Assembly (NCBI GenBank): GCA_003426165.1
Contig: QUAH01000006.1
Span: 134,685 to 198,684 of the forward strand
Reading direction: 5' to 3'
From: Candidatus Saccharicenans subterraneus
GTDB lineage: Bacteria; Acidobacteriota; Aminicenantia; Aminicenantales; Saccharicenantaceae
Length of the DNA: 64,000 nt
Shown here piece after piece: positions 1 through 64,000 of this stretch. The notes under the pieces are model-generated. The model saw only the letters and a list, made by a program, of their open reading frames with translations, searched no databases and had not been told where the DNA came from. How positions within the stretch are numbered: the stretch's first letter is position 1; every line of letters begins with the position of its first letter. The position numbers and the translations under genes were made by a program.

Positions 1-14
1 TAGCAGGAGGAGTC

Positions 15-2756
15 ATGACCGGAAAAAGACCATTCCCGAAAGCGTTTTTATTCTGCCTGGGGCTGGTACTGGTCCTGTTTATTGCGGGACCGCTTCCAGC
101 CCAGGAAAAAACGAAGGCTACCCAGCCCTGGGCGGTGGATGATGTGATCAACCAGGAGCGGGCCTCAGATTTTCAGATCTCACCCGACGGCACCAGGGTG
201 GTCTGGGTCAAGAACGTTCCCGACAGGGAAAAAGACGGGCGGATTTCTCACCTCTTTCTTAACTATCTCGACCGGGAACAACCGGCCATCCAGCTAACCA
301 GGGGAGCCTCTTCCGAATCCAGGCCCAGATGGTCGCCCGACGGGCAGAGGATTGCCTTCCTGAGCAGCCGGACCGAGCCCTCGACCGGGACGGCGAAAGA
401 AGACGAGAGCAAGGGGCAGCAGCTGTGGCTGCTCGACCTGAGGGGCGGGGAACCATGGAAAGTAACCAGCCTGGAATTCGGGGTCATTGGCTACGACTGG
501 CTCGATAACGACCATTTCCTGATACTGGCCAGGGAGCCGAAAACACTGCGGGAAATAAAAGAGAAAGAAAAGAAAGATGATTCCATAGTCTATGAAGACC
601 AGGAGCATATGATTCCACATCGTCTATTCATGTATTGCCTCAAGGAAAAGACCTGGCACCGCCTGACCGAAAACAACGACCAGATAACCAGTTTTGCCCT
701 CTCCCCGGACAAGAAACTGGTCGTAACCAGGAATAACCAGAGCCTGAGCTATGAAGTGGACAAGAGGGTCAAGCCAAAATATTTCCTGGTAAACCTCCAG
801 GACAGGTCCAGCCGGGAAATTTTTCCCGACCCCCACTTCAAACCAACCGGCATTTACTGGGACCCCAACAACCAGGGCTTTTACTTCACGGTGATGAAAA
901 CCGTGGACCCGGTTAACGAAACCACCGGAGCTGAATTCCTCTACTACTATGACCTGAAAAGTGCGACGCACCGTGAAATCGACCTCGACTGGGATTGGGG
1001 TCTGATGGGAATGGGTCTGGAGGTCAGGGATGACGGTTTCATCGCCTTCCTGGCCAGCGGCGCGGTCCCCAGGTGGCGCCGCTACTACCGCCAGGGAGAA
1101 AATTTCACCCATAAAGAACTTGAAGGCAACCACTATCCGCACCTTTTCAACCTGACCCTCCAGGAAAAGGGCAACCGGCTGGTCTATGCCCACACCACTG
1201 CTTCCAGGACGCCTCAGTGGTTTGCCGGCCTGCTGGAAGATAACAGGATAATTAACGAAAAGCAGCTGACCGAACTCAACGGGCACCTGCAGAATAAAAA
1301 GATGGCCCGAACCGAAGTGATTAAATGGAAGGGGGCCCTGGATGACGAGATAGAAGGAATCCTCTATTATCCCCATGACTACCAGCCCGGCCGGAAGTAT
1401 CCCCTGTTCCTGAACATCCACGGCGGCCCCATGGGCATAGATATGGATGCCTTCGAAGAGTCATACGCTTACTATCCGAATATTCTGGCCCAGAAAGGCT
1501 GCTTTGTCCTGATGCCCAACTACCACGGCTCGATGGGTTACGGCCAGAAATTTGCAGAATCCATTCGCGGGCATTACTACGAATATGAACTCGAAGACAT
1601 GCTAAAGGGAATCGACCACCTGGTGGCCAAGGGACTGGTGGACCCGGACCGGTTAGGGACCATGGGCTGGTCCAACGGCGGCATCCTGAGCATCGGCCTG
1701 GCCGTCTGGACCGACCGCTTCAAGGTGGCCGGCATCGGGGCAGCCGACGTCAACTGGATCAGCGACTACGGAACCTGCGCCTTCGGGGTTAGCTTTGATA
1801 ACTATTACCTGCTCGGGCCGCCCTGGGAAAGGCCCGATTACTACATCAAGAAGTCCCCGCTGTTCCATTTCAAGGACATGAAGGTTCCGACCATCATCTT
1901 CCACGGGACCGAAGACACCAGCGTTCCGTTTGGACAGGGTATGGAGCACTACCGGGCTCTAAAAGAAATCGGCCAGGCCCCGGTACGCTTCATAATTTTT
2001 CCCGGCGAACCTCATGGTTTACGCAAGCTGAGCCATCAGCGGCGCAAGATGGAGGAAGAACTGGCCTGGTTTGATAAGCATTTCTTCAAGACCTTTCGTC
2101 CTGAAAATGAAGCCCTGAAGGAGGGCTCCCCTCTCGACCTGGCCCTAAAGGCTCAGAACTTCAGCCGGAGCGGCCGATCCTTCGGCCTGCTGGTCAAGGG
2201 CAAATTGATACCGGAAACGGTCAAATGGCAGGACCTGGAAGTCGGCCGCTTCGAGGTAACCAGGGCCCAGTGGAAAGCCTTCGACCCCGGCTATCAGTTC
2301 GAGCCGGGCACTGAGAATTACCCGGTCTCCGGAATTACCTTTGACCAGGCCCAGAAATATGTCCGCTGGCTGAGCCAGCTAACCGGAGAAAATTACCGCC
2401 TGCCCGGCGAGCAGGAAGCCCGGAGCTTGCTGGCCAGGGCCCAGGCTGAAGATAACACGCTGGACTACTGGGCAGGTTACCCGGTTAATTTTGACGACGC
2501 CCGACTGCTGGGGCAGGTCATTTCCAATCTTAAGGGGAAGGCTCCCCTGCTGCTTCCTGTCGATCGTTTTTCGCCGGCCACCGAAAGCCTGATATTCGGC
2601 CTGGGTGGCAGTGTGGCCGAGTGGACCGTGGATGCCAGTGGAAAGGGAAAGGCTCTTGGCCTGAGTGCCCTTCACCGTTCCAAGGCCACGGAAGCCTATG
2701 CCCCGCCGCCGGCCGAGTATATCGGCCTGCGGGTCTTCAAACAGGCTAAAAAATAA
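15..2756 (+). CDS. Secreted S9-family serine peptidase (N-terminal beta-propeller plus alpha/beta-hydrolase catalytic domain) fused to a C-terminal FGE/SUMF1-like domain that contains no cysteine
   Basis: AGGAGG RBS 5 nt upstream of ATG. N-terminal hydrophobic signal-like segment. GGPMG and GWSNGG nucleophile-elbow motifs and a PGEPHGL His region typical of prolyl oligopeptidase/DPP family. The C-terminal roughly 220 aa carry FGE-family sequence patterns (YRLPGEQEA..., GGSVAEWTVD) but no Cys. Confidence 0.72.
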   Translation: MTGKRPFPKAFLFCLGLVLVLFIAGPLPAQEKTKATQPWAVDDVINQERASDFQISPDGTRVVWVKNVPDREKDGRISHLFLNYLDREQPAIQLTRGASSESRPRWSPDGQRIAFLSSRTEPSTGTAKEDESKGQQLWLLDLRGGEPWKVTSLEFGVIGYDWLDNDHFLILAREPKTLREIKEKEKKDDSIVYEDQEHMIPHRLFMYCLKEKTWHRLTENNDQITSFALSPDKKLVVTRNNQSLSYEVDKRVKPKYFLVNLQDRSSREIFPDPHFKPTGIYWDPNNQGFYFTVMKTVDPVNETTGAEFLYYYDLKSATHREIDLDWDWGLMGMGLEVRDDGFIAFLASGAVPRWRRYYRQGENFTHKELEGNHYPHLFNLTLQEKGNRLVYAHTTASRTPQWFAGLLEDNRIINEKQLTELNGHLQNKKMARTEVIKWKGALDDEIEGILYYPHDYQPGRKYPLFLNIHGGPMGIDMDAFEESYAYYPNILAQKGCFVLMPNYHGSMGYGQKFAESIRGHYYEYELEDMLKGIDHLVAKGLVDPDRLGTMGWSNGGILSIGLAVWTDRFKVAGIGAADVNWISDYGTCAFGVSFDNYYLLGPPWERPDYYIKKSPLFHFKDMKVPTIIFHGTEDTSVPFGQGMEHYRALKEIGQAPVRFIIFPGEPHGLRKLSHQRRKMEEELAWFDKHFFKTFRPENEALKEGSPLDLALKAQNFSRSGRSFGLLVKGKLIPETVKWQDLEVGRFEVTRAQWKAFDPGYQFEPGTENYPVSGITFDQAQKYVRWLSQLTGENYRLPGEQEARSLLARAQAEDNTLDYWAGYPVNFDDARLLGQVISNLKGKAPLLLPVDRFSPATESLIFGLGGSVAEWTVDASGKGKALGLSALHRSKATEAYAPPPAEYIGLRVFKQAKK

Positions 2757-2767
2757 GTAAAATACCC

Positions 2768-4222
2768 TTGATGAAGAAACTTAAGGCCGATTTCCGCCAC
2801 CGACGGCTGTTCGTTCAGCTGTTCGGTCCCGACGTTTACGCCGTTGGCGGTTTTGTCCGGGACAGGCTCCGGGGGGTCCCGACCGAGGAAGTCGACCTCC
2901 TGGTCCAGGGCCATCCCCTGGAGGAAATAGTTCAGAAATTACAACCCAACGGCAAGGTGGACCTGGTCGGGAAGAGCTTCGGGGTCATCAAGTTCACGGC
3001 GGACGGCCACACTTACGATATCGCCCTGCCCCGCAGCGATGAACCCCGCCAGGCCGCCGGGGGACAGCAACGCGGCCACAAGGATTTTATAATCCGGGCT
3101 GACCCTTACCTGCCCCTGGAAAAAGACCTGGAACGAAGGGATTTCCGCTGCAACAGCCTGGCCCTGCGGTTGTCAGACGGAACCCTGATTGACCCTTTCC
3201 GGGGCGCGGAAGACATCAAGAACCGGATAATCAGGCTGACCAATCCCGGCGCTTTTCCCGACGACCCGCTGCGGGTCCTGCGGGCAGCCAGGTTTGCCTC
3301 GGTCCTGGAATTTTCCATAGACCCGGAGATCTACCTGGTGGCCAGGGAAATCGACCTCAAGGGCCTGAGCGTGGAAAGGGTGAACGAAGAGCTGTTCAAG
3401 ATACTATTGCTGTCGCGGCGCCCGTCCCGTGGCCTTCAGGAAATGCACCGCCTTGGCGTCCTGCGCCAGCTCTTCCCCGAGCTCTATCGCCTGACCCTGT
3501 CCATCCAGGATTCGATCTTTCATCCAGAAAAGGACGAGTTCGGGCATCATACGGTCTGGGCTCACACCCTGCTTTCGGTCGACCAGGCCCGGGCCATCGC
3601 CGAAATAACCGGGCTGGAGGTTACCCGGAAACTGGCCCTGTTGCTGGCCGCCCTGTTTCACGATACCGGCAAGCCGGCCACCGCCTCCTGGGAATACAAA
3701 AAGGGCCGCCTGGTGATAACCAACAACGGGCACGACCTGCTGAGCGAAAAAATTGCCAGGAAGGTCTTCAACCGGCAAAAAATATTCTCCTGGAACGGCT
3801 ATAACCTGAGGCAGGTGGTGCCCATGCTGATCCGGCACCACCACCGCGTGTCCGAGCTGTGGCTCAACCGAAAGCTGGTTACCAGGAAGGCTTTTAACCG
3901 GCTGGCCGCGGATATAAAAGGAGAAATCGAACTCCTGGTCTACCTGGACGCTGCCGACCGGGCCGGGCGCCGGACCAGGATGCTTACCGGCCTCGATCGC
4001 CAGGCCCAGTGGCTGCTCAAAAAATTCGAGGAACTAAGGGTCAACCGGGAAACCATCAAGCCACTGATCATGGGTCGGGACCTGATCAGGCTCGGGGTGC
4101 CTCCCGGCCCCGGAATGGGGCAACTTTTGAAGAAAATATACCGCCTTCAGCTCGACAACCACTTTGAAACCAGGGCCCAGGGGCTGAAGCTGGCCAGAAA
4201 ATTAGTTCAGGAGAAAAGATAG
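2768..4222 (+). CDS. cca: CCA-adding tRNA nucleotidyltransferase / poly(A) polymerase family with C-terminal HD domain
   Basis: GGFVRDRLRG head-domain motif. DxD-type polymerase beta fold region. HD motif LFHDTGK further along. Length of 484 aa fits bacterial class II CCA enzymes. Confidence 0.8.
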   Translation: MMKKLKADFRHRRLFVQLFGPDVYAVGGFVRDRLRGVPTEEVDLLVQGHPLEEIVQKLQPNGKVDLVGKSFGVIKFTADGHTYDIALPRSDEPRQAAGGQQRGHKDFIIRADPYLPLEKDLERRDFRCNSLALRLSDGTLIDPFRGAEDIKNRIIRLTNPGAFPDDPLRVLRAARFASVLEFSIDPEIYLVAREIDLKGLSVERVNEELFKILLLSRRPSRGLQEMHRLGVLRQLFPELYRLTLSIQDSIFHPEKDEFGHHTVWAHTLLSVDQARAIAEITGLEVTRKLALLLAALFHDTGKPATASWEYKKGRLVITNNGHDLLSEKIARKVFNRQKIFSWNGYNLRQVVPMLIRHHHRVSELWLNRKLVTRKAFNRLAADIKGEIELLVYLDAADRAGRRTRMLTGLDRQAQWLLKKFEELRVNRETIKPLIMGRDLIRLGVPPGPGMGQLLKKIYRLQLDNHFETRAQGLKLARKLVQEKR

Positions 4223-5190
4223 TGGCCATTCTGGTGACTGGAGGAGCCGGCTACATAGGTTCCCATACCGTCAAGGAACTGCTCAAAAGGAAATACGAGG
4301 TTATTGTGTTCGACAACCTCAGCACCGGCCACCGGGAGCTGGTCCCTGGCGGCCATCTGGTCGAGGCCGATCTCAGGTCGCTCGAAGAAGTGAGAGATGT
4401 TTTTCGCCGCTACCCGGTTGAAGCGGTCATGCATTTTGCCGCCCTGATGCAGGTCGGAGAATCGTACGCCGACCCCCAGAAATATTATGTGCACAACCTG
4501 GTTTCCAGCCTGAACCTGCTTCAGGCCATGCTGGAAGCTGAAGTAAAGTATTTTATTTTTTCTTCCAGCGCCGCCGTCTACGGGCAACCGCTTGAGATTC
4601 CGATCAGAGAGGGCCATCCGCTTCAGCCCATCAACCCCTACGGGGCCAGCAAGTTCATGGTGGAAAGGATGCTACCCGATTACGACCGGGCCTACGGGCT
4701 AAGGTACGTATCGCTGCGATACTTTAACGCCGCCGGGGCCGACCCCGAGGGTCAACTGGGCGAGTGGCACGACCCCGAAACCCACCTGATCCCGAACATC
4801 CTACTCCATCTGCTCGGCCGGAACCCGGGCTTCCAGGTTTTTGGTCAGGACTTCCCCACCGCTGACGGCACCGCCATCAGGGACTATATCCATGTCACCG
4901 ACCTGGCCAGGGCCCATGTCCTGGCCCTGGAAAAGTTAAAGGCGGGAGAACCGAGCCAGGTGGTTAACCTGGGGTCTTCACGTGGTTACTCGGTGCTGGA
5001 AGTGATACGGGCCGCAGAAAAGGTAACGGGAAAAAGGGTCAGCCTGAAATTCGGCCCGAGGCGTCCGGGTGATGTTCCGGTGCTGCTGGCTTCCAGCGAG
5101 AAAGCCGAAACCCTGCTGGGCTGGAAGCGGGAATTTTCCGACCTGGAGTTTATCATCGAGACCGCCTGGAAGTGGCACCTGACCCACTGA
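4222..5190 (+). CDS. galE: UDP-glucose 4-epimerase (NAD-dependent epimerase/dehydratase)
   Basis: ILVTGGAGYIGSH Rossmann motif followed by YGASK (YxxxK active site). GTG start overlaps the cca stop by 1 nt, with RBS CAGGAGAAAAG upstream. Confidence 0.85.
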   Translation: MAILVTGGAGYIGSHTVKELLKRKYEVIVFDNLSTGHRELVPGGHLVEADLRSLEEVRDVFRRYPVEAVMHFAALMQVGESYADPQKYYVHNLVSSLNLLQAMLEAEVKYFIFSSSAAVYGQPLEIPIREGHPLQPINPYGASKFMVERMLPDYDRAYGLRYVSLRYFNAAGADPEGQLGEWHDPETHLIPNILLHLLGRNPGFQVFGQDFPTADGTAIRDYIHVTDLARAHVLALEKLKAGEPSQVVNLGSSRGYSVLEVIRAAEKVTGKRVSLKFGPRRPGDVPVLLASSEKAETLLGWKREFSDLEFIIETAWKWHLTH

Positions 5191-5268
5191 GGCTTGAAAG
5201 TCAACCCCGGTTCTGGTGATTGATTAATTAAAGCCTTGATGTTATAAACATAGAACTGGAGTTATAAG

Positions 5269-6906
5269 ATGCGTCATCGTTTTTATTTTATGCTGGTAGG
5301 GACGCTGGCCGTCCTGCTGGCCTTTAATCTTTCCTGCTCCCCCACACCCAAAAAGACAACCGTGCCCAAGGCCTCCGAGCGCATCCGGGTGGAAGAGAAC
5401 AACCCGGCTCCCGAAGCGGCCCAACCCCAGGCGGCCGCAAGCTCGGGCGAAACCAACCAGGCGGCGGCTGAATCTCCTAAAACCGAACCGGAAATTCAGG
5501 ACAGCCCGGCCCAGACCGAAGAGGTCTATTCCCTAATCCAGGAAGCCCAGGTTGCCCTGGAAAAGGGCGAACTGGACAGGGCTCTGAACCTCCTGGACCA
5601 GGCCTACTCGGTGTTGCTGAGAATCGAAGCTCCGCCCGATTCCGACCTTTACCAGGAAAAGAATGACCTGAGAATCATGCTGGTTCAGAAAATCCAGCAG
5701 GTTTACGCCTTCCGGCTGCCCGCGCCCATCAGCAACCACAAGACCATTCCCCTGGTCGAAAACAACTGGGTGGAGCGTGAAATCAAGGGCTTCCAGACCG
5801 TGGAAAAGAAATTTTTCGAAGAAGCTTACCGGAGAGCCGGGCTGTACCGTCCGATGATCATGGAAGAGCTAAAGAAGGCCGGCCTGCCCGAGGAGCTGTC
5901 CTGGCTTCCCCTGATCGAAAGCGGCTACAAGCCCCGGGCTCTGTCCCGGGCCAGGGCTCTTGGTCTCTGGCAATTCATAGCCTCGACCGGTTACCGCTAC
6001 GGCCTTAAAAGGGACAAGTTCATTGATGAAAGGATGGACCCGGTCAAGTCAACCCGGGCCGCGATCAGGTACCTGCAAGAGCTTCATGACTTTTTCGGCG
6101 ACTGGAGCACGGCCATTGCTGCCTACAACTGCGGGGAAATCCGGGTTCAGAATGTCATCCGGGCCCAGAAAATCGATTACCTCGATAATTTCTGGGACCT
6201 GTTCGCCAACCTGCCCTACGAAACGGCCAGGTACGTGCCAAGATTTATCGCCACCCTGCTGATTATTGAAAATCCAGAAAAATACGGCTTCAGCCTGCCC
6301 CAGCCCGAGCCGGCCCTGGCCTATGAAACTGTCATCATTCAAAAACCCACCCGGCTATCCCAACTCGCTTCCCGGCTTGGCCTGAACCAGGACCTCCTGG
6401 TCCAGCTCAATCCAGAATTGCGGCATGATTCCACCCCGAACTACGAGTATGAACTGCGGGTGCCGCCCGGGTATGCCGAACAGACCGCTGCCTGCCTGGC
6501 CGAACTGCCCAGCTGGATCCCACCGGAAGCGGTCTTCGGCTGGCATACCGTCAGGCCGGGTGAAACCCTGGGGTTAATCGCCAGGCGCTACCGGACCACC
6601 GTTCAGGCCATCGTCCGCCTGAACAACCTGAAGAGTGCCCGGTTAATATACCCCGGGCAAAGGCTTAAAATCCCGGGCCGGGCCCAGGGCCTGACTCCGG
6701 CCGAGGATGACGGCGGAACGGCACCGGCCAGCCAGGTCCAGGGGCCAGCCGGAAATGAGAACCTCACCTACGTGGTCAAGGCAGGCGATACGCTCTACCA
6801 GCTATCCAGGAGCTTTGGCATAAGCGTGGATAAAATAAAAAAAGATAATAACCTGAGCAGCGACGTCCTGGTTCCCGGGCAGAAACTGGTCATCAAGACC
6901 AACTAG
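5269..6906 (+). CDS. mltD: Membrane-bound lytic murein transglycosylase D-like lipoprotein with SLT domain and two C-terminal LysM repeats
   Basis: Lipoprotein-like N-terminus (LAFNLSC). SLT catalytic region ESGYKP...LGLWQF. Two LysM-like repeats (HTVRPGETLGLIARRY..., YVVKAGDTLYQLSRSFGISV...). Confidence 0.78.
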   Translation: MRHRFYFMLVGTLAVLLAFNLSCSPTPKKTTVPKASERIRVEENNPAPEAAQPQAAASSGETNQAAAESPKTEPEIQDSPAQTEEVYSLIQEAQVALEKGELDRALNLLDQAYSVLLRIEAPPDSDLYQEKNDLRIMLVQKIQQVYAFRLPAPISNHKTIPLVENNWVEREIKGFQTVEKKFFEEAYRRAGLYRPMIMEELKKAGLPEELSWLPLIESGYKPRALSRARALGLWQFIASTGYRYGLKRDKFIDERMDPVKSTRAAIRYLQELHDFFGDWSTAIAAYNCGEIRVQNVIRAQKIDYLDNFWDLFANLPYETARYVPRFIATLLIIENPEKYGFSLPQPEPALAYETVIIQKPTRLSQLASRLGLNQDLLVQLNPELRHDSTPNYEYELRVPPGYAEQTAACLAELPSWIPPEAVFGWHTVRPGETLGLIARRYRTTVQAIVRLNNLKSARLIYPGQRLKIPGRAQGLTPAEDDGGTAPASQVQGPAGNENLTYVVKAGDTLYQLSRSFGISVDKIKKDNNLSSDVLVPGQKLVIKTN

Positions 6907-6945
6907 AAGAAGTACTGACTTAATAACATAACAGGAGGGGTAAGG

Positions 6946-7866
6946 ATGACCTCTTCCAGGCAAAAAATCCTGGTCGGCCTGGCCATAAGTCTGGTGGCCC
7001 TGACCTGTCTCCACCTGCAGGCCGAAGACAAAGTGGCCCAGCTGGAAAAAAGGTTGCGTGACCAGCTGGCCGCCACCAGGGATTCACTGGACGGAGTGCT
7101 CGGGCTGGCGGTCAGAGACCTGTCGTCGGGCCAGAGTCTTTTCATCAATGAAAATGAAATTTTCCCCCAGGCCAGCTCCATCAAGATCGCCATCCTGCTC
7201 GAGGTGCTGAAACAGGCTGAAGAGAACCGCCTCAAGCTCGAAGAATTCGTGGACCTGAAACCGGAAAGCAAGGTAGGCGGCGGCCCCATTCTTAATTATC
7301 TCGGCTACCCGTCGCTTAAAATTTCAATCCGCGACCTCTGCGTTCTGATGGTCGTTCTTTCTGACAACACTGCCACCAACCTGCTCATCGACCGGGTGGG
7401 AATGGAAACGGTCAACGATCGCCTGACCTCCCTGGGCTTGAAGCAGACCCAGCTAAGGAGGAAAATGATGGACCTCAGGGCAGCCGAGGAGGGCCGGGAA
7501 AACATCTCCACTCCCAGGGAAATGTTGACCCTGCTGGATCGGGTCTGGCAGGGAAAGGTCCTGGGACCTGAACACCGGCAGCTATTCTTTGATTTGCTTT
7601 CTCTGCCCAAGGACAGCCCGCTGCAACAGGCGGTGCCCGAAGGAATCACCGTGGCCGATAAACCGGGCGAACTGGAGGCCGTGCGCTGTGATTCCGGCCT
7701 GGTCTTCCTGAAAAAACGGCCCTATATCATCTGCGTCATGACCACTTACCTGGCTCCCACGGAAGATGGCAATGCCGTAATCAGAAAAATCGGGCGGCAG
7801 GTTTACAACCACTTTGACCGGTTAGAAAGGTCGAGCGAGTACGGGCGGATAATCTCGGAAAGATAA
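6946..7866 (+). CDS. Class A beta-lactamase family serine hydrolase, secreted
   Basis: Signal peptide. SxxK motif (ASSIK). SDN loop (LSDNTATNLL, very TEM-like). Third box is KPG instead of KTG/KSG. AGGAGG RBS. Confidence 0.7.
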   Translation: MTSSRQKILVGLAISLVALTCLHLQAEDKVAQLEKRLRDQLAATRDSLDGVLGLAVRDLSSGQSLFINENEIFPQASSIKIAILLEVLKQAEENRLKLEEFVDLKPESKVGGGPILNYLGYPSLKISIRDLCVLMVVLSDNTATNLLIDRVGMETVNDRLTSLGLKQTQLRRKMMDLRAAEEGRENISTPREMLTLLDRVWQGKVLGPEHRQLFFDLLSLPKDSPLQQAVPEGITVADKPGELEAVRCDSGLVFLKKRPYIICVMTTYLAPTEDGNAVIRKIGRQVYNHFDRLERSSEYGRIISER

Positions 7867-7875
7867 GCTTAGGCC

Positions 7876-9015
7876 CTACCACTCAGGGATAACCGGTTCC
7901 ACTCCCAGGCCAGGCTTATCGGTCAGCAGCCAGCGGTCGCCTTCCAGGGTCAATCCCCGGAACGGGTCGTTGTTTATCAGTATATTTCCGTCAAGGTCGG
8001 CATAATCAAAGAGCGGGGTCAGGGTGGTCGCGGCGGCGATGGCCAGGCTGCTCTCAATCATGCAGCCGATCATCAGCTTCAACCCGTGGGCCCGGGCCAC
8101 GGCCACCAGCCGCAGGGCCTCCTGCAGCCCGCCGCATTTCATCAACTTGATGTTGATGCCGTGGAAAGCTGAGGCCAGGGCCGGGACGTCCTGAATCTTG
8201 TGAACGCTCTCGTCGGCCATGATGGGAATCTTCACCCTCTCCTTGAGCCAGCGAAGGTCTTCCAGGTTATCAGCCGGCATCGGCTGTTCCACGAACTCCA
8301 CTCCGCGCTCGGCCATCCAGTTGATCATCTCCAGAGCCTGCTGGCGATCCTTCCAGCCCTCGTTGGCATCGACAACGAGCGGCCGGTCGGTCACCTCCCT
8401 GATGCCTTCAATATGCTTCTTATCATCGGGTACCCCGGCCTTGATTTTGAGCCGGCGGAAAGCCGGAACGGACTGGGCGGTCTTCTGCATGACCTCAGCC
8501 GTATCAATGCCAATGGAAAAGGTCGTGGGCAGGGTATTATTGCGGTCCAGGCCGAAAAACCTGTAAAGCGGTATCCCCAGGCTCTTGGCCACCCAGTCCA
8601 TGATGGCCATGTCCAGGGCAGCCTTGGCCGCGTTCTGTCCCGGAGCCAAGGCCTCCAGCTCCCGCCAGCGGTCCTGGTACTCCCAGAGGTCTCTTTCCAG
8701 AACCGGCAGGGCCCGCTGAATAAATTCCTGGTTGCTCTCGGCGCTTTCGTTGTACCTGGGGATGGGAGCCGACTCTCCGTAAGCCACCACCCCATCCTTC
8801 TCCAGCCTGACCAGGACATTCCTGCGGGTATTCCAGGTGCCACGGGACAGGGTCCAGGCCTGCCGCAGCTGAAGTTCATAGATGGTGGTGCTGAGCCTGA
8901 GGGCACTCCTTCTGGTCTCGACCTCTTTCTCCTTCTTAACCTTACCCTGGCAGCTTCCAATCATAGAAGAAGCTATTATCAAGCCGCTGGTCTTTAAGAA
9001 CTCTTTTCTTTTCAT
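7876..9015 (-). CDS. L-Ala-D/L-Glu (dipeptide) epimerase, enolase superfamily, with N-terminal Tat-like/lipoprotein export signal
   Basis: Mandelate racemase / muconate-lactonizing enzyme family capping and barrel regions (GESAP..., KIKAG, DANEGW, MADES). The 35-aa N-terminal extension MKRKEFLKTSGLIIASSMIGSC resembles a Tat motif followed by a lipobox Cys. Strong GGAGG RBS supports this start. Confidence 0.68.
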   Translation of the reverse strand: MKRKEFLKTSGLIIASSMIGSCQGKVKKEKEVETRRSALRLSTTIYELQLRQAWTLSRGTWNTRRNVLVRLEKDGVVAYGESAPIPRYNESAESNQEFIQRALPVLERDLWEYQDRWRELEALAPGQNAAKAALDMAIMDWVAKSLGIPLYRFFGLDRNNTLPTTFSIGIDTAEVMQKTAQSVPAFRRLKIKAGVPDDKKHIEGIREVTDRPLVVDANEGWKDRQQALEMINWMAERGVEFVEQPMPADNLEDLRWLKERVKIPIMADESVHKIQDVPALASAFHGINIKLMKCGGLQEALRLVAVARAHGLKLMIGCMIESSLAIAAATTLTPLFDYADLDGNILINNDPFRGLTLEGDRWLLTDKPGLGVEPVIPEW

Positions 9016-9125
9016 AACCTCCTCCCATTAATTCCAATATCTTAAACCAAAAGCAGCCCGGCAACAAAAGATTTTTTTTGAGGGCCAATAATATTATAAT
9101 GGCCTCAAAGGAGGTCAGACCGGAT

Positions 9126-10031
9126 ATGAAAAAATTCATAATCTTAACCGCTTCAGCCATCATCCTTTTAATATCTTTTAATTCGTGCCAGAAGGTGCAA
9201 CAGACAGCCACGGCCGGGGTAATCATAAACCCGGTAGAAAACATGTATTCCAGAGCCGACGACCAGGCCGACGTGGTCAGCCAGGCCCTGCTGGGCACAA
9301 CCGTCAAGATCCTGAAGAGCGAAAGGGATGCTAAAGGCAATACCTGGTACCAGATAGAAACGCCGGATACCTACCAGGGCTGGGTTTACGGACGGGCCCT
9401 GCGACCCTATGGCCAGGATGAAAAAGCCTATGCTTCAGAAGGCCAGGTCATAGAAATCACCAGCCTGTTTGCTTACCTTTACTCCGGGCCTGACGTCACC
9501 AAGCAGAAACCGCTGCTGTTCGCTCCCATCAGCTCGGTCCTGGTCCTGGAAAAATTCGAAGGGCGATGGGGCGAAGTTATATTGCCCGACAATCGCAAGG
9601 CCTTCCTCCAGATGGGCGACGGCCAGGTCAAGCAGGCACCTTTCCAGAGACCGCGCCTGAGCCCGGAGCAGATGGTGGAACTGGCCAGGAGGTTCCTCGG
9701 GCTGCCCTACTTCTGGGGAGGCACCAGCCCTCTGGGCCTCGACTGCTCCGGCTACGTCCAGCTCATTTACCGCCTGAGCGGGCTGGAAATCCTGCGGGAC
9801 GCCGATATCCAGTTCACCAAGTCCGGGCTGCTGGAAGTGCCCAGGGGCCAGGAAAAGACCGGGGACCTGGTCTTCTTCGGGCGCAAGAGCATAAGCCACG
9901 TGGGAATGATGATCAGCGAGCGGGAGTTCATCCACGCCACCACCAACCAGAAGCCGATGGTGCAGATTTCCAACCTTTATGATGACTACTGGCAGAGTAT
10001 CTACCAGGGAGCCCGCCGTCCCAAGGATTAA
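9126..10031 (+). CDS. NlpC/P60 family peptidoglycan endopeptidase lipoprotein with two SH3b-like domains (YkfC-like gamma-D-Glu-L-diamino acid endopeptidase)
   Basis: C-terminal catalytic Cys in DCSGYVQLIY and His in SHVGMM. Lipoprotein-like N-terminus from the internal ATG at 9126 (AAGGAGG RBS 11 nt upstream). The ORF-track start at 9078 is probably too far upstream. Confidence 0.72.
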   Translation: MKKFIILTASAIILLISFNSCQKVQQTATAGVIINPVENMYSRADDQADVVSQALLGTTVKILKSERDAKGNTWYQIETPDTYQGWVYGRALRPYGQDEKAYASEGQVIEITSLFAYLYSGPDVTKQKPLLFAPISSVLVLEKFEGRWGEVILPDNRKAFLQMGDGQVKQAPFQRPRLSPEQMVELARRFLGLPYFWGGTSPLGLDCSGYVQLIYRLSGLEILRDADIQFTKSGLLEVPRGQEKTGDLVFFGRKSISHVGMMISEREFIHATTNQKPMVQISNLYDDYWQSIYQGARRPKD

Positions 10032-10163
10032 AGGGCCTGACTTTAATTCAACCCCGGGAGGAGGCCAGTGTCCTTTATGGAGCCTGGCCGGACTGCAATA
10101 ACAAGGATGGATTGGACTCAGGCCCGAAGGTTCGGGCCGTCAGTATTCAGGACAGAAAGGAAA

Positions 10164-10574
10164 CTATTTGGCGGGTTTGCCTTTTTCCTTTTCTTTTTTC
10201 TTGGCTTTCTTTTTATATTCAGCGCCGAGCAGTTCCAGCATGGCCATGGGGGCACCGTCTCCCGAGCGGGGACCCAGCTTGACCACCCGGGTATAACCGC
10301 CCGGGCGCTCCTTGAACCGCGGTCCAAGCTCGGAAAACAGCTTCTGCACGGCCGCCTCCTTGGTCAGGTAAGCCAGGGCCAGGCGGCGAGCCGCCAGCGT
10401 ATTCTTCTTACCCAGGGTAATCATCTTCTCGGCCACGGGCCTGGCCGCCTTGGCCTTGGCCAGCGTGGTCTTGATTCTTTCCTTCTCCAGGAGAGAAGTT
10501 ACCAGATTCTTCAGCAGGGCCCGGCGATGGGCAGTATTCCGTCTGAGTTGATAGCGTTTAACCCGGTGTCTCAT
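10164..10574 (-). CDS. rplQ: 50S ribosomal protein L17
   Basis: Conserved N-terminus [24 protein letters not shown]. Lies at the end of the alpha operon after rpoA. Confidence 0.95.
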   Translation of the reverse strand: MRHRVKRYQLRRNTAHRRALLKNLVTSLLEKERIKTTLAKAKAARPVAEKMITLGKKNTLAARRLALAYLTKEAAVQKLFSELGPRFKERPGGYTRVVKLGPRSGDGAPMAMLELLGAEYKKKAKKKEKEKGKPAK

Positions 10575-11602
10575 GCTTCCAGCTCCTTATCGCTTTTGCT
10601 CTGCTTGATGACCGCCTGAACCTGCTCCAGCAGCTTGGGATGCAATTCCAGGTTCAAACCCAGGCCGATCTCGGCCAGCTTGTTCTTGATTTCTTCCAGC
10701 GACTTGCGACCAAAATTCTTGGTCTTCAAGAGCTGTTCCTCGGTTTTCTGGACCAGCTCGTAGACATGGCCGATGCCGGCAGCGCGCAGGCAGTTGTTGG
10801 CCCGGACCGAAAGTTCCAGGTGGTCAATGGTATGAGCCAGGGTTTCCACCTTGTCAATGTATGGAATTTCCTTCTTGGGCATCATGGTCTCCCGCTCCAG
10901 GGGCTCATCGACAATGTTGAGGAAGATGGCCAGATGGTCGCGCATCAACTTGGCCGCCTGGCTCAGGGCGTCGGTCGGCCGGATGGCGCCGTTGGTCCAT
11001 ATTTCCAGGGTCAGGCTCTCGTAATCGATCCGCTTGCCAACCCGGGCCGGCTCAACCGTGTAATTGACCTTGAGTATCGGCGAGTGGGAAGAATCCAGGG
11101 GAATGAAATCAACGCTCAGCTCGCTGTCGAAGTTCTGGTCGGCGGTGATGTAGCCCCGGTTATTCTTGACCACCATCTCCATTTCCAGCTTGCCGTCAAC
11201 ATCCAGGGTGGCAATATGAATGTCCGGATTCAGGATTTCCACGTCTGAATCGTGGACGATGTCGCCGGATTTAACCTCGGCCGGCCCGACCACCTTCAGG
11301 GTCATCCGCCTGGGCTCGTTGACCTTCAGCTTCAAGGGTATGGTCTTGAGGTTGAGGATGATGTGGGTCACATCCTCCACCACTCCGGGCAGGGTGGAAA
11401 ACTCGTGCAGCACCCCGTTAATCCTGACAGCGGTTATGGCTGCCCCGGTAATCGAGGACAGCAGGACCCTTCTCAGCGAGTTGCCGATGGTGATGCCGTA
11501 ACATCTCTCGAAAGGCTGGGCCTGAAACCGGCCGTAGGTATCGCTCAGCGTTTCGTAATCACACTCTAAAAATCTTGGCCTCTGGAAACCAAGTTCAGTC
11601 AT
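10571..11602 (-). CDS. rpoA: DNA-directed RNA polymerase alpha subunit
   Basis: [21 protein letters not shown]-terminal domain. C-terminal domain with ...[22 protein letters not shown]. Confidence 0.95.
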
Positions 11603-11646
11603 GGTTCCTCCTTAATTGGAAGGCCTGTCTCCAGCCGCCTTCCTCG

Positions 11647-12273
11647 TTATTTCGAATAAAGCTCAACCACCAGATGTTCTTCCACCGGGATGGTGATATC
11701 CTGTCTGGTCGGCAGGGCTACCACTTTCCCCTGACAATTATCCCAGTCCACCTGCAGCCAGCCGGGAAGAGTCTTGGTCTTATTGGCTTCAACCACCGCT
11801 CTGAAATTCTCGTTCTGGGCTGATTTCTCTTTAAGGGCCACCAGGTCGCCGGCCTTAACCAGGTAGGACGGTATGGTCACCTTGCGGTCGTTGACCAGGA
11901 TATGACCATGGGTGATCATCTGACGGGCATGGGACCTGGACTGGGCCAGACCCATCAGAAAGACCACGTTGTCCAGCCTTCTCTCCAGCATGACCAGCAG
12001 GTTCTCGCCGGTGACACCCTTCTGCTGCTCGGCCCTCTTGAAGAAAAGGCGGAACTGTTGTTCCGACATGCAGTAGTACCTTTTGAGCTTCTGCTTTTCC
12101 CTGAGCTGCAGGGCATATCCCAGCACTCTCTTTCTCATCCGACCATGCTGCCCGGGAGCGAAGGGCCGTCTCTCCAGCGGGCATTTATCGGTCAGACATT
12201 TATTACCTTTTAAGAAAAGCTTGGTTTTTTCTATCCGGCACAAGCGACAATCCGGTTTTTGATACCTGGCCAT
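11647..12273 (-). CDS. rpsD: 30S ribosomal protein S4 (zinc-finger form)
   Basis: [27 protein letters not shown]-terminus with Cys4. S4 RNA-binding domain. Confidence 0.95.
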
Positions 12274-12285
12274 GGCTGATCTCCT

Positions 12286-12672
12286 TTAAACTCTTCTTCT
12301 TCTTCTCACCCGGCAACCGTTGTGGGGAATCGGGGTCACATCCCGGATGGACTTGATTTCCAGTCCGGCGGCCTGCAGGGCCCGGATGGACGATTCCCGT
12401 CCGGCACCGGGTCCCTTGACCCTGACATCGATGTAGCGGACGCCAAATTCCTTGGCCTTGTTGGCCACTTCCTTGGCCGCCAGCTGGGCAGCAAAGGGCG
12501 TTCCCTTGCGGGCCCCCTTGAAGCCGGAAGTGCCGGAGCTGGCCCAGCAGATGGTATTCCCCTGCTGGTCGGTTATGGTGATGATGGTGTTGTTGAAGGT
12601 TGACTGAATATGAGCTACCCCGAAGGTAACTTCCTTTTTGATTTTTTTCTTCTTGGCTTTGGCCTTGGGCAT
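12286..12672 (-). CDS. rpsK: 30S ribosomal protein S11
   Basis: [18 protein letters not shown]...SGFKGARK motif. Confidence 0.95.
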
Positions 12673-12689
12673 GAACTTTCTCCCTTAAA

Positions 12690-13070
12690 CTAAGCTTTCT
12701 TCTCTTTCAGTTTCTTGATGGTCTGACCGCGCGGTCCCTTCCGGGTGCGGGCATTGGTCCTGGTCCGCTGTCCCCGGACCGGAAGGTTCCTCTTGTGCCG
12801 CATCCCTCGGTAGCAGCCGATGTCTATCAGCCGCTTGATGCTCTGGGAAACTTCCTTGCGAAGGTCGCCCTCGATTTTCTCGCGCTTCTCGATAATCTGG
12901 CGGATCTTGTTGATTTCATCCTCGGTCAATTCCTTGACCTTCTTGTTCTTGTCGATCCTGGCTTCCTCCAGGATCCTGTTGGCTTTGGACCTTCCGATTC
13001 CGTAGATATAGGTCAAACCAATCTCAATTCTTTTTTCCGGCGGAAGTGTGATACCTGCAATTCTTGCCAT
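12690..13070 (-). CDS. rpsM: 30S ribosomal protein S13
   Basis: [27 protein letters not shown]-terminus. Confidence 0.95.
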
Positions 13071-13081
13071 GGTCTCCTCTT

Positions 13082-13195
13082 TTATCCTTGTCTTTGTTTA
13101 TGTTTGGGGTTGGAGCAGATGACTCTGATCACCCCTTTTCTCCGGACAATTTTGCAGTTCCGGCAGATTTTCTTGACTGATGCTCTGACCTTCAT
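13082..13195 (-). CDS. rpmJ: 50S ribosomal protein L36 (zinc-ribbon C+ form)
   Basis: Manual translation of the reverse strand gives [37 protein letters not shown] (37 aa). Not in the ORF track because it is short. Confidence 0.9.
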
Positions 13196-13203
13196 CTTAC
13201 ACC

Positions 13204-13422
13204 TCACTTGAACCTGTAAGTGATACGCCCCTTGGTCAAATCGTAAGGGGATATCTCCACCAAGACCCGGTCACCCGGCAGGATCCGGATGAAATTCTTC
13301 CTCATTCTCCCGGAGATATGGGCCAGGATGATATGCTTGTTGGACAGTTCCACCCTGAACATGGCGTTGGGCAAGGTTTCCAGCACCACGCCCTCGATTT
13401 CAAAGACATCGGTCTTAGGCAT
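13204..13422 (-). CDS. infA: Translation initiation factor IF-1
   Basis: [53 protein letters not shown] matches IF-1. The ORF-track N-terminal extension ([10 protein letters not shown]) was discarded and the start placed at the internal Met. Confidence 0.9.
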
Positions 13423-14200
13423 TGGCCGATCTCCCCGTCCCGCGCCCTTCAACCTGGTCGAGCGACAGTATTTCCACGCCCCGGTCGGTCAGGGCCACGG
13501 TGTGCTCATAATGAGCTGACAGGCTCCGGTCCCGGGTAACCGCCGTCCAGCCGTCGTTCAGAACTTCCACTTCCCAATGCCCGGCCGCTATCATCGGTTC
13601 TATAGCCAAAGTCAGTCCTTTTTTTAGCCTCGGTCCATGACCGGGCAGGCCAAAATTCGGAAGCTGTGGCTCCTCGTGCAGGCTGCGGCCGATACCGTGG
13701 CCGACAAAAGCCCGGATGACCGAAAAGCCAGCCCCTTCCACTTCCTGCTGGATGGCCGCCGATACATCGGATAGTCTGTTCCCGACTTTCAATTCTTCCA
13801 GGCCCCGGTAAAAGGCCTTCTCGGCCACCGCGATCAACCTCAGGGCCAGGTCGGAGACCCTGCCGACCGGAACGGTCAGGGCTGCATCCCCGTAAAATCC
13901 CTCGTAGACGACTCCGAAATCCAGGCTGACTATGTCGCCTTCCTGGAGACGACGTCCCGACGGGATGCCATGCACAATTTCCTCGTTGACCGAAATACAG
14001 AGCGAAGCCGGATAACCGCGATAGCCCTTGAAGGCCGGCACGGCTCCCAGCTGGCGGGCCCTGGCCTCGGCATAGGCATCCAGTTCCCTGGTTTCCATCC
14101 CGGGCTTGATCATTTCCCGGAGTTCGGACAGAATCCTGGCCACGATCTGCGAGCTTTTCCGCATCATTTCAATTTCCGCCTCGGACTTATATATGATCAT
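13415..14200 (-). CDS. map: Methionine aminopeptidase type I
   Basis: [24 protein letters not shown]. Metal-ligand regions (D..D..H..E..E) of the pita-bread fold. Confidence 0.93.
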
Positions 14201-14868
14201 GGCCGTCTTGATTCTCCCTGGCTTCGGGCAATCCGGTTGTCCAGAATCAATCTGATTGAGCCGAAAACCTCTTCCACTGCCCGCCGGCCGTCGACCTGGA
14301 ACAGCACCTGTTTTCGGGAGTAGTGTTCCAGCAACGGTCCTATCGTTTCCCGGTAAATTCGGAACCTTTCCCTGATGACTTCCGGCCGGTCGTCGTTCCG
14401 GGCCACCAGACCGGCGCCACAGGCCGGGCAGCGTCCGTCGGTAATCACTTTATCGTTATTGATATTATATACAGCTGCGCACCCCGGGCAAACCCGACGG
14501 CCGGCCAGCCGCTCCATGACCGCCTCTTCCGAAATCTGTATTTCCAGGACGGTTTCCGGGCGGTCGCCTTCAATCTTCTCCAGCAGGAGAGCCTGATTCA
14601 GGGTCCTGGGGTAGCCATCCAGGACATAACCGGCCCGGCAATCAGGGGCATTAATCCTGTCTCTGACCACCCGCGTGACCAGTTCATCGGCCACCAGCCG
14701 ACCCGACTTCATGACCTCCGCCACCATTTTCCCGAGTTCGCTTCCTTTCTGTACCTCCAGCCGGAGCAGGTCGCCGGTAGAAATGCGGGGAAACCCGTAG
14801 TGACGCTCGATGAGCTCACCCTGAGTTCCCTTGCCGCTACCAGCCGGCCCCAGCAGGATTATCCTCAT
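14197..14868 (-). CDS. adk: Adenylate kinase (zinc-binding LID)
   Basis: MRIILLGPAGSGKGTQ P-loop. LID with CPGCAAVY...CPACG Cys4. Confidence 0.95.
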   Translation of the reverse strand: MRIILLGPAGSGKGTQGELIERHYGFPRISTGDLLRLEVQKGSELGKMVAEVMKSGRLVADELVTRVVRDRINAPDCRAGYVLDGYPRTLNQALLLEKIEGDRPETVLEIQISEEAVMERLAGRRVCPGCAAVYNINNDKVITDGRCPACGAGLVARNDDRPEVIRERFRIYRETIGPLLEHYSRKQVLFQVDGRRAVEEVFGSIRLILDNRIARSQGESRRP

Positions 14869-16247
14869 CCCCTTCTCCCCCTGAGACGCCCGCTCCTGAG
14901 AAATCCATCGTAATGACGCATGACCAGCTGGGCCTCAATCTGCTGAAGGGTATCCATGGCCACGCCGACCACGATCAGGATGGAGGTGCCGCCGAAATAG
15001 AAGTCAACGTTCAGGCCCTGAGTAAACCACTTGGGCAGGTTGGCCTCCAGAAATGGCCCTACCCAGGGCAGGGCTCCCACCTTGAACCCGGTCATCAGGA
15101 ATTCGGGCAGGATGGCAATGGCCGCCAGATAGATAGCTCCAACCAGGGTTATCCGGCTGAGCACTTCATCTATGTAGTCTGCGGTATTCTTGCCGGGTCT
15201 GATTCCCGGGATAAAACCGCCGTACTTTCTGAGATTCTCGGCCACATCGTTAGGATTGAAGATGATGGAGACATAAAAGTAGGTGAAGAAAATTATGGCC
15301 GCTATGTAGAGCAGGTTATAGAGTGGCATGCCCATCCCGAATTGCCTGGCGATGGTCTGCAGCACCGGAGCCTTGGACAGGTTGGCCAGAGTGGCCGGGA
15401 TGGTGATGATGGACGCGGCGAAGATGATGGGAATAACCCCGCCGGTATTGACCCTGAGCGGCAGGTGGGTGCTCTGTCCGCCATACACCTTGCGCCCGAT
15501 AACCCTCTTGGCGTAGGAAATCGGAATCCGCCGCTGTCCGCGTTCAACGAAGATGATAAAGGCGATGACCGCCAGCATCAGCACCACCAGGAATATGATC
15601 CGCAGCGGGTCCAGGCTTCCGGTCCGCAGGCCGCTGAGCAGGCTGTTTATACCCTGAGGCAGGCCAACCACGATACCGGCAAATATGATAAGGGAAATGC
15701 CGTTCCCTATGCCCCGTTCCGAAATCTGTTCACCCAGCCACATGATAAAGGTGGTGCCGGTGGTCAGGGTCAGCATGGTCAGCAACCTGAATCCCCAGCC
15801 CGGACTGGGCACAATCCTGGCCCCGGTGGGGCTGGTCAGGCTTTCCAGGAAAATGGCGATACTGAAGGACTGGATCAGGCAGATCACCAGCGTCCCGTAG
15901 CGGGTATACTGGGTAATTTTTTTCCGGCCCAGCTCGCCCTCCTTGGACAGCCTTTCCAGGTAGGGCCAGACCACGGTCAGCAGCTGCAGGATGATCGAGG
16001 CGCTGATGTAGGGCATGATGCCCAGGGCGAAAATGGTCATCCTGGACATGGCCCGCCCGGAGAACAGGTCATAAAAACCCAGGATGGAGCCGCGCTGGGT
16101 CTGCCAGAACTCAGCCAGGGCGGCGGCGCTGACACCAGGGTTGGGAATCTGGGCCCCGATTCGATAGACAGCCAGAAGAAGAAGGGTGAAGATGACCCTC
16201 TTCCTCAGGTCAGGAATGCTGAAGATGTTGCGGATACTTTCTAACAT
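14865..16247 (-). CDS. secY: Preprotein translocase subunit SecY
   Basis: 10-TM profile. Conserved segments consistent with SecY. Position between rplO and adk. Confidence 0.95.
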   Translation of the reverse strand: MLESIRNIFSIPDLRKRVIFTLLLLAVYRIGAQIPNPGVSAAALAEFWQTQRGSILGFYDLFSGRAMSRMTIFALGIMPYISASIILQLLTVVWPYLERLSKEGELGRKKITQYTRYGTLVICLIQSFSIAIFLESLTSPTGARIVPSPGWGFRLLTMLTLTTGTTFIMWLGEQISERGIGNGISLIIFAGIVVGLPQGINSLLSGLRTGSLDPLRIIFLVVLMLAVIAFIIFVERGQRRIPISYAKRVIGRKVYGGQSTHLPLRVNTGGVIPIIFAASIITIPATLANLSKAPVLQTIARQFGMGMPLYNLLYIAAIIFFTYFYVSIIFNPNDVAENLRKYGGFIPGIRPGKNTADYIDEVLSRITLVGAIYLAAIAILPEFLMTGFKVGALPWVGPFLEANLPKWFTQGLNVDFYFGGTSILIVVGVAMDTLQQIEAQLVMRHYDGFLRSGRLRGRRG

Positions 16248-16693
16248 TATTCCTTCCCGATGGTGATGGCTTTACCCCCGCTTTCTTCAATCTTCTTGAC
16301 CGCAGATTGAGAGAAAGCATGAGCCTTTATGGTCTTGGGAGAAGTCAGTTGGCCTCTGCCCAGTACTTTTACCAGTTCCGATTCACCGTGGATCAGCCGG
16401 TGCTCGATCATTTCTTTCAGCCCGATCTCGGCCAGCGGTAGCCTGTCCAGCCGGTCCAGGTTGACCTCGGTGTATTCAACCCTGAACTTGTTGGTGAAGC
16501 CCCGTTTTGGCAGACGGCGATGCAGGGGCATCTGTCCGCCTTCAAAGCCCCACTTTCTCTTGTAACCGGCGCCGGCCAGCTGGCCCTTATGGCCACGGCC
16601 GGCAGTTTTCCCCAGACCGGAGCCCGGACCCCGGCCCCTTCTCTTGTCGCTTTTCTTGGCGCCCTGAGCTGGTTTCAATTTACTGAGATTCAT
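16247..16693 (-). CDS. rplO: 50S ribosomal protein L15
   Basis: MNLSKLKPAQGAKKSDKRRGRGPGSGLGKTAGRGHKGQ matches L15. Start placed at the internal ATG at 16691-16693, discarding a 23-aa unsupported extension. Confidence 0.9.
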   Translation of the reverse strand: MNLSKLKPAQGAKKSDKRRGRGPGSGLGKTAGRGHKGQLAGAGYKRKWGFEGGQMPLHRRLPKRGFTNKFRVEYTEVNLDRLDRLPLAEIGLKEMIEHRLIHGESELVKVLGRGQLTSPKTIKAHAFSQSAVKKIEESGGKAITIGKE

Positions 16694-16887
16694 GGCTTGT
16701 CTGTCTCCTCCACCTCGAGCAAATGAGAGATCTTTCTGACCATCCCCCGGATTTCCGGGCAATCCTTCCTGACCACCTGGGAATTGAGCTTCCTCAAGCC
16801 CAGTCCGTAGGCCACCAGGCGATGCTTCTGAGGATGGCCGATCAGGCTTCGAACCAACTTTATTTTCAGATACTTTTCTTTCTTCAT
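16690..16887 (-). CDS. rpmD: 50S ribosomal protein L30
   Basis: MKKEKYLKIKLVRSLIGHPQKHRLVAYGLGLRKLN matches L30. Confidence 0.93.
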   Translation of the reverse strand: MKKEKYLKIKLVRSLIGHPQKHRLVAYGLGLRKLNSQVVRKDCPEIRGMVRKISHLLEVEETDKP

Positions 16888-16899
16888 CTTGGCCTCACC

Positions 16900-17430
16900 T
16901 TAAGACTTGGCTTTCTCGCTTTCCTTGCCCCTCAACCGGTTTACCACTTCGGGCTTCTTCAATTTTTTGAGAGCGTCGATGGTAGCCTGGGCCACGGTGA
17001 TGGGATTGCCGCTGCGGATGGACTTGGTCAGGATGTCCCTGACTCCGGCCAGCTGCAGGATAACCCGGACCGCGCCTCCGGCGATAACCCCGGTTCCACG
17101 GGAAGCTGGCCGCAGAACCACGATCCCGGCATCGGATTCACCCTTGATCATATGAGGAATGGTCGTGCCGGACAGGGGTACCTCAATCATGTGCTTCTTG
17201 GCATCTTCCACGGCCTTGGCTATGGCCTGGGGAACTTCGCGGGCCTTGCCCAGGCCTATCCCCACCCGTCCGTTCTCGTTGCCCACCGCCACCAGGGCAG
17301 AGAAACTGAGGTTCTTTCCGCCTTTAACCACTTTGGTAACCCTTCTGATGGAGATAACCTGGTCTTTGAGCTCCAGCTCGGAGCCGACAACTTCGTCCAG
17401 CTTTTCCAGTTCTTCGTGTTCCACGCTCAT
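16900..17430 (-). CDS. rpsE: 30S ribosomal protein S5
   Basis: [37 protein letters not shown]. Confidence 0.95.
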
Positions 17431-17444
17431 TCCTCCTTAATCGG

Positions 17445-17819
17445 TTAAAAGGCCAGGCCTTCGGCCCTGAGGGCCTCGGCCAGGGCCTTAACCCGTCCAT
17501 GATAGGGATAGATGCCACGGTCCAGAACAATCCTGGTGATGTTCTTCTCTTTCAGCCTCTTGGCCAGAACCGCTCCCAGCAGGGTACAGGCTTCCTTGTT
17601 CTTAAAATTCTTGGCTTTTTCCCGGAAATCTTTTTCCAGGGTTGAGGCCGAGGTGATCACCCGGCCGGAAAGGTCATCGATGACCTGGGCATAAACATAG
17701 CGGTTGGACTTGACCACCAGAACCCTGGGCCTTTCCGGAGTGCCCTGCAGTTTTTTCCTGATTCTTTTCCTGATTCTCTGTTTCCTGATTTTCTTGATTT
17801 CAGTCTTTGACTTAAGCAC
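17445..17819 (-). CDS. rplR: 50S ribosomal protein L18
   Basis: L18 core (RPRVLVVKSNRYVYAQVIDD...). Probable GTG start at 17817-17819 (VLKSKTEIKK...). The ORF-track ATG at 17936 would overlap rplF by 125 nt and add a non-conserved extension. Confidence 0.82.
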   Translation of the reverse strand: MLKSKTEIKKIRKQRIRKRIRKKLQGTPERPRVLVVKSNRYVYAQVIDDLSGRVITSASTLEKDFREKAKNFKNKEACTLLGAVLAKRLKEKNITRIVLDRGIYPYHGRVKALAEALRAEGLAF

Positions 17820-18357
17820 CGGCCACCCCCGCTTTTCTCTCTTTCTTGATGAGGACTTCGCCCACCAGCCGGATACCTTTCTGCTTGTAGGGGTCCGGAC
17901 GGCGGAACCTCTTGATGGTATCGGCCACCTGGCCAACCTTCTGCTTATCTATGCCCCGGACGGTCAACAGGGTTGGTTTTTCAGCCACGATTTCTATTCC
18001 CTGGGGAATTTCGTAAACCACCGGTTTGGAATAGCCCACACTCAGCTCCAGCTTGTTCTTCTCAACCTTGGCCCTGTAACCGACACCGGTGATCTCCAGC
18101 TGCTTGGAGAATCCCTTGGACACTCCAAGCACGGCATTATTGGCCAGGGCCCGGCACAGGCCGTGAAACTGCCTGGTCTTCTGCTCCTCGTTTTCCCGGG
18201 TGAGAATCAACTGGTTACCCTGCACCGTCGCCTTGATCCCGGCATAGAGCGGAGAGGTCAGCTTGCCGAGCTTACCTTCCACTTCAATCCGGTCCGGATG
18301 GACACTCACCTTGACTCCGGCCGGTATCTCAATCGGCTTCTTACCTACTCTTGACAT
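17812..18357 (-). CDS. rplF: 50S ribosomal protein L6
   Basis: MSRVGKKPIEIPAGVKV N-terminus. Confidence 0.95.
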   Translation of the reverse strand: MSRVGKKPIEIPAGVKVSVHPDRIEVEGKLGKLTSPLYAGIKATVQGNQLILTRENEEQKTRQFHGLCRALANNAVLGVSKGFSKQLEITGVGYRAKVEKNKLELSVGYSKPVVYEIPQGIEIVAEKPTLLTVRGIDKQKVGQVADTIKRFRRPDPYKQKGIRLVGEVLIKKERKAGVAGA

Positions 18358-18378
18358 CCTCGTACCTCACCTTCAGGA

Positions 18379-18777
18379 TTACCAGATCTCACACAGAACT
18401 TCGCCGCCCAGCCCCTGTTCCTGACACTGTTTATCGGTCAGGAGGCCGCGGGAGGTGGAAATGATCACCACTCCCAGGCCATCCAGGACTCTGGGTATAG
18501 AATCCCGGGAGCAGTAAATGCGGCATCCGGGCTTGCTCACCCGGCGAAGTCCGCTGATGACACTCTGGTTATCGTCCGTGTATTTCAGGACTATGTTCAG
18601 GACGCCCTGTTTATTATCCTCTATAACTTTATAGTTCTTTATGTAGCCTTCTTCCTTCAGGATCCTGGCAATCTCCACCTTCAGGCGCGAAGAAGGTACG
18701 TTGATTTCTTTTTTCTTAGCCCTGACGGCATTTCTGATTCTGGTTAACATATCGGCAATCGGGTCGGTCAGACTCAT
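18379..18777 (-). CDS. rpsH: 30S ribosomal protein S8
   Basis: MSLTDPIADMLTRIRNA N-terminus. Confidence 0.95.
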   Translation of the reverse strand: MSLTDPIADMLTRIRNAVRAKKKEINVPSSRLKVEIARILKEEGYIKNYKVIEDNKQGVLNIVLKYTDDNQSVISGLRRVSKPGCRIYCSRDSIPRVLDGLGVVIISTSRGLLTDKQCQEQGLGGEVLCEIW

Positions 18778-18799
18778 GTTTCTATCCTTTCCAAGATAT

Positions 18800-18985
18800 T
18801 TACCAGGAAGACTTGATTATGCCCGGGATCTCTCCCTTTAAGGCCAGTTGCCTCAGGCAAAGCCGGCAGAGGTCAAATTTGCGATAGTAGCCCCTGGGCC
18901 GGCCGCACAGGCGGCAGCGGTTGCGGTGGCGGATGCCGTAACGGGGCTTCCTCTGATCCTTGACCATTTTCGCTATAGTAGCCAC
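18800..18985 (-). CDS. rpsZ: 30S ribosomal protein S14 type Z (zinc-binding, 61 aa)
   Basis: [20 protein letters not shown] zinc-ribbon motif. Short form between rplE and rpsH. Confidence 0.93.
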
Positions 18986-19001
18986 TTTGACCTTCCTTTC
19001 T

Positions 19002-19544
19002 TCAAGATTCGCGGAATGGCATGCCCAGCTTCTTCAGCAGGGCATACGCTTCCTTATCGTTTCTGGCCGTGGTCACGATGGTGATGTTCATACCCCGTGG
19101 CCTCTCGACTTTGGTGTAATCAATTTCCGGGAAGACCAGCTGGTCCTTTAACCCGATGGTATAGTTGCCGCGGCCATCAAAGGAGCTGGCCGGTACTCCC
19201 CGGAAGTCCCTGACCCGGGGCAGAACGATGTTAACCAGCCGGTCAAAGAATTCGTACATTCTCTTTCTTCTCAGGGTGACATAACAGGCGATGGGCTGTC
19301 CCTTCCTGAGGTGGAAGGCGGAGATGGATTTCTTGGCCCGGCCGATAGCCGGCTGCTGACCGGTTATCAGGCTGAGCTCCATCTTGGCCGTGTCCAGGAG
19401 CTTGATGTTCTGAATGGCATCCCCCACGCCCATGTTCACGATGATCTTCTCCAGCCGGGGCACAGCCATGGGATTGTCAATTCCCAGCTCCTTCTGAAGT
19501 TCCTTTATGATCTCTTTCTTGTAACGTTCATACAACCTGCTCAT
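19002..19544 (-). CDS. rplE: 50S ribosomal protein L5
   Basis: [43 protein letters not shown]. Confidence 0.95.
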
Positions 19545-19555
19545 CTTCCGACCTC

Positions 19556-19888
19556 TCAGGACTTTTCTAGGTTAGTCTGACATCTGGCGCAGACTCGAAT
19601 CTTGGTTCCGTCTTCCAGGACCTTATGCCTGTATCTGACCCCCCGGCCGCACTCCTCGCAGTAAAGCATGACCCGGGAGACATGGATGGGCGATTCTTTT
19701 TCCATGATACCACCCTGGACGTTCTGGCTGCGGTCGGGCCGGACGAAGACCTTGACAAAATTTATTCTCTCCACCAGCAGACGGTTTTTCTCCGGGATGA
19801 CCCGCAGTACCTTGCCGGTCTTGCCCCGGTCCTTGCCGCTGCGAACAATCACCACGTCATTTTTCTTAAAGGGAAACCTGGCCATCAC
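19556..19888 (-). CDS. rplX: 50S ribosomal protein L24 with C-terminal CxxC...CxxC zinc-ribbon extension
   Basis: KOW motif [18 protein letters not shown]-terminal [29 protein letters not shown]. Confidence 0.92.
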
Positions 19889-20253
19889 AGCACCTCCGGA
19901 GCCAGCGATATGATTTTCATGAATTTCTTTTCTCTCAGCTCGCGGCCAACCGGACCGAAGACGCGGGTGCCCACGGGTTCGCCCTGCTTGTCGATGATCA
20001 CGGCCGCGTTATCGTCAAAGCGGATGTAAGAGCCGTCCTTACGCCTGGCTTCTTTCCTGGTTCTGACGATGACCGCCCTGACCACCTTGCCTTTTTCTAT
20101 CTTGCTATCCGGGTCAGCTTCTTTGACGGAGGCCGAGATCACATCGCCGATGGTTGCCACCTGACCAACCCCGCCCCCCAGAGGAGTTATGGCCATAATC
20201 CTCCGGGCGCCGGAGTTATCCGCCACCTTGAGCATGGTTCTCATCTGAATCAT
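19885..20253 (-). CDS. rplN: 50S ribosomal protein L14
   Basis: [22 protein letters not shown]. Confidence 0.95.
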
Positions 20254-20555
20254 GTCAGTCCACCTTCACTCTCGGTTTCAGTTTCTATTTCTCTGGAAGC
20301 TAAACCGATGATCTCAACCACCCGCCATCTTTTCAGCCGGCTGATGGGCCTGGTCTCCACTATCCTGACCACATCACCCACCTGGCACTTGTCCTGCTCA
20401 TCATGGACCAGGAAGATCTTTTTCCGCTTGACGGTCTTCCGGTAAAGCGGGTGCCTTTCCAGCCGCTCCACCTGAACCCTGAGGGTCTTGGCCGATTTCT
20501 TGGCCACGACCGTTCCCACTTTGGTCGTGATTCTTTTTTCTCGTTTAGCTTCCAT
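20250..20555 (-). CDS. rpsQ: 30S ribosomal protein S17
   Basis: [30 protein letters not shown]. Confidence 0.93.
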
Positions 20556-20558
20556 GGT

Positions 20559-20759
20559 TTATTCCGTCCCTTTTTTCTGAAATTCTTTCAAGAGGGTCTT
20601 GATCTTGGCCAGGTCTTTCTTGATGTTCCGGATCTTCATCGGGTTATCCAGCTGCCCCAGAGATTTCTGGAAGCGCAGCTTGAACAGCTGGTCCTTGAGT
20701 TCCAGCTCCTTCTGCCTTAGGTCTTCAACCGAAAGTTCTCTCAATTCTCGGATTTTCAT
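20559..20759 (-). CDS. rpmC: 50S ribosomal protein L29
   Basis: [31 protein letters not shown]. Confidence 0.93.
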
Positions 20760-21184
20760 TTTAGCTCCCTGTGCTCTCTTGATATGAACCTGGTCTTGAT
20801 CGGCAGCTTGTTGGCGGCCAGGCGCATGGCTTCCTGGGCCACGCCGTGGTCGACGCCTTCCACTTCAAAGATGATCCTACCGGGCTTGATCACGTCTACC
20901 CAGAATTCCGGGTCACCCTTGCCGCGGCCCATCCTGGTTTCGGTCGGTTTCTTGGTGACCGGCTTCCAGGGAAAGACCCGGACCCACATCTTGCCCCGTT
21001 TCTTGAGGAACCTGGTGATGGTCACGCGTCCGGCCTCGATCTGCCTGGCGGTCAACCAGCAGGGTTCCAGGGCCTGCAGCCCGTATTCGCCAAAGGCCAG
21101 CTCGGCCCCGCGCAGGGCCTGACCTCTCATCCGGCCTCGCTGCTGTTTCCGGTACTTGACTTTCTTCGGCATCAACATGGTCAA
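20756..21184 (-). CDS. rplP: 50S ribosomal protein L16
   Basis: [19 protein letters not shown]... Confidence 0.95.
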
Positions 21185-21849
21185 ATCTCCTCAGCTTCAA
21201 TGATTTGAGAAGAGACTTTGGCTTTATCCACATCACCGCGGTAGATCCAGACCTTGATCCCGATCTGACCATAGGTGGTAAAAGCTTCGGTAAAGGCAAA
21301 ATCGATATCGGCCCGGAGCGTTTGCAGCGGCAGCTGGCCCTTCAGGTACCATTCGGTCCTGGCTATTTCCACCCCGCCCAGACGCCCGGCGCACATGACC
21401 TTTATGCCCTTGGCTCCCATCTTGAGGGCCATTTCCACCGCCCGGCGCATGGCCCGGCGGTAGGCAATTCTCTTTTCCAGCTGGGTGGCGATGCCCTCGG
21501 CCACCAGGGCGGCATTGAGTTCCGGTTTGTCGACTTCCCTGATGTCGACGTAAACCTCTCGCTTGGCAATGGCCTCCAGCATGTTCTTCAGGTTCTCGAT
21601 TTCCTTTCCACCCCGGCCGATGATGATGCCCGGCCTGGCCGTATGGATGATAACCCGGACCTTGGGACCGACCCTCTCCACATCGACACTGGCGATGCCG
21701 GCATGCTCGTACTTCTCCCTGACGGCCTTTTTCATCTGCAGGTCCTCGTGGAACAACCTGGCATAATCCCGGCCTCTGGCGAACCAGCGGGAAGTCCACT
21801 GTTTGTTAAATCCTAAACGAAAGCCGATTGGATGTGTCTTCTGTCCCAC
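21181..21849 (-). CDS. rpsC: 30S ribosomal protein S3
   Basis: [26 protein letters not shown] domain. Confidence 0.95.
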
Positions 21850-21852
21850 CGT

Positions 21853-22215
21853 CTATCTCCCTTTCTTTTCGTCTAAGTAGATTTTGACATGGCTCATTCT
21901 TTTGAGGACCCGGTAAGCCCGGCCCATGGGTGCCGGCCTGATCCTCTTCATGGCCGGGCCCTGGTCTATCTGAACCCGGGCCACGTACAGGTTGTCAACG
22001 TCCACGTTGGGCGACTTCTGCTGGGCATTGGCAATGGCCGAGCGGAGCACCTTTTCCAGAATGGCGCTGATCTTTTTCTTCTCGTTAAATTTAAGGATGG
22101 TCAGGGCCTCGCCGACCAGCCTGTCTCTGATCAGGTCAGCCACCAGACGCCCCTTCTGGGGACTCATCCGCACATAACGGGCAACGGCTTTTGAAAGGTA
22201 TTTTTCTTTTTCCAT
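21853..22215 (-). CDS. rplV: 50S ribosomal protein L22
   Basis: ARYVRMSPQKGRLVADLIRDRLVGEALTILKFN. Confidence 0.95.
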   Translation of the reverse strand: MEKEKYLSKAVARYVRMSPQKGRLVADLIRDRLVGEALTILKFNEKKKISAILEKVLRSAIANAQQKSPNVDVDNLYVARVQIDQGPAMKRIRPAPMGRAYRVLKRMSHVKIYLDEKKGR

Positions 22216-22217
22216 GG

Positions 22218-22508
22218 CTACTTACCCACTTTGAGCTGTCGGGCAGTCTTGGAAGTATGTCCCTTAAAGGTCCTGGTGGGGGCAAACTCGCCCAGCTTGT
22301 GTCCGACCATCTGCTCGGTCACAAAAACCGGGATGAACTTGCGGCCGTTATGGACCCCGAAGGTCAGGCCAACCATCTCGGGAATGATGGTCGAACGGCG
22401 GGACCAGGTCTTAATCACCTGTCTCTTTTCCCGTGCCGACTGAGCGGCCTGCACCTTCTCCAGCAATTTAGGATCAACATAGGGACCTTTCTTAACAGAT
22501 CTGCCCAT
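22218..22508 (-). CDS. rpsS: 30S ribosomal protein S19
   Basis: [19 protein letters not shown]...[16 protein letters not shown]. Confidence 0.95.
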
Positions 22509-22510
22509 GG

Positions 22511-23338
22511 TTACTTACTCCTTCTCCTGATAATAAAGGCCTGGGTTCTCTTGTTCTTCCTGGTCTTATAACCCTTGGTCGGAATGCCTTCCGGGCTGAC
22601 CGGGTGGCGCCCGCCCTTGGTCCGGCCTTCACCACCGCCGTGGGGGTGGTCAATCGGGTTCATGGCCGTGCCGCGGACATGGGGCCTGATACCCAGCCAC
22701 CTGGTCCGGCCAGCCTTGCCAACACTGATGTTCTGATGGTCCAGGTTGGCCAGCTGCCCGACCGTGGCCCGGCAATCAAGATGAACCTTGCGAATTTCCG
22801 ACGAGGGCAAACGCAGCTGGGCATAACCGCCTTCCTTGCCCAGGATCTGGACGCCCGAACCGGCCGCCCTGGCCAGCTGTCCACCCTTGCCTATCTTCAA
22901 TTCCACGTTGTGAACGATCGTTCCCACCGGGATGTAGCGCAATGGCATGGCATTTCCGGGCAGGATATCAACCTGGGCATTGGCCGAGATTATGGTATCA
23001 CCGACTTTCAGGTTGAGGGGTGTCAGAATATAACGGCGCTCCCCGTCAGCATACTTGACCAGCGAGATAAAGGCTGAACGGTTGGGGTCGTATTCGATGG
23101 TCTCTACCACGCCCGGAACATCGATCTTATCGCGCCTGAAATCGATTATCCGGTACATTCTCTTATGTCCCCCGCCCCGGTGCCTGACCGACAGATGGCC
23201 GCGGTTGTTTCGTCCCCCGCTCTTGGGCAGTGGGACCAGCAACGGCTTGTAGGGCTTATCGGTGGTCAGCTCTTCGTAGGTCAGTCCCGTGCGGTGGCGT
23301 AAGCCTGGAGTTACTGGTTTGTAGACTTTAATACCCAT
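22511..23338 (-). CDS. rplB: 50S ribosomal protein L2
   Basis: [17 protein letters not shown]...[16 protein letters not shown]. Confidence 0.95.
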
Positions 23339-23340
23339 GG

Positions 23341-23637
23341 TTATACTGCCTCAAAATATTCGATCATTTTTTCGCCGGGTCTCAGCTTGACATAAGCTTT
23401 CCTTCTGTCCTTGGTCCGACCAAGGGTCCGGCCGAGCCTCTTGGTCTTACCCTGCAGGTTGACGATAGTCACCCTCTCTACCTTGACCTTAAACAGCTCT
23501 TCTACGGCTTTCTTAACCTCGATCTTGTTGGCTTCCGGAGCAACCTCAAAGCAGACTTCACGGTGGGATTCCTTCAACCTGGTGCTCTTTTCGGTGATCA
23601 GCGGCCTCAGGATTATATCTCTCGGGTCTTTGGTCAT
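23341..23637 (-). CDS. rplW: 50S ribosomal protein L23
   Basis: [15 protein letters not shown]...[20 protein letters not shown]. Confidence 0.93.
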
Positions 23638-24269
23638 TTCAATCTCTCCACCAGGGAATTAAAAGAGCGCTGGCTGAAGACCAGCCAGCGGTACCGCAGG
23701 ACGTCATAGATGTTCAGGTGTTCATCATCCACGGCCTTCACTTCCGGAATATTCCTGACCGACCTGAACAGGTTCTTGTTATCGCGGTCGTCGACGATCA
23801 GAGCCGAATCAATTTTCAGGTTCTTCAGCCACCCGGCGGCTTCCTTGGTCTTGGGTTCGGCGATTCTGATCTCATCGAACACCAGCAGCATGTTCTCGGC
23901 CAGCTTGGCGGTCAGGGCTGATTTCAGGGCATTCTTTCTGGCTTTCTTGGGAATGGCATAGCCATAATCCCTTGGTTTCGGCCCGAAGACTGTTCCGCCG
24001 TGTCTCCAGAGGGGCGACCTGACGCTGCCCACTCTGGCCCGGCCCGTTCCCTTCTGGCGCCAGGGCTTACGACCGCCTCCTGAAACTTCACCCCGGTTCT
24101 TGGTGGAAGCAGTACCCTGCCTCTGGTTGGCCAGATAGTTGACCACCGCCTCGTATATCAGATGGTCTTTAACCGGGTAGGAAAACACTTCTTCTGGCAG
24201 GTTCATTTCCTGCACCGGTTTGCCGTTTTGGTCTAACACTTGTACTTTCATGGCACTCTCTTCACTCAT
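23634..24269 (-). CDS. rplD: 50S ribosomal protein L4
   Basis: [34 protein letters not shown]. Confidence 0.95.
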
Positions 24270-24916
24270 GAGGTCTTGGTTTTGAAGGCGCTCTTCCTGA
24301 CCAGGACAACCCCGCCGCTGGCTCCTGGCACCGCGCCTTCCACCACCAGCAGATTGTTCTCTTTATCGACCTGGATTACCTTCAGGTTACGAACGGTCAC
24401 CCGGTCTCCACCCATCCGGCCACCCATCCTGGTCCCTTTCAAAACGCGCGAGGGAAAGGAGGAAGCCCCGATTGAACCCGGAGCCCGGTGGAACATGGAG
24501 CCGTGAGCGGCATCGCCGCCGGCAAAACCGTGCCTTCTGACTACGCCCTGAAAGCCTTTTCCCTTGCTGAGTCCGATCACGTGGACTTTCTCCCCGACTT
24601 CAAACAGGTCAACCAGGACCTGGTCGCCTTCCTTTATCTCCAGCGGCCCGTGATACTTAACTTCCTTAAGGACCTTTAGCACCGGGCTGCCGGATTTCTG
24701 GAAATGCCCGGCCTCGGGCTTTCTGGTTTTCTTCCTGGGCCTGTCTTCCACCAGCCCCAGCTGCAGTGCTTCATAGCCATCTTTTTCCCTGGTCTTCTTC
24801 TGAATAACGGTACAGGGCCCGGCCTTGATGATGGTCACGGGAATAACGTTGCCCTCTTCATCAAAGACCTGGGTCATGCCAACTTTTCTGCCGATGATAC
24901 CTTCCACCATGGTCAT
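24266..24916 (-). CDS. rplC: 50S ribosomal protein L3
   Basis: [25 protein letters not shown]. Confidence 0.95.
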
Positions 24917-25230
24917 TCTCCTGCGCCAAAGGCTTTGATTTCCACATCGATGCCGGCAGGCAGGTCGAGCTTCTGCAGTTCTTCAATGGTCTCGTTGCTG
25001 TATTCGCTTATGTCTATCAATCTCTTGTGGATCCTCATTTCGAAATGCTCTCTCGACCTCTTATCGACATGCGGGGAACGAAGAACGCAAAACCGCTGAA
25101 TCCTGGTCGGAAGCGGAATGGGGCCGGAGACCTTGGCTCCGGTCCTTCTGGCCTTGATCACGATGTCCTTTACCGATTGGTCTAAAAGCCGGTGATCGAA
25201 TGATTGCAGTTTAATTCTTATCTTTTCCAT
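24913..25230 (-). CDS. rpsJ: 30S ribosomal protein S10
   Basis: [21 protein letters not shown]...[21 protein letters not shown]. Confidence 0.95.
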
Positions 25231-25270
25231 GGTCGTTCCTCGTTCTCCATATGATTAACCTTGTCCATTT

Positions 25271-26473
25271 CTATTCCAGGATTTCGGTGACGGTTCCGGC
25301 ACCCACCGTCCGGCCACCCTCGCGGATGGCAAACCGCAGGCCCTTCTCCATGGCCACCGTGGTGATCAGCTCCACTTCCACGTTGGCGTTGTCTCCGGGC
25401 ATCACCATCTCCACCCCAGCCGGCAGCTTCACCGTACCAGTCACGTCCGTCGTCCGAAAGTAAAACTGCGGACGATACCCGGTGAAAAACGGAGTGTGCC
25501 GCCCGCCTTCATCCTTGGTCAGAGCGTAAATCTGCGCCCGGAACTTCTTGTGCGGGGTGATCGAACCAGGCTTGGCCAGGACCTGTCCACGCTCCACCTC
25601 GTCCTTGCCTATACCCCTCAACAGGCAGCCAACGTTGTCTCCCGCCTGCCCCTGGTCCAGGATCTTCCGGAACATCTCCACCCCGGTCACCACCGTCTTC
25701 TTCGTCTCTCCAAACCCTACTATCTCGACCTCGTCTCCTACCTTAACTATCCCTCTCTCCACCCGGCCGGTCACCACCGTGCCACGACCGGTTATCGAAA
25801 AGACGTCCTCGATCGACATCAAAAACGGCTTGTCTATCTCCCGAACCGGCTCCGGAATGAAATCATCCAATGCCTTCATCAGCTCCCAGATCGGCTTGCC
25901 ACCCTCTCCCTCAGGATCCGACAGAGCCTTGGTCGCACTACCACGTATCACCGGAGTCTTGTCCCCAGGAAATTCATACTTGCTCAAAAGCTCCCTGACC
26001 TCCAGCTCCACCAGGTCCAGAATCTCCGGGTCATCCACCAGGTCCACCTTGTTGATGAACACCACAATAGCCGGAACGTCCACCTGGCGGGCCAGCAGAA
26101 TGTGCTCACGAGTCTGTGGCATCGGACCGTCATCGGCCGCCACCACCAGAATCGACCCGTCCATCTGGGCCGCTCCGCTGATCATGTTCTTGATGTAATC
26201 AACGTGTCCAGGACAGTCGATGTGCGCATAGTGCCGCTTGTCCGTCTCGTACTCCACGTGCGACAACGCCACCGTCAAAATCTTGGTCGCATCCCGCCGG
26301 AACATCTTGGCATCAGCCTTGGCCACCTCGTCGTACGGCTTAAACTGCGCCAGTCCCTTGGTCGATAACACCTTCGTGATCGCCGCCGTCAACGTCGTCT
26401 TCCCGTGGTCTATGTGCCCGATCGTCCCTATGTTAACGTGCGGCTTCGTCCTCGCAAATTTTTCCTTGGCCAT
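25271..26473 (-). CDS. tuf: Elongation factor Tu (copy downstream of fusA, tufA-like position)
   Basis: [33 protein letters not shown]. 400 aa. About 95% nt identity to the second copy at 41542-42744. Confidence 0.97.
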
Positions 26474-26478
26474 CTCTT

Positions 26479-28581
26479 TTACCTCCTGGCTTCAGTGAAG
26501 GGAATTCTTCCCTCAATCCTGGCAATTATTTCTTCCTGGACGTCGGCCGGCGTCGGGTCGTACCGGAAGAACTCCAGGGAGAAGGAACTGCGTCCCTGGG
26601 TAATGGTTCTCAGGACGGTGGCATAACCGAACATCTCCGACAGGGGAACAAAAGCCCTGATCACCCGGGAGCTACCCTTGAGTTCCATGGCTTCTATGCG
26701 TCCCCTTCTGGCGTTGATGTCCCCGACCAGACCGCCGACATACTCATCCGGGGTTACAATTTCCAGTTTCATTATGGGCTCCAGCAGAACCGGAGCGGCC
26801 TTCTGCCCGGCCTCCTTGAAAGCCAGGGCCGCGGCAATCTTATAGGCTATGGCCACCGAATCCACGTCGTGGTAGCTGCTATCCAGCAGGATGGTTCTGA
26901 CATCCGTAACGGGATAACCGGCCACCAGACCGGCTTCCATGGCCTCACGGATTCCCTTTTCAATTTCCGGGACAAATTCGGCCGGAATGGTCCCGGATTT
27001 GAGTCTATTGACGAATTCAAAGCCCCGGCCCCGGGGCAGAGGTTCTACCTTGATGACACAATGTCCATACTGACCTTTACCGCCGAGCTGGCGGACAAAC
27101 TTGCCCTCGCCCTCGGCTTCCCCGGTAATGGTCTCCTTGTAGGCCACCTGGGGCCGTCCCAGCCTGGCCTGGACTCCGAATTCCCTGACCAGCCGGTCCA
27201 TTATTATTTCCAGGTGAAGCTCGCCCATGCCCCTGACCAGGGTCTGGCCGGTCATGGGGTCCTGGACCACCCTGAAGGTCGGGTCCTCGGACATGAACTT
27301 CTCCAGGGCGCTGAACAGCTTTTGATGGTCAGCCTTGGTCCTGGGCTCGATGGTAGCTGAAACCACCGGCTCGGGAAAGGTGGGTGGCTCCAGCAGGATC
27401 GGCCGGCTCTTCAGGCACAGGGTATCTCCGGTCGACAGAGTTTTCATCCCGCCAAAGGCGGCGATGTCCCCGGCATAGACTTCATTTATCTCCCGGCGCT
27501 TGTTGGAATGCATCTCCAGCAACCTGGTCACCCGCTCTTCCTGGTCCTTGGTGGCGTTATAAACCGAGCTGCCCACCTTCAACTTGCCGGAATAAACGCG
27601 GAAGTAGGCTAGGCTACCCAGGAAGGGGTCGGTCATGATCTTGAAAACCAGGGCACAGAAATGCTCGCTGTCGGAAGCTTTCCTTTCTTCCGGCTGGTTG
27701 GTCCTGGGGTGAAAACCTTTTACCGGCGGGATATCAACCGGCGAGGGCAGATAATCCACTATGGCATCCAGCAGGGGGTGAACCCCCTTGTTCCGGAAGG
27801 AAGCCCCAAACAGCACCGGGTAGAACTTGAGGTCGACCGTGCCCTTCCTGATGGCCCGCCTCATCTCTTCTGGAGAAATCTCCTCGTCTTCGAGGTACTT
27901 CTTCATCAACTCGTCGTCAACCTCGCTCAGGACTTCCAGCAGCTCTTTTCTCCTGAGCTCGACTTCGGCCCGATAAGCCTCTGAGATGGGTCTCTTCTCA
28001 AAATCGGTGCCCAGCAGGTCGCTCTTCCAGACGATCTCCTGCTTCTCCACCAGGTCGATCACACCGACAAACTTGTCTTCTGTCCCGATGGGGATCTGAA
28101 TGGGCAGAGGTCTGGCTCCCAGACGGGTACGCACCTCGTCCACCGCTCTTACTGGGTCAGCACCTAATCTGTCCATTTTGTTCACGTATATAATTCTGGG
28201 GACCCGGTACTTATCGGCCTGTCTCCAGACTGTTTCCGACTGGGACTCCACGCCCCCGACCGCGCAGAGAATAATAATAGCCCCGTCAAGGACTCTCAAC
28301 GACCGCTCGACTTCAGCGGTAAAATCGACGTGTCCCGGGGTGTCGATTATGTTTATCCGGTGGTCTTTCCAGTAGCAGGTGGTGGCGGCGGCGGTTATGG
28401 TAATGCCGCGTTCCTGCTCCTGAACCATCCAGTCCATGACGGCAGTGCCCTCATCGACCTCACCCATCTTGTAAGTGATGCCGGTGAAATACAGAATCCG
28501 TTCCGTGGTTGTAGTCTTCCCCGCATCGATATGAGCCATGAAGCCAATGTTCCTGACTCTTTCGATCGGGCACGACCGCAT
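26479..28581 (-). CDS. fusA: Elongation factor G
   Basis: [24 protein letters not shown]-domain, domains II-V. 700 aa. Confidence 0.96.
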
Positions 28582-28645
28582 GAAATTTTTTCTCCATATA
28601 TAAATAAAAAAATAAAATTTATCAGCTCGGCTGTTCTGTTAATTT

Positions 28646-29116
28646 TTACCATTTATAATGTGCAAAAGCCCGGTTGGCTTCAGCCATTTTATGGGTATCT
28701 TCCCTCTTTTTAACCGCCCCGCCTTTATTGGCCAGGGCATCCAGGATCTCGGCCGCCAGCTTTTCCTGCATGCTCTTGCCGCCGCGCTCCTTGGCATACT
28801 TCACCAGCCAGCGCATTCCCAGGGAGATGGACCTGTGTTCCGGAACTTCCACCGGGACCTGGTAGGTGGCCCCGCCCACCCTTCTGGATTTGGTCTCCAG
28901 GAGGGGCCGGACGTTGTCAATGGCCTTTTCCAGGACCTTGAGCGGGTCATCCTTGGTCCGCTGCTTCAGGAGGTCCAGCGTGCCGTAGATAATATCCTCG
29001 GCCACACTCTTCTTGCCTTTCTTCAGGACCAGGTTTATCAATCTCCCGACCAGGGTCGAATTATACAGTGGGTCCGGTTGCGGCTTCCGCTTTCTGATAA
29101 TTCCACGTCTCGGCAT
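28646..29116 (-). CDS. rpsG: 30S ribosomal protein S7
   Basis: [40 protein letters not shown]. Confidence 0.95.
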
Positions 29117-29136
29117 ATCTTTTCTCCTCGCTCAGC

Positions 29137-29529
29137 TTACTTGCCTGGAACCTTTTTCTCCTTGGGCTTCTTGGCCCCGTACCTGGAACGGCCCTGGAAT
29201 CTATTCTGAACACCCTCGGCATCGAGGGTACCGCGGATGATGTGGTACCTGACACCGGGCAGGTCCTTGACCCTTCCACCTCTGATCAGAACAATCGAAT
29301 GCTCCTGCAGGTTGTGGCCGATGCCGGGAATATAAGCAGTCACTTCCACGTTGTTGGTCAACCGGACTCTGGCCACTTTTCTCAAAGCCGAGTTAGGCTT
29401 CTTGGGAGTGGTGGTAAAAACACGGACACAGACTCCTCTCTTCTGAGGACAGGCGTCAAGAGCCGGAGCTTTACTCTTATACTTTTTGGGCATCCTGCCC
29501 TTTCGTACCAGTTGGTTGACAGTTGGCAC
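29137..29529 (-). CDS. rpsL: 30S ribosomal protein S12
   Basis: [12 protein letters not shown]...[18 protein letters not shown]. Confidence 0.95.
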
Positions 29530-29604
29530 TTATAAATCTCCTCTAAAAATAGAAAAATATTTATACTATTTTCTCAGGACGAATTTCCCGAGAAATATGC
29601 TTGA

Positions 29605-29633
29605 AGAATAGCAAAAACCGCCTGTCTTGTCAA
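29605..29633 (-). promoter_or_regulatory. Candidate sigma-70 promoter for rpsL-rpsG-fusA-tuf on the minus strand: TTGACA, 17-nt spacer, TATTCT. It is embedded in an imperfect hairpin followed by a T-run that could be the rpoC terminator.
   Basis: Reverse complement of 29605-29633 reads TTGACAagacaggcggtttttgcTATTCT. Flanking GCCTGT...ACAGGC inverted repeat (29616-29642) followed by a GGTTTTTGC run. Confidence 0.3.
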
Positions 29634-29803
29634 GAAAATAACAGGCTATTTTGCTTTTTTTTACACCGTCCGGGCCTCTTCAGCTCAAGGACCGAGCGGC
29701 AGGCCATCTTAACCCTTTTTCCGGGTCAGGACAGAAGCCAGGGCTGGCTTCCCCTGTTCCCGATAACAGGGTGGGCGGAGCTCCAGGTTGGCCTTTAAGA
29801 ACC

Positions 29804-32800
29804 CTAGTTCTCGGCCTGGACTTCCGCTTCTTTTTCCTCAGTTACCGGCATCTCTTCCTTGAGAATAACGTTCCGGTAATACCTGAATCCGGTTCCGGCC
29901 GGGATCAGCCGGCCCATGATGACGTTCTCCTTGATTTTCCTCAGATAATCTACCTTACCGTAAAGGGCAGCCTCGGTCAAGACCCGGGTGGTCTCCTGGA
30001 AGGAAGCCGCGGCAATAAAGCTGTCGGTACTCAGGGCGCTCTTGGTTATTCCCAGAAGCAGCGGACGGGCCTTGGCCGGCTTTCCGCCCTTCTTGAGGAT
30101 CTTTTCGTTTTCTTCCTGGAACTTGAACTTGTCGACCTGCTCGTCCACCAGGAATTCGGTGTCTCCTACCTCTTCAATCTTAACCCAGCGCAGCATCTGC
30201 CTGATGATGATTTCAATATGCTTGTCGTTGATGGTAACGCCCTGCAGGCGGTAAACTTCCTGCACTTCCCTCAACAGGTACTCGGCCAGTTCCTTTTCGC
30301 CCAGGACCTTGAGGATATCATGGGGATTGATCGGCCCATCCATCAGGGGAGTCCCGGCTTTAATCTTCTCACCGTCGGAGACCAACAGGTGAGCACTCTT
30401 GGGAATCAGGTATTCCTTTGAGCCTCCCCTCTCGTTCTTGACAATCAACCGCCGGTGGCCGCGCAGCAGGTCGCCGACCTGGACCACACCGTCAATTTCC
30501 GAAATGACGGCCGGGTTCTTCGGGCGACGGGCTTCGAACAATTCCTCGGCCCGGGGCAGACCGCCCGTAATATCCTTGGTTCTGGCCACTTCCCGCGGGA
30601 TCTTGGCCAGGATGTCGCCGGCAAACACTTCCTCTCCGTCCTTGACTTCCAGGTTGGCGCCCTTGGGCAGGAAATACCTCTTCTTGACCACGGGCTCGCC
30701 CTTGTCGTCCTTCTTTTTCGGATCGACAATCTCAATCATGGGCTGGAGCTTCTCATCCTTGGGCTCCATGACCACCAGGGTTATCAGTCCGGTAAAGTCA
30801 TCCCGGACCTCTTCCATGCTTATTCCAGCGTGCAGGTCCTTGAACCTGACCAGGCCGCCCTCCTCCGTCAGGATGAAGGTGCTGAATGGATCCCACTCGG
30901 CAAATTCCTGCCGGGCCTTGACCTGGTCACCGTCGTTGAGCAGTACCCTGGCCCCGTAAGGAACCTGGTAATGTTCTATTTCCCGACCGCGATGGTCAAG
31001 AATGGCGATGCTGGCATTCCGGTTGACCACCACCAGGCTGCCCTGCCTGTCCTTGACATAGGTCAGGTTGTTGAATTTTATGACGCCGTCATTCTTGGCT
31101 TCCAGGGCTGACTTTTCGGCTCCCCTCATGGCAATGCCGCCCACGTGGAAGGTCCTCATGGTCAGCTGGGTTCCCGGTTCCCCGATCGACTGGGCGGCGA
31201 TGATGCCTACGGCTTCTCCCAGGTCCACCAGGCGTCCGGTGGCCATGTCGCGGCCGTAGCAGAGCTGGCAGACCCCGCGCTTGGATTCGCAGGTCAGGAC
31301 CGACCGGATTTTAACCCTTTCAATACCCAGGTTCTGTATTTTCTCAGCGATGTTTTCGGTGATTTCCTGGTTCATGTCCACGATGAGCTCGCCGCTATCT
31401 GGATGGACTATTCTTTCCAGAGAAATCCGGCCGACGATCCGGTCGATAAAGGGTTCGATGATTTCGCCGTTTTCCACGATGGCACTGACGTTAACGCCTT
31501 TCAGGGTCCCGCAGTCATGCTGGTCCACGATGACTTCCTGGGCCACGTCCACCAGTTTCCTGGTCAGGTAACCGGAATTGGCCGTCTTCAGGGCGGTATC
31601 GGCCAGACCCTTTCTGGCTCCATGAGTTGAGATGAAGTACTGCAGCACGTTGAGGCCTTCCCTCAGGTTAGAGGTGATGGGGGTTTCTATGATTTCGCCC
31701 GAAGGTTTACTCATCAGGCCTCTCATGGCCGCCAGCTGCCTGATCTGCTGCTTGTTGCCACGGGAACCGGAATCGGCCATGACATACAGCGGGTTGAGTT
31801 TCTTTTCCACGAAGCTCACCCGTTTCATGGAATCCATCATGGCGTTGGTTACCTTTTCGGTAACCGAGGTCCAGATTTCTACCACCCGGTTGAACCTTTC
31901 GCCCGAGGAAATCGTTCCCTCGCGGTAGAGCTTTTCTATCTCCTGAACTTCCTTCTCGGCCTTTTTGATTATTTCATTCTTGTCTGCCGGAATCATGAAA
32001 TCTTCGATTCCCAGGGAAAAACCGGCCCGGGTGGCGTAGGTGAAGCCGAGCTCTTTCATCCGGTCCAGCATGGCCGTAGTCTTCTCCAGGCCAGCCTTCA
32101 GGTATACATAGTAAACCAGGCTCTCCAGTCCCTTTTTCTTGAGCATGCCGTTGACAAAGGGTAGCCCTTTAGGTAACACGCTGTTGAAGATGATCCGGCC
32201 CGGGGTGGTCTCGATCAGTTCATTCTTCAGCTGGACCACGGGGCAGCTGACCACCGCCTGGTCATCATAGAAGGTCTTGAGGTTCATGAAAGGACCAGAG
32301 TGGCGCACCTTGATCCGGCTGTGCAGGCTGACCTCCCCGGCTTCGTAGGCCAGGAGGGCTTCATCAAAGGTGGCAAAAATCCGGCCTTCTCCCCTTTCAT
32401 TCTTCTGTTCAAGGGTCAGATAATAGGAGCCAAGCACCATGTCCTGGCTGGGGATGGCCAGCGGCCGTCCGTGGGCCGGGGACAGGATGTTGTTGGCAGC
32501 CAGCATCAGGGTATTGGCCTCGATCTGGGCTTCAACCGATAGCGGCACATGAACCGCCATCTGGTCGCCGTCGAAGTCGGCATTGAAGGCGGCACAGACC
32601 AGGGGGTGAATCTGAATGGCCTTGCCCTCGATCAGTATGGGCTCAAAGGCCTGGATGCCGAGGCGATGGAGGGTGGGAGCGCGGTTGAGGAGGACCGGGT
32701 GTTCCCGGACCACTTCTTCCAGGCAATCCCAGACCTCGGGTCTTTCCTGTTCATGCCATTCCCTGGCTATCTTGATGGAGGGCACCATGCCTTCCTTTTC

Positions 32801-33955
32801 CAGCTTGTGGAAAATAAAGGGCTTGAAGAGCTCCAGGGCCATCTTCTTGGGGAGACCGCACTGGTGCAGTTTCAGTTCCGGTCCGACCACGATCACCGAG
32901 CGCCCGGAGTAATCGACCCTCTTGCCGAGCAGGTTCTGGCGGAACCTTCCCTGCTTGCCGCGGAGGGCTTCGCTCAGAGACTTCAGCGGGCGACGGTTGG
33001 CCCCGAGATGCACCCGGCCGCGGCGGCCGTTATCGAACAGGGCATCGACCGCTTCCTGCAGCATTCTCTTTTCGTTCCTGATGATCAGCTCGGGAGCCTT
33101 GAGCTCGATCAGTTTTTTCAGGCGGTTATTGCGGTTGATGACCCGGCGGTACAGGTCGTTAAGGTCGGAGGTAGCAAAGCGGCCGCCGTCCAGTCGCACT
33201 AGCGGCCTCAGGTCGGGCGGGATGACCGGAATCACATCCAGGATCATCCACTCCGGACGGTTACCGGATTTTTTCAGGCCCTTGAAGACCCTCAACCGCT
33301 TGGCGTAGCGCAACCTCTTCTGCTGGGAATGCTCCTTCTTCATGGCACGGCGGAGCTTCTCGGTTTCCTTGTCGATGTCAATTTTTTCCAGCAGTTTTTT
33401 GATGGACTCGGCGCCCATCCCGACTTCAAACTTGTTCCCCCACTTTTCGCGGGCCTCCCGGTATTCCTCCTCGTTGAGCAGCTGCTTTTCCTTGAGGTTG
33501 GTATCACCGGGGTCGAGCACGATATAGGACTCAAAATAGAGGACCTTTTCCAGTTCTTTGATGGTCATGTCCAGGATCAGGCCGATCCGGCTGGGCGGGC
33601 TCTTGAAAAACCAGATGTGGGCCACGGGGGAGGCCAGCTGGATGTGTCCCATTCTCTCGCGGCGAACCTTGGACTTGGTAACTTCAACCCCGCATCTTTC
33701 GCAGATGATGCCCTTGTACTTCATCCGCTTGTACTTGCCGCACAGACACTCGTAATCGTTGATCGGGCCGAAAATCTTGGCACAGAACAGGCCGTCCTTT
33801 TCTGGCTTGAAAGTCCGGTAGTTGATAGTCTCCGGCTTGGTGACTTCTCCCCAGGACCAGCTCTTTATTTTCTCAGGAGAGGCAATGCTGATTCTGACCC
33901 GGTCGAAATCAATCTTAGGCCTCGGAGTTAAAGCTTGCCTTATCTCCATCATCAA
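29804..33955 (-). CDS. rpoC: DNA-directed RNA polymerase beta-prime subunit
   Basis: N-terminal zinc finger [34 protein letters not shown] catalytic motif. 1383 aa. Overlaps the rpoB stop by 4 nt. Confidence 0.97.
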
Positions 33956-36900
33956 TCTCCTTTGGTTGACTGGGGTATGGAAATGCCCCAGGGCAACGCT
34001 TCCTCTTTCTCGCCCTTAAGCAATTCAATGTTAAGGGACAATCCCTGTAGCTCACGGATGAGCACGTTGACCGACTCCGGCAGCCCGGGCTGGAAATCAA
34101 GGTCACCCTTGACGATGGCCTCATAAATCTTGGCCCGGCCTTCCACGTCGTCGGATTTCACGGTCAGGATTTCCTGCAGGGTGTAGGCAGCTCCGTAAGC
34201 TTCCAGGGCCCAGACTTCCATCTCCCCAAACCTCTGGCCGCCGAACTGGGCCTTGCCGCCCAGGGGCTGCTGGGTGATCAGGGAGTAAGGACCGGTGGAA
34301 CGGGCATGAATCTTGTCGTCCACCAGGTGGTAAAGCTTCATCATGTAGATGTAGCCGACGGTGACTTCCTGGTCAAACGGTTGCCCGGTCAGTCCATCGT
34401 ACAGCCGGACCTTGCCCGTTTCCGGCAAGCCGGCCTTCCTCAGCAATTCCTTGATCTCTTCTTCCTTGGCCCCGTCAAAAACCGGTGAGCTCAGCCACAG
34501 GTTCATTTTGCGGGCAGCCCAGCCGGCATGAGTCTCCAGGATCTGGCCCAGGTTCATACGGGAGGGAACGCCCAGGGGGTTGAGCACGATGTCCACCGGC
34601 GTTCCGTCCGGCAGGCGGGGCATGTCCTCTTCCGGAACTATCTTGGCGATAACGCCCTTGTTGCCGTGCCGCCCGGACATCTTGTCGCCGACCGACAGCC
34701 GTCTCTTCATGGCAATGAAGACCTTGATGGCCTGGATGACACCCGGAGAAAGCTCGTCGCCTTTCTTCAGGGTATCAACCTTCTCCTTGAACTCGGCCTT
34801 CAGGGCATCAATTTGCCGCTTGACCTTGCGGTCCAGGTCCCTGATCTTCTCATCCCGTTCGGCATCGGCCGGGAGCTTCAACTCCTCCAGGTCTTTCAGG
34901 TCGTCAAATTCCAGTATTTCCAGCAGCTTCTCGGTGAGCTTGGTACCCTTTTCTATGGTCCGCCCGTTGAGCTTGGCATTCTTGCCGACCACCTCGCCCT
35001 TGATCAGGTTCTTGATGCGGCGCCACTTTTCTTTTTCCAGGATTTCGATCTCATCTTCCAGGTTCCGCTTCATCTTGGCGATTTCTTCTTTTTCTATGGT
35101 CTTGGCCCGCTCGTTCTTTTCCTGGCCGCGCCTGGTGAAAATCCGGACATCGATTACCGTGCCCTCCACCCCGGGAGGACAGTACAGGGACGCATCCTTG
35201 ACGTCCAGCGCCTTTTCGCCAAAGATAGCCTTGAGCAGTTTCTCTTCGGGTGAGAGCTGGGTTTCACCCTTGGGGGCCACCTTGCCCACCAGGATATCGC
35301 CCGGCTTCACGTAGGCTCCGATCCTGACGATTCCGGTCTCATCCAGGTTGCGGAGCAGATTCTCCGAGACGTTGGGTATGTCGCGGGTGATTTCCTCGGG
35401 ACCGAGCTTGGTATCCCGGGCCTCTATCATTTCTTCCACGATATGAATCGAAGTGAAAACGTCTTCTTTTATCAACTTTTCGCTGACGATGATGGCATCC
35501 TCGAAGTTGTAGCCGCGCCAGGGCATGAAGGCACAGAGTATATTCCGGCCGAGAGCCATCTCCCCGCGGTCGGTGCAGGAACCGTCGGCCAGGATCTGGC
35601 CCTTGACCACGCGGTCTCCTTTCCGGACGATGGGTCTCTGGTTGATGCAGGTATTCTGGTTGGTCCGGAGGAACTTGGTCAGAAGGTAAAGGTCGGTGCC
35701 CAGGTCGTACAGGCTGTTTTCCTTTTCGTCAACCCTGACTATGATTCTTTCGGCATCGACAAATTCCACGACGCCGGAGCGCTCGCAGACCACCACGTCC
35801 CCGGACCCCTTGGCCACGATATGCTCGATGCCGGTTCCGATCAACGGGGCCTCCGGCTTTAGCAACGGCACCGCCTGGCGTTGCATGTTGGAACCCATCA
35901 GGGCCCGGTTGGCGTCGTCGTGCTCCAGGAAGGGAATCAGGGCGGCCGAGAGGGACACCAGCTGCTTGGGCGAAACGTCCATGAAATCAATTTCTTCCCG
36001 TGGCAGGATCCTGAAGTTGCCGCGGTCGCGGGCGCTGACCATTTCCTGCTTGATGTAGCCCCGGGAATCGATCTCCACGTTGGCCTGGGCGATCTTGTAA
36101 TTCTCTTCCTCCCAGGCGGTCAGGTAGAAAATATAAGGTTCATATACGGGCAGGTTCTTGGCTTTTTCTTCCTGTAGCCGGTTGACAGCTTTCTCCATTT
36201 CATCCTTGCGAACCAGCTGCCCCGGGCGGAAGCTGGTAGCCCCGGGGTGGATGACCTTGACATAATCCACCACCCGGCCTTTTTCCACCTTGCGATACGG
36301 AGTTTCTATGAAACCGTATTCATTTATCCTGGCATAGCAGCTAAGAGAGGCAATGAGACCAATGTTGGGACCTTCCGGGGTCTCGATCGGGCAGATTCTG
36401 CCGTAGTGCGAGGTCTGAATATCCCTGACCTCGAACCCGGCCCTTTCCCGGCTTAAACCGCCGGGTCCCAGAGCGCTTAACCTTCTCTTATGGGTCAGTT
36501 CGGCCAGGGTGTTAATCTGGTCCATGAACTGCGAAAGCTGGGAGCTACCAAAGAACTCTTTCAGGGCGGCGATGACCGGCTTGGAATTTATCAGGTCCTG
36601 GGGCATGGCCGAGGACAGGTCGGCGCTGATGGTCATTTTTTCCTTGATGGTCCGTTCCATTCGGGTCAGACCGATCCGGAAAGCGTTTTCCATCAACTCG
36701 CCCACCGGGCGGACCCGGCGGTTACCCAGGTGGTCGATGTCATCAACGGAGCCCTCACCGTTTTTCAACTTGAGCAGGTACTTGATCACCTGCACGTAAT
36801 CTTCCTTGGACAGTATTCGGTCTTTCGGGTCTTCCGGACCGGATTTCCTTTCGGTCTCCAGCAGGACGTCGCGCTGACCGCTGTCCAGACCGAGCTTGAT

Positions 36901-38289
36901 GTTGAATTTCAGGCGGCCAATCCTGGAGAAATTGAACTTCTGCGGGTTGAAAAACATGTTGTCAAAAAGGGCCTTGGCGCTTTCTTCGGTGTGCGGTTCT
37001 CCCGGCCTGAGCTTCTTGTAGATTTCACTCAGGGCCTGTTGCTGGTCCTTCTTCAGGTCCTTCTTCAGGGTGTTCAGGATCATCTGGGCGGCTTCATCTT
37101 CACCCGGGAAGAAGACCTCGAAAGGCTCGCCCCTGCTGGTCAGGATTTCCAGATGCTCGGCAGTCAGCTCCTCGCCGGACTTGACCTTCCCGCGGACGTT
37201 AACCAGAGAATAGGCCCCGTTGAGGTCCTGCCTGGTGGCCTTGATCCTGGTGACATTCTTTTCCCGCAGCTTGTTGATTAATTCCTGGTCCAGCCTGGTC
37301 CCGGCTTTGGCTACCGGAGACCTGGAGCTCTCGGGGCTGTAGACATCCTCGCGCAGAACCTTGCCCTCCAGGCTGTCGGTGAGTTTCCAGTACAGCTTCC
37401 CGTCCTCCGGAATCAGCTCGTAAGATTTGAAAAACAGCCGGATGATCTCCTCGTCCGAGCCGTAACCAAGGGCTCGCAGAAAGACAGTGGCCAGGAACTT
37501 CTTTTTCCGGTCCAGCCTGACCCAGAGGATGTTCTTGACATCATTTTCGAATTCCACCCAGGCTCCGCGGTAGGGAATGACCTTGCCCACGAACTGGCCT
37601 TTGATCTCTCCGGGCCGGAAAAATACCCCGGGTGACCTCTGCAACTGGCTGACCACCACCCTTTCCACTCCATTAAATATAAAGGTACCCTTGTCTGTCA
37701 TCAGCGGGATATTCCCGAAATAGACTTCCTGCTGCTTGATATGCTTCAGCCGACGGGTCTTGGTGGCCGGGTCTTTTTCCCAGGAAACAAGCTGAACTTT
37801 TAACTTCAGCGGGGCCTCGTAGGTGTACCCTTTCTGGATGCACTCCAGGGGGCTGTACTTTATTTTCAACCTGACCCTGTCCCCGCAGTACTCGCAGAGA
37901 GGCATCTCGATCTTCCTGTGCTCCCCGCAATAAGGACAGACTCTCTTTTCCTGAAGAGCTACCTCGGAAGGAAGCAACGCCCCGCACGACTGGCAGCGCG
38001 GCCGGGAGTTTTCCACGCCCTTCAGGCGGCCGCACCTGCATTCCCAATCGCCGATGGTGTAGCTGATAAATTGCAGCTCGGTGGTTTCCTTGAAATCGGT
38101 AATGGGAAAGACATCCTTGAAGGCGGCCTGCAGGCCCACATCCTTTCTCTCATCCGGCAACAGGTCCATCTGCAGGAACTCGTCGTAAGACTTTCGCTGA
38201 ATTTCGAGAAGGTCGGGCAGTTCAAAGACCGTCTTGATTTTAGAAAAATCGACTCTTTCCCGATAGATATGATGGTTTTGATCAAGCAT
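33952..38289 (-). CDS. rpoB: DNA-directed RNA polymerase beta subunit (1445 aa, with N-proximal double CxxC zinc-ribbon insertion)
   Basis: Conserved rif-region and catalytic-region segments. Insertion around aa 78-150 containing CRCG...CQSCG and CPYCG...CEYCG. Confidence 0.96.
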
Positions 38290-38361
38290 GGTAGCTCTCT
38301 AAAAAAAGAGTTTGATAGTTTTTGTTTTCTATCATTAAAAAAATAATTTTTTTACCAAGGG

Positions 38362-38760
38362 TTACTGTATTTCGACTGTGGCTCCGACCTCGGCAAATTT
38401 GGCCTTGATGGCCTCGGCTTCGTCCTTGGTAACGCCTTCTTTCAGGGTCTTGGGCACGCCGTCCACAAAATCCTTGGCTTCTTTCAGGCCCAGGTTGGTG
38501 ACTTCACGCACCACCTTAATTACCTGGATTTTCTGGCTGCCAACATCCTTCAGGATGACGTTGAAAGAAGTCTTCTCTTCCACCGGCTTGGCCTCAGCCT
38601 GAGCCGCGCCTCCGCCGGCCATCATAACTGGGGCGGCCATGGCCGCGCTGATCCCATAGCGGGTCTCAAACTCTTTGATGTAGTCAACGAGTTCCAGGAC
38701 GGTCAGGTTGTCAAGATGGGCGAAAAACTGTTCCTTGGTGAGTTTTTCTTGTTTTTCCAT
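38362..38760 (-). CDS. rplL: 50S ribosomal protein L7/L12
   Basis: Ala-rich hinge [20 protein letters not shown]-terminal domain ...[11 protein letters not shown]. Confidence 0.95.
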
Positions 38761-38806
38761 TGGTCTCTCCTCTCCTTTACTTGAGCTTAGTTCAAGGGAT
38801 ATTCCC

Positions 38807-39322
38807 TCAACTCTCTTTTTTATCCTTGAGGACGCTCAACAACCTACCCATGTTAACCAGGGGAGTTTGCAGGGTTCTCAAGAACTGAGTTAACGGGTAC
38901 GACATCAAATACCCGATTCTGGCCACTAAATCCATTCTGGAATTCAGCTTGATGATTTCGCCGAACATGTCGGGGGCCAGGTAATGGCCTTCCACCACCC
39001 CGGCTTTAATCTCCAGCACCTTGCCCCGGTCGGAAAACTCCTGGAGGAGCTTGGCCAGGGCGATGGGATCGCTGTCGGTAAAGGCCAGGGCATTATTTTT
39101 CTGGAAGTACGGCTTGAGCTCCGGGAAACGCTGCCCGATGGCCTTGAGGGCCAGCCGATTCTTGACCACTTTCAGCCGGAAGTTGTTGCGCTTCAGGAGC
39201 TTCCTGAGTTCCACCATCTTCCAGACAGGCATCTGCTTGTAATCCACCAGATACCAGGTCTGGTTCTTATTAAGGGACTCTTCCAGTTCCTGGACGATCT
39301 TATACTTGGTCTCTTTTTTCAC
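38807..39322 (-). CDS. rplJ: 50S ribosomal protein L10
   Basis: Position between rplA and rplL. L10 family sequence. Confidence 0.93.
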
Positions 39323-39332
39323 CGTCAGACTC

Positions 39333-40028
39333 CTATTTCTCTAAGATCTCTTCTGAAAGCTTGAAGGACGGCCCCATGGTTGAAGAAACGAACATCGACC
39401 TGATGTACTTGCCCTTGGCGGCCGGGGGCTTGGCCTGGATCACCGCCTGGAGGAAGGCCCTGATGTTCTCCACCAGCTTCTCTTCAGGGAAGGAAACCTT
39501 GCCCACGGCAGCGTGAACTATCCCGGTCTTGTCCACCCGGAATTCAACCTTCCCGGCCTTGGTTTCCTCGATGGCCTTTTTCACGTCGAAGGTCACGGTC
39601 CCGGCCTTGGGGTTGGGCATCAGGCCCTTGGTGCCCAGGATTCTTCCCAGCTTGCCCACGCTTCGCATCATATCCGGGGTGGCAATGACCACGTCAAAGT
39701 CAATCCAGCCACCGGAAATCTTCTCGATGATATCGTCGCCGCCCACATAATCGGCCCCGGCTTCCTCGGCTTCCTTGATCTTCTCGCCGGAAGCAATGAC
39801 GCAGATTTTCTTGGTCTTACCGGTGCCGTGGGGCAGGACCACTGTTCCCCGGACCATCTGGTCCGAATACTTGGGATTCACTCCGAGACGGAGGGCCACG
39901 TCCACCGACTCATCGAACTTGGCGTACTTGGCTTCTTTGAGCAGATGAACGGCTTCCTCAATGGTGTATTCTTTCGTCTCTTCCTTCAGGGCTCTGGCCT
40001 TTAAGTAATTCTTACCACGTTTACTCAC
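39333..40028 (-). CDS. rplA: 50S ribosomal protein L1
   Basis: [12 protein letters not shown]...[35 protein letters not shown]. Confidence 0.95.
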
Positions 40029-40452
40029 TGACGATCTCCAATCCCATATTTTTGGCAGTTCCTTCTATGGAGCGGATGGCTGCTTCCAGGTCGTCGGTGT
40101 TCAGGTCTGGAAGCTTGATCCGGGCAATTTCTTCGATCTGTTTGCGGGTTACCTTACCCACCTTGTCCTTGTTGGGAGCACTGGACCCCTTGGCAATGCC
40201 GGCGGCTTTCTTCAGCAGGAACGAAGCCGGCGGGGTCTTGATGACGAAGGTAAAGCTGCGGTCCTTGAAAACCGTCACCAACACCGGAACGATGGTGCCT
40301 TCCTCCATGTTCTTGGTCCGGTCGTTGAACTGCCGGACAAAATCCATTAAATTGACGCCGTGGGGAGCCAGTGAGGGACCTACCGGGGGAGCCGGACTGG
40401 CCTGTCCGGCTACGATCTGCAATTTTACTTTGGCCACGACTTCCTTAGACAT
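40021..40452 (-). CDS. rplK: 50S ribosomal protein L11
   Basis: [27 protein letters not shown]. Confidence 0.95.
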
Positions 40453-40461
40453 TTCTTCCTC

Positions 40462-40992
40462 CTAGATTTTCTCCACCTGCAGGAACTCCAGTTCCACCGG
40501 AGTGGATCGGCCGAAGATTGTCACCATGACCTTCAGGGTGTTGCGTTCGTGATTGACCTCTTCGACTATGCCGTTAAAATTGTAAAAGGGCCCATCGATG
40601 ATACGGACCGCCTCGCCCTTTTCAAAGGTATGCTTGGGCTTCGGCTTCTCCGAGGTGACTTCCATGTGATGGATGATCTTGTTGACCTCTTCCGGGCTGA
40701 GCGGAGTGGGCTTGCGACCGGAACCGACAAACCCGGTGACCTTGGGAATCTGGCGAATCATCAACCAGGTCTCGTCGTTCATCTCCATTTCCACCAGGAT
40801 GTAACCCGGGTAAGGCTTCTTGGTGGTAACGACCTTTTTACCGCCCCTGATCTCAACCACATCCTCGGTCGGGATGACGATCTGGCCAATGTTATCCTCC
40901 AACTTCATCTCTGCGGCTTTCAGACGGATAGATTCGGCCACGAAATTCTCGAAGCCTGAATAGGTGTGAATTACATACCAGTTCTTGGCCAT
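40462..40992 (-). CDS. nusG: Transcription termination/antitermination factor NusG
   Basis: MAKNWYVIHTYSGFENFVAESIRLKAAE NGN domain. C-terminal KOW domain. Confidence 0.95.
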   Translation of the reverse strand: MAKNWYVIHTYSGFENFVAESIRLKAAEMKLEDNIGQIVIPTEDVVEIRGGKKVVTTKKPYPGYILVEMEMNDETWLMIRQIPKVTGFVGSGRKPTPLSPEEVNKIIHHMEVTSEKPKPKHTFEKGEAVRIIDGPFYNFNGIVEEVNHERNTLKVMVTIFGRSTPVELEFLQVEKI

Positions 40993-41005
40993 TTAAATCC
41001 CTGCT

Positions 41006-41218
41006 TTATCCAAAAAATGTTTTGACCTGAGCGATCAGCCAGGAAAACACGACGTCGACAAAAAACAGATAGATGCCGAAGAAAAACACGGCAATGATGA
41101 CGATGATGGTCGTACCGTAAACCTCCTGCTTGGCCGGCCAGGTGACCTTCTTGAGTTCGGACCTGACGTCCTTCAAAAAGTTTACGAATCGTTTGTGCCA
41201 GGGCAGTTTGTCGTTCAT
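41006..41218 (-). CDS. secE: Preprotein translocase subunit SecE
   Basis: KRFVNFLKDVRSELKKVTWP followed by a single TM helix. 70 aa. Position upstream of nusG. Confidence 0.92.
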   Translation of the reverse strand: MNDKLPWHKRFVNFLKDVRSELKKVTWPAKQEVYGTTIIVIIAVFFFGIYLFFVDVVFSWLIAQVKTFFG

Positions 41219-41248
41219 GTTACCTACGCCTTTATCTCATCCTGATAC

Positions 41249-41325
41249 TGGCGGGTGAGGCAGGACTCGAACCCGCAGCCTGCGGTTTTGGAGACCGCTG
41301 CTCTAGCCAATTGAGCTACTCACCC
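41249..41325 (-). tRNA. tRNA-Trp (anticodon CCA), CCA end encoded
   Basis: Manual fold of the reverse strand. Acceptor GGGTGAG/CTCACCC. Anticodon stem-loop GCGGT-CTCCAAA-ACCGC. T-arm GCGGG-TTCGAGT-CCTGC. Confidence 0.88.
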
Positions 41326-41341
41326 TCAGTCCGGTCAGTCA

Positions 41342-41491
41342 TTATTTAACTTCTTTGTGAAGAGTATGCTTGCGACAGAACGGGCAGAACTTCTTGATTT
41401 CCAGCCGTTCCGTCTGCTTCTTCTTGTTTCTGGTGGTAGTGTAATTCCGTCGCTTACAATCCGAGCACTGAAGAGTAATTATTTCCCGCAT
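41342..41491 (-). CDS. rpmG: 50S ribosomal protein L33 (zinc-ribbon C+ form)
   Basis: Manual translation gives [49 protein letters not shown] (49 aa). Not in the ORF track. Confidence 0.9.
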
Positions 41492-41541
41492 CTCGCTATT
41501 TCCTTAATGCTTAGTTCAACTAACAGCCGGGGAATGCAGTT

Positions 41542-42744
<1,203 letters not shown>

Positions 42745-42784
42745 CTCTTTTACCTCCTAGGAGCCAGGCAAAAATTTTTATAAA

Positions 42785-42857
42785 AGCCCAAGACCAGATT
42801 TGAACTGGTGACCCCGTCCTTACCAAGGACGTGCTCTGCCAACTGAGCTACTTGGGC
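42785..42857 (-). tRNA. tRNA-Thr (anticodon GGT)
   Basis: Reverse strand GCCCAAGTAGCTCAGTTGGCAGAGCACGTCCTTGGTAAGGACG...CTTGGGCT. Anticodon loop TTGGTAA. Confidence 0.88.
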
Positions 42858-42876
42858 TTAACTTCATTTCTTAGAA

Positions 42877-42949
<73 letters not shown>

Positions 42950-42957
42950 ATCAAAAA

Positions 42958-43040
42958 TGGGCAGGGAAGGATTCGAACCTCCGAAGCGTTTCCGCAGCGG
43001 GTTTACAGCCCGCCCCATTTGGCCACTTTGGTACCTGCCC
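42958..43040 (-). tRNA. tRNA-Tyr (anticodon GTA), long variable arm
   Basis: Reverse strand GGGCAGGTACCAAAGTGGCCAAATGGGGCGGGCTGTAAACCCGC...CCTGCCCA. Anticodon loop CTGTAAA. Confidence 0.85.
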
Positions 43041-43083
43041 ATACCAGTCTTCCCTATCAGGCCAGGCCTGCTCTCTATTTCTG

Positions 43084-43156
43084 AGCCAGCGAAGGGATTC
43101 GAACCCCCGACCCGCTGATTACAAATCAGCTGCTCTACCGGCTGAGCTACGCTGGC
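43084..43156 (-). tRNA. tRNA-Thr (anticodon TGT)
   Basis: Reverse strand GCCAGCGTAGCTCAGCCGGTAGAGCAGCTGATTTGTAATCAGC...CGCTGGCT. Anticodon loop TTGTAAT. Confidence 0.88.
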
Positions 43157-43259
43157 AATCATGCACAAATCGGAAATTTTCCTTAATTTTTCAAAAAATC
43201 TTCTGTACTTCTGTTTTTAATTGAAAAAAGTTAAATTGAGATATAAATTTACAACGGGA

Positions 43260-43288
43260 ATACTAACTTAATTTAATCTTTTTGTCAA
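43260..43288 (-). promoter_or_regulatory. Candidate strong sigma-70 promoter with AT-rich UP-like element for the tRNA-tufB operon: TTGACA, 17-nt spacer, TAGTAT
   Basis: Reverse complement reads tcTTGACAaaaagattaaattaagtTAGTATtcc. Sits in a 150-nt stretch of roughly 25% GC in a 57% GC genome, immediately upstream of tRNA-Thr(TGT). Confidence 0.4.
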
Positions 43289-43302
43289 GATACGGAAGAT
43301 AT

Positions 43303-43803
43303 TTATTTAATTTTTTGACCGGGTTGCCTTAACCGCTGGGCTCTTTCCATGAGTCCCCGGTTAAATTCCAGGCTGAATATAATATACCTGGCCTTCTGGA
43401 CCGGTGTCAAGCGGCTGAAGAGGAAATCCTCAAAAGCCTGCTCCCTGGCCTGGATATTATGCCTTAATTCCCTGATTTTCTGAACCCCGGCTTCAAACTC
43501 TTCATCAGTAGATTTTCCTGAATCAATCTTCTGCCTTAGATTCCTGATCTCCAGGGCCAGCTGCCTCTGCAACTCGGCTTTCTCTTTTTCTGCCCGGTTA
43601 AGCTCTGGAAAGATCATCGCCGTTTGCTGCTCGGTGAGCTCCAGCACCTGGGTCATGCGCAGAGCCCTCAGCGTTACCAGGTTTCGCCTGAGATTCCCCT
43701 GTTGCATCTGGCCGCGGGGCTCCTGCCCGCTGGCCTTTTGCCCGGCCAATAAGAAGATTAAGTTCAGCCCTATAAGAGTTATGAGCAATATTTTTTTAAT
43801 CAT
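43303..43803 (-). CDS. Periplasmic LTXXQ-motif protein (Spy/CpxP/ZraP-like envelope-stress chaperone family)
   Basis: Signal peptide. Two LTxxQ motifs (LELTEQQ and RLTPVQK) in a coiled-coil-rich 166-aa protein. Last gene of the ECF sigma operon. Confidence 0.5.
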   Translation of the reverse strand: MIKKILLITLIGLNLIFLLAGQKASGQEPRGQMQQGNLRRNLVTLRALRMTQVLELTEQQTAMIFPELNRAEKEKAELQRQLALEIRNLRQKIDSGKSTDEEFEAGVQKIRELRHNIQAREQAFEDFLFSRLTPVQKARYIIFSLEFNRGLMERAQRLRQPGQKIK

Positions 43804-44402
43804 AGTCCCTCCGATAAGCCACTTTTTTCTGTTAGTAAATTTATATTAACATCATTGTCAATAGTTTGCTCTTGGTAATCTTCCGGGTATGTCAGCTCTT
43901 CTAAATTCAGGTCCTTTACTTCTTCAAAAATACTGTTAAGAATCTCCTCGTTATATACTTCGTTCAACCTTTCATCGCTATTCAGGGTCTGGGTCAGAGC
44001 AAGGTAAGAATCCTCGAAAGACATCAGGGAAGCCAGGTCCAGGTTCTGATCCCTTTCCGCCGGCCTGTTGAAAACAAGAAGATAAAGAGCCACCATCACC
44101 AGAAAAGCTCCGGCGGCCAAGGCCGGGGCTAATTTCAGGCCCCAGCTCCTGGGCTTGTGAGTCCTTTTTTCAGCTTCGACCCTGACCAGGCGCTCCCTGA
44201 GCTCCCCTTCCAGGACTGCCAGGTTTTCAGGCTCCACGGCCGGGAGCTTTCTGATTTCTGCCTCTATCCCCTTCAATTCTTCTTCATAAAGACGGCAGGC
44301 CCGGCAGGTTTTAAGGTGGGTTTCCAATTTTTTCTGACTGGCCGGAGACAGCGATCCGTCCATCCTGTCAGATATCAATTTTTGATAGTGCGTGCACTTC
44401 AT
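43800..44402 (-). CDS. Anti-sigma factor with N-terminal zinc-finger (ZAS-like HxxxCxxC) and one TM helix
   Basis: MKCTHYQ...ETHLKTCRACR motif. Central hydrophobic helix LAPALAAGAFLVMVALYLLVF. Overlaps the sigma gene stop. Confidence 0.6.
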   Translation of the reverse strand: MKCTHYQKLISDRMDGSLSPASQKKLETHLKTCRACRLYEEELKGIEAEIRKLPAVEPENLAVLEGELRERLVRVEAEKRTHKPRSWGLKLAPALAAGAFLVMVALYLLVFNRPAERDQNLDLASLMSFEDSYLALTQTLNSDERLNEVYNEEILNSIFEEVKDLNLEELTYPEDYQEQTIDNDVNINLLTEKSGLSEGL

Positions 44403-44403
44403 C

Positions 44404-44985
44404 TCATACCTCTCTGGCCCGGTCCAGATATGGCCTCATCTTTTCCCTGAGCATTTTCCTGGCCTCGTGTATCTTCCAGGAAACCGTCCCCTCCGAGCAG
44501 CCAAGCACTTGGGCCGCCTCGGAATGACTCAGGCCCTGGAACACCACCAGGGTAAAGGCCAGTTTGTAATCCGCCGGAAGCCCGGCCAGGGCTTGTTCCA
44601 GTCCGGTTCTGAATTCCTCTCCCATCAACGTCTCTTCAGGAGAAGCGGCCACGGCCAGACCGGATTCGGTCGTATCTATTTCATCCAGGTACTCCATCTT
44701 CCCTTTTTCCCGGCCCGATCTTTGAAGAAAATTCAACGTCTCGTTGACCGCAATCCTGTACAGCCAGGTATGAAATCCGGACCTGGCCTTAAACTTCTTC
44801 AGCCCGGTGTAGGCCTTGAGCATGGTTTCCTGCATCAGGTCGGCGGCATCTTCGCGGTTCCCGGTCATCCGGTAAATCAACCGGTAAATCGGGACCTGGT
44901 AAGTCCTGATCAAGGCCATAAAAGCTTCCACCTCACCCCGACGGGCCCGGTTAACCAGATCCAGTTCCTGCTCTCTGTCTATCAT
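44404..44985 (-). CDS. ECF-subfamily RNA polymerase sigma-70 factor
   Basis: Region 2 (YRLIYRMTGNREDAADLMQETMLKAY) and region 4 (LSHSEAAQVLGCSEGTVSWKIHEARKMLREKM). 193 aa. Confidence 0.85.
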   Translation of the reverse strand: MIDREQELDLVNRARRGEVEAFMALIRTYQVPIYRLIYRMTGNREDAADLMQETMLKAYTGLKKFKARSGFHTWLYRIAVNETLNFLQRSGREKGKMEYLDEIDTTESGLAVAASPEETLMGEEFRTGLEQALAGLPADYKLAFTLVVFQGLSHSEAAQVLGCSEGTVSWKIHEARKMLREKMRPYLDRAREV

Positions 44986-45109
44986 CCGACCACAGTCAAG
45001 TTTAACCCGCCCGTCGCCCTCAGTTCAAGACAGCTTCAAACCTTCAATAATTTAGACAGATTCCAGCTAAGAATCTTGGCGATTCGGCACATTTTTATAC
45101 CATTTTAAA

Positions 45110-45138
45110 TTGACTTAAAAAAAGCTAATTGGTAATAT
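45110..45138 (+). promoter_or_regulatory. Candidate sigma-70 promoter for purB: TTGACT, 17-nt spacer, TAATAT
   Basis: Sequence aaaTTGACTtaaaaaaagctaattggTAATATgatttg lies 32 nt upstream of the purB ATG. Confidence 0.45.
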
Positions 45139-45169
45139 GATTTGTCAATTCGGGTAAAAGGAACTGCTA

Positions 45170-46462
45170 ATGATCGAAAGATACACCCTGCCTGAAATGG
45201 GGGCCATCTGGTCCGAAGAAAACAGGTACCGTAAATGGCTGGAAGTGGAGCTGGCCGTCTGCCAGGCCTGGGCCCGACTGGGCAAGATCCCACCCAAATC
45301 GCTGGAAAACATCAGGAAAAAAGCTGCTTTTTCCGTCCAGCGTATCGAAGAAATAGAAAAGGTGGTCAAACACGATGTAATCGCCTTTCTGACTTCGGTG
45401 GCCGAATACATCGGTGATGATTCTCGCTTTGTTCATATGGGCCTGACCTCATACGATGTCGTTGACACCGCCCTGTCGCTGCTGATGGTCGAATCCCTCG
45501 ACCGGGTGGAAAAAAGGCTCCTGGAACTCAGGAAAATTTTGAAAAAAAAGGCCCTCAAGTACAAGAAGACACCGTGTATCGGTCGGACGCACGGTGTCCA
45601 TGCCGAACCCATCACCTTCGGCTTCAAGATCCTGGTCTGGTACGAGGAAACCAACCGCCACCTGAAAAGGCTTAAGGCCGCCAGGGAAACCATCAGCGTC
45701 GGCCGGATTGCCGGCTCGGTCGGCACCTACATTCATCTCGACCCCAGGGTGGAAAAATATGCCCTCAAATCACTCGGTTTGAAACCGGCTCCGGTCTCAA
45801 CCCAGGTGCTGCAGCGTGACCGCCACGCCGAGGTGATGAGCTGCCTGGCCCTCATTGTAACCTCCCTGGAAAAGTTTGCCCTGGAAATCAGGCATCTTCA
45901 GAAAACCGAAGTCCTGGAGGTTGAGGAGCCCTTTACCCGCGGCCAGAAAGGTTCCTCGGCCATGCCCCACAAGAGAAACCCGGTGCGCTGTGAGCGGGTA
46001 GCCGGCCTGGCCAGGATTGTTCGCGGGAACCTCCAGGTGGCCCTGGAAAACATACCGCTCTGGCACGAACGGGACATTTCCCACTCTTCGGCTGAAAGGG
46101 TTATCTTCCCCGATTCGTTCATCCTGACCGATTATTTGCTTAAAGAGATGGCCGAAATAATTGGCAACTGGCACGTCTACCCGGCCAGAATGATGCAGAA
46201 TATCCAGGCCACCAGGGGCCTGATCTTTTCCCAGGCGGTGATGCTGGCCCTGACCCGGAAGGGTCTGAGCCGGGAGGAAGCTTACCGGCTGGTGCAGGCT
46301 TGCAGCCTGAAGGCCTGGCAGGAAAACCTGGATTTCAGGGAGCTGGTTTCTTCGGACCCGGAAATAACCCGCCATCTCTCGCCCAGGGAAATCGAATCCT
46401 GTTTTTCTCTCGAGCCGTATCTTCAGAAAATAGACTTCATCTTTGAAAGGGTTCTGCGATGA
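45170..46462 (+). CDS. purB: Adenylosuccinate lyase
   Basis: MIERYTLPEMGAIWSEENRYRKWLEVELAV... Fumarate-lyase signature region GSSAMPHKRNP. Confidence 0.93.
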   Translation: MIERYTLPEMGAIWSEENRYRKWLEVELAVCQAWARLGKIPPKSLENIRKKAAFSVQRIEEIEKVVKHDVIAFLTSVAEYIGDDSRFVHMGLTSYDVVDTALSLLMVESLDRVEKRLLELRKILKKKALKYKKTPCIGRTHGVHAEPITFGFKILVWYEETNRHLKRLKAARETISVGRIAGSVGTYIHLDPRVEKYALKSLGLKPAPVSTQVLQRDRHAEVMSCLALIVTSLEKFALEIRHLQKTEVLEVEEPFTRGQKGSSAMPHKRNPVRCERVAGLARIVRGNLQVALENIPLWHERDISHSSAERVIFPDSFILTDYLLKEMAEIIGNWHVYPARMMQNIQATRGLIFSQAVMLALTRKGLSREEAYRLVQACSLKAWQENLDFRELVSSDPEITRHLSPREIESCFSLEPYLQKIDFIFERVLR

Positions 46463-46704
46463 AAGTTAGAATTCTGGTCTCGCTCAAGGAAAGCGTTCTT
46501 GACCCTCAGGGACAGACGGTACGAAACGCCCTGCACACCCTGGGCTATCACCAGGTCAAAGATGTTCGCCAGGGAAAGGTGTTTGAAATCGACCTGGAAG
46601 GCCTGGACCGGGCTGAAGTCGAGAAGGTAATCCCGGAAATTGCCGACCGGGTGCTGGCCAATCCCATCATCGAAAAATTCAGCTGGGAAATACTGGAGGC
46701 CTGA
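46459..46704 (+). CDS. purS: Phosphoribosylformylglycinamidine synthase subunit PurS
   Basis: 81 aa. [34 protein letters not shown] overlap with purB. Confidence 0.9.
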
Positions 46705-46730
46705 AGGCCCGGCGGAGAAAGGATCCAAAG

Positions 46731-47504
46731 ATGAAATTTGGAGTGGTCGTTTTCCCGGGTTCCAACTGCGATTATGATACTTTCCATGCCCTGCAGAACG
46801 TCATGGGCCAGGAAACTGTCTTTCTCTGGCATAAAGACCATGACCTGCGAGGGGTGGACTGCGTGGTCCTGCCCGGTGGTTTTTCCTACGGAGATTACCT
46901 GCGTTCCGGAGCCATCGCCCGCTTCTCCCCCATCATGAGGGAGGTCAAGAAATTCGCCGATTCCGGAGGCCTGGTCCTTGGAATCTGTAACGGATTTCAG
47001 ATTCTGCTGGAAGCCGGGCTGCTTCCCGGAGCCATGCTCAGAAATAAGAATCTAAAGTTCCTCTGCCAGCACGTCCATATCCGAATCGAGAACAACCGGA
47101 CGGCTTTCAGCAGTGCCGGCCACAGGGGCCAGGTTCTCAGAATACCCATTGCCCATTTTGACGGGAATTATTACGCCCCGCCCGACCTTCTCTCAGAACT
47201 GGAAAAGAACAAACAGGTTGTATTCCGCTACTGCGACGAAAAAGGAAAACTGAGCGAGGAAGCCAACGTCAACGGTTCAGCCCACAGCATCGCCGGCCTC
47301 ATCAACCGCCAGGGCAACGTCCTGGGGATGATGCCCCACCCCGAAAGAGCTTCAGAAAAAATACTGGGCAGTGAGGACGGTAAAATAATCTTCAGCTCAA
47401 TGATTGACTATCTGGAGAAAAAAAGGGGAACCGGAAAGAAAAAGGCGACCCGGGCCGCCAGGCCTGCGGTGACACCTCTTCCGCCCCTTATCGGGACTTT
47501 TTGA
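46731..47504 (+). CDS. purQ: Phosphoribosylformylglycinamidine synthase glutaminase subunit PurQ
   Basis: [18 protein letters not shown]...GICNGFQIL (class I GATase Cys). Confidence 0.92.
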
Positions 47505-47514
47505 GGATACCATC

Positions 47515-49728
47515 ATGATCGACGCAAAAACTCTGGCCGACCATAACCTGACCCGTGAAGAATACGAACTGATTGTCAAACTGATCGGTCGCGAACCCAA
47601 CCTGACGGAACTCGGCATATTTTCGGTGATGTGGTCCGAACACTGTGGCTACAAGAGTTCCCGGGTACACCTGAAAAAATTCCCGACCAGGGGAAAATAC
47701 CTGATCCAGGGCCCCGGAGAAAACGCCGGGGTCATGGACATCGGCGACGGCCTGGCTGTGGTTTTCAAGATTGAATCTCACAACCACCCTTCCTACATTG
47801 AACCCTACCAGGGTGCGGCGACCGGGGTCGGGGGCATCTTGCGGGACATCTTTACCATGGGGGCCAGGCCGGTGGCCGTGCTCGATTCCCTTCGTTTCGG
47901 TCCCCTCGACCAGCCCGAGAACCGGTCCATAATGGACGGTGTGGTCAGCGGAATATCCGGCTATGGAAATTCGTTCGGCGTGCCCACGGTCGGGGGCGAA
48001 GTTTATTTCAACGAGTGCTATGCCCAGAACCCGCTGGTTAATGTCTGCTGCGTGGGGCTGGCCCGGAAGGACAAACTTTTCCTGGCCAGGGCCCGGGGTG
48101 TGGGCAATGCCGTGATTTACGTCGGGGCCAGGACCGGGCGGGACGGCATTCACGGCGCTACCATGGCCTCGGCCGAGTTCGGTGAGGAAACCGAGCACAA
48201 GAGACCCAACGTTCAGGTGGGCGACCCCTTCAAGGAGAAGCTGCTGCTGGAAGCCTGCCTGGAAGCCATGGCCAGGGACCTGATCGTCGGGATCCAGGAC
48301 ATGGGCGCGGCCGGGCTGACCTGTTCCACCACTGAAATGGCAGCCAAGGCCGGGACCGGGATGGAAATCAACCTGGACCTGGTGCCCCAGCGTGAAGCCG
48401 GGATGAATCCTTACGAAATAATGCTCTCTGAATCCCAGGAACGAATGCTTATCGTGGCCGAACCGGATAAGGTTGAAGAGCTGAAGAAGATCTTCACCAA
48501 GTGGGACCTGGAAGCAGTGGTCATTGGAAAAGTAACGGATGATGAACGGCTCAAGGCCTATTTTCATGGCCAGCTGGTCATTGACATACCGGTTAAGGCA
48601 GTGGTTGACCTTTGCCCGGCCTACCGGCGGCCGGCCCGGACACCTGCCTTCCTGAGGAAGGTCACCAGGTTTCGCCTTCCCGAAATGCCCTCGGACCTCA
48701 ACCAGGTTTTTCTCCAGCTCCTGGCCTCACCCAACATCTCAGACAAAGAATGGGTTTTCCGGCAGTACGACCATATGGTCCAGGTTAATACCATGGTGCT
48801 GCCCGGGGCCGACGCCGCCGTGCTCAGGCTCAAGGGCTTGAAGAAGGGCCTGGCCATGACCCTCGACGGGAACTCTCTCTACACTTACCTTAATCCCAGG
48901 CGGGGCGGCCAGATTGCCGTGGCCGAAGCCTGCCGTAACCTGGCCTGCGCCGGGGCGACACCAATCGGGGTTACCAACTGCCTCAATTTTGGCAACCCGG
49001 AAAAACCAGAAATCATGTGGCAGTTCAAACAGGCGGTGGAAGGAATTGCCGAAGCCTGCCGCCGGTTCGAAATACCGGTTACCGGCGGAAACGTTAGCTT
49101 CTACAATGAAACTGAAGGCAAAGCCATCTATCCCACCCCGGTTCTGGGAATTATCGGACTGGTGGAAGACACCTCCCTGGTGCCCTCGGCTGGATTCCGT
49201 GGGGCCGGGGATGTAATTATTCTTCTGGGAGAAAACAAAGAGGAGCTGGGTGGCTCGGAATACCTTAGGCTCGTTTTTTCCGAAGAAAAAGGTCAGCCGC
49301 CGGCTCTCAATATCGAGAAGGAGAAAAGAGTTCAGGCATGCTGTCGACAGGCCATTCGCTCCGGGCTGGTCAGAACAGCCCACGACCTGTCTGAAGGCGG
49401 GCTGGCCGTGGCCCTGGCCGAATGTTCATTCAAGGGTCCGCGCCCGATAGGATTTCAGGTGAAGCTGGATGACCGGCTCAGGACCGATGCCCTGCTGTTC
49501 GGCGAAAGCCAGTCCAGAATCATCCTGGCCGCCAGAAAAGAGAAGGCCCGGAAAATTTTGGCTCTGGCCAAAAAGATGAAAGTAAAGGCCAGGATAATCG
49601 GAAGGACCGGCGGTCGGAAAATGGTCATCTGGCACCGGAAGAAAAAGGTTGTTGACCAGCCGCTGGAACTGGGCTACCGGGCCTGGAAAAACTCCATTCC
49701 TGACTATTTCAAGGTAAAGAAAACCTGA
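47515..49728 (+). CDS. purL: Phosphoribosylformylglycinamidine synthase subunit PurL
   Basis: [17 protein letters not shown]... AIR-synthase-related domains. 737 aa. Confidence 0.94.
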
Positions 49729-49737
49729 GGGGGAAAA

Positions 49738-50376
49738 ATGGAACAGGAAGTATTCCGAAGCCCTAGGAAAAGGGGCAGAGTGGCAGTATTGCTTTCTGGC
49801 CGCGGCTCCAACTTCAGGGCCATTCATGAAGCCATGCTGGCCGGAAAGATAAACGCCGACATTGTGCTGGTATTCAGCAACAAGGCCGAGGCCCCGGGGC
49901 TGCAGACAGCCAGGGAGAGAGGCCTGGAAACTCTTCATCTGGACCCCAAGAGTTTCCCCAGCAAAGAGGCCTACGATGCAGCCATAGTCGAAGAGTTGAA
50001 AAAACGTGAAGTTGACCTGGTCTGCCTGGCCGGTTACATGAAAATAATCACCCCGCTTTTCTGCCAGGCTTTCAGGAACCGGATCATGAACATCCATCCG
50101 GCGCTTCTACCTTCGTTTCCTGGACTTCATGCCCAGAAACAGGCCGTTGATTACGGGGTGCGTTATTCCGGGGCCACCGTCCACTTCGTCTGGGAAGAGG
50201 TGGATGCCGGACCCATCATCTTGCAGGCCGTGGTTCCGGTCCACCAGGATGATACCGAGGAGACCCTGGCCGAGAGAATCCTGGAATGGGAACACAAGAT
50301 ATACCCCGAGGCGGTGCGTCTTTATTTTGAAGGCAGGCTGGAAGTGCGGGGTCGCAAAGTCTACATCATGGACTGA
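49738..50376 (+). CDS. purN: Phosphoribosylglycinamide formyltransferase
   Basis: VAVLLSGRGSNFRAI...NIHPALLPSFPG... Confidence 0.9.
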   Translation: MEQEVFRSPRKRGRVAVLLSGRGSNFRAIHEAMLAGKINADIVLVFSNKAEAPGLQTARERGLETLHLDPKSFPSKEAYDAAIVEELKKREVDLVCLAGYMKIITPLFCQAFRNRIMNIHPALLPSFPGLHAQKQAVDYGVRYSGATVHFVWEEVDAGPIILQAVVPVHQDDTEETLAERILEWEHKIYPEAVRLYFEGRLEVRGRKVYIMD

Positions 50377-50514
50377 CCATACCTTTTATTATATAAGCGC
50401 AGGCCAGGCCGGCCCCGGACCACACCCCCCAGAAAAAAATCAGGCTTAAATCCCTTGAAATTCCCGTCATATTAGGTCATATTTATAGCTTCAAGACCAA
50501 TCGAGGTTGGCACG

Positions 50515-51747
50515 ATGTTCAAGCCTGTTGAAGAACAACTGAAGCTCCTCAAGAAGGGAGCGGTGGAAATCATCCAGGAAGAAGACCTGGTTCGCAAACT
50601 GGAAAGGTCCAGGAAGGAAAATCGGCCGCTCCGGGTTAAAGCCGGGTTTGACCCGACGGCACCCGATATTCACCTGGGACATACCGTCCTTCTCAGGAAG
50701 ATGAAGCACTTCCAGGAACTGGGGCATGAGGTCATCTTTCTGATCGGCGATTTCACCGGCCTGATCGGCGACCCCAGCGGCCGCTCGGCCACCAGGCCGG
50801 CCATGACCAGGGAGGAAATCAACCGGAATGCCGAGACCTACAAGCAGCAGGTTTTCAAGATACTCGACCCTCAAAAAACCATCATAGATTTTAATTCCCG
50901 CTGGCTGGGGGCGCTGTCCAGTTTTGACATCATCAGGCTCACTTCAAAATATACCGTGGCCAGGATCCTGGAGCGGGACGATTTCACCAAGAGGTTCAAG
51001 GCCGGGCTACCCATATCTGTGCACGAGCTCCTTTATCCTCTGATGCAGGCTTACGATTCGGTGGCCCTTCAGGCCGACGTGGAACTTGGCGGCACCGACC
51101 AGAAGTTCAACCTGCTGGTCGGCCGGGAAATCCAGAGGGAATACGGGCAGGAACCGCAGGTCATCCTGACCATGCCGCTGCTGGAAGGCCTGGACGGCGT
51201 GGAAAAGATGTCCAAGTCCCTGGGAAATTATGTCGGAATTAACGAACCACCCGAAGAAATTTTCGGCAAGTTGATGTCTATCTCCGACGAGCTGATGTAC
51301 CGTTACTACGAGCTTTTAACCGATGTGCCGACCGACCAGATCGAAGACTGGAAAAAACAGGCCAGGGAAGGCAGCCTCAACCCGCGCGACTTAAAAGCCG
51401 GCCTGGCCCGGATGGTCGTGGCTGATTTCTGGGGAGAAGAAGAAGGCCAGAGGGCAGCCGAAGAGTTCGACCGGATTTTCAAACATAAGGACCTGCCGAG
51501 CGAAATGGAAGAAAAGGTCGTCGAAACCTACGGTGAGCAAACCCAGCTGGAGCTGGTCGACCTGATGGTTAACCTGGGCATAGTTCCCTCCCGCGGCGAG
51601 GCCAAGCGGCTAATCCGCCAGGGTGGAGTCTACGTTGACGGCCAGCGGGTTGAAGACCTGGAACACAAACTGGATGCCAGCCGGACAGAACAGATCCTCA
51701 AGGTCGGCAAGAGGAAATTCTACCGGCTCAAGTTGCAACACAAATAA
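50515..51747 (+). CDS. tyrS: Tyrosine--tRNA ligase
   Basis: HIGH-type motif (HLGHTV). KMSKS. C-terminal S4 domain. Confidence 0.92.
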
Positions 51748-51845
51748 TGAATTGAAGAAGAAATAGCCCGGGCGGAGAAGCTACCAGCCCTGGTTATGAA
51801 TCAGGCTCCAGGATATGAGCAGAGGATGATCAAAGCCAGAGCCAG

Positions 51846-51874
51846 TTTGCTTAACCCTCGAGAATCTTATATAA
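51846..51874 (+). promoter_or_regulatory. Possible promoter TTGCTT, 17-nt spacer, TATAAT upstream of the RsbW-like gene
   Basis: Sequence gtTTGCTTaaccctcgagaatcttaTATAATcgggcc. The -10 box ends only 12 nt before the annotated ATG, so the transcript would be near-leaderless or the start is mis-set. Confidence 0.25.
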
Positions 51875-51886
51875 TCGGGCCAGGGG

Positions 51887-52324
51887 ATGAACTTGGATAA
51901 GGCTGCGGCTGTCATCGAAGTTGCCAGCGAGCTCGGAGAAATTGAAGCCATCAAGAATTTCCTGGACCAAAATCTCCAGGCCCTGCCGGTAACCGAGGAA
52001 GAACATTTCCAGATCGAGCTGGCCCTGATTGAAATCTGCCTCAACATAATCCATTACGCCTACCCTGAAAACAGGGGCACAATCCAGGTAAGATTCTGGA
52101 CCGAGGGACCGCAGGTTTTCCTGGAGATTAGAGATAGCGGCGTACCTTTCGACCCCTCACAGTCGCCTACCCCGGACATAGAAGAGATCATCCGCAAAAG
52201 AAAAAAGGGCGGGCTGGGCATTTACCTCAGCCGGGAGTTGATGGACGGATTTTCCTATCGCCGGGATGGCGGACAGAACATTCTGCTGATGCACAAAAGG
52301 TTGTCCGCGGCCGAGGCTAACTGA
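51887..52324 (+). CDS. Anti-sigma regulatory factor / Ser-protein kinase of the RsbW/SpoIIAB type (HATPase_c fold)
   Basis: 145 aa. N-box-like ELALIEICLNIIHYAY. G-box GGLGIYLSRELMDGF. Confidence 0.65.
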   Translation: MNLDKAAAVIEVASELGEIEAIKNFLDQNLQALPVTEEEHFQIELALIEICLNIIHYAYPENRGTIQVRFWTEGPQVFLEIRDSGVPFDPSQSPTPDIEEIIRKRKKGGLGIYLSRELMDGFSYRRDGGQNILLMHKRLSAAEAN

Positions 52325-53152
52325 TCAGTACAGGACCGCGGCCTCGCCCTTTTCCTGGATGAGCTTATCTATGGCCTGAAGGATGAGCTCCTTCCGGGCC
52401 AGGACGGCGTTGATCTCATCATCAGTCAGGTACTCTCCGACGATACCTTTAATTAACTCAAAATTCAGGGCTTTTATTTTTTCCACGAAGGCCCGGGGCA
52501 GCTCGCTCATCGGCTTCGGACCCTCCCGGTGTTTTTCGGAGTAAATCAGGTTCTGGGTGAATTTTTTCCCGGTGCGGAAAGACCGAGAATGGTCAATCAG
52601 TATCATCCGCCAGTCGGCGGTTATCAAGATGTTGTTCATGTGGCGGTCTTCGTTGCCGATCAGGTTGTCAAAGGCCCTCTGCAGGTAAACGGCCCGGTTC
52701 CAGTTCATCAGCTTGATGGGTGGAGTCTTGATATTTTTCTCGGTCTTTTGTTTTAGGGTCATCTGGTAGTCAACCCAGATCTGGCAGGAACCACGGTTGT
52801 TATGAAACCTTCTTTCCACCGTGGGCGGGACCATGTTCAATTCCAGGTAATTATCCATCAGGTAAGCCGCTATTTCGTATTTCCAGCCTTCCACGAAACC
52901 CTTCAGGCGGCCTTCCGGGTTCTTCCAGAGAGCATTCCTGGTGATCCCGTCCTTTTCCAGGGTCAGTTTCCAGGGGCTGGTGACGGACTCCGGGCCGATT
53001 AGCTGCTCTTCATTGACAATGTTGGCCGTCCGCAAAAATTCTTCCCACCTGGCTCGCTCGGCCACCTCGTCCGGCGTGAACTGAGGAAATAACGGCAGGA
53101 AAAGAAGCAAGGCCACCGAAACCACGAAAAAGCCATAAAACTTTCTTCCCAT
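52325..53152 (-). CDS. Secreted PI3/PI4-kinase-fold protein, type II PI4-kinase-like, paralog 1
   Basis: Signal peptide. ALWKNPEG (Lys region), YLMDNYLELNMVPPTV, GSCQIWVDY, catalytic loop IGNEDRHMNNIL and activation segment ILIDHSRSF align with PI4KII motifs (AVFKPKNEEP, LVDQKLELNIVPRT, GSFQLFVEGY, IRNTDRGNDNWLI, AIDNGLAF). GAGGAGGG RBS. Confidence 0.6.
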   Translation of the reverse strand: MGRKFYGFFVVSVALLLFLPLFPQFTPDEVAERARWEEFLRTANIVNEEQLIGPESVTSPWKLTLEKDGITRNALWKNPEGRLKGFVEGWKYEIAAYLMDNYLELNMVPPTVERRFHNNRGSCQIWVDYQMTLKQKTEKNIKTPPIKLMNWNRAVYLQRAFDNLIGNEDRHMNNILITADWRMILIDHSRSFRTGKKFTQNLIYSEKHREGPKPMSELPRAFVEKIKALNFELIKGIVGEYLTDDEINAVLARKELILQAIDKLIQEKGEAAVLY

Positions 53153-53161
53153 ATTCCCTCC

Positions 53162-53995
53162 TCAATAAAGGACCTTGCCCTCGCCCACGACTTTGATCAT
53201 CTCGTCTATTTCCTTAAGTATTAAATCTTTGCGGGCCAGGACGGCCCTGATTTCTTTATCGGTCAGGTATGGCCCAACGGCCTGTTTGATGCTGTCAAAG
53301 GTCAGGGCCTTGATATTCTCCACCAGTTGCCTAGGCAATTTTCTGAAAGGCAGGGCCCGGCTATCAGCTCTTAACGGGTTTAGACCGAACAGGAGGTGCT
53401 TGGTATATTTTTCTTCTGACCGGAAGCTCCGGGAGTGGTCGATTAGTATGGTCCTCCAGTCCTTGGTATATAAGGTATTTTGCTGGGTGCGGTCCTCGTT
53501 GGCGATCAGGGCATCAAACACCCGGGAAATATATTTTCTCTTCTCCCAGTTATCGGCTTCCGGCCCGCTCGATGGCAGGGGGATATTCTTTTCCATCACC
53601 TGCAGCAGGCTGTATTCTTTCTCCACCCAGAGTTGCAGGGAGCCTCTCTGGCCCCTGAATACCCTCTCCACCGTTGGCGGGATCATGTTCAAGCCCAGCA
53701 GCTTGTCCAGCCGGTAGGCGGCAATTTCATACTGCCAGCCCTCGAGGAAGCCGCCCTGAATTCCGCTGGGGTTCTTCCAGACTCCGCTTCTTTCAACATC
53801 ACCTTTTTTGAGGAAAAGGCGAACCGGCTTGGTTACCCCCTCACCTATCTCTTTATAATCTATTATCTCCGCGGTCAGCAGAAATTCTTCCAGTTCCTCC
53901 CTCTGAGCTATTTCTTCTGGCCTAAACTGTGAAGACAGGGGCAGGTTCAGAACCAAGAGCAATAAACCAACGGCCAAAATCGCACTCTTTCTCAT
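53162..53995 (-). CDS. Secreted PI3/PI4-kinase-fold protein, type II PI4-kinase-like, paralog 2
   Basis: Signal peptide. GVWKNPSG, YRLDKLLGLNMIPPTV, GSLQLWVE, IANEDRTQQNTL, ILIDHSRSF. AAGGAG RBS. Confidence 0.6.
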   Translation of the reverse strand: MRKSAILAVGLLLLVLNLPLSSQFRPEEIAQREELEEFLLTAEIIDYKEIGEGVTKPVRLFLKKGDVERSGVWKNPSGIQGGFLEGWQYEIAAYRLDKLLGLNMIPPTVERVFRGQRGSLQLWVEKEYSLLQVMEKNIPLPSSGPEADNWEKRKYISRVFDALIANEDRTQQNTLYTKDWRTILIDHSRSFRSEEKYTKHLLFGLNPLRADSRALPFRKLPRQLVENIKALTFDSIKQAVGPYLTDKEIRAVLARKDLILKEIDEMIKVVGEGKVLY

Positions 53996-54007
53996 TTCCC
54001 CGACTCC

Positions 54008-54853
54008 TTAATATAAGACTTCCCCCCGGCCATAGGCAGAAATCATCTCCTCGATTTCCTTCAGGATCAGGTCGCGGCGGGCCAGCACAGAATTTATCTC
54101 CCTGGTGGTCAGATAGGAACCCACCGCCTGCCTGATGCTATCAAAGGTCAGGGCCTTCAATCTTTCCACAAATTCGGCTGGCAATCGTTTGAACGGCAGT
54201 GGAATTCCGCCCGGGCGCAGGGGCCGCAGCCCGTACATAAGGTTGTTAGTAAAACGGGCATCGGACCTGAAACTGCGGGAGTGGTCAATAAGTATGGTCC
54301 GCCAGTCTTCAGTGAGCAGGGTATTCTGCAGGCTCCGGTCTTCGTTGGCAATCAGAGAATCAAAGGCCCGGGTCAGATACTGCATCCTTTCCAGGTTAAC
54401 CGCCTCCCACCCCTCCTTTGGCAACTGGATTTTATTATCGACAATTTCCAGAAGGTCGTACTTGTGTTCCACCCAGAGCTGTAAAGAGCCGCGCTGACCC
54501 TGGAACCTCCTTTCCACCGTGGGCGGGATGAGGTTTAAGCCAAGCAACTTATCCAGGCGGTAGGCGGCAATTTCATACTGCCAGCCCTCGTAGTAACCGT
54601 TGATTACTCCGCTCGGGTTCTTCCAGACGGCAGTCAGCTCTGTATCTCCCTTTTTCAAGTAAACCCGAATGGGCAGAGTGATGCCTTTGCCCAGGTCCCG
54701 AAAGCCGGTTATTCTCGCCTTCAGAAGGAATTCTTCCTGTTCGCCCCGCCGGGCTATTTCATCCGTTGTGAACTGGGCGCGGGAACTCGAAAATGACAAT
54801 AACAGAACAAAAGTGGCGGTTAGCAAGTTCCTGGCAGCCGTTTTTAACTGCAA
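54008..54853 (-). CDS. Secreted PI3/PI4-kinase-fold protein, type II PI4-kinase-like, paralog 3 (TTG start)
   Basis: Signal peptide. AVWKNPSG, YRLDKLLGLNLIPPTV, GSLQLWVE, IANEDRSLQNTL, ILIDHSRSF. GGGGA RBS before the TTG. Confidence 0.58.
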   Translation of the reverse strand: MQLKTAARNLLTATFVLLLSFSSSRAQFTTDEIARRGEQEEFLLKARITGFRDLGKGITLPIRVYLKKGDTELTAVWKNPSGVINGYYEGWQYEIAAYRLDKLLGLNLIPPTVERRFQGQRGSLQLWVEHKYDLLEIVDNKIQLPKEGWEAVNLERMQYLTRAFDSLIANEDRSLQNTLLTEDWRTILIDHSRSFRSDARFTNNLMYGLRPLRPGGIPLPFKRLPAEFVERLKALTFDSIRQAVGSYLTTREINSVLARRDLILKEIEEMISAYGRGEVLY

Positions 54854-54973
54854 GGCTTTCCCCTTTGCTAATAGCCTAATATTTTTGCATTATTAAAGTC
54901 AAATTTAATATTTCATCTAAGGCCAGCAAAAATTTTAATTGATATGATAGAGTAGCTTCTGCTATAAACTGGG

Positions 54974-55837
54974 GTGAAAGAGGGCGAACCAATGAAAAAA
55001 CTGTTACTTCTGCTTTCGTTTCTGGTATTTCTTTCTGGCTGTTCTTCTGACCGGTACGCTCCCACCATCCGCTTTCCTTACAAATGGCCGGGCACCCCGG
55101 GTTTTGGCGGCAATATCGATCAGCAAAACATACCCGAGCCTTCGGGTCTGTGCTTCCATCCGCAGCGAAAGACTCTATTTGTGGTCAGCGACGAGGGCTG
55201 GCTTTACGAAATAACAACTGACGGAGCTCCAATTTTCAGCCAGCGGATTCCGGGCGACCTGGAAGCCATTGCCATCAACCCCAGGACGGGCCTGGTTTAC
55301 GTTGTAATTGAAGGAGATGATATCATCCTTGAATATGACCCGGATCGGCACGAGGTTACCCGTAGATTCCCGGTCAACAGAGCCTTCAACGGCGACCTGA
55401 ACTTTCTGCAAAAACAGGTCGAGGAATACGACAACGGCCTGGAGGCGCTGGCTTTTGTCCCGGATGAAAAGCATCCCGAAGGCGGGACCTTTTATGCCGG
55501 GAACCAATGGGACCCGCCCTGTATAGTTGAAATCGAAGTCCCCCTGAAATCAAGCCAGGCCCGGGAGGCCGAAGCCAGAATTATCAGGGTCCTGCCTTTC
55601 AAAATAGACGACCCCGCAGCCATGATTTACGACGAGGAAACCAGGCTTCTGCATATAGGCAGCGATGCCGATAATATCCTGGTTGAGATAACACTCGACG
55701 GGAAACTGGTAAGAGAATACGCCTTTCCAGGCGATAACCAGGAAGGTCTGGCCTGGGATGATAAGGGATACCTTTATATAGCGCAGGACTCAGGGGGCAT
55801 AATAAAAATCCAGGACCTGAGGAAAAAACGATCCTGA
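54974..55837 (+). CDS. YjiK / SdiA-regulated-family beta-propeller lipoprotein
   Basis: Lipobox LSGC. EPSGLCFHP..KTLFVVSDEG, DLEAIAIN, NGLEALAFVP, EGLAWDDKGYLYIA repeats resembling the YjiK family. Confidence 0.5.
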   Translation: MKEGEPMKKLLLLLSFLVFLSGCSSDRYAPTIRFPYKWPGTPGFGGNIDQQNIPEPSGLCFHPQRKTLFVVSDEGWLYEITTDGAPIFSQRIPGDLEAIAINPRTGLVYVVIEGDDIILEYDPDRHEVTRRFPVNRAFNGDLNFLQKQVEEYDNGLEALAFVPDEKHPEGGTFYAGNQWDPPCIVEIEVPLKSSQAREAEARIIRVLPFKIDDPAAMIYDEETRLLHIGSDADNILVEITLDGKLVREYAFPGDNQEGLAWDDKGYLYIAQDSGGIIKIQDLRKKRS

Positions 55838-55870
55838 TATTAAGGTCTTGGAAAGATCCGGAAACCTGGT

Positions 55871-57274
55871 TCAGGACCTTTCCGACTGTGTCCTTGCCCT
55901 CAGTTTTTTATATTCGCGGATTATAAGAAAACACAGGGATATCCAGATCAACACTCCCAGGATATTAACCCGGGCGAACTTTTCCACGCCAAAGGCCAGG
56001 TAAGTCGTGCCCAGAAAAATTCCCAGGGCGGCAATCACATCCCCTCCCCTGACAAAAAAGGTGTCGATGGCCGCCTTGGCTTTATATTTTTCTTCCCTGG
56101 AAGTAATCAGAAAGAGGGCATGCTTGGTGGTGTTCATCAGCGAATAGTCGGTGCCGTTTTCCAGGGCCTTAACCCACTTGATCAAAAGGAGTGAGGCCCC
56201 GACCGCGATAAACCCATAACCACCCAGGGCGATAAAAGGAAAAATAAGAAGAGCCCCGCCCACGCCAATCCACCTGAAAATCCGCGAAACCAGAAAAAGC
56301 TGCAGCACCAGGGCAATCAGGTTGGTCAGCAACTGGTACTCGGCAAAAAATTTCCCTATATATTCTTTCAAATCCAGGCCGCCGGCCAGGCCCGCCGCCA
56401 CGGCCTGGGTGGCCGTTCGGGTTACCACGTTGCTCAGTATGTATTCTCCGGTGGCATTTATGAAATTATAAAGACCGATGACCAGGGCAATCAATAGAAG
56501 GTAGCGGCTCTTGAAAACCAGGCGGAACCCCCCGCCTTTTTTGAGTGGCTTTTCCTGTTCAATTTTCTTTTGCTCCAGCTCGACCGGGGACAGCCCCACC
56601 CTCACGATATGTTGCAACTCTCTCTTGTGAATATGAATGGCCAGCAGGATGCATAAGCCCAGAATGGCGGCCGAAACCAGCATCAGGCTGTAAAGGCCAA
56701 TGGGCCTGATCAACCAGCCTGCTAACCGGCTGCCGAAAACGGCCCCGGAAGTAGCCCCGAAAGCAATCAATGGAAACAGCCTCCGGCCTTCCTCATCAGA
56801 ATACAGGTCGTTGGCAAAACCCCAGAACTGGGCCGGAACCAGCAGGTTATAGATTCCGATCCAGATGAAAAAGATGATGCCCATAGTTCCGAGAGGAATG
56901 CCCACCATACTTAGAATATAGAAAATTATCAGGTTGGAGATAAAGAACAGAGTTACCCAGGTTATCAACAGATGTCTGGGAACCCGGGAAGCCAGGTAGC
57001 TGAAGGCTTTAATCACCAGTATAAGCAAAATGGCCTGGGCTCCGGCCAGGTAACTTTTTATTTCCGCCCCTTTGCCGGCCAGAATCAGCGCGTCCCGGAC
57101 GGGTTTGATTATGTAATAGGCCAGCAGCAACAGGAAGATATTAAAGGTCAGCAGCAAGGCCTTGGAAGCCTCTCCCGGCCTGATATCGGTAAAGAGCCTG
57201 AGCAGCCGGTAACCGGGAGGGCAGGCTCGCTCAGAGTCACTTTTCTGTTTCGGGTCTGGGCCAACCTCTTTCAT
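55871..57274 (-). CDS. TLC-family nucleotide (ATP/ADP) translocase homolog, about 12 TM
   Basis: Polytopic membrane protein. N-terminal ...LLTFNIFLLLLAYYIIKPVRDALIL... Signature GTDYSLMNTTKHALFLITSREEKYKAKAAIDTFFVRGGD resembles the conserved KVKGKAAIDV region of Tlc/NTT transporters. Confidence 0.55.
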   Translation of the reverse strand: MKEVGPDPKQKSDSERACPPGYRLLRLFTDIRPGEASKALLLTFNIFLLLLAYYIIKPVRDALILAGKGAEIKSYLAGAQAILLILVIKAFSYLASRVPRHLLITWVTLFFISNLIIFYILSMVGIPLGTMGIIFFIWIGIYNLLVPAQFWGFANDLYSDEEGRRLFPLIAFGATSGAVFGSRLAGWLIRPIGLYSLMLVSAAILGLCILLAIHIHKRELQHIVRVGLSPVELEQKKIEQEKPLKKGGGFRLVFKSRYLLLIALVIGLYNFINATGEYILSNVVTRTATQAVAAGLAGGLDLKEYIGKFFAEYQLLTNLIALVLQLFLVSRIFRWIGVGGALLIFPFIALGGYGFIAVGASLLLIKWVKALENGTDYSLMNTTKHALFLITSREEKYKAKAAIDTFFVRGGDVIAALGIFLGTTYLAFGVEKFARVNILGVLIWISLCFLIIREYKKLRARTQSERS

Positions 57275-57285
57275 TTCTCCCCCTG

Positions 57286-58101
57286 TTAATTTTTCTTCCT
57301 GGTAAACAGGATGGCTTCCTCGCCCTGTTCTTCTATCAATTTCTTTATTGCGGCTATTATAAGATCCTTCCTTTCGAGCAACGCTTCTATTTCCTGTTCG
57401 CTAAGGTAAGGCTTGAGTTTGTTGGTCAGCAGCCCGGGGTCCAGCCGGCTCAGGCTGTTAAACAATTCCCTGGAGCACCTGCGGATTGGACAGTCCGTAA
57501 GCAGCTCCGGAACCGGGGCGAAACTTTCAGAAAAATCAATTCGCCAGACCTGCCAGGTGTTCATGCTTATCAGGATGTCGTCCTGGTCCAGGCACTGGTC
57601 ATAAACCAGATTCTCGAAAACCACCACTTCGGCCAGGGCCTGCTGGAAAGCTTCTTCATCCGGCGGATTCAGTCCTTTCCTCTGCCGCTGGGCTTCGGTT
57701 ATTACCCCGGTCAGCATGACCTGCAGGGAACCGCTGCGGCCATCCAGCTTTCTGACCACCACAGGCGGCATGAGCTCCAGGTCGAGCAGCTTATTCAGCT
57801 CATAAGCAGCCAGCTCATAGAAATAGCTGTCCGGGATCATGGCCGGTCGGGGCCGGTGGACGTACTTAAAAATGGCCCGCCCTTTCATCCGTCCATCATC
57901 CAGGCTGACAACCCAGGGAGCAGTCCGGCCGCCGGCCTGTCCCTTGCTGACCCTGACCACCCTGGCCTTACTCAGGAAATTCTCCAACTGTTCCCGCTCC
58001 TTCTGATCACCAAATAAGTAATCTGAGGCAACCATAAAAAACCCCCAGACCATGGCCATCATTACCAGCCCTGTCTTAAATAAATTTTTATTATTTTCCA
58101 T
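57286..58101 (-). CDS. Secreted/anchored PI3/PI4-kinase-fold protein, type II PI4-kinase-like, divergent paralog 4
   Basis: Shares N-terminal REQLENFL, AIFKYVHRP (Lys), YELNKLLDLELMPPVV, GSLQVMLTG and ...RIDFSESF with paralogs 1-3. The catalytic loop is degenerate (CLDQDDILISMN). Start placed at the internal ATG at 58101 with a GGGGGA RBS. The track start at 58134 would overlap the upstream gene by 44 nt. Confidence 0.5.
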   Translation of the reverse strand: MENNKNLFKTGLVMMAMVWGFFMVASDYLFGDQKEREQLENFLSKARVVRVSKGQAGGRTAPWVVSLDDGRMKGRAIFKYVHRPRPAMIPDSYFYELAAYELNKLLDLELMPPVVVRKLDGRSGSLQVMLTGVITEAQRQRKGLNPPDEEAFQQALAEVVVFENLVYDQCLDQDDILISMNTWQVWRIDFSESFAPVPELLTDCPIRRCSRELFNSLSRLDPGLLTNKLKPYLSEQEIEALLERKDLIIAAIKKLIEEQGEEAILFTRKKN

Positions 58102-59143
58102 GGTTAATCCCCCACAGGGAGAACTGGCCGTCATTTATGATCAGAGCCCTCATATGACCGCCGTAGGCCCGGGAGATTCCTGTATCAACGATCCAGATCT
58201 TCCCCCCGAATCTTCTCATATCATTGATGGTCAGGACCAGGCGAGGAGTATGGGCCACTATGATCTGCCTGGCCTCCAGGTTATTCAGGATACGGTCAAC
58301 CTGTTCCTCTGAAACGCTGCCATTGGCCAGGGCCAGCTCCCGGTACCAGAGAGGCCCGTTGCTCCTGTAGACAATTTCCAGTTTCATATCAGTCGGAGGC
58401 GACAGGTTCAGAATCGCTTTCTGAAAGACCGAGAGTTCATACCGGAGCCTGTTGTTTATGTCTTCAAGTTTCCACTTTGAGAATTCTTCGCTTATACCAC
58501 CGTGAACGAAGACGGTGTCATTAATCTTTATGACAGCATTCTTACGGGCAATCCATTTTCCGTATTTCTGGTTAAAATTGATCAGGTATTTTTGCCTGGC
58601 TTCCTGGTCAAAATCTATTACTTCCTGCCAGAGGCGTCTGATATCCCTCCCCCTCCTGGCCTTCTTTTCCAGCTCTTTCTGCTTCCTGGCCAGGTAATCC
58701 TCTGGAAGAAACGAGATAAACTGCTCAACGGTAACATAATCCTCATAATCGAAGGCGATCCCGGTGATGTTCATTTCTTCGTGATTGCCGATCAACATCT
58801 GCACCTGACCGCCGGCAGCTTCGGCCTCCGTTTCCAGCTTGCGAATTAAGTCAAAGATCTTGCGGGCATCGGGACCGCGGTCCAGGACATCTCCGGTCTG
58901 AACCAGAAAAGCCTGTCCACCCTTCCAGCTCAAGCTGGAATCAACCAGTCCTACCCCCTTCAGTATCTCGACAAAATGCTCGTAATCGCCGTGCAGGTCC
59001 CCGACCACCACGATCTTTTCCACCCCGCTCCAGCGGCAGGGAATTTGCTCGGCGGGAAGAACAGGCCGGGTCAGCCAGACCAGCCAAAGCAGTAAATAGA
59101 GAACCTTCTGGCCAGCCCTTTTTCTCTGGAAGATTTTATTCAT
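58091..59143 (-). CDS. Secreted PPP-family metallophosphatase (calcineurin-like / ApaH-like Ser/Thr phosphatase fold)
   Basis: Signal peptide. GDLHGD, GDVLDRG, GNHE signature triplet. Confidence 0.7.
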   Translation of the reverse strand: MNKIFQRKRAGQKVLYLLLWLVWLTRPVLPAEQIPCRWSGVEKIVVVGDLHGDYEHFVEILKGVGLVDSSLSWKGGQAFLVQTGDVLDRGPDARKIFDLIRKLETEAEAAGGQVQMLIGNHEEMNITGIAFDYEDYVTVEQFISFLPEDYLARKQKELEKKARRGRDIRRLWQEVIDFDQEARQKYLINFNQKYGKWIARKNAVIKINDTVFVHGGISEEFSKWKLEDINNRLRYELSVFQKAILNLSPPTDMKLEIVYRSNGPLWYRELALANGSVSEEQVDRILNNLEARQIIVAHTPRLVLTINDMRRFGGKIWIVDTGISRAYGGHMRALIINDGQFSLWGINHGK

Positions 59144-59313
59144 GAAATCTCACCCGGGGTAACCATCATTGCCGCTTTCCCCTGTTCTTATCCTACTTTC
59201 TTCCTATACCTAAACGTCCTTAAAGTCAAATAAAATTCGTTGCTGCCGGGCAAAAAAATTATTTATTTTGCATAAAAAACATATTAGAATAAATTGTGGA
59301 AAGGGGAATTATC

Positions 59314-59607
59314 ATGATTGCCCGAGTAACTATTTTTCACGTCAAGCCAGAGAAGGTAGAAGAGGCCATCAAGCTTTACGAAACCAGCGTCATCCCGGAC
59401 GCCAAGAAGCAAAACGGCTTCGCCGGAGGATATCTCCTCACCGACCGGGCCAGTGGCCGGGGAATGTCCCTGACCTTCTGGCAAACCCAGGAAGACGTCA
59501 CGGCCAGCGAAGAGAACCTTCACTACCAGCAGCAGCTGCTCAAATTTCTGGAAATGTTTGCCTCTCCGCCCATCAAGGAACAATACGCCATCAGCCTTGA
59601 GTTTTAA
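59314..59607 (+). CDS. Small ABM/Dabb-like (dimeric alpha+beta barrel) protein
   Basis: 97 aa from the ATG at 59314 (AAGGGGAA RBS 5 nt upstream). MIARVTIFHVKPEKVEEA... pattern typical of antibiotic-biosynthesis-monooxygenase-like stress proteins. Confidence 0.4.
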   Translation: MIARVTIFHVKPEKVEEAIKLYETSVIPDAKKQNGFAGGYLLTDRASGRGMSLTFWQTQEDVTASEENLHYQQQLLKFLEMFASPPIKEQYAISLEF

Positions 59608-59685
59608 GGACGCGCATTCAGGGATTTTAGGTGATTGTGACAAGAATTAAAAGTGGTGGAAAACGCCATTGACAGGGAGTGAAAG

Positions 59686-60033
59686 GTGAAAATATCAACC
59701 AGAGAAATTAACGACATTCTGATCGTCGACATCGAGGGAGAAATCAGGAGGTCAGACATCACCGACATGACCCTCCATCAATGGATCAAGCAGCAACTGG
59801 AAAGGGGCAAAAGGAAAATCTTGCTCAACTTCGAAAAGGTAGAATTCATCGACAGCTTCGGCGTGGGCGAAATCCTGGCCAGTTACATCTCGGCCAACAA
59901 CCTCGGCGGTAAGCTGAAGCTGGTCAGGATTTCCAAGAAGCTCTACCTGATCTTCCAGGTAACCATGCTGACCAGGGTGCTGGAAATATATGACGACGAA
60001 CAGGTGGCCCTGGAGAGCTTTTTCAAAGAGTGA
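59686..60033 (+). CDS. STAS-domain anti-sigma-factor antagonist (SpoIIAA/RsbV-like)
   Basis: 115 aa. ILIVDIEGEI..., conserved IDSFGVGEIL (phosphorylatable Ser region). Confidence 0.7.
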   Translation: MKISTREINDILIVDIEGEIRRSDITDMTLHQWIKQQLERGKRKILLNFEKVEFIDSFGVGEILASYISANNLGGKLKLVRISKKLYLIFQVTMLTRVLEIYDDEQVALESFFKE

Positions 60034-60061
60034 GTCTCCCTCCTGTCGCGGGGAATAAGAA

Positions 60062-62539
60062 TTGACAGATGAACCCAGCCGGCTCCACGGGTTCCTTTCC
60101 CGCCTGGTGGAGATCAAGCCGGGAGAGGAAAGAATTACCCTTTTACTTTTCTTCTATTTTTTCCTGATCACTGCCGCCTACTCGATCATAAAATCCCTGA
60201 GGGTGGCCAGCTATCTGGACTCCCTGGGGGCTGATAAACTCCCCCTGGCCTATCTCCTGACCGCCGTGTCGATCGGCCTGGTGGTAGCCATTCATTCCAA
60301 ACTCCAGGCCAGCTTATCCAGGTTAAACCTTATAATTTTCAGCCTGGCCTTTTTCATCCTGACGGCGGTGTTATTCTGGCTGCTGTTCAGCCTCGGCTGG
60401 GCCTGGCTATCCCTGGCTTATTACATCTGGGCCAATATATTTCTGGCCGTGGTCATCACCCAGTTCTGGATAGTGGTCAACGATATTTTCAACCCCAGGG
60501 AAACCAAGCGCCTGGTGGGCCTTTTCGGAAGCGGCGGTATCCTGGGGGGCATCCTGGGAGGCGAAGCTACCGGACTCATGGCCAGGGCCAGTGTTGATAC
60601 CAGACTTCTTTTTCTGGCCTGCGGTTTTCTGCTTCTAACCATTGTTGTGGTCTACCTGATAGCTGACTGGCAAAAGAGATCGGGCCGGGGACCTTCTCAA
60701 GACTCCACAGAATCCACCCAACAGAACGGGAAGACCGAGCGGGTGGGATTCAGGGAGTGCCTGCGGACTGTTATCGGACAGCGTTACTTCCGGCTGCTGG
60801 CCGGCGGCATAGCCCTGAGCCTGATAGTCTCCACCTTTATCGACTGGCAGTTCAGCAAGGTGGTCGAAGGAACAGCCAGCCTTGGAGACAGACTGACCTC
60901 GTTCTTCGGGCATTTCAATGCCGGCCTGCTGGTGGTAGCCTTTTTCATTCAACTTTTCCTTACCAGCCGGTTTGTCCAGAAATTCGGGATCAGGTTTTCT
61001 TTCCTTATCTATCCTTCAGTCCTGATCATAGTTCTGACCGGGTTAACCGCGCTGCCAGCCAGCCTGCTGATGGCCCTGACTCTGAAGGCCTCTGATAAGA
61101 GTCTTTCCTATACCCTGAATCAATCCGTCAGGGAACTGCTCTACATCCCGGTTTCCCCCGAGGTCAAATACAAGGCCAAGATCTTCATTGACATGTTCCT
61201 CAACCGCTTTGCCAAGGGGCTGGGAGGGGTCCTGCTGATGGCCCTTCTCTACTTCAGCCTCAATCTTCGTTTTATCAGCCTGGTGACCATCCTGTTGATC
61301 CTGGGCTGGATGGCGGTCAATCTCCAGGTCACCAGGGAATACGCGGCCGTGGTCAGGAATAAATTAAAAAAGAAGTGGGACCGGGCCGAAAAGGCAGTGG
61401 CCGAGCAACTGGACCTGGACTACCTGAAACTGGCCTTTGACACCCTGGACACTCGCCGGCGAAGCCGGGAACTTCTGGCCATGGACATATTTGACCTCAT
61501 GAAGCAAGATAAACTCCGCCCTGAATTAAAAGAGCTGCTTACCTCAAACCTTTCTGAACCCGGGGTTTCCTCGCTCGGTACCCTGTTTGAAGAAGAAGCC
61601 CTGGCCCTGTCTGAATGGCCCGCGGGTGAGAACGAAGACCTCCTTAAAAAGGAAGTGGATGAAATTCTGTCCCTGGAAGCCTACCAGGAACTTATAAAGG
61701 AATATATCCGAAGAGTCGTGGCGGATAAGAAGCCCGGCACAGAAATTATGAGGATGGAAGCAGCCAAGCTCTTCAGCCTGATGCCAGCGAACTTCGTGCC
61801 GGCCGAGGAACTGGCCGAGTTACTCGGGGATGAATCGCCAGAGGTCAGCCGCCTGGCCATGGACAGCGCTGCCCGGTCCGGGCAGAAGGAACACCTAGAA
61901 ACCATCATCAGAAAACTGAAGGATCCGGTGACCAGAGAGGACGCCGTCTCGGCCCTTCTAACCTTCGGCTCCAAAATTACCGGCACTCTGTCGGATTACC
62001 TCGAAGTCGAGGAACTGGACCTTGAGGTCAAGAAGGCCATAATAAACGTTCTCTCGCGGATGGCCACCCAGGAAGCCGCCGACCTGCTGGCCCTCGAGCT
62101 TCAGAAAAATCAGCCGGAGCTTGATGGGGAACTGATTGAGGCCCTGGACAGGATTCATCATCTTAAACCCGAAATATCAATCCCGGCAGAAATCTCAAGG
62201 AAGAAATTAAAAGAGGAAATAGAGAGGCATTGTCAGCTATTGCTGGCAACGCTGGATAGCCAAGGGCCACTTGGGGAGGAAGCAGAAAAAGAGCTGGTCC
62301 GGTCCCAGTCGGATATTTTCAAATTACTCGGGTTTCTCTATCCCGGGGATGACATCAGCCGGGCCTGGCAGAATTTCCGGACCGGAACCAAAGACTCCAG
62401 AGCCTACGCCCTCGAACTCCTCGATAATATTCTGATTAAATCCGACCGGGAGATGGTTCTGCCGCTGCTGGAAGATCTGCCACCCTCGGACCGGTTAAAA
62501 AGAGTTCGAACCCTGCTTGATGAATTGGGAAAAACATAG
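60062..62539 (+). CDS. TLC-family nucleotide translocase homolog fused to C-terminal HEAT/PBS-lyase-like repeat domain (825 aa, TTG start)
   Basis: N-terminal 430 aa polytopic, with SDKSLSYTLNQSVRELLYIPVSPEVKYKAKIFIDMF (TLC signature region) paralogous to the 55871-57274 protein. The C-terminal 390 aa consist of repeated LLxDxxPxVRxxAxxAL-type alpha-helical repeats. Confidence 0.55.
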   Translation: MTDEPSRLHGFLSRLVEIKPGEERITLLLFFYFFLITAAYSIIKSLRVASYLDSLGADKLPLAYLLTAVSIGLVVAIHSKLQASLSRLNLIIFSLAFFILTAVLFWLLFSLGWAWLSLAYYIWANIFLAVVITQFWIVVNDIFNPRETKRLVGLFGSGGILGGILGGEATGLMARASVDTRLLFLACGFLLLTIVVVYLIADWQKRSGRGPSQDSTESTQQNGKTERVGFRECLRTVIGQRYFRLLAGGIALSLIVSTFIDWQFSKVVEGTASLGDRLTSFFGHFNAGLLVVAFFIQLFLTSRFVQKFGIRFSFLIYPSVLIIVLTGLTALPASLLMALTLKASDKSLSYTLNQSVRELLYIPVSPEVKYKAKIFIDMFLNRFAKGLGGVLLMALLYFSLNLRFISLVTILLILGWMAVNLQVTREYAAVVRNKLKKKWDRAEKAVAEQLDLDYLKLAFDTLDTRRRSRELLAMDIFDLMKQDKLRPELKELLTSNLSEPGVSSLGTLFEEEALALSEWPAGENEDLLKKEVDEILSLEAYQELIKEYIRRVVADKKPGTEIMRMEAAKLFSLMPANFVPAEELAELLGDESPEVSRLAMDSAARSGQKEHLETIIRKLKDPVTREDAVSALLTFGSKITGTLSDYLEVEELDLEVKKAIINVLSRMATQEAADLLALELQKNQPELDGELIEALDRIHHLKPEISIPAEISRKKLKEEIERHCQLLLATLDSQGPLGEEAEKELVRSQSDIFKLLGFLYPGDDISRAWQNFRTGTKDSRAYALELLDNILIKSDREMVLPLLEDLPPSDRLKRVRTLLDELGKT

Positions 62540-62548
62540 GCGTTGACA

Positions 62549-64000
62549 ATGAGCCAGAACAGAACATATCGCCTGCTATCTCGGCTGGTGGATATCAGAC
62601 CGGAAGAAGTCACCCCTTCTTTGCTGATGTTCTTTTATTTTTTTCTTATTCAGGTTTCTGCTTACATCATTGAGCCCGTAAAGATTTCACTTTACCTGAG
62701 ATGGCTGACCGCCGACCGCCTCCCCTATGCCTACCTGCTGTCGGCCCTGTTGATCGGGCTGGCCGTAGCCTTCAATTCCGAGTTACTCCAGAGAATCAGG
62801 AGATCATATTACCTGGCCTTTAGTCTGCTGTTTTTCATTTCGACCCTGATTCTCTTCTGGTTTCTCTTTCGGATTCACTGGCCCTGGCTGTCGCTGATCT
62901 ACTGGTTCTGGTCCGACCTGTTCATGGTTACCACCACCACCCAGTTCTGGATCATGGTCAATGACCTTTACCATCCGCACCAGGCCAAGCGACTCATTGG
63001 CTTCCTGGTCAGTGGTGGCCTGCTGGGAGGCGTGAGCGGAGCCCTGCTGGCCTCGCGCCTGGCCAGGCACCTCGGCACGGAAAATCTTCTTCTGATCTGC
63101 CCGGTTCTTCTGCTGTTCTGCCTGGTCATCATCTATTTTTATGCCAGGCTGCCAGGCAAGGAAGAGAAACAGTCCACCGCCTCTGGCGCCAGGAGCTCTC
63201 CCCTGGCCACCTGGCGGGAAATCCGGTCCAGCCGTTACCTGTCCCTTCTGGCGGCCATCGTAGCCCTGGGCATGATCATAACCACCCTGGTGGACTTTCA
63301 GTTTGTTTCGGTAGTTGGTTCAAGATTTACCGAACAGGACGCCAGGACCTCTTTCCTGGGCAGTTTTCTGACAGTCCTTCTGGTTTTTTCCTATCTTCTT
63401 CACGTGACCATGACGACCAGGATTTTAAGGCAGTCCGGCCTCCGGCTGGCCCTGCTCATCGCTCCCGCTTTCCTGCTACTAAGCTCGCTGGCCATCTTCT
63501 TTGTTCCGGCCACCTATTTGATTTACTGGGCGGTCCTTATCAAAGGAACCGACAAGAGTCTAAGCTATTCACTCAACCAATCGGTCCGGGAATTACTTTA
63601 CGTCCCGGTCTCGCCGGAAATTAAGTACCGGGCCAAAGTTTTCATCGACATGTTTGTTTCCAAGTTTGCCAAGGGCTTTAGCTCCATCATTCTTCTGGTC
63701 GGTTTCACTCTTCTGCATTTCAACCTCAAGCAGATAAGCCTGGTTACCGTTGCCTTCATCATTCTCTGGTTTATGTTCAACCTGGAAATTGCCCGTGAAT
63801 ACGTTAATACCGTCAAGAAAAACTTAAAAATAAAATGGCAGGATGCCCACCTGGTTATCAATGAGAAGATCGACCTAGACCTGACCAAGCTGGTCTTTGA
63901 TACCCTGGAGAGCAAGAAGCGAAGCTCCGTTCTCTATGCCATGAACCTGATGAACCTGCTGAAGACCGAGAAATTGAGCCCTGAACTGAAAGAGATAATA
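62549..64000 (+). CDS. Second TLC-family translocase homolog (HEAT-fusion paralog), 3' end truncated by the window edge
   Basis: MSQNRTYRLLSRLVDIRPEEV... parallels the N-terminus of the preceding gene. TDKSLSYSLNQSVRELLYVPVSPEIKYRAKVFIDMF signature. No stop before the window end. Confidence 0.5.
   Translation, partial: MSQNRTYRLLSRLVDIRPEEVTPSLLMFFYFFLIQVSAYIIEPVKISLYLRWLTADRLPYAYLLSALLIGLAVAFNSELLQRIRRSYYLAFSLLFFISTLILFWFLFRIHWPWLSLIYWFWSDLFMVTTTTQFWIMVNDLYHPHQAKRLIGFLVSGGLLGGVSGALLASRLARHLGTENLLLICPVLLLFCLVIIYFYARLPGKEEKQSTASGARSSPLATWREIRSSRYLSLLAAIVALGMIITTLVDFQFVSVVGSRFTEQDARTSFLGSFLTVLLVFSYLLHVTMTTRILRQSGLRLALLIAPAFLLLSSLAIFFVPATYLIYWAVLIKGTDKSLSYSLNQSVRELLYVPVSPEIKYRAKVFIDMFVSKFAKGFSSIILLVGFTLLHFNLKQISLVTVAFIILWFMFNLEIAREYVNTVKKNLKIKWQDAHLVINEKIDLDLTKLVFDTLESKKRSSVLYAMNLMNLLKTEKLSPELKEII

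Follow-up and report, generated by a model that had tools for sequence, protein, structure and literature searches.

Fam20C, Fam20B and the pseudokinase Fam20A, kinases of the secretory pathway, are supplied with luminal ATP by the ER/Golgi ATP/ADP exchanger SLC35B1/AXER. In the NTT/TLC family of nucleotide transporters, which is unrelated to SLC35, the characterised members bring nucleotides of the host or the cytosol into parasites and plastids (PMC5381601), and NTT-HEAT and NTT-HEAT(-cNBD) fusions have been described in free-living bacteria (Major, Embley and Williams 2017, PMC5381601). In that study, no function was assigned to the NTT-HEAT clade and linkage to secreted kinases or phosphatases was not reported.

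We analysed a window of 64,000 nucleotides (the whole stretch of DNA studied) from an uncultured sediment bacterium, Ca. Saccharicenans (Aminicenantes, Acidobacteriota), in which kinase-fold, phosphatase and transporter genes form a minus-strand-rich cluster at positions 52325-59143; the same gene set occurs together in thousands of Acidobacteriota relatives. The seven ORFs claimed in a preliminary description were recovered with the same coordinates and strands. Read on the minus strand, a PPP metallophosphatase gene (58091..59143) overlaps by 11 nt at its stop the start of a kinase-fold paralogue, K4 (57286..58101), which is followed after 11 nt by a TLC/NTT-family transporter homologue (55871..57274). 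Three further kinase-fold genes on this strand, K3 (54008..54853), K2 (53162..53995) and K1 (52325..53152), are separated by 12 nt (K2-K3) and 9 nt (K1-K2). Between the two groups, a lipoprotein gene on the plus strand (54974..55837) is divergent to K3 (120 nt) and convergent to the transporter gene (33 nt).

We give about an even chance to the reading that the genes of the cluster work together as a conserved module whose function is extracytoplasmic phosphorylation, fed with ATP and run as a kinase/phosphatase cycle. No earlier description of such a module was found in the literature and, if this reading is true, it suggests that bacteria can deliver ATP beyond the cytoplasm for reversible phosphorylation there.

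Kinase-fold proteins and the predicted secreted phosphatase

The Pfam profile matches of K1-K3 (PI3_PI4_kinase, Fam20C and HipA) are all weak, and K2, K3 and K4 score below threshold for PI3_PI4_kinase. The structure model, made for K1, is a confident kinase fold (pLDDT 91), and the matches of a PDB profile search include FAM20B, FAM20A and FAM20C. To judge from this model and the profiles, the fold of K1-K3 is no further from Fam20 than from PI4KII; of the earlier term "PI4K-type-II-like kinases" the kinase fold stands, and the PI4KII label is too narrow.

These proteins differ from each of their known relatives. Identity to the Fam20 kinases is about 20%, with Pfam Fam20C scores under threshold, and the K proteins are bacterial, predicted to be Sec-exported, half the size of Fam20 and without its disulfide pattern. 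PI4KIIα, unlike the K proteins, is cytosolic, palmitoylated and eukaryotic, and we identified no lipid-binding features in the K proteins in comparison with it. The secreted Ser/Thr kinase CtkA of H. pylori, which is structurally related, has host-cell targets and lacks a transporter or phosphatase partner. With the actinobacterial SCO1664 family (TIGR03843), the K proteins score 25-47 bits, far under the 172-bit cutoff; members of that family are cytoplasmic and uncharacterised.

Across 81 K1, 63 K2 and 7 K3 sequences, there is little or no variation at the Lys, the αC-Glu, the Asp/Asn of the catalytic loop and the metal-binding Asp. Within the K2 set, K77, N167, D169, N174, D187 and H188 are invariant, with E93 present in 62/63 and R170 in 61/63, and the alignment of K3, a Saccharicenans-specific duplicate, reads NEDRSLQN...IDHSRSF. 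The Sec signal peptides proposed for the tandem paralogues are conserved across K1 (78/80) and K2 (61/62) orthologues, as called by hydropathy and inspection rather than by SignalP, with a conserved cleavage site between AxA and QF; that of K3 ends in SRA, again before QF.

K4 is different. It carries YDQCLDQDD in place of the NEDRxxxN of the other paralogues, with loss of the catalytic-loop Asp and Arg, so that the intact catalytic residues expected of all four paralogues are found in K1-K3 and not in K4. Of 54 orthologues, 42 have Cys at position D169 and none has Asp there, while K77, E93 and D187 are retained; identity to K1 is 27% (E 1e-27) and an N-terminal signal peptide is present in 40/53 orthologues. 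K4 is, on these substitutions, probably a pseudokinase, either catalytically dead or atypical, differing from Fam20A, which lacks the αC Glu rather than the catalytic Asp.

The metallophosphatase (350 aa) is of the Shewanella type ("Shelph"), its closest characterised relative being the Shewanella cold-active protein-tyrosine phosphatase of PPP fold (PDB 1v73/2z72; E 6e-33), with which it shares comparable length and every PPP metal-binding motif: GDLHG at residue 48, GDVLDRG at 84 and GNHE at 119 (consensus GDxHG, GDxxDRG, GNHE). It differs from the Shelphs, and the module differs from the Fam20 system, in that the phosphatase is dedicated, and is linked to a kinase-fold domain by translational coupling or fusion. 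Together with a Pfam Metallophos score of 51.4 bits (cutoff 21.5), these motifs confirm its assignment as a PPP phosphatase, and an N-terminal signal peptide (hydrophobic segment in 50/51 orthologues) predicts its secretion.

Transporters and their candidate cytoplasmic regulators

The transporter homologue within the cluster (467 aa, without a HEAT domain) scores 60.4 bits against Pfam TLC (cutoff 21), and NTT chains were its sole matches in a PDB sequence search. Annotations of its orthologues read Npt1/Npt2 or ATP:ADP antiporter, and conservation extends to the NTT motifs FWGFAN..E..RR.FP and EEKYKAKAAID. The best four Foldseek matches of its model (pLDDT 84) are C. pneumoniae NTT1, including the ATP-bound form, and Arabidopsis NTT1 (AtNTT1), with TM scores of 0.70-0.71 for the top three. 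The TLC/NTT membership proposed earlier was thus corroborated, in preference to a generic MFS transporter. However, while the window transporters pass Pfam TLC, they miss the TIGR00769 cutoff by far, the in-cluster protein scoring 61 bits against 387 and sharing only about 19% identity with characterised NTTs; with such divergence, its substrate could differ.

Beyond the cluster, we identified NTT-HEAT transporter 1 (60062..62539, plus strand; 825 aa), with a TLC membrane domain (Pfam TLC 68.7 bits), C-terminal HEAT repeats (HEAT_2) and 29% identity to the in-cluster TLC protein (E 2e-28), and NTT-HEAT transporter 2 (62549..64000, plus strand), a partial open frame that continues beyond the window end and is 43% identical to the first over 498 aa. 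NTT-HEAT 1 lies within the locus in 29/48 species, and tandems also occur in loci L081, L007, L038, L042, L043 and L052. The architectures of the 825-aa protein and of the genes adjoining the fusions described below are exactly the NTT-HEAT and NTT-HEAT + cNBD types of PMC5381601. Both NTT-HEAT genes, and the STAS and RsbW-like genes that flank the cluster, were overlooked in the preliminary description; they co-vary with the cluster.

A STAS-domain anti-sigma-antagonist-like protein (59686..60033, plus strand; Pfam STAS 48 bits; TIGR00377 62.8 bits, over cutoff) is encoded 28 nt upstream of NTT-HEAT 1 and has a signal peptide in 0/33 cases; the pairing with NTT-HEAT and the vicinity to the cluster are kept, and the side varies. 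At the other end, a gene for an RsbW-like Ser kinase of anti-sigma-factor type (HATPase_c_2, Pfam PF13581, 98 bits; 51887..52324, plus strand) is convergent on K1 with a gap of zero, and adjoins K1 in 34/48 loci. In locus L015, STAS, NTT-HEAT, an FHA-GAF-PP2C phosphatase and RsbW, the last gene, form one operon, which contains the three components of RsbV/RsbW/RsbU modules and differs from these in that the NTT-HEAT transporter takes the place of the sigma factor, suggesting that the output of partner switching is the transporter. In other Acidobacteriota, the transporters are accompanied by a cNMP-binding protein.

All characterised NTTs are importers, or exchangers that bring nucleotides inward (PMC5381601), as would suit nucleotide scavenging, in which the transporter would import environmental nucleotides that the exported PPP and kinase-fold proteins process or bind beforehand. 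PPP relatives include the Ap4A hydrolases ApaH and PrpE, bis(5'-nucleosyl)-tetraphosphatases to which the window phosphatase has weak NCBIfam matches, and the gene linkage is compatible with any joint nucleotide-related role. We nevertheless regard scavenging as unlikely: a kinase fold whose phosphotransfer residues are intact would still require an extracytoplasmic NTP donor, the ApaH matches are far below cutoffs whereas the tyrosine phosphatase match is strong, and de novo purine genes are present. The regulators (cNBD, partner switching) also suit a gated supply more than nutrient uptake, a weaker point.

Linkage, fusion and rearrangement in Acidobacteriota

Across 48 species-level Aminicenantes loci, we found K4 in 43, PPP in 42, K2 in 37, the in-cluster TLC gene in 29-30 (absent from about 40%) and any TLC-family gene in 38, with PPP and K4 adjacent in 42-43. 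Gene order is therefore conserved across Aminicenantes species, and the arrangement, shared by dozens of species-level genomes, is far beyond chance. The housekeeping synteny around the cluster (tyrS, purN) is gone outside the genus, indicating that the linkage of the module is not residual gene order.

In other Acidobacteriota, PPP and a kinase domain are fused as a single signal-peptide protein. An NTT-HEAT(-cNBD) gene is adjacent in 6/8 fusion or double-kinase contexts, four of them with genes overlapping or at most about 30 nt apart, and a TLC-family gene is absent from 2/8. Of 20 well-flanked metagenome loci, 16 have a TLC-family gene no more than 4.5 kb away, in at least three gene orders, and about 20% lack one. 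With such fusions and neighbours in distant Acidobacteriota, the linkage is stronger than first proposed. That the genes lack a functional link, being neighbours through inherited order only, is a reading for which the comparative nature of all the evidence and the Aminicenantes loci without an in-cluster TLC gene might speak. It is, on this sequence evidence, close to refuted and has a very small probability: PPP-kinase fusions exist, adjacency survives the rearrangements and spans classes of Acidobacteriota, and chance adjacency within a few kb is estimated at a few percent at most (from a few TLC-family genes per ~4 Mb), against 75-80% observed.

Replacement of the β3 Lys by Arg or His usually cripples canonical kinases, and we found it in 44/45 proteins of the fusion clade. 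This substitution, the Cys at the catalytic Asp position of K4 and the strong divergence of the transporter would fit a different chemistry, in which another nucleotide-type cofactor (NAD+, GTP, UTP or similar) is delivered for AMPylation or nucleotidylation, and PPP reverses or trims the modification. Some NTTs transport NAD+ or other nucleotides (PMC5381601), and the kinase-fold "pseudokinases" SelO and SidJ are among the proteins cited in PMC7948968 as performing AMPylation or glutamylation. This alternative seems to us likewise unlikely, as K1-K3 retain the full canonical Lys/Glu/D-x4-N/D set and the structures closest to theirs belong to true phosphotransferases.

The preliminary description also raised an epibiotic or intracellular lifestyle. 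In such a cell, the TLC proteins would serve to steal ATP, and the kinases and phosphatase would be secreted as effectors. ATP theft is what TLC/NTT proteins are classically associated with, and the related CtkA is a secreted kinase. However, related complete chromosomes are 4.1-4.3 Mb and purL, purN, purS, purQ and purB adjoin the cluster, indicating no need of the transporter for energy parasitism; moreover, the signal peptides are of the ordinary Sec type only, NTT genes are known from free-living bacteria (PMC5381601), and the module is abundant in MAGs and metagenomes of soil and sediment Acidobacteriota. This alternative was not supported, and we consider it very improbable.

Proposed phosphorylation cycle and optional cluster members

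The computational tests named in the preliminary description (fold, family, phosphatase, signal peptides and gene order) all had favourable outcomes. Under the reading of an ATP-fed phosphorylation module, K1-K3, the Asp-less K4 and the PPP phosphatase would be exported to the periplasm by the Sec pathway, and the inner-membrane NTT/TLC-family transporter and its NTT-HEAT paralogues would supply nucleotide, most likely by exchanging cytoplasmic ATP for periplasmic ADP. K1-K3 would phosphorylate a periplasmic or envelope target, with protein, glycan or lipid as candidates, and the PPP enzyme would remove the phosphate. K4, always translationally coupled to PPP, is thus probably a non-catalytic partner, which may target or regulate the phosphatase, or activate the kinases as Fam20A does Fam20C. 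The transporter may be gated by cytoplasmic regulators, through STAS/RsbW/PP2C partner switching in the source organism and the cNMP-binding protein in other Acidobacteriota, in which case the extracytoplasmic phosphorylation state would follow a cytoplasmic signal.

Several observations sit against this reading. The transporter's own operon in the window holds K4 as its only kinase-like gene, the β3 Lys is replaced in the fusion clade, and transporters are absent from part of the loci. Periplasmic ATP is also open to phosphatases and could leak via porins (reviewed in PMC7432876).

Two further genes are less constant. A small ABM-domain protein encoded between PPP and STAS (59296..59607, plus strand; Pfam ABM 26 bits) is found at the equivalent position in only 8-12 loci, and its membership of the cluster is uncertain. 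The beta-propeller lipoprotein, previously assigned as YjiK-like, was verified by SdiA-regulated and phytase-like matches (Pfam PF06977 44.8 bits, PF13449 48.1 bits) and an LPAM_1 lipobox; with its gene at the equivalent position in 22/48 species loci, it is an optional member. The AT-rich, divergent region between this gene and K3 (54854..54973) is the likely candidate, on sequence, for the promoter of the K3-K2-K1 unit, and contains a single minus-strand match to a sigma-70-like promoter, which is weak (54916-54889).

Layout and conservation of the gene cluster

In transcription order, the minus-strand cluster opens with a signal-peptide metallophosphatase gene (PPP, 58091-59143), followed by the kinase-fold paralogue K4 (57286-58101), the first 11 nt of which overlap the end of PPP, and, 11 nt past K4, by a 467-aa homologue of the NTT/TLC-family transporters (TLC, 55871-57274). 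A plus-strand lipoprotein gene (54974-55837) is convergent with TLC across a 33-nt gap and divergent from the next paralogue, K3, with an AT-rich spacer of 120 nt between them. The paralogues K3 (54008-54853), K2 (53162-53995) and K1 (52325-53152) then run on the minus strand from 54853 down to 52325, with gaps of 12 and 9 nt. These positions, as listed in the preliminary description, matched the ORFs in the window exactly. No extra copies of the cluster's families were found in the first 47 kb of the window. Scans for promoters and terminators did not do better than with shuffled sequence (8 against 6.1 expected, and 18 against 12.8, respectively), and the terminator-like matches were located within coding regions. 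The cluster is bordered by the housekeeping genes purL, purN and tyrS (47515-51747). Long antisense ORFs over purL, such as the minus-strand ORF at 47488-48567, resemble GC-rich artefacts more than genes.

We investigated the distribution of the cluster by scanning GTDB species genomes, which yielded at least 80 loci onto which the window proteins were mapped by tblastn. In the 48 loci that extend 6.5 kb or more upstream of K1, we identified K4 in 43, PPP in 42, K2 in 37, the in-cluster TLC gene in 29 (plus one inverted copy) and the lipoprotein gene in 22, with an adjacent RsbW-like gene in 34; a TLC-family gene of any kind was present in the fetched locus in 38 of the 48. The phosphatase-kinase-TLC order noted for this one genome therefore recurs in relatives, and in loci that do not contain the lipoprotein gene PPP, K4, TLC, K2 and K1 all run in one direction. 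K4 adjoins PPP in 42-43 of the 48 species loci, most often overlapping it (median offset about -5 nt). Protein identities across the mapped loci drop to 42-60%, and the tyrS/purN flank is kept inside the genus only, indicating that the persistence of the cluster is not residual synteny; chance synteny as the explanation of the gene neighbourhood is close to excluded. A small ORF resembling antibiotic biosynthesis monooxygenases (ABM, 59296-59607), between PPP and a STAS gene in the window, recurs at that place in 8-12 loci.

Many metagenome-assembled genomes with an Aminicenantes-type locus carry the labels "uncultured Eubacteriales", "Hydrothermarchaeota archaeon", "archaeon" or "Terriglobales" (including those with loci L006, L007, L009, L011, L012, L051 and L079). 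L009, labelled as archaeal, matches L008, from Aminicenantia, in both arrangement and identities, and these assemblies are probably mislabelled or contaminated bins.

Phosphatase and kinase-like proteins and their predicted export

The PPP protein contains the family motifs GDxHG, GDxxDRG and GNHE at residues 48, 84 and 119, scores 51 bits against Metallophos, and matches the cold-active protein-tyrosine phosphatase of Shewanella (1v73/2z72) at an E-value of 6e-33. On the basis of this match and these motifs, its sequence places it among the "Shelph"-type (Shewanella-like) PPP phosphatases.

For the kinase-like proteins, we identified a bilobal kinase fold of the Fam20/PI4KII/CtkA subgroup. 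The structural relatives of K1 were Fam20C (score 19.7), the Fam20B xylosylkinase (19.2), Caenorhabditis elegans Fam20 (18.8), PI4KIIα (18.1 and 17.5) and the secreted Helicobacter pylori kinase CtkA (15.2), with lower values for actin-fragmin kinase, HipA and CotH; in a search of the PDB with a profile of all four paralogues, FAM20B, FAM20A and FAM20C came first. By these structural relatives and profile matches, the earlier designation "PI4KII-like" is right for the fold subgroup, and the Fam20 kinases of the secretory pathway are no more distant. Pfam searches gave weak matches to PI3_PI4_kinase, Fam20C, HipA_2 and ABC1. For PI3_PI4_kinase (PF00454, threshold 27.1 bits), K1 was borderline at 27.2 bits, K2 and K3 scored 17.5 and 15.9, and K4 had no match. 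Scores against Fam20 (PF06702) were 17.6 and 18.3 bits, under the gathering threshold of 26.8, and the kinase-like proteins are thus structural relatives of Fam20 and not members of PF06702. K1 to K4 all matched the SCO1664 model of an uncharacterised family (TIGR03843) at 25-47 bits, far under the NCBIfam cutoff of 172.4, which none of them reached. A role as a defence system was rejected, PADLOC models giving two negligible matches for K1 and none for five other proteins tested.

In an alignment of 151 sequences (81 K1, 63 K2 and 7 K3), the ATP-binding lysine K77, N167, D169 and D187 were invariant and the αC glutamate E93 was present in 150. Little or no variation was seen in the N-x-D-R...N of the catalytic loop or in the Asp-His that binds metal (IDHSRSF). 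The catalytic residues are thus kept in K1 to K3; K4 lacks the catalytic Asp in 54 of 54 orthologues. K4 is homologous to K1 (27% identity, E-value 1e-27), and in its orthologues D169 is replaced by Cys (42 sequences) or else by Ser or Arg, the next residue is no longer Arg, and Phe takes the place of the His that follows the metal-binding Asp, while the Lys, the Glu and the metal-binding Asp itself are retained. As judged from the alignment, loss of the Asp in K4 is a conserved and selected state, not decay. We considered that K4 might still be active through a catalytic Asp that has moved, a conserved Asp, Asn or Glu being found two positions later; its residue pattern fits the prediction of a nucleotide-binding pseudokinase or atypical enzyme.

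Signal peptides were judged from hydropathy and by inspection, and comprised a positive n-region, a hydrophobic h-region and an AxA-type cleavage site. K1 and K2 orthologues share the n-region, the h-region and a conserved junction of A-x-A with Q-F-(T)-P-E-E. Hydrophobic N-termini were found in 78/80 K1, 61/62 K2, 50/51 PPP, 33/34 lipoprotein and 40/53 K4 sequences, and in 44/45 of the phosphatase-kinase fusion proteins described below, compared with 0/33 for STAS, a cytoplasmic control. The Sec signal peptides proposed for the kinase paralogues, and the description of PPP as a secreted phosphatase of its family, are both supported by these data, and we predict with considerable confidence that the enzymes of the module sit outside the cytoplasm.

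Nucleotide transporter homologues and adjacent regulators

The membrane protein had been assigned to the NTT/TLC family and not to unrelated MFS transporters, and this assignment stands. Against Pfam TLC (PF03219; TCDB 2.A.12; threshold 21 bits), TLC scores 60.4 bits and the NTT-HEAT protein, in which a TLC membrane domain is joined to a C-terminal HEAT-repeat domain, 68.7 bits, and TLC is under threshold on MFS_1. NTT chains were the only matches in a sequence search of the PDB with TLC, and its motifs FWGFAN...E..RR.FP and ...EEKYKAKAAID align to 9j3n and 9j3j and are kept in 38 orthologues. With the predicted structure of TLC (pLDDT 84), ranks 1-4 in Foldseek were ATP-bound Chlamydia pneumoniae NTT1 and Arabidopsis AtNTT1 (E-values 1e-11 to 1e-8; TM 0.70-0.71 for ranks 1-3 and 0.56 for rank 4), a modest margin, with generic MFS transporters starting at about 1e-7. 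TLC orthologues are already publicly annotated as Npt1/Npt2 or ATP:ADP antiporter. Scores against TIGR00769 were 61 and 55 bits (cutoff 387), with about 19% identity to characterised NTTs, and by sequence the window's TLC and NTT-HEAT proteins are distant subfamilies of the characterised NTP/NDP exchangers.

The first NTT-HEAT gene (60062-62539, plus strand) encodes 825 aa with TLC and HEAT_2 domains, the same architecture as the NTT-HEAT fusion clade of Major et al. 2017 (PMC5381601), in which NTT and NTT-HEAT proteins were found to be widespread in free-living bacteria, without an assigned function. A second NTT-HEAT gene, 43% identical, begins 9 nt later (62549-64000, plus strand) and runs off the window end; this third TLC-family gene was absent from the preliminary listing.

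We additionally identified regulatory genes beside the transporters. In the window, where the STAS and NTT-HEAT genes together occupy 59686-64000, a STAS gene lies 28 nt upstream of the 825-aa NTT-HEAT gene, and an RsbW-like kinase gene abuts K1. In loci of the L015 type, STAS, NTT-HEAT, FHA-GAF-PP2C and RsbW genes form one operon (10865-15934 in L015), convergent on K1, with one or two NTT-HEAT genes across such operons and no sigma factor. STAS and an RsbW-like gene are thus present in the window, and the set of STAS, HATPase_c_2 kinase and PP2C is complete in the L015 operon. A PP2C-like gene adjoins NTT-HEAT in 19 loci; none was found within the 64-kb window, and here the gene probably lies past the 3' end. 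The STAS/NTT-HEAT pair switches sides of the kinase cluster between loci, yet stays near. The lack of a sigma factor in the operon suggests a partner-switching cascade with the nucleotide transporter as its output. At the equivalent place, other Acidobacteriota have a cNMP-binding protein or domain (L083, L088, L090 and L092), as in the NTT-HEAT(-cNBD) architectures that Major et al. 2017 (PMC5381601) listed without a function.

Linkage beyond Aminicenantes and possible function

With clustering at 50% identity, an exhaustive profile search for the kinase-like family recovered 4,963 clusters at E ≤ 1e-3, of which 763 reached E ≤ 1e-30; many measured 600-900 aa. These long proteins are naturally fused, with a signal peptide and a PPP domain joined through a linker to a kinase domain; one long member is a double kinase. 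In the 898-aa protein P0142, a signal peptide and PPP domain are followed by an Asp-less kinase-like domain (GNASRSESD) and a third, kinase-like domain in which a variant loop still has the Asp (NTDENLNN, LIDLTRAF), reproducing the window gene order of PPP, K4 and K in one polypeptide. At E ≤ 1e-10, the fusion family comprises at least 3,254 proteins, which come from Terriglobia, Acidiferrales, Thermoanaerobaculia and other Acidobacteriota. The kinase-like family is large and effectively unannotated: fusions are annotated just as "metallophosphoesterase" and other members as "hypothetical protein". Acidobacteriota are a dominant phylum in soil, and recognition of the family would change the annotation of thousands of their genes.

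In 45 of 45 fusions, the PPP motifs and the residues of the catalytic loop and metal site were all kept, and the β3 Lys (K77) was Arg in 39 and His in 5. A different nucleotide cofactor or non-canonical chemistry is one of the main rivals to ATP-dependent phosphorylation. In the fusion clade (including P0187, P0166 and P0192), a Lys of the preceding strand (LLEKDG) is mostly conserved and, by analogy with WNK kinases, might substitute for the β3 Lys.

The fusions are frequently linked to transporter genes. NTT-HEAT, a cNMP-binding protein and the fusion are encoded by overlapping genes at L083 and L092; a single NTT-HEAT-cNBD gene precedes the fusion at L090; the fusion is followed by NTT-HEAT at L085 and L091; and L088 has NTT-HEAT and cNBD, then PPP and the double kinase. 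For two fusions, no transporter gene was present within 8 kb (L086) or 7 kb (L089). A single-domain member in a 5.1-Mb acidobacterial genome (L084, CP070717.1, 9313-10951) is divergent from neighbouring genes for an ECF sigma factor and a Hanks-type Ser/Thr kinase, without a TLC gene nearby, so that the family also occurs in another context. These three loci indicate that the transporter link is frequent and not obligatory. Scanning metagenomes with the fusion alignment gave 80 further loci, 44 with a TLC-family gene within 4.5 kb; of the 20 loci that extend 3 kb or more to either side, 16 had such a gene. Orders included PPP, NTT-HEAT, K and K, PPP, NTT-HEAT, as well as fusions. Given the fusions, the tight operons and a linkage kept through rearrangement in different classes, it is very likely that transporter, phosphatase and kinase are functionally connected, and our confidence that the three genes form a functional module is high. 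These conclusions are based on comparative analysis and structural prediction, with a linkage survey covering Acidobacteriota.

What the module does is less certain. In the simplest model with a place for every part, a regulated inner-membrane nucleotide exchanger would deliver ATP to the exported kinases, the exported PPP enzyme would undo their modification, and K4 would act as a non-catalytic partner; that the transporter supplies ATP to these kinases is a proposition we consider evenly balanced. Another main rival is periplasmic nucleotide processing coupled to import. The host-directed or epibiotic system raised as an alternative in the preliminary description is disfavoured, a host-associated reading being rejected in view of genome size, purine genes and environmental distribution. 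In eukaryotes, Fam20C needs ATP to be transported into the lumen of the secretory pathway, which the proposed ATP supply would parallel. The non-catalytic partner would correspond to the pseudokinase Fam20A, which activates Fam20C (PMC7948968). That review has an essentially animal context, with "bacteria" appearing once, in a reference-list title.

More tentatively, and on balance somewhat doubtfully, NTT and NTT-HEAT proteins in free-living diderms, gated by cyclic nucleotide or partner switching, may power reversible periplasmic phosphorylation, through a dedicated inner-membrane ATP route, Fam20/PI4KII-like secreted kinases, a pseudokinase and a PPP phosphatase. If true, bacteria would have an equivalent of the eukaryotic system of secretory-pathway kinases, and the long-uncharacterised NTT-HEAT family would gain a function. 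To our knowledge, the idea that ATP-dependent kinases act on proteins, glycans or lipids in the bacterial periplasm is not established. A 2020 review of bacterial extracellular ATP described the route of ATP into the periplasm as unknown, and Gram-negatives as thought to be without ATP/ADP translocase homologues (PMC7432876). In the open-access literature, we found no earlier description of the kinase, phosphatase and transporter combination, and no functional report on NTT-HEAT proteins. The role of NTT-HEAT, the periplasmic ATP route and periplasmic kinases are three open points that could be tested together, and the fusion proteins and compact three-gene operons offer simple constructs for biochemistry.

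Finally, the optional lipoprotein (54974-55837) is a YjiK/SdiA-regulated beta-propeller with a further match to a "phytase-like" family in Pfam. The kinases might act on it or work with it, or it might point to inositol-phosphate chemistry; the phytase-like name is generic, and the gene occurs in just 22 of the 48 loci.

Follow-up and report, generated by a model that had tools for sequence, protein, structure and literature searches.

What might three adjacent, secreted kinase-like proteins do outside the cytoplasm, and which of the genes around them belong to the same process? The question is raised by a 64,000-nucleotide window from Candidatus Saccharicenans subterraneus, in which the first-pass annotation had described a tandem of three paralogs of 275-281 aa at 52325-54853 and read them as relatives of the type II PI4-kinases. 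The list of open reading frames gives exactly these coordinates, and alignment of the three genes (K1, K2 and K3; Table 1), which all lie on the minus strand at spacings of 9 and 12 bp, contains each of the shared motifs that had been listed, namely WKNPxG, LNM(V/I)PPTVER, GS(C/L)Q(I/L)WV, (G/A)NEDRxxxN and ILIDHSRSF. The N-terminal hydrophobic segments end before QF(T/R)(P/T)(D/E)E and the EEFL stretch is shared, as had been described. Of the proposed C-terminal pattern GE(A/G)xVLY, the final VLY is present, but K3 ends in GRGEVLY and departs from the remainder. The three proteins are 47-60% identical in pairwise alignment. K3, which is 60% identical to K2, has intact catalytic motifs and occurs, among the Aminicenantes loci compared, in the closest relatives (L001-L005) alone, is best classed from its sequence as a recent duplicate of K2. 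The K1 ortholog adjoins K2 in most Aminicenantes loci.

Table 1. Features of the kinase locus and its surroundings (window coordinates).
Feature	Coordinates	Strand	Length	Description and evidence
RsbW-like HATPase	51887..52324	+		Anti-sigma-factor-type Ser kinase; HATPase_c_2 98 bits, RsbW models
K1	52325..53152	-	275 aa	Predicted exported Fam20/PI4KII-like atypical kinase; ORF and alignment
K2	53162..53995	-	277 aa	Predicted exported Fam20/PI4KII-like atypical kinase
K3	54008..54853	-	281 aa	TTG start; probable K2 duplicate; ORF and alignment
Lipoprotein	54992..55837	+		SdiA-regulated/phytase-like beta-propeller; PF06977 44.8 bits, PF13449 48.1 bits, LPAM_1
TLC467	55871..57274	-	467 aa	Inner-membrane NTT/TLC family, ATP/ADP exchanger-like, without HEAT; 11 bp downstream of K4
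K4	57286..58101	-	271 aa	Predicted exported pseudokinase-type paralog
MPE	58091..59143	-	350 aa	Predicted exported Shelph-type PPP-family phosphatase; opens MPE-K4-TLC operon
STAS-domain protein	59686..60033	+		RsbV-like; Pfam STAS 48.4 bits; directly upstream of NTT-HEAT825; syntenic
NTT-HEAT825	60062..62539	+		Second NTT/TLC transporter, C-terminal HEAT repeats; Pfam TLC 68.7 bits, HEAT_2
Third TLC paralog	62549..64000	+		Partial, reaches window end; 43% identical to NTT-HEAT825; frame translation

The catalytic Lys, Asp and Asn are kept in all three proteins, as had been claimed. Their catalytic loop reads DR(H/T/S)xxN; K1 carries intact WK, YEIAAY, NEDRHMNN and IDHSRSF motifs, and the predicted catalytic residues of K2 are K74, E90, D168, N173 and D186. 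The degenerate fourth copy noted in the first pass (K4) is indeed present, 25-28% identical to K1-K3, and its start, placed at 58101 (Met12 of the longest open reading frame), proved right: in the L002 ortholog a stop codon precedes this Met. In K4 the Lys (FK), an alpha-C-like Glu and the DFG-like Asp (IDFSESF) remain, whereas YDQCLDQD stands in place of NEDRxxxN, with loss of the catalytic Asp, Arg and Asn. Sequence comparison places the similarity of K1-K4 far beyond chance. Estimates of dN/dS gave 0.07-0.15 against the closest ortholog (0.07 for K1, 0.10 for K3 and 0.15 for K4, the last ranging over 0.15-0.29 with the start at 58101), so that K1, K2, K3 and K4 are all under purifying selection. 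An N-terminal basic and hydrophobic segment was found in K1-K4 and in 114 of 120 orthologs by a hydrophobicity heuristic used in place of a trained predictor, which makes localisation a prediction. Beyond its signal peptide, K2 has no hydrophobic segment with a 12-residue hydropathy above 1.0. It also has no cysteine and hence no disulfides.

A search of 1.84 billion representative sequences places K1-K3 in what appears to be a large and so far undescribed bacterial family of 4,810 clusters at 50% identity (E<=1e-3), with the consensus catalytic loop N.DRN.GN. Features of the protein-kinase-like (PKL) fold were found (bilobal fold, beta3 Lys, alpha-C Glu, catalytic-loop Asp/Asn and metal-binding Asp), and the Lys, Glu, Asp-x5-Asn and DFG-like Asp constellation is kept across thousands of clusters, the pattern expected for phosphotransfer; many distant members have Arg, not Lys, at the beta3-like position. 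By comparison with solved structures, the family falls between the Fam20 secretory-pathway kinases of animals and the type II PI4-kinases. The best curated bacterial match for K1-K4 is the SCO1664 family (TIGR03843), at 43-47 bits and E ~1e-12 across almost the full domain in K1-K3 and 25 bits (1e-5) in K4, against a cut-off of 172.4. Its members are hypothetical proteins of actinobacteria with a link to mycothiol genes, and are associated with mshC (PMC4255298) rather than with MPE or NTT genes. On the Fam20C profile (PF06702, threshold 26.8 bits) K1 scores 17.6 and K2 18.3 bits, with no match for K3 or K4, and a tandem-domain relative, P0161, reaches 29.4 bits. The suggested comparison with the PI3_PI4_kinase profile (PF00454, threshold 27.1) gave 27.2 bits for K1, matching profile positions 142-197 of 241 only, 17.5 for K2, 15.9 for K3 and no match for K4; some distant relatives carry a precomputed match to it. 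Neither CtkA of Helicobacter pylori nor the Physarum actin-fragmin kinase gave a sequence-profile match to K1-K4. Our literature search, which covered bacterial Fam20-like kinases, periplasmic kinases and ATP, SCO1664/TIGR03843 and kinase-NTT coupling, found both the family and the module described below undescribed.

The K4 gene overlaps the stop codon of MPE by 11 bp. The MPE translation contains GDLHGD, GDVLDRG and GNHE, and matches Pfam Metallophos (PF00149) at 51.4 bits; its best match is the Shewanella cold-active protein-tyrosine phosphatase (1v73/2z72, E 6e-33), the match to ApaH being weaker (E 2e-6). MPE thus shares the GDxHG/GDxxDRG/GNHE signature of the Shelph phosphatases, but here it is genomically coupled, and elsewhere fused, to a Fam20/PI4KII-like kinase domain: the fusion occurs in 9 of the 10 long family members and also in metagenome loci.

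TLC467, the remaining gene of this operon, has a dN/dS of 0.11 and is syntenic in 46 of 62 loci. It matches Pfam TLC (PF03219) at 60.4 bits against a cut-off of 21 and the TIGR00769 superfamily at 61.4 bits (E 8e-17), and we class it as a distant NTT member, given 61 bits against a TIGR00769 cut-off of 387. Alignment with the PDB NTT structures 9j3n (E 1.4e-6) and 9j3j reveals conserved FWGFAN and K.KAAID blocks. When TLC467 was compared, as a possible ortholog, with the TLC-HEAT proteins encoded beside kinase genes in distant lineages, all comparisons fell at 25-30% identity, and NTT-HEAT825 was the better full-length match to those proteins (blastp, 244-311 bits). Each of these transporters exceeds the Pfam TLC threshold and retains the NTT blocks, but lies far below the TIGR00769 cut-off. 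In three genomic contexts from a divergent branch there was no TLC gene within 8 kb and one MPE adjacency, which indicates that the kinase-TLC association is frequent, not obligatory.

The cluster is embedded in the core chromosome, with tyrS/purN on one side, housekeeping genes on the other and no mobile elements, and its synteny extends through an entire class of free-living organisms. A beta-propeller lipoprotein (lipobox LSGC after MKKLLLLL; longest open reading frame from 54974) accompanies the cluster at a syntenic position in roughly half of the Aminicenantes loci, is missing from the divergent loci and counts as an accessory gene specific to the lineage. It is uncertain whether the module includes the RsbW-like HATPase, whose syntenic gene is convergent with K1 so that the stops abut, or the RsbV-like STAS-domain protein, whose gene is syntenic with NTT-HEAT825 in Aminicenantes. 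Scans for sigma-70 promoters and terminators across 51.7-59.7 kb gave nothing above shuffled expectation. An unbiased census of neighbouring genes, taken in search of a possible substrate, found only TLC-HEAT, MPE and a sigma-54 activator to recur.

The cluster suggests, without proving, ATP-driven phosphorylation outside the cytoplasm. In the reading we prefer, and to which we give about an even chance, K1-K3 would be Sec-exported atypical kinases of a conserved envelope module that also comprises MPE, K4 and an NTT/TLC exchanger. This reading draws on homology, fold, catalytic residues, heuristic export signals, purifying selection, operon structure, synteny and gene fusion; from these we infer the kinase activity, ATP as the solute, the direction of export, the substrate and the role of K4. 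The TLC exchanger would move cytoplasmic ATP to the periplasmic side and take ADP back, K1, K2 and K3 would spend this ATP on phosphorylating targets in the envelope or at the surface (proteins most probably, glycans perhaps), and MPE would undo the phosphorylation. K4 may be a non-catalytic regulator or targeting subunit, by analogy with the action of the pseudokinase Fam20A on Fam20C, a role considered in the context of its place in the MPE operon and the fusion of the K4 lineage to MPE elsewhere; Fam20A is altered at other positions, unlike K4, which loses the catalytic Asp and Asn. To our knowledge, NTTs are the only known bacterial ATP/ADP exchangers. Several points weigh against the reading: characterised NTTs are counter-exchangers that favour ATP import (PamNTT1, PMC1951785), and NTTs also carry NAD, SAM and other nucleotides; exported ATP could be lost, since outer-membrane porins would let so small a molecule pass; PPP/metallophosphoesterases are able to hydrolyse non-protein phosphoesters; and some divergent contexts have no TLC gene nearby, just as many distant kinases have Arg at the beta3-like position. 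A link of NTTs to exported kinases or to ATP export had not been proposed in the literature that we searched.

The same exported module could instead act on a sugar within a polysaccharide or glycoconjugate, either of the envelope or extracellular, as Fam20B does with xylose in the proteoglycan linker. We regard a sugar substrate as unlikely: with deeper profiles the scores of Fam20C and Fam20A are equal or higher, MPE most resembles a protein-tyrosine phosphatase, and no glycosyltransferase or polysaccharide-export genes recur beside the kinase genes in the neighbour census.

Nucleotide or phosphate scavenging, in which MPE breaks down nucleotides or phosphoesters outside the cell, the NTT takes up nucleotides and the kinase-like domains bind nucleotide, regulate or perform a non-kinase reaction such as AMPylation, is rather unlikely in our assessment. 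MPE has weak similarity to ApaH-type nucleotide pyrophosphatases, although a protein phosphatase is its far stronger match. The NTTs characterised so far all take up nucleotides, into parasites or plastids (PMC5381601, PMC1951785), and pseudokinase-fold enzymes with other chemistries exist (SelO and SidJ, cited in PMC7948968). Against this, the full catalytic constellation is kept across the family as for phosphotransfer, and scavenging fails to account for the upkeep of two to three active paralogs together with one inactive one.

The lipid-kinase reading of the first-pass annotation, extended to secreted type II PI4-kinase-like enzymes that would phosphorylate membrane lipids, inositol lipids among them, in the envelope or in another cell, seems improbable. 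Its kinase-fold relationship stands, but the sequence relationship to Fam20 is much stronger than that to the type II PI4-kinases. The kinase domain of PI4KII-alpha carries a Cys-rich palmitoylated membrane-anchoring motif, and this insert is absent from K2. Moreover, type II PI4-kinases are cytosolic-face membrane proteins, in contrast to the export predicted here, and a lipid substrate for K1-K3 is conjectural. It is very doubtful that the proteins are CtkA- or HipA-like kinases secreted as toxins or effectors, or that they form an anti-phage defence aimed at other cells or phage, given the core-chromosome setting and class-wide synteny, the lack of antitoxin, immunity or specialised secretion-system genes at the locus, and PADLOC matches that are trivial 14-15-bit hits to the catalytic loop, on which the defence-system reading was rejected; CtkA itself is a strain-specific virulence factor without a conserved phosphatase/transporter module.

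Fam20 is among the closest known counterparts of the kinases in the envelope module that we favour, and K1-K4 share with it a predicted signal sequence and predicted non-cytosolic action. The differences are these: DRHHYE stands opposite DRxxxN of K1-K3 in the Fam20B/A alignment, the kinase domain is ~250 aa here as opposed to 350-450 aa and lacks the Fam20 insertions, K2 is free of disulfides, and K1 and K2 fall below the Fam20C threshold. The bacterial periplasm is generally taught to be ATP-free, and ATP-dependent kinases are unexpected there. More broadly and only tentatively, free-living diderm bacteria might run an ATP-fuelled cycle of phosphorylation and dephosphorylation outside the cytoplasmic membrane, with an NTT exporting ATP to Fam20/PI4KII-like kinases whose partners are a Shelph phosphatase and a regulatory pseudokinase, and the family might be the prokaryotic stock of the eukaryotic Fam20 kinases, the type II PI4-kinases or both. 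If so, regulated ATP-dependent phosphorylation of the envelope would become testable with a few recombinant proteins. It would also offer an initial idea of what NTT and NTT-HEAT transporters do in free-living bacteria, where the latter are described as widespread and of unknown function (PMC5381601). Finally, the metazoan Fam20 kinases, treated so far as specific to eukaryotes or Metazoa (PMC9758233), a distribution from which the present bacterial family differs, would gain a large set of bacterial relatives, with a bearing on the origins of secretory phosphorylation and of the type II PI4-kinases.

Three adjacent minus-strand open reading frames, K1, K2 and K3, lie exactly where the first-pass annotation had placed a triplet of secreted type II PI4-kinase-like proteins, separated by gaps of 9 bp (K1/K2) and 12 bp (K2/K3). 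Their pairwise identity is 47-60%, and alignment shows the quoted motifs to be common to all three, apart from the C-terminus of K3, which reads GRGEVLY. The degenerate fourth copy, K4, is also real; its longest open reading frame starts at 58134, but the start originally chosen, 58101 (Met12, giving 271 aa), is right because the L002 ortholog, from a related locus, carries a stop codon ahead of Met12. Around these genes the window is unremarkable core chromosome: it holds genes of RNA-polymerase size, a tRNA cluster, tyrS- and purN-like genes and two 400-aa ORFs. The two ORFs are both shadowed on the antisense strand by the same 290-aa ORF; they flank the genes of RNA-polymerase size and the five-tRNA cluster and are probably a duplicated elongation-factor gene.

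Features of the window surrounding the kinase-like genes
Feature	Position	Strand	Description
400-aa ORF	25271-26473	(-)	
RNA-polymerase-sized genes	29804-38289		
Five-tRNA cluster	41249-43156		
400-aa ORF	41542-42744	(-)	
RsbW-like gene	51887-52324	(+)	ATPase, anti-sigma-type kinase; abuts K1
K1	52325-53152	(-)	275 aa
K2	53162-53995	(-)	277 aa
K3	54008-54853	(-)	281 aa
Lipoprotein gene		divergent	SdiA-regulated/phytase-like propeller domain; between TLC467 and K3
TLC467	55871-57274	(-)	TLC/NTT-family transporter, 467 aa; 11 bp after K4
K4	57286-58101	(-)	degenerate fourth copy
MPE	58091-59143	(-)	PPP-family phosphatase; GDLHGD/GDVLDRG/GNHE; signal-like N-terminus
ABM-domain gene		other strand	upstream
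STAS gene	59686-60033	(+)	RsbV-like; immediately upstream of NTT-HEAT825
NTT-HEAT825	60062-62539	(+)	NTT transporter with HEAT repeats, 825 aa
Third TLC paralog	62549-64000	(+)	partial, runs off window end

By the thresholds of the curated Fam20, PI3_PI4_kinase and SCO1664 families the four proteins are not members, except that K1 alone passes PF00454, by 0.1 bit and through the catalytic loop only. Pfam matches to Fam20C, HipA_2 and ABC1 are sub-threshold, and NCBIfam TIGR03843 (the SCO1664 family) covers almost the entire domain but scores only 43-47 bits, where the cut-off is 172 bits. Structural comparison yielded two orders of relatives, one of them reproduced with an independent model of K4 (pLDDT 90.0) and the other from Foldseek, which differs in placing PI4KII-alpha first (E 1.3e-6), then PI3K/Vps34 and PI4KII-beta. 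Sequence profiles decide between them: a 4-sequence profile matched only Fam20B/A/C, a 150-sequence profile reached Fam20A at 1e-7 and PI4KII-beta at 4e-3, and a divergent-branch profile matched only Fam20A (1.6e-13), Fam20C (7e-9), Fam20B (1e-7), PI4KII-beta (2.4e-3) and PI4KII-alpha (7e-3). The first-pass annotation therefore caught a genuine PI4KII likeness, but on these profiles the family is nearer to the Fam20 secretory-pathway kinases. Its loop, N-x-D-R-x-x-x-N, is nonetheless of PI3/PI4-kinase type, whereas Fam20 has DRHHYE. The predicted catalytic set in K2 (K74, E90, D168, N173 and D186) is nearly invariant in active-type homologs, and the proteins are kin of Fam20/PI4KII-type atypical kinases that are predicted to work as these do. 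Two further proteins touch on these relationships: a 671-aa representative, P0161, contains two tandem kinase-like domains, reaches the Fam20C and HipA_2 Pfam thresholds and may serve as a bridge sequence for phylogeny; in L082, a locus of the divergent branch, a neighbouring gene (15776-16603; 275 aa), probably another paralog, has a weak precomputed Pfam match to FAM198, another secretory-pathway kinase-like family that K3 also matches faintly.

Exhaustive profile searching recovered 4,810 family clusters at 50% identity (E<=1e-3), or 724 at E<=1e-30, the named sources being Aminicenantes, other Acidobacteriota and Latescibacteria. The family-wide consensus comprises x-A-x-F-(K/R), SYxxE-AAYEL, VPPTVER..GSLQ, FDNLIxN-DRN-GN and W-IDH(S/T)RAF, with Arg at the beta3-like position in many distant members. 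Scored heuristically rather than with a trained predictor, a Sec-type N-terminus (basic then hydrophobic) was present in 114/120 K2-type, 92/113 divergent-type and 117/149 representative sequences; K3 carries an AxA-like cleavage site (SRA/QF). One Acidobacteriota MAG (L037, 10001-13449) has the K2-K1 pair doubled in tandem (K2 K1 K2 K1), an expansion of active kinases independent of the K3 duplication in Saccharicenans.

The minus-strand genes are transcribed in the order MPE, K4, TLC467 and, beyond the lipoprotein gene, K3, K2, K1, with K4 overlapping the MPE stop by 11 bp. MPE matches the Shewanella cold-active protein-tyrosine phosphatase ('Shelph' type; E 6e-33), and TLC467 scores 60 bits against the 21-bit Pfam TLC cut-off, conserves the FWGFAN and K-x-KAAID blocks and has only ATP/ADP carriers as solved relatives. 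When the window's proteins were searched against 80 related genomic loci, the order MPE-K4-TLC-(lipoprotein)-K2-K1-(RsbW-like) recurred across Aminicenantes although the proteins were only 40-65% identical; K3 was confined to the five closest loci and is therefore a recent duplicate of K2. The STAS/NTT-HEAT825 and RsbW-like/K1 pairings are likewise syntenic, and these genes hint that the HEAT-bearing transporter is controlled by partner switching. Where at least 4 kb of flank was available (62 loci), TLC lay within 4 kb in 46, MPE in 41 and both in 40. In the wider family, nine of ten long members join an N-terminal Metallophos domain to a C-terminal kinase domain in a single protein. The database protein 100% identical to K2 (P0001), from Candidatus Saccharicenans subterraneus (Aminicenantes), bears the NCBI name 'metallophosphoesterase' despite having no such domain; the name was probably carried over from such fusions in related bacteria.

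The MPE/TLC link reaches far beyond Aminicenantes. We sampled 80 metagenome loci from a branch about 30% identical to K2, and 11 of the 27 with enough flank had both partners, while 8 had MPE-kinase fusion ORFs, often with a TLC-HEAT gene of about 940 aa no more than a few bases downstream (e.g. L093, L101, L116, L130). An all-against-all census of neighbouring ORFs recovered TLC-HEAT (23 loci) and a sigma-54 activator (7 loci), with no further large recurrent family. Strong as it is, the link is not obligatory: three individual genomic contexts lacked TLC, and only one of them had MPE adjacent. Sigma-54-dependent activator genes adjoin divergent-branch kinase genes in L081 (5781-7652), L083 (4541-5728) and the 7 metagenome loci (e.g. 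L150, 1-723), suggesting that expression outside Aminicenantes is regulated, possibly in response to stress or nutrients.

The K4 lineage comprises 38 clusters, down to 42% identity, all of which keep the Lys, alpha-C Glu and DFG-like Asp (VDFSEAF); the catalytic loop reads D-x-C-x-D-x-x-D or similar, so that the catalytic Asp with its Arg has gone, and so has the Asn. Selection on K4 is purifying (dN/dS 0.15 to its nearest ortholog, 0.26-0.29 to more remote ones; K1-K3 give 0.04-0.13), making it a maintained paralog that is predicted to be either non-catalytic or differently catalytic.

It is very probable that K1-K3 represent a family of exported proteins with a kinase fold and all catalytic residues in place. 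Operon structure, synteny and fusion tie this family, tightly and from ancient times, to an exported homolog of protein phosphatases and to a homolog of nucleotide exchangers. As a mechanism, to which we give roughly even odds as a whole, the exchanger would supply ATP at the periplasmic face in return for ADP, K1-K3 would transfer phosphate to substrates in the envelope or at the surface, and MPE would remove it again. K4, of the MPE-associated branch, may have become inactive in Aminicenantes, which possess separate active paralogs, and may serve as a subunit for regulation or targeting. The arrangement would closely parallel the animal system in which the pseudokinase Fam20A activates signal-peptide-bearing Fam20C in a compartment needing ATP import (PMC7948968, PMC5865150). 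This mechanism has its caveats: the NTTs characterised so far favour import of ATP (PMC1951785), TLC467 is a very distant member of that family, ATP could leak through porins, and the beta3-like position is Arg in many distant kinase homologs. As to substrate class, phosphorylation of glycans in the manner of Fam20B has to be taken seriously as an alternative. A module for scavenging nucleotides or phosphate would agree with the known import role of NTTs but does not explain why the catalytic residues are conserved, why there are several active paralogs or why MPE resembles protein phosphatases. Lipid kinase activity of the PI4K type is disfavoured, given the much stronger Fam20 relationship, the failure of three of the four paralogs at PF00454 and the lack of a membrane-anchoring element, K2 being without Cys. 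A toxin, effector or defence system is disfavoured by the core-chromosome location, by synteny throughout the class, by the lack of genes for immunity or secretion systems and by an empty PADLOC search.

NTT-HEAT proteins are widespread in free-living bacteria with function unknown, and their description does not mention a kinase link (PMC5381601); FAM20 has been regarded as specific to eukaryotes or Metazoa (PMC9758233). Our full-text literature search turned up neither this bacterial kinase family nor any module combining kinase, phosphatase and NTT. The fold was already known, as was the concept of secretory kinases; new is an exported bacterial form that comes with a phosphatase, a pseudokinase and a putative ATP supply of its own, each functional step being a prediction. 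The misnaming of K2 is an annotation error that conceals a kinase family, and the conserved three-part module makes this family of greater interest than was first realised.

Follow-up and report, generated by a model that had tools for sequence, protein, structure and literature searches.

Related systems

Textbooks describe regulated ATP-dependent phosphorylation in the bacterial cytoplasm and in the secretory pathway of eukaryotes. It is not textbook matter for the periplasm of bacteria, a compartment generally held to be ATP-free. In bacteria, adjacent and co-transcribed genes for a kinase and its opposing phosphatase, such as PrkC/PrpC and PknB/PstP, constitute reversible switches. The catalytic domains of these pairs are cytoplasmic, the phosphatases are of the PP2C type (PPM) and the kinases are Hanks-type ePKs, whereas the module considered here is predicted to be extracytoplasmic and combines a PPP/Shelph phosphatase with Fam20-like kinases. 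In the Fam20 system, ATP must be imported into a non-cytosolic compartment.

The Shelph prototype is the cold-active Shewanella enzyme CAPTPase/PPI (PDB 1V73, 2Z72 and 2ZBM), which we take to be a Tyr-specific phosphomonoesterase. Arabidopsis SLP1/SLP2, Plasmodium SHLP and Legionella WipA are members or relatives of the “bacterial-like” PPP branch (WipA by its description). Shelphs, including CAPTPase, carry an insert between the GNHE and HGG motifs, and SLP1 is a chloroplast-targeted Shewanella-like phosphatase (PMC535813). WipA, according to the accessible part of its description, is a secreted effector with Tyr phosphatase activity and a PPP fold (PMC5454105). Like the predicted location of the phosphatase described below, those of the SLPs and WipA are non-cytosolic or foreign compartments, where they act on proteins. 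However, they depend on organelle transit peptides or type IV secretion rather than on a predicted Sec signal peptide, and none of them is known to be coupled, or fused, to a kinase-like protein.

Finally, the NTT-HEAT(-cNBD) proteins of free-living bacteria are nucleotide transporter homologs whose function is not known, as stated in the accessible part of Major, Embley & Williams 2017 (PMC5381601).

A PPP phosphatase of the Shelph clade

The window (the whole stretch of 64,000 nucleotides that was analysed) contains the following phosphatase gene and motifs:

58091..59143, (-) strand: Shelph-type PPP phosphatase ORF, 350 aa, ATG start
58988..59002, (-) strand: GDLHG metal-binding motif, aa 48-52, read from the sequence; D49 and H51 invariant
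58874..58894, (-) strand: GDVLDRG motif, aa 84-90, read from the sequence; D85 and R89 invariant
58778..58789, (-) strand: GNHE motif, aa 119-122, read from the sequence; N120 and H121 invariant

A preliminary description of this DNA had assigned the protein to the PPP family on the basis of these three motifs, all of which are present and invariant in an alignment of 32 homologs, together with the metal-ligand histidines H214 and H298 and the motif VDTG (aa 319-322; D320 and G322 invariant). The last is of the bacterial type, as (I/L/V)D(S/T)G replaces the eukaryotic SAPNY motif in bacterial-type PPPs (PMC535813). The family assignment is also borne out by Pfam Metallophos (E 2.4e-13, 51 bits against a cut-off of 21.5), the search that had been proposed as a check, and the gene must be considered real because the protein has 1973 homologs at E<=1e-5. 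As part of the overall reading that we slightly favor, the product is predicted to be a catalytically competent, dinuclear-metal PPP phosphatase with an intact active site.

Both sequence and fold scores place the phosphatase in the Shelph (Shewanella-like) clade. The single sequence matches 1V73, 2Z72 and 2ZBM with an E of 6e-33, and its profile matches 2Z72/1V73 with an E of 8.7e-48, against 2.5e-4 for RLPH2, 1.3e-3 for lambda PP and 3e-3 for ApaH. The structure prediction that had been suggested points the same way: when the AF2 model (pLDDT 89.9) was compared using Foldseek, the best matches were again the three CAPTPase structures (E 2e-19), followed at about 1e-9 by the next class, with eukaryotic PP5, calcineurin, PP2A and PP1, while ApaH was absent from the best 50 matches. 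Identity to CAPTPase is about 25-30% across the catalytic domain, and both enzymes share GDxHG, GDxxDRG, GNHE, HGG, GHT, (I/L/V)D(S/T)G and GPxWYR. The insert that distinguishes Shelphs from conventional PPPs, located between GNHE and H(A/G)G, is also present, with about 90 residues separating GNHE (aa 122) from VHGG (aa 213-216). AF2 models it as a helical subdomain (H129-199) with the invariant residues Q141, F142, S144-L146, W172 and Y186, but this insert (aa ~128-200) is about 36 aa longer than that of CAPTPase. Coupling or fusion to a Fam20-like partner and location in an NTT/kinase cluster are also traits of this phosphatase, and the portions of the literature available report neither for the Shewanella enzyme.

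It had been proposed that the enzyme could instead be an ApaH-like nucleotide phosphohydrolase, and, in a broader form, it might be a cytoplasmic ApaH/PrpA-like Ap4A hydrolase or stress phosphatase with an incidental N-terminus, its overlap with the next gene reflecting mere gene packing. We consider this exceedingly improbable. The NCBIfam models for ApaH, PrpA/B and PrpE do give weak N-terminal matches over the common metal motifs, but these range from 20 to 27 bits against cut-offs of 176-340: ApaH (NF001204) scores 27.2 bits against 176, covering only aa 45-122, and PrpA, PrpB and PrpE score 25.6, 20.4 and 22.8 bits against 326, 332 and 340, in the N-terminal motifs only. Together with the profile and Foldseek results given above, these scores rule out an ApaH, PrpA or PrpE identity, and the conserved signal-peptide features and the conserved pairing or fusion with the neighboring gene (see below) also argue against such an enzyme.

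Two other partial matches were found. Pfam FBPase_2 matches aa 279-328 with 21.9 bits, under its cut-off of 27, and was rejected as a probable echo of the common metallophosphoesterase fold. TIGR04075 (Pnkp) matches faintly, over the metal motifs, its 14 bits lying far below the cut-off of 750.

Predicted export

The N-terminus of the phosphatase presents the features expected for recognition by Sec signal peptidase I, that is, a positive n-region, an uncharged h-region of 7-15 aa and small residues at -3/-1:

59054..59143, (-) strand: predicted Sec signal peptide, aa 1-30, putative cleavage between LPA and EQ; n-h-c features kept in diverged homologs

It reads MNKIFQRKRAGQK-VLYLLLWLVWL-TRPVLPA before the putative cleavage site and EQ after it, with five K/R residues, a hydrophobic core without charge and L-P-A as the (-3,-1) site. 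The features of the signal peptide that had been noticed from this sequence recur in homologs whose N-terminal sequences have otherwise diverged: by a crude sequence rule (an uncharged hydrophobic stretch followed by a (-3,-1) site), the n-h-c pattern was found in 102 of 120 homologs, with the site most commonly 16 aa before GDxHG. The same crude rule separates export candidates (PPP 78/86 and, for the kinase-like proteins K1, K2 and K4 presented below, 67/69, 53/58 and 69/72, respectively) from cytoplasmic neighbors (STAS 0/62, HATPase_c_2 1/55 and a further neighbor 2/24), and 41 of 42 long phosphatase-kinase fusions have a signal-peptide-like N-terminus. The phosphatase is thus probably exported via Sec to the periplasm or the cell surface. 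Its N-terminus could alternatively be an uncleaved N-in anchor, in which case the enzyme would be extracytoplasmic as well.

Coupling and fusion with a kinase-like partner

The phosphatase gene is followed on the same strand by a gene that had been called the fourth kinase-like paralog of the cluster (K4), and the two overlap:

58091..58101, (-) strand: ATGGAAAATAA, the 11 nt shared by the end of the phosphatase ORF and the beginning of K4
57286..58101, (-) strand: K4, predicted exported Fam20-like domain without the catalytic Asp, 271 aa

The phosphatase stop TAA lies at 58093-58091 and the K4 ATG at 58101-58099, with GGGGGA ahead of it, so that the overlap of about 11 nt claimed earlier measures exactly that. 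A longer K4 ORF is possible in the window from an ATG at 58134, but L007 and L008, two loci that are 94-95% identical, do not keep it, and the largest overlap that their ORFs allow is again 11 nt. K4 follows the PPP gene in 85 of 86 related loci, the sole locus without K4 downstream of the phosphatase being L072. By the maximal-ORF measure, the two genes overlap in 66 loci, and this overlap is of only 4-17 nt in at least 19 relatives.

In 14 loci, from different species, PPP and K4 constitute a single ORF. The K4 match begins at about residue 35-38 in these fusions, which indicates that the hydrophobic N-terminus of K4 (its signal segment) has been swapped for a linker. Additionally, of the ten long K-family matches tested from a representative library of 1.84 billion proteins, nine combined Metallophos with a kinase-like domain. 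Even under the more modest readings (scavenging, or glycan or lipid remodeling; see below), the joining of a phosphatase to such a kinase domain represents an architecture that has not been described. In Pnkp, the bacterial polynucleotide kinase-phosphatase, a lambda-phosphatase-type metallophosphoesterase and a kinase are also joined in one polypeptide, as described in the available part of PMC2190708. However, the Pnkp kinase is a P-loop enzyme that acts on RNA ends in the cytoplasm, while the K domain has a protein-kinase-like (Fam20) fold and belongs to a protein with a predicted signal peptide. The preliminary description had named clustering with cytoplasmic ApaH/PrpA enzymes, without co-occurrence with the kinase-like genes in relatives, as evidence that would count against it; since the phosphatase is unlike those enzymes and is paired with the kinase-like gene in 85 of 86 loci (and fused to it in 14), such evidence was not found.

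Within 51800-60200, the counts of promoters and terminators were no higher than the shuffled expectation and, consequently, give no usable sign of operon boundaries. An Rfam scan of the cluster (E<=0.1) found no riboswitch or other RNA family.

Fam20-like proteins and a putative pseudokinase

Three further paralogs lie on the same strand:

54008..54853, (-) strand: K3, predicted exported Fam20-like kinase, intact NEDRxxxN...IDHSR
53162..53995, (-) strand: K2, predicted exported Fam20-like kinase, catalytic loop intact
52325..53152, (-) strand: K1, predicted exported Fam20-like kinase, intact loop NEDRHMNN...IDHSR

K1/K2-type genes are found downstream in 60 of 62 loci, and a search with the K-family profile retrieved 4813 cluster representatives. 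Both in sequence and in fold, K1-K4 are homologous to Fam20A/B/C, the secretory kinases of eukaryotes. The family profile matches PDB sequences of FAM20A (3e-15), Fam20C (3e-11 and 9e-11) and FAM20B (1e-10), in an alignment that covers the motifs EIAAxxLDxxLxxxxVPPTVxR, FDxLIGNxDR and xDxxRxF. The best Foldseek matches of the K4 model (pLDDT 91) are Fam20C and Fam20A (E 7e-10, TM 0.68), with E from 7e-10 to 3e-8 and TM of 0.61-0.68 for 5YH2, 5YH0 and 5WRR. The Pfam Fam20C model gives 17-18 bits on K proteins, under its cut-off of 26.8.

The kinase fold that had been attributed to the partner of the phosphatase is therefore upheld by K4 (TM 0.68), but the activity that the name suggests is doubtful, as this protein lacks the catalytic Asp and Arg. 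Its loop, VYDQCLDQDD, stands where K1-K3 have NEDRxxxN; the Asp position is occupied by C169 and that of the Arg by Leu, while the DFG-like D189 is kept. Among K4 orthologs, the Asp position holds C, R, K, S, P or H, with no conservation. By contrast, K1-K3 keep both the catalytic-loop Asp and the DFG-equivalent Asp. The loss of the catalytic Asp makes K4 a probable pseudokinase, for which a role as a subunit of the phosphatase is more likely than one as the opposing kinase, while K1-K3, with their catalytic motif, are the candidate writers.

K4 might, on the other hand, be an atypical enzyme, with another catalytic base or as an AMPylase or glutamylase of the SelO/SidJ kind, in which case PPP-K4 would be a bifunctional writer/eraser, like the canonical fusions found in other classes. 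K79, D175 (an acidic residue at the Asn position) and D189 are 90-100% conserved in K4, which could thus still bind a nucleotide or catalyze another reaction, and the catalytic loop is complete in ancestral-looking fusions. There are also precedents for pseudokinases with unexpected activities, such as SidJ and SelO (PMC7948968). However, the variability of the catalytic Asp site argues against a substitute catalytic residue there, and the canonical loops of K1-K3 in the same locus fit a division of labor. We therefore regard an atypical K4 as rather unlikely and prefer the pseudokinase reading. Many canonical members of the family have R/H/Q where Fam20 has its ATP-binding Lys, so that some of these need not be kinases.

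The resemblance to Fam20 extends beyond the fold, as both Fam20A/B/C and K1-K4 have signal peptides (predicted in K1-K4) to work outside the cytosol, and both Fam20C/Fam20A and K1-K4 mix active kinases with a catalytically impaired paralog. Nevertheless, K4 has lost the catalytic-loop Asp, while the defect of Fam20A lies elsewhere, and the partner of K4 is a phosphatase, while that of Fam20A is an active kinase. The bacterial proteins are also smaller (about 270 aa, against 400-580 for Fam20 proteins).

The fold does not reveal the class of substrate. Instead of proteins, the Fam20/PI4K-like enzymes might phosphorylate a sugar or lipid head group at the outer face of the envelope (in LPS, an exopolysaccharide or a membrane lipid, on the model of FAM20B and xylose), with Shelph-K4 removing the phosphate. 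The K profile matches the xylosylkinase FAM20B as strongly as Fam20C (1e-10) and type II PI4-kinases at 2e-3, PI3K and PI4K are among the Foldseek matches of K4, K1 attains the Pfam PI3_PI4_kinase cut-off (27.2 bits against 27.1), and several kinase paralogs per locus could correspond to several acceptor sites. By contrast, the nearest characterized phosphatases act on proteins, and the conserved core of the cluster has no glycosyltransferase or LPS/EPS genes. This kind of glycan or lipid remodeling seems to us a minority possibility, of about the same weight as an atypical K4.

Transporters and other neighbors

The cluster adjoins three genes for TLC/NTT exchanger-like proteins, conserved as neighbors, and several other genes:

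55871..57274, (-) strand: short TLC/NTT-family exchanger-like transporter, 467 aa, Pfam TLC E 1.8e-16
60062..62539, (+) strand: NTT(TLC)-HEAT fusion transporter, 825 aa, Pfam TLC 5.7e-19 and HEAT_2
62549..64000, (+) strand: second NTT(TLC)-HEAT paralog, truncated by the window end, an uninterrupted TLC-like membrane protein
59686..60033, (+) strand: STAS-domain protein, directly upstream of the TLC-HEAT gene, Pfam STAS E 8.7e-13
59296..59607, (+) strand: ABM-domain protein, divergent from the phosphatase
54974..55837, (+) strand: SdiA-regulated/phytase-like beta-propeller lipoprotein, convergent; PF06977, PF13449, lipobox model LPAM_1
51887..52324, (+) strand: HATPase_c_2 protein (anti-sigma-factor/partner-switching kinase type), cytoplasmic, family as recorded for orthologs

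The short TLC gene begins 11 nt past the K4 stop and is directly downstream in 44 of 62 loci with enough flank. A TLC-HEAT gene lies within 10 kb in 31 of the 34 loci that have at least 9 kb on both sides, and the tandem pair is also found in relatives. Pfam TLC scores 60.4 and 68.7 bits on the neighbor genes (cut-off 21), whereas NCBIfam TIGR00769 gives 55-61 bits and does not reach its cut-off of 387, which sets these proteins far from the characterized ATP/ADP translocases. About ten Aminicenantes loci have PPP-K4-K1 without a TLC gene within 10 kb. Among the other neighbors, the STAS gene (28/34 loci) adjoins TLC-HEAT in relatives and the HATPase_c_2 gene (51/62) is a conserved cluster boundary, while the lipoprotein gene occurs in 28 of 62 loci and the ABM-domain gene is inconsistent (7/34).

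The TLC-HEAT genes have the architecture of the NTT-HEAT transporters of PMC5381601, but the accessible part of that paper mentions no linked phosphatase or kinase, whereas here they are consistent neighbors of an exported Shelph/Fam20-like module. This association suggests a role for the transporter, and from their position the adjacent TLC/NTT genes are a plausible source of ATP for the module.

The same neighborhood could, however, serve nutrient scavenging, in which the phosphatase would free phosphate from extracellular organophosphates or nucleotides, the NTTs would import environmental nucleotides, as in intracellular parasites, and the kinase-like proteins would be binding proteins or unrelated. 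Exported metallophosphoesterases are often used for phosphorus acquisition, Aminicenantes inhabit organic-rich anoxic sediments, and the cluster includes the phytase-like/SdiA-regulated lipoprotein gene. Moreover, all characterized NTTs import nucleotides, according to the available text of PMC5381601. Against these points, the enzyme belongs to a PPP clade of the protein phosphatase type, its nearest relatives being a Tyr phosphatase and the PP5/calcineurin/PP2A folds; the neighbors are signaling proteins (STAS, HATPase_c_2, SpoIIE-FHA-GAF and cNMP-binding); and Pho-regulon or Pst genes were found in none of the loci examined. Scavenging would also leave unexplained the coupling and fusion to a Fam20-type domain that, in other classes, has a full loop. 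We thus consider it quite unlikely, below the glycan/lipid alternative.

A possible extracytoplasmic phosphorylation module

The PPP and Fam20-like genes beside exchanger genes suggest an undescribed cell-envelope phosphorylation system of Acidobacteriota. In the reading that we prefer, the Shelph phosphatase would be made together with K4, most likely in a stable complex in which K4 would act as a docking or regulatory pseudokinase subunit that steers the phosphatase to its substrate. This pair would be the eraser of the module, and the exported K1-K3, with their catalytic loop, would be the writers. The adjacent NTT-type exchangers would deliver ATP and retrieve ADP (perhaps also Pi), their cytoplasmic HEAT domains being possibly under the control of STAS/partner-switching proteins or, in other classes, of cNMP-binding proteins. 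Taken as a whole, we believe this scheme to have slightly better than even chances, although we infer, rather than observe, that the proteins leave the cytoplasm, that PPP and K4 form a complex and counteract K1-K3, that the NTTs bring ATP out and to which class the substrate belongs (protein, glycan or lipid). The same holds, consequently, for the reversible phosphorylation outside the cytoplasm that had been deduced from the gene pair.

A stronger version, which we advance tentatively and find less probable, is a dedicated ATP-fueled envelope system with Sec-exported Fam20 kinases, a Shelph eraser bound or fused to a kinase or pseudokinase domain, and NTT carriers running “in reverse” to export ATP, regulated at their HEAT domains by cytoplasmic STAS/partner-switching or cNMP-binding proteins. 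In that mode, the carriers would resemble the mitochondrial ADP/ATP carrier, with cytoplasmic ATP going out and ADP coming back. ATP could be lost via porins, which is a counterpoint to any periplasmic kinase module. ATP import into a non-cytosolic compartment would be needed by the K module as it is by the Fam20 system, but with the periplasm as that compartment and a proposed carrier of the NTT type instead of the SLC35 type.

If true, the Fam20C/Fam20A system of the Golgi would have a counterpart in prokaryotes, and the NTT-HEAT proteins of free-living bacteria would have their first proposed function. The module would make testable the existence of kinase/phosphatase chemistry outside the bacterial cytoplasm, the origin of the Fam20 secretory kinases and the purpose of NTT-HEAT(-cNBD) in free-living bacteria, left open in the accessible part of PMC5381601. 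It also provides a family-level annotation for thousands of proteins now labeled “hypothetical protein”. We found no published account of the phosphatase/Fam20-like/NTT module in open-access text on periplasmic kinases and ATP export, on Fam20 homologs in bacteria, on NTT-HEAT proteins together with phosphatases or on the NTTs of Aminicenantes, an absence that is not proof.

Distribution in other Acidobacteriota

All 86 loci related to PPP-K4 are from Aminicenantes or other Acidobacteriota. The relatives named by source belong to Aminicenantes, Thermoanaerobaculia, Terriglobia and Vicinamibacterales, all of them Acidobacteriota except for generic or dubious labels. Relatives labeled “Clostridiales”, “uncultured Eubacteriales” and “Candidatus Desulfaltia sp.” were also found, and these names are generic or probably erroneous; a spread over multiple phyla, which they might have indicated, is unsupported.

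Other classes of Acidobacteriota carry the phosphatase as a fusion with a kinase domain whose catalytic loop is intact. Five of six such canonical fusions lie 1-2 genes from an NTT-HEAT gene, the exception being L092, with no NTT-HEAT gene nearby. In three of those five (L088, L089 and L091), a cNMP-binding gene stands between the fusion and NTT-HEAT, matching the operon described in the available part of PMC5381601, and two of the junctions in these three loci are 4-nt overlaps.

The phosphatase gene and its overlap with K4

The preliminary description placed here an ORF with the GDxHG/GDxxDRG/GNHE triad of PPP-family phosphatases, whose stop overlaps by about 11 nt the start of the fourth of several kinase-like paralogs (K4; the others are K1-K3). 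Both points hold, at the following positions:

58091..59143, minus strand: phosphatase ORF, 350 aa, ATG start
Phosphatase aa 48-52: GDLHG
Phosphatase aa 84-90: GDVLDRG
Phosphatase aa 119-122: GNHE
Phosphatase aa 213-216: VHGG
Phosphatase aa 297-299: AHT
Phosphatase aa 319-322: VDTG, the bacterial-type motif

Pfam Metallophos exceeds its cut-off on this protein (E 2.4e-13), 1973 homologs are found at E<=1e-5, and the metal/phosphate ligands D49, H51, D85, R89, N120, H121, H214 and H298 are invariant in a 32-sequence alignment of 50-81% identity. Given these motifs, homologs and invariant ligands, the ORF is a real gene that is selected for catalysis. Its stop codon (58093-58091) falls within K4, whose conserved start, the ATG at 58101-58099, is preceded by a Shine-Dalgarno-like GGGGGA, and the overlap is exactly 11 nt, ATGGAAAATAA. 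The maximal ORFs of two related loci that are 94-95% identical, L007 and L008, likewise overlap by 11 nt.

Assignment to the Shewanella-like phosphatases

It had been suggested that the enzyme could instead be an ApaH-like nucleotide phosphohydrolase, but family scores, profile and fold all point to the Shewanella-like phosphatases (Shelphs). For instance, the NCBIfam equivalogs for ApaH, PrpA, PrpB and PrpE reach only 20-27 bits, from shared N-terminal motifs only, where the cut-offs are 176-340. A single-sequence search of PDB sequences gave significant matches to one enzyme only, the cold-active protein-tyrosine phosphatase of Shewanella (three entries, E ~6e-33, over the whole domain), which the family profile also ranked first (8.7e-48), followed by RLPH2 (2.5e-4), lambda phosphatase (1.3e-3) and ApaH (3e-3). 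The AlphaFold2 model (pLDDT 89.9, pTM 0.86) has the same three entries as its best structural matches (E 2e-19, TM 0.63-0.65), with PP5, calcineurin, PP2A and PP1 next and ApaH absent from the top 50.

Andreeva and Kutuzov (PMC535813) define Shelphs by the three PPP motifs, (I/L/V)D(S/T)G and extra residues inserted between GNHE and HGG. As all of these are present, the phosphatase is a Shelph; taken by itself, it adds one more member to a clade already known. The Shewanella enzyme was described as Tyr-specific (PMC535813). The insert of the window protein folds as a helical subdomain, exceeds that of the Shewanella enzyme by about 36 residues and has invariant positions of its own.

Pairing and fusion with K4

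Related loci were collected by exact-protein look-ups (6) and from GTDB species representatives (80, the best of 213 matching genomes). Wherever the latter carry a credible label, it is Aminicenantes or other Acidobacteriota. A same-strand K4-type gene follows the phosphatase in 85 of the 86 loci. By the maximal-ORF measure the two genes overlap in 66 (at least 19 of these by just 4-17 nt), while a short gap separates them in 5. In 14 a single ORF encodes both, and it measures ~600-650 aa after removal of the upstream extensions that come with the maximal-ORF measure. Similarity to K4 sets in at K4 residue ~35-38 in such fusions, a linker rich in Pro, Ala, Ser, Gly and Glu stands where the hydrophobic N-terminus of K4 was, and the predicted signal peptide of the phosphatase is the sole one. 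Fusion of this kind is textbook "Rosetta stone" evidence for phosphatase and K4 working together in one compartment.

In one Aminicenantes fusion clade the first PPP motif reads ADLHG and not GDLHG, a Gly-to-Ala change that leaves the ligands Asp and His in place; the clade includes the fused ORFs of L076 and L084 and the proteins P0236 and P0360-P0373.

Predicted export

The N-terminus of the phosphatase reads MNKIFQRKRAGQK, then the core VLYLLLWLVWL, then TRPVLPA, followed after the candidate cleavage site (A30|E31) by EQ. Among the best 120 homologs the N-terminal sequence is unconserved, but its layout is almost always the same: rich in K/R at the start, then a hydrophobic core free of charges, then a small-x-small site. 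A (-3,-1) site follows the core in 102 of them, most commonly 16 residues before GDxHG, and 4 have a lipobox-like motif instead. The signal-peptide-like elements noticed earlier recur in homologs; the putative peptide may be cleaved or may remain as an anchor.

Export was judged by surrogate sequence tests. One of these, a crude hydrophobic-core test, was positive for 78/86 phosphatases, 69/72 K4, 67/69 K1, 53/58 K2 and 5/5 K3 proteins and 32/36 lipoproteins, and for 0/62 STAS, 1/55 HATPase_c_2 and 2/24 ABM proteins, the cytoplasmic neighbours. Since the tests separate the phosphatase and K genes from these neighbours, export of the phosphatase, cleaved or anchored, is predicted, with at minimum the catalytic domain outside the cytoplasm; this is well supported, if not proven. 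A cytoplasmic ApaH/PrpA-type role was rejected. The locus holds an intact Shelph with signal-peptide-like features, whose gene is obligatorily coupled to, or fused with, that of a kinase-like domain of the Fam20 type described next.

A C-x6-C pair is common to the K4 orthologs (consensus PxCxIxRCS; aa ~202-209 of K4, window ~57477-57500, minus strand), and its C209 is conserved in at least 90%; where K1-K3 align with it, they lack the pair. If these cysteines formed a disulfide, that would agree with an oxidising location outside the cytoplasm.

K1-K3 as Fam20 homologs and K4 as a probable pseudokinase

Pfam yields only marginal matches on K1-K3 (PI3_PI4_kinase, Fam20C, HipA_2) and none on K4. 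Nevertheless, a K1-K3-type profile recovers from PDB sequences FAM20A (3e-15), Fam20C (3e-11, 9e-11), the xylosylkinase FAM20B (1e-10), C. elegans Fam20 (4e-10) and type II PI4-kinases (2e-3). The alignments to FAM20A and zebrafish Fam20C take in the strand with the Lys that binds ATP, the helix EIAAxxLDxxLxxxxVPPTVxR, the catalytic loop FDxLIGNxDR, the metal-binding segment xDxxRxF and the helices of the C-terminus. Given these profile matches and aligned segments, K1-K3-type proteins are true Fam20 homologs. The K4 model (pLDDT 91, pTM 0.85) best matches Fam20C and Fam20A (E 7e-10 to 3e-8, TM 0.61-0.68), with PI3K/PI4K, H. pylori CtkA and Rio2 lower. The kinase fold recognized in the preliminary description therefore stands, made specific as Fam20.

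The role given to K4 probably does not. K1-K3 carry N-E-D-R-x-x-x-N ... I-D-H-S-R, and K4 and its orthologs FENLxYxxCxDxxDxLI ... RVDFSE. In K1, the invariant aspartates of the catalytic loop and of IDH are D169 and D187. In a profile-profile alignment (probability 100%), the catalytic Asp corresponds on the K4 side to a variable residue, usually Cys, the Arg to Leu or some other residue, and the Asn to a conserved Asp. As the catalytic Asp and Arg positions are not kept, K4 is most likely a pseudokinase. It retains a Lys (K79) and a DFG-like Asp (D189), and could be an atypical enzyme and not a dead one. The pairing of phosphatase and kinase fold is confirmed in nearly every locus, and the directly coupled partner, previously taken as a secreted kinase fold that implied reversible phosphorylation, is a probable pseudokinase. 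Active-looking Fam20-like paralogs with signal-peptide-like N-termini lie in the same locus.

Nucleotide transporters and regulators around the module

The transporters had been left out of the earlier reading; the amended one counts them as part of the phosphatase/kinase system. In the window, a 467-aa gene of the TLC/NTT (nucleotide-exchanger-type) family begins 11 nt after K4, and genes for ABM, STAS and an 825-aa TLC with a fused HEAT domain (TLC-HEAT) lie divergently upstream of the phosphatase. A second TLC(-HEAT) paralog begins 10 nt past the end of the first, so three NTT-family genes occur within 8 kb. This paralog and other neighbours lie as follows:

51887-52324, plus strand: HATPase_c_2 anti-sigma-like kinase, abutting the K1 stop codon (52324/52325), convergent
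54974-55837, plus strand: SdiA-regulated/phytase-like beta-propeller lipoprotein, convergent, with the short TLC gene and K3 on either side; in 28/62 related loci
59686-60033, plus strand: STAS protein, directly upstream of TLC-HEAT
62549-64000, plus strand: second TLC(-HEAT) paralog, running off the window end

This NTT neighbourhood and its cytoplasmic regulator genes are conserved. Of 62 relatives with enough flank, 44 have a short TLC gene after K4, 60 have K1/K2-type genes downstream and 51 have HATPase_c_2 at the end of the cluster; of 34 relatives with at least 9 kb on both sides, 31 have TLC-HEAT and 28 have STAS no more than 10 kb away. A SpoIIE-type PP2C with FHA and GAF often adjoins TLC-HEAT genes in relatives (L001 337-2025; L006 500-2176; L089 2979-4637). 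Partner-switching-type genes bracket the cluster in many relatives, and this set may regulate the HEAT domain of the transporter. Minimal phosphatase-K4-K1 loci of Aminicenantes, without TLC, STAS or HATPase_c_2 in the fetched flanks, are L004, L025, L028-L031, L035, L039 and L068.

In other Acidobacteriota classes, where phosphatase and kinase with a complete catalytic loop form one protein (canonical fusions), TLC-HEAT is one or two genes off in 5 of 6 contexts. A cNMP-binding gene stands between it and the fusion in 3 of these, with a 4-nt overlap at two junctions. The order, with short gaps, is NTT-HEAT, cNMP-binding, exported Metallophos/Fam20-like fusion:

L088: 4805-10151
L089: 4665-10187
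L091: 3628-9151

Compared with the NTT-HEAT-cNBD operon as given in the available passages of Major et al. 2017 (PMC5381601), this order adds one gene. In those passages, NTT-HEAT and NTT-HEAT-cNBD are broadly distributed among free-living bacteria and have no assigned function, and neither a phosphatase nor a kinase is mentioned. The TLC proteins of the present loci are distant from characterized translocases.

A possible mechanism

Beyond the cytoplasmic membrane, the phosphatase and K4 would assemble into a complex, with K4 as docking or regulatory subunit, that strips the phosphate placed by K1-K3 on an envelope substrate. The NTTs would supply the kinases' compartment by swapping cytoplasmic ATP for periplasmic ADP, an exchange that STAS/HATPase_c_2/SpoIIE or cNMP-binding proteins might gate through the cytoplasmic HEAT domain. 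As in mitochondria, an inside-negative membrane potential would drive ATP4-/ADP3- exchange outward. The distance of the TLC proteins from known translocases, the TLC-less loci and a possible leak of ATP through porins weaken this scheme.

Phosphate or nucleotide scavenging fits in part: it would account for the export of the phosphatase, for the phytase-like lipoprotein and for importers, but leaves the universal kinase-domain coupling and the signalling-type neighbours unexplained. As for the substrate, Fam20C phosphorylates proteins and FAM20B a sugar, and remodelling of envelope glycans or lipids is a serious alternative. The beta-propeller lipoprotein could be a substrate of the module or an accessory to it. 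In the open-access text searched, we found neither an obligatory pairing or fusion of a Shelph with a bacterial Fam20 homolog, nor this bacterial Fam20-like family (below Pfam cut-offs), nor a link of such a module to NTT-HEAT transporters. There is a reasonable chance that the kinase/phosphatase module marks a categorically new envelope phosphorylation system. Overall, the initial observation stands and its interpretation largely so, as amended for the pseudokinase partner, the Fam20 identity and the transporters.

Wider family and probable history

Run against 1.84 billion cluster representatives, the K profile matches 4813 at E<=1e-3, of which 815 also pass E<=1e-30. Roughly one in four of the best 150 is a protein of 590-900 aa; nine of ten long matches tested combine an N-terminal Metallophos with a C-terminal kinase-like domain, and the other is a tandem kinase-like protein. 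Many Metallophos-kinase fusions carry complete FDNLIxNxDRNxGNxLI ... IDHTR motifs, and 41/42 have a signal-peptide-like N-terminus. The phosphatase domain of the canonical fusions aligns with the full-length window protein, insert included (28% identity, E 2e-32). Members with a named source come from Thermoanaerobaculia, Terriglobia, Vicinamibacterales and "Acidobacteriota", and their annotations all go no further than "metallophosphoesterase" or "hypothetical protein".

The ancestral state was likely an exported bifunctional phosphatase-kinase of Acidobacteriota. In Aminicenantes, the attached kinase domain likely degenerated catalytically and often split off, while the free paralogs K1-K3 retained the catalytic loop. 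At the position of the Fam20 ATP-binding Lys, many complete-loop members (P0243-P0354) have Arg, His or Gln (e.g., AIFRDV, AIFHDV, AHFQAI), and K1-K4 of the window retain Lys. Additionally, P0209 (671 aa), in which three stretches match the kinase-like profile and Metallophos is absent, appears to be a tandem Fam20-like protein.

Follow-up and report, generated by a model that had tools for sequence, protein, structure and literature searches.

A conserved Aminicenantes gene cluster places NTT-HEAT transporter genes beside STAS, RsbW-like and putatively exported kinase-like proteins

Three related transporters at one locus

The window, a stretch of 64,000 nucleotides from Candidatus Saccharicenans subterraneus, encodes three paralogous polytopic proteins, as a first-pass annotation had proposed. 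Transporter A (60062-62539, forward strand) is a TLC-HEAT protein of 825 aa with a TTG start. Its paralog B (62549-64000, forward strand) opens with ATG, and 484 aa are visible before the window ends. Transporter C (55871-57274, reverse strand) is a stand-alone TLC-type protein of 467 aa without a HEAT domain. In pairwise comparisons, A shares 43% identity with B (493 aa, E 2e-124) and 29% with C (437 aa, E 1e-31), and the paralogy of all three lies far beyond chance. The signature motif reported for the three proteins was recovered as DKSLSYTLNQSVRELLYIPVSPEVKYKAKIFIDMF in A, as DYSLMNTTKHALFLITSREEKYKAKAAIDTFF in C and as an S/V/I/R variant in B. Non-ATG or weak-RBS starts had been suggested for both A and B, and a non-ATG start is correct for A only. 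The TTG at 60062 is the sole in-frame start of A from the stop at 60056-60058 to the conserved N-terminus, and the ATG of B at 62549 lies 9 nt past the stop of A. Orthologs of C share 61-96% identity across Aminicenantes.

The predicted layout of A comprises a 12-helix TLC/NTT-type domain (~aa 23-440), a low-confidence linker (441-524) and a HEAT-like alpha-solenoid (525-825). Pfam TLC (PF03219, gathering score 21 bits) matches A, B and C at 68.7, 44.4 and 60.4 bits, respectively. The earlier TLC assignment thus stands by gathering score for all three, but B fits MFS_1 better (60.0 bits; A 38.6 bits). Among solved structures, the ATP/ADP translocators CpNTT1 and AtNTT1 match best, in sequence as well as in fold. 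A profile of 67 A homologs matches CpNTT1 at E 2e-23 and AtNTT1 at E 5e-18, and a C profile matches CpNTT1 at E 1.8e-13 and the A family by hhalign at E 1e-43. Foldseek searches with the AlphaFold (AF2) model of A return the ATP- or ADP-bound NTT1 structures 9j3n, 9j3l and 9j3m at the top (TM-score to target 0.69-0.74), followed by MFS carriers of lipids, choline and drugs (NorA, FLVCR1, SPNS2 and MFSD2A). Charged or polar positions in common with NTT1 include EAKR after the FW...N motif, D261 (aligned to E), K346, E358, K373, D377 and R382, and P363 is shared as well. Transport-type motifs are strongly kept in both halves of the membrane domain among more than 1,000 family clusters. The lysine right before a conserved tyrosine in both solved NTT1s (TKY/AKY) is replaced by serine in A and B and by an invariant aspartate in C, hence the substrate could differ. 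Scores against TIGR00769, the model of canonical NTP/NDP exchangers, reach 41-61 bits, far under the cutoff of 387.

The proposed HEAT extensions found support in both A and B. As a single sequence, A matches Pfam HEAT_2 at 25.0 bits, slightly below the 27.7 cutoff. The profile of A homologs matches designed HEAT-like alphaRep proteins (E 2e-16 to 1e-4, positions 551-705), and AlphaFold modelling yields a confident helical solenoid over residues 525-825, behind the long linker. Only the first ~60 residues of the B extension fall within the window. B is judged to be HEAT-bearing because its ortholog at locus L207 (94% identity, 832 aa) aligns end to end with A at 41% identity. The central loop (8 K/R) and the first 40 residues past the last membrane helix (9 K/R) are K/R-rich, which, together with the homology to 12-helix NTT1, suggests a cytoplasmic location for the HEAT domain in A and B. 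HEAT repeats act as scaffolds for protein-protein interaction (PMC5381601). By architecture, an NTT/TLC-type domain of MFS fold joined to a HEAT solenoid, A and B belong to the published NTT-HEAT family, with C as a HEAT-less relative. The family counts more than 11,000 cluster representatives across free-living phyla.

Gene content and conservation of the cluster

The transporter genes are part of a conserved Aminicenantes cluster of ~12 kb with two halves. The first half runs from a STAS gene through one or two TLC-HEAT genes to a FHA-GAF-PP2C phosphatase gene, and includes an RsbW-like kinase. The STAS anti-sigma-factor antagonist of RsbV/SpoIIAA type (59686-60033, forward strand, 115 aa; Pfam STAS 48.4 bits) ends 28 nt upstream of A and exceeds the TIGR00377 cutoff of 53.45 at 62.8 bits. 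Its S57 lies inside the conserved IDSFG motif, at what we take to be the position phosphorylated in SpoIIAA and RsbV of B. subtilis. The RsbW/SpoIIAB-type serine kinase (51887-52324, forward strand, 145 aa; Pfam HATPase_c_2 98.2 bits) is encoded at the far cluster end. Among NCBIfam models it fits RsbW best, with 44 bits, which is under the cutoff of that model. The gene is kept at the same position in L001-L003, L005, L006, L207 and most loci centred on kinase-like genes. In L207, which is collinear with the window, an FHA-GAF-SpoIIE (PP2C) gene lies directly 3' of B. The partner-switching set is complete, with no sigma factor gene within the cluster.

Several proteins with a Fam20C/PI4K-like kinase fold (four in the window, K1-K4) are encoded in the second half, along with a putatively exported metallophosphoesterase, a lipoprotein of beta-propeller type and C. 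K1 (52325-53152, reverse strand, 275 aa) retains the intact K/E/DRHxxN/IDH catalytic set, and its AF2 model (pLDDT 88) best matches Fam20C (5yh0, E 1.7e-8) and PI4KII-beta in Foldseek. Its paralogs K2 (53162-53995, reverse strand, 277 aa) and K3 (54008-54853, reverse strand, 281 aa) share 51% and 47% identity with it. K2 weakly matches Pfam Fam20C, PI3_PI4_kinase and HipA_2, and reaches 46.6 bits against TIGR03843, under the cutoff. In the alignment of K proteins, K77, E93 and D187 of K1 are invariant and D169-R170 near-invariant. The divergent K4 (57286-58134, reverse strand), directly upstream of C, shares 28% identity with K1 and scores 25 bits against TIGR03843. It has YDQCLDQDD in place of the NEDRHxxN catalytic loop, and is probably inactive and pseudokinase-like. 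Against Pfam Fam20C the K proteins score 17-18 bits, below the cutoff, and the fold is as near to PI4K type II and the bacterial SCO1664 family as to Fam20C.

The calcineurin-like, PPP/ApaH/PrpE-like metallophosphoesterase (58091-59143, reverse strand, 350 aa; Pfam Metallophos 51.4 bits) has weak NCBIfam matches to ApaH, PrpE and protein phosphatase, and heads a co-directional run through K4 to C. The lipoprotein (54974-55837, forward strand), conserved in the cluster, is an SdiA-regulated/phytase-like beta-propeller with an LSGC lipobox (Phytase-like 48.1, SdiA-regulated 44.8 and LPAM_1 20.7 bits). A small ABM-fold protein (59296-59607, forward strand; Pfam ABM 26.1 bits) is encoded between the Metallophos and STAS genes, and is found in many cluster versions and missing from some. 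Hydrophobic N-termini are common to the metallophosphoesterase, the lipoprotein and all K proteins, unlike the cytoplasmic STAS and RsbW-like proteins. This hydrophobicity and a conserved ...AQ|F junction suggest that the K proteins are exported.

The linkage of STAS and TLC-HEAT genes is tight across related loci. A TLC-HEAT gene follows on the same strand, at -4 to +43 nt, in 32 of the 33 STAS genes detected, and the remaining one is cut by its locus edge. STAS precedes 23 of the 24 A-type genes with room upstream, and the gene preceding B-type genes is A in 15 cases and STAS in four. Even L004, from a distant genome in which the surrounding genes are otherwise unrelated, retains the STAS-TLC-HEAT pair. 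The genes for STAS, TLC-HEAT, PP2C and RsbW form a single co-directional run in seven loci. With conserved STAS, RsbW-like and PP2C genes on either side of A and B, the earlier suggestion that transport is regulated or partner-docked gains strength.

Among 24 metagenome loci that are centred on K genes and span 12 kb or more, 23 contain TLC-family genes, in two differing gene orders. The cluster is retained without C in L001, L129 and L180, and L181 has two K genes without TLC genes. The link between transporter, kinase and phosphoesterase recurs in two other acidobacterial classes. Vicinamibacteria encode a TLC-HEAT-cNBD protein followed by K and Metallophos genes with a 4-nt overlap, and Thermoanaerobaculia encode a signal-peptide-Metallophos-K fusion directly 3' of TLC-HEAT. 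All of the evidence on STAS and kinase context is drawn from a single phylum, Acidobacteriota. Members of ~940 aa in Bacteroidota and several other phyla instead have two class-A beta-lactamase-like genes as neighbours (34 of 75 upstream, 21 of 56 downstream). These flanking enzymes require no ATP, and the data thus give no support to one nucleotide substrate shared by the entire family. Genes for a secreted nuclease (SNase) or PhoX adjoin family members at single loci elsewhere.

Relation to known systems

The NTT-HEAT architecture is already known. Major, Embley and Williams described such fusions in 2017 in GBE, with one Aminicenantes sequence in their data set (PMC5381601). The published proteins likewise combine an N-terminal TLC/NTT domain and C-terminal HEAT_2 or PBS-type repeats in one polypeptide, are widespread among free-living bacteria, and include the NTT-HEAT-cNBD form carried by the Vicinamibacteria relatives. 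The associated module in that paper is cyclic-nucleotide-binding domains, whereas here it is the STAS, RsbW-like and PP2C set, and the transporter is present as the tandem duplicates A and B plus a third copy that lacks HEAT. Our literature search returned no paper tying NTT-HEAT to STAS or partner switching, and the gene context of the cluster appears new to the literature searched.

CpNTT1 of Chlamydia pneumoniae (9j3n/9j3o) and AtNTT1 of the Arabidopsis plastid (9j3j/9j3l/9j3m) share with A, B and C the MFS-like 12-helix fold and the FW..N...EAKR, (K)S..Y, E..YIP and K.K..ID motifs. Identity is only 17-20%, and the KY lysine differs. Canonical NTTs are also without the extra 390-aa HEAT domain of A and B, and the host here is free-living.

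The regulatory genes cover all three roles of the RsbV-RsbW-RsbU and SpoIIAA-SpoIIAB-SpoIIE modules. The antagonist is a STAS protein that keeps the conserved serine, the serine kinase is of GHKL type (HATPase_c_2), and the phosphatase is a SpoIIE-type PP2C whose FHA and GAF domains are sensory; some genomes hold the three genes in one operon. They differ in that the cluster has no sigma factor and in having one or two TLC-HEAT genes between the STAS and phosphatase genes, the transporters being the putative target of the switch. STAS domains are also known from transporters, C-terminal in SulP/SLC26 carriers and as MlaB in the MlaFEDB lipid transporter. There as here, the gene for a small STAS protein or domain is linked to that of a membrane transporter, which STAS presumably regulates. 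In those systems, however, STAS either forms part of the carrier polypeptide or binds an ABC ATPase, with no kinase/phosphatase pair encoded alongside, while here it is separate, probably phosphorylatable, and adjoins a HEAT-bearing carrier of MFS fold.

In eukaryotes, Fam20C and the pseudokinase Fam20A obtain luminal ATP from an ER/Golgi ATP/ADP exchanger. The parallel is one of functional analogy only. The K1 model best matches Fam20C, the seemingly inactive K4 sits beside putatively active paralogs, and K proteins with predicted export signals are encoded alongside a nucleotide-carrier homolog. The similarity of K proteins to Fam20C is marginal though, and the carrier here is from another transporter family.

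Candidate functions of the transporters

Our best hypothesis, put forward tentatively, is regulated nucleotide exchange that feeds exported kinases, with a HEAT-docked STAS switch as the gate. The TLC-type proteins would exchange nucleotides across the inner membrane, with cytoplasmic ATP moving outward and ADP, with or without phosphate, moving inward. The exchanged ATP would be the phosphate donor for exported kinases in a compartment otherwise without ATP, and the metallophosphoesterase might reverse or trim their phosphorylation. In A and B, STAS may gate transport by docking on the HEAT solenoid; the RsbW-like kinase would add phosphate to STAS, and the FHA-GAF-PP2C phosphatase would remove it. 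A cyclic-nucleotide-binding domain, either fused or encoded next door, could serve for such regulation in other lineages. How ATP reaches the Gram-negative periplasm is stated as unknown (PMC7432876). The function of NTT-HEAT is also stated as unknown in PMC5381601, which reports cNBD adjacent or fused in other lineages and whose text contains neither "periplasm" nor "export". Counting against this hypothesis are the low TIGR00769 scores, the better MFS_1 match of B, the replaced KY lysine, the beta-lactamase-like flanks of Bacteroidota-type members, the three loci without C, the K genes without TLC in L181, and the restriction of the context evidence to one phylum. If the hypothesis is true, the transporters supply the periplasm with nucleotides under regulation, rather than serving energy parasitism.

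A and B could instead be regulated MFS-type carriers of a non-nucleotide solute, such as an envelope or cell-wall-related compound, which we regard as possible though somewhat unlikely. Control through HEAT by STAS, RsbW-like and PP2C proteins would be kept, and the exported kinase-like proteins would use another phosphate donor and act on the solute or on envelope components. The MFS_1 preference of B, the structural neighbours next to NTT1, the loss of the KY lysine and the beta-lactamase-like flanks all favour such a solute. Nucleotide carriers are nevertheless the nearest solved relatives in sequence and fold, with many charged motif positions in common, and exported kinases whose catalytic set is intact require a nucleotide as donor. 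To our knowledge, all characterised TLC-family members transport nucleotides or NAD.

It is unlikely that A and B are sensors ("transceptors") relaying a membrane ligand through HEAT and the partner-switching proteins to an unlinked output, for example a sigma factor. The cluster does hold a full partner-switching set and encodes no output protein, the HEAT repeats are of a scaffold type, and a long low-confidence linker parts the two domains of A. Against this stand the strongly kept transport-type motifs, the HEAT-less C retained in the same cluster, and the linkage to exported kinase and phosphoesterase genes also where the STAS system is absent.

Scavenging of environmental nucleotides from lysed cells or eDNA by a free-living fermenter seems improbable. 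The exported metallophosphoesterase, with its weak ApaH/PrpE likeness, and the phytase-like lipoprotein could process extracellular phosphoesters, and the occasional SNase or PhoX neighbours would fit. This reading, however, leaves three exported kinases with intact catalytic residues and a pseudokinase without a role, and genes for de novo purine synthesis are present. Canonical NTTs are mostly obligate exchangers, not net importers.

The first-pass annotation took the threefold expansion as characteristic of energy-parasitic or host-associated bacteria. Ca. Saccharicenans and Aminicenantes are generally described as free-living anaerobes. Import of host ATP or nucleotides would fit the homology to ATP/ADP translocases of Chlamydia and plastids and database names such as "Npt1/Npt2 family nucleotide transporter" and "AAA family ATP:ADP antiporter", but it is very improbable and largely refuted: the nearest named relatives are Ca. 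Saccharicenans and Aminicenantes MAGs, a 4.43 Mb Aminicenantes chromosome (L042) carries the same STAS and tandem pair, purB, purQ, purL and purN (the pur genes of the window had already been raised as an argument against full auxotrophy) are adjacent in the window and the collinear L207 has a purS call between the first two, TIGR00769 scores are far too low, and the family spreads over free-living phyla. Major et al. also rejected the energy-parasite conclusion for NTT-HEAT (PMC5381601).

Transporters A, B and C and the NTT-HEAT family

Three paralogous TLC/NTT-type membrane proteins are encoded in the window, as the first-pass annotation had proposed: A (60062-62539, plus strand, 825 aa), B (62549-64000, plus strand, 484 aa visible before the window end) and C (55871-57274, minus strand, 467 aa). 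A shares 43% identity with B over 493 aa (E 2e-124) and 29% with C over 437 aa (E 1e-31). All three score above the gathering score of 21 bits for Pfam TLC (PF03219; A 68.7, B 44.4, C 60.4). Membership of the MFS rather than of TLC was not borne out overall, as TLC is passed by all three. MFS_1 is also matched by A, B and C, and B, in which MFS_1 outscores TLC, appears to resemble a generic MFS protein as much as a TLC protein. Non-ATG or weak-RBS starts had been suggested for both A and B. The non-ATG remark holds for A, where TTG is the sole in-frame start after a stop at 60056-60058, and fails for B, which starts with ATG 9 nt past the stop of A.

In the proposed comparison with chlamydial nucleotide transporters, CpNTT1 is the best PDB match both by profile and by fold. 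The AlphaFold2 model of A, built with 67 homologs (mean pLDDT 77), contains a confident membrane domain at about residues 23-440, a low-confidence linker (441-524) and a confident all-helical solenoid (525-825). The best Foldseek matches in the PDB are the CpNTT1/AtNTT1 ATP/ADP translocators 9j3n, 9j3m and 9j3l (E 1e-9 to 5e-9, target TM-score 0.69-0.74), with other MFS carriers ranking behind. The model thus points to an MFS-like 12-helix fold closest to the solved NTT structures. The A-family profile matches CpNTT1 at E 2e-23 and AtNTT1 at E 5e-18. Among the charged NTT1 positions compared by motif, most (EAKR, D/E261, K346, E358, K373 and D377) are shared, and the lysine ahead of a conserved Tyr is not. 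The idea that C lies nearer to canonical NTTs than A and B do was rejected, as the C profile matches CpNTT1 at E 1.8e-13 only, and C is nearer to the A family (hhalign E 1e-43) than to CpNTT1. Two Aminicenantes loci (L179 and L199) carry two tandem HEAT-less C-type transporters (467 and 470 aa, 470 and 460 aa) within the kinase half of the cluster.

The proposed HEAT-type C-terminal extension was recovered in A and, through orthologs, in B, most of whose own extension falls beyond the window end. A alone scores 25.0 bits against HEAT_2, just below the 27.7 cutoff. The HEAT reading stands despite this because positions 551-705 of the A-family profile match designed HEAT-like alphaRep proteins (E 2e-16 to 1e-4), in line with the modelled solenoid. 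Homologs of A carry precomputed PF13646 assignments. The ortholog of B on a collinear Candidatus Saccharicenans contig (L207) matches the visible 484 aa at 94% identity, has a length of 832 aa and aligns with A along its whole length at 41% identity. The copy of B at another locus (L001) reaches 34.0 bits for HEAT_2, above the same cutoff. K/R-rich flanks and the homology to NTT1 suggest that the solenoid is cytoplasmic.

The architecture of A and B, in which a single polypeptide joins a TLC domain to C-terminal HEAT repeats, is that of the already known NTT-HEAT fusions. Major, Embley and Williams (2017) described these fusions as monophyletic and widespread in free-living bacteria, often with an adjoining or fused cyclic-nucleotide-binding domain (cNBD) and of unknown function (PMC5381601). 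The family, to which no function has been assigned, extends to cyanobacteria, Chlamydia and a wide range of environmental phyla; one Aminicenantes sequence was part of the data set (PMC5381601). Among Pfam domains, neighbouring genes and the L207 contig, no cNMP_binding domain was found in or beside A or B; the domain is present in the Vicinamibacteria relatives L058 and L073. Homologs of A come from Candidatus Saccharicenans and Aminicenantes and bear the names "Npt1/Npt2 family nucleotide transporter" or "ATP/ADP translocase/HEAT repeat protein". An exhaustive search with A returned 11,155 cluster representatives (50% identity) at E <= 1e-3, of which 1,398 pass E <= 1e-30. No stretch of the protein alignment was conserved enough for a cross-phylum scan of species genomes, which hence relied on a degenerate DNA pattern for QFW...R[EQ]AKRL.G. 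Its matches belong to Acidobacteriota, Bacteroidota, Desulfobacterota, Ignavibacteria, Myxococcota and other phyla, nearly all of them lying in open reading frames of 830-1300 aa where the gene was complete within its block.

In Bacteroidota, Ignavibacteria, Desulfobacter and others, TLC-HEAT proteins of about 940 aa form a subfamily (L008, L011, L012, L016, L019 and some 30 further genome loci) whose gene neighbourhood is conserved and distinct. A Beta-lactamase2 (PF13354) gene of about 305-335 aa lies directly upstream on the same strand in 34/75 loci, and a second one of about 415 aa lies downstream in 21/56.

The partner-switching set around A and B

A is preceded by a STAS gene (59686-60033, plus strand) encoding 115 aa and ending 28 nt before A. 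Its product matches the anti-sigma-antagonist family TIGR00377 at 62.8 bits (cutoff 53.45). Serine S57 in the motif IDSFG is conserved in every ortholog, and we take its position to be that of the residue phosphorylated in SpoIIAA and RsbV. The opposite end of the cluster carries the gene for an RsbW-type serine kinase (51887-52324, plus strand; HATPase_c_2 98.2 bits), whose best NCBIfam match, RsbW, stays below the equivalog cutoff. The set is completed beyond the window end by an FHA-GAF-SpoIIE (PP2C) phosphatase, which has 561 aa in L207 and follows B directly there and in other relatives. A further ortholog (L003) scores 176.6 bits for SpoIIE.

The linkage of STAS and TLC-HEAT genes was counted in loci obtained by three independent routes. 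In 32/33 cases, a same-strand TLC-HEAT gene begins -4 to +43 nt after the STAS gene, the exception being cut off by the edge of its locus. STAS precedes 23/24 A-type genes; upstream of B-type genes lies A in 15 cases and STAS in 4. At one locus (L004), the STAS-TLC-HEAT pair is kept although the neighbourhood is otherwise unrelated, and seven metagenome loci show the order STAS, TLC-HEAT, PP2C, RsbW on a single strand. In none of the loci inspected does the cluster include a sigma-factor gene. We infer that the target of the RsbW-like kinase is the TLC-HEAT protein. Outside Aminicenantes, no STAS gene was found beside family members (narrow STAS HMM 0/81), and Pfam assigned STAS to 3/75 upstream neighbours, all three from Aminicenantes. 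The STAS link is therefore lineage-specific rather than a family-wide rule.

TLC-HEAT genes, some in tandem, also occur in bins labelled "uncultured Eubacteriales" (L032, L035, L039, L065, L067 and L105). An Aminicenantes-type STAS gene lies upstream in L035, L039 and L065, and a matching PP2C gene is present in L032, L039, L065 and L105. The taxonomic labels of these six MAGs look doubtful. Within the window, the closest regulator of the sigma type has no relation to the partner-switching set, which lacks a sigma factor. This regulator comprises a zf-HC2 anti-sigma-factor-like protein (43800-44402, minus strand) and an upstream 193-aa open reading frame (44404-44985, minus strand), which may encode its ECF sigma factor partner.

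Kinase-like proteins, phosphoesterase and lipoprotein

Between the RsbW-like and STAS genes lie C, four paralogs of about 280 aa (K1, 52325-53152; K2, 53162-53995; K3, 54008-54853; K4, 57286-58134, minus strand), an SdiA-regulated/phytase-like lipoprotein with an LSGC lipobox (54974-55837) and a calcineurin-like metallophosphoesterase (58091-59143). The metallophosphoesterase heads a tight minus-strand run that continues with K4 and C; these three are the last minus-strand genes.

Pfam scores of the K proteins are marginal only. The K1 model (pLDDT 88) has the secretory kinase Fam20C as best Foldseek match (E 1.7e-8), together with PI4KII-beta (E 2e-6). In K1-K3 and their homologs, K77, E93 and D187, the last being the Asp of IDH, show no variation, and at least 90% of the aligned sequences keep the NEDRHxxN loop (D169-R170). 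The model and these residues argue for a protein-kinase-like fold of the Fam20C and PI3-PI4 kinase branch with an intact catalytic set in K1-K3. K4 has lost the DRH loop, YDQCLDQDD replacing NEDRHxxN, and its gene is conserved beside C. K4 would be a pseudokinase-like partner, which recalls Fam20A alongside Fam20C.

The N-termini of K1-K4, the phosphoesterase and the lipoprotein consist of a basic followed by a hydrophobic segment, with a 12-mer Kyte-Doolittle hydropathy of 2.2-3.2 in the K proteins. In K1-K3 and homologs, the segment closes with a conserved AQ|F junction. The STAS and RsbW-like proteins have no such segment. Based on the N-terminal hydrophobicity and, for K1-K3, the junction, the K proteins and the phosphoesterase are predicted to be extracytoplasmic. 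A PADLOC search for anti-phage defence returned no match among eight cluster proteins.

Of the K-centred metagenome loci that span 12 kb or more, 23/24 contain TLC-family genes, arranged in two different gene orders. The link recurs in other classes, all gene-context support coming from Acidobacteriota. Vicinamibacteria have a K gene that overlaps the end of a TLC-HEAT-cNBD gene (1301 aa) by 4 nt and precedes a metallophosphoesterase gene. In Thermoanaerobaculia, a single open reading frame directly downstream of TLC-HEAT fuses a metallophosphoesterase to a K-type domain (L093:4523-6715, L028:2741-5137), with a signal-peptide-like segment at its start in L093. Such a Rosetta-stone fusion unites two genes that are separate in the window cluster. 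Some K paralogs are not linked to the cluster. K-type genes at L181 (20.8 kb), L142 and L146 have no TLC, STAS, RsbW-like or metallophosphoesterase gene within the fetched DNA.

Possible roles of the cluster

Exported kinases with an intact catalytic set would need a nucleotide donor outside the cytoplasm. C, as well as A and B under control of the switch, might release cytoplasmic ATP and take up periplasmic ADP in return. STAS or the RsbW-like kinase could dock on the HEAT solenoid, and the cNBD could have the same regulatory role in other lineages. We tentatively regard regulated ATP/ADP exchange by A, B and C feeding the putatively exported kinases as the most economical reading. A further proposal, unlikely as it stands, is that the whole cluster serves a free-living diderm bacterium as a system dedicated to periplasmic phosphorylation. 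In such a system, the NTT-type C and the switch-gated A and B would export ATP against ADP, and the Fam20C/PI4K-like kinases with their pseudokinase partner would consume it. The exported metallophosphoesterase would reset the modification, and the sigma-less partner-switching module would govern ATP delivery through the HEAT domain.

A and B might instead be regulated carriers of another solute, which we consider possible and rather doubtful. The lysine preceding a conserved Tyr in NTT1 (TKY/AKY in 9j3n/9j3j) is replaced by Ser in A and B and by Asp in C, and the MFS-like character of B fits such a role. The class-A beta-lactamase-like flanks of the 940-aa subfamily argue against a single substrate for the whole family. 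The co-encoded carriers are nevertheless homologous to ATP/ADP exchangers. A role of A and B as sensors is improbable, and scavenging of nucleotides by the transporters is still less probable. Energy parasitism, which the first-pass annotation had read from the TLC expansion, is rejected as highly improbable given scores far below the cutoff of 387 for the canonical NTP/NDP exchangers of the "AAA" family (TIGR00769; A 55.2, B 41.5, C 61.4 bits), the adjacent purine biosynthesis genes, a 4.43 Mb Aminicenantes chromosome with STAS and a tandem TLC-HEAT pair (L042), and a family common in free-living phyla. The genes purB, purQ, purL and purN sit immediately upstream of tyrS and the cluster (45170-50376, plus strand), an order shared by L207, where purS is also called between purB and purQ.

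The first-pass annotation thus combined a known architecture with a wrong ecological conclusion. The locus is noteworthy because it links orphan transporters with a partner-switching set that lacks a sigma factor and with predicted exported kinase-fold enzymes, and literature searches found no paper describing the combined NTT-HEAT, partner-switching and kinase cluster. The Aminicenantes cluster offers two handles on the family, a specific regulator (the STAS partner-switching set in place of the cNBD of other lineages) and specific clients (the phosphoesterase along with the predicted exported kinase-fold proteins). How ATP enters the Gram-negative periplasm was called unknown in a 2020 review (PMC7432876). 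If the carriers export ATP, they would answer how ATP reaches this compartment and show secretory-type kinases operating outside the bacterial cytoplasm. A true periplasmic phosphorylation system would constitute the first defined entry route for ATP to the periplasm of a bacterium and would give the large, still orphan NTT-HEAT family a role. If the carriers do not export ATP, a correction remains, namely that TLC-family expansions are no marker of energy parasitism.

Elsewhere in the window, two EF-Tu (tuf) genes lie 16 kb apart (25271-26473 and 41542-42744, both minus strand). They share 94.8% DNA and 99% protein identity, and the similarity ends within about 10-20 bases of the gene ends. 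The tuf copies are kept nearly identical while their flanks differ.
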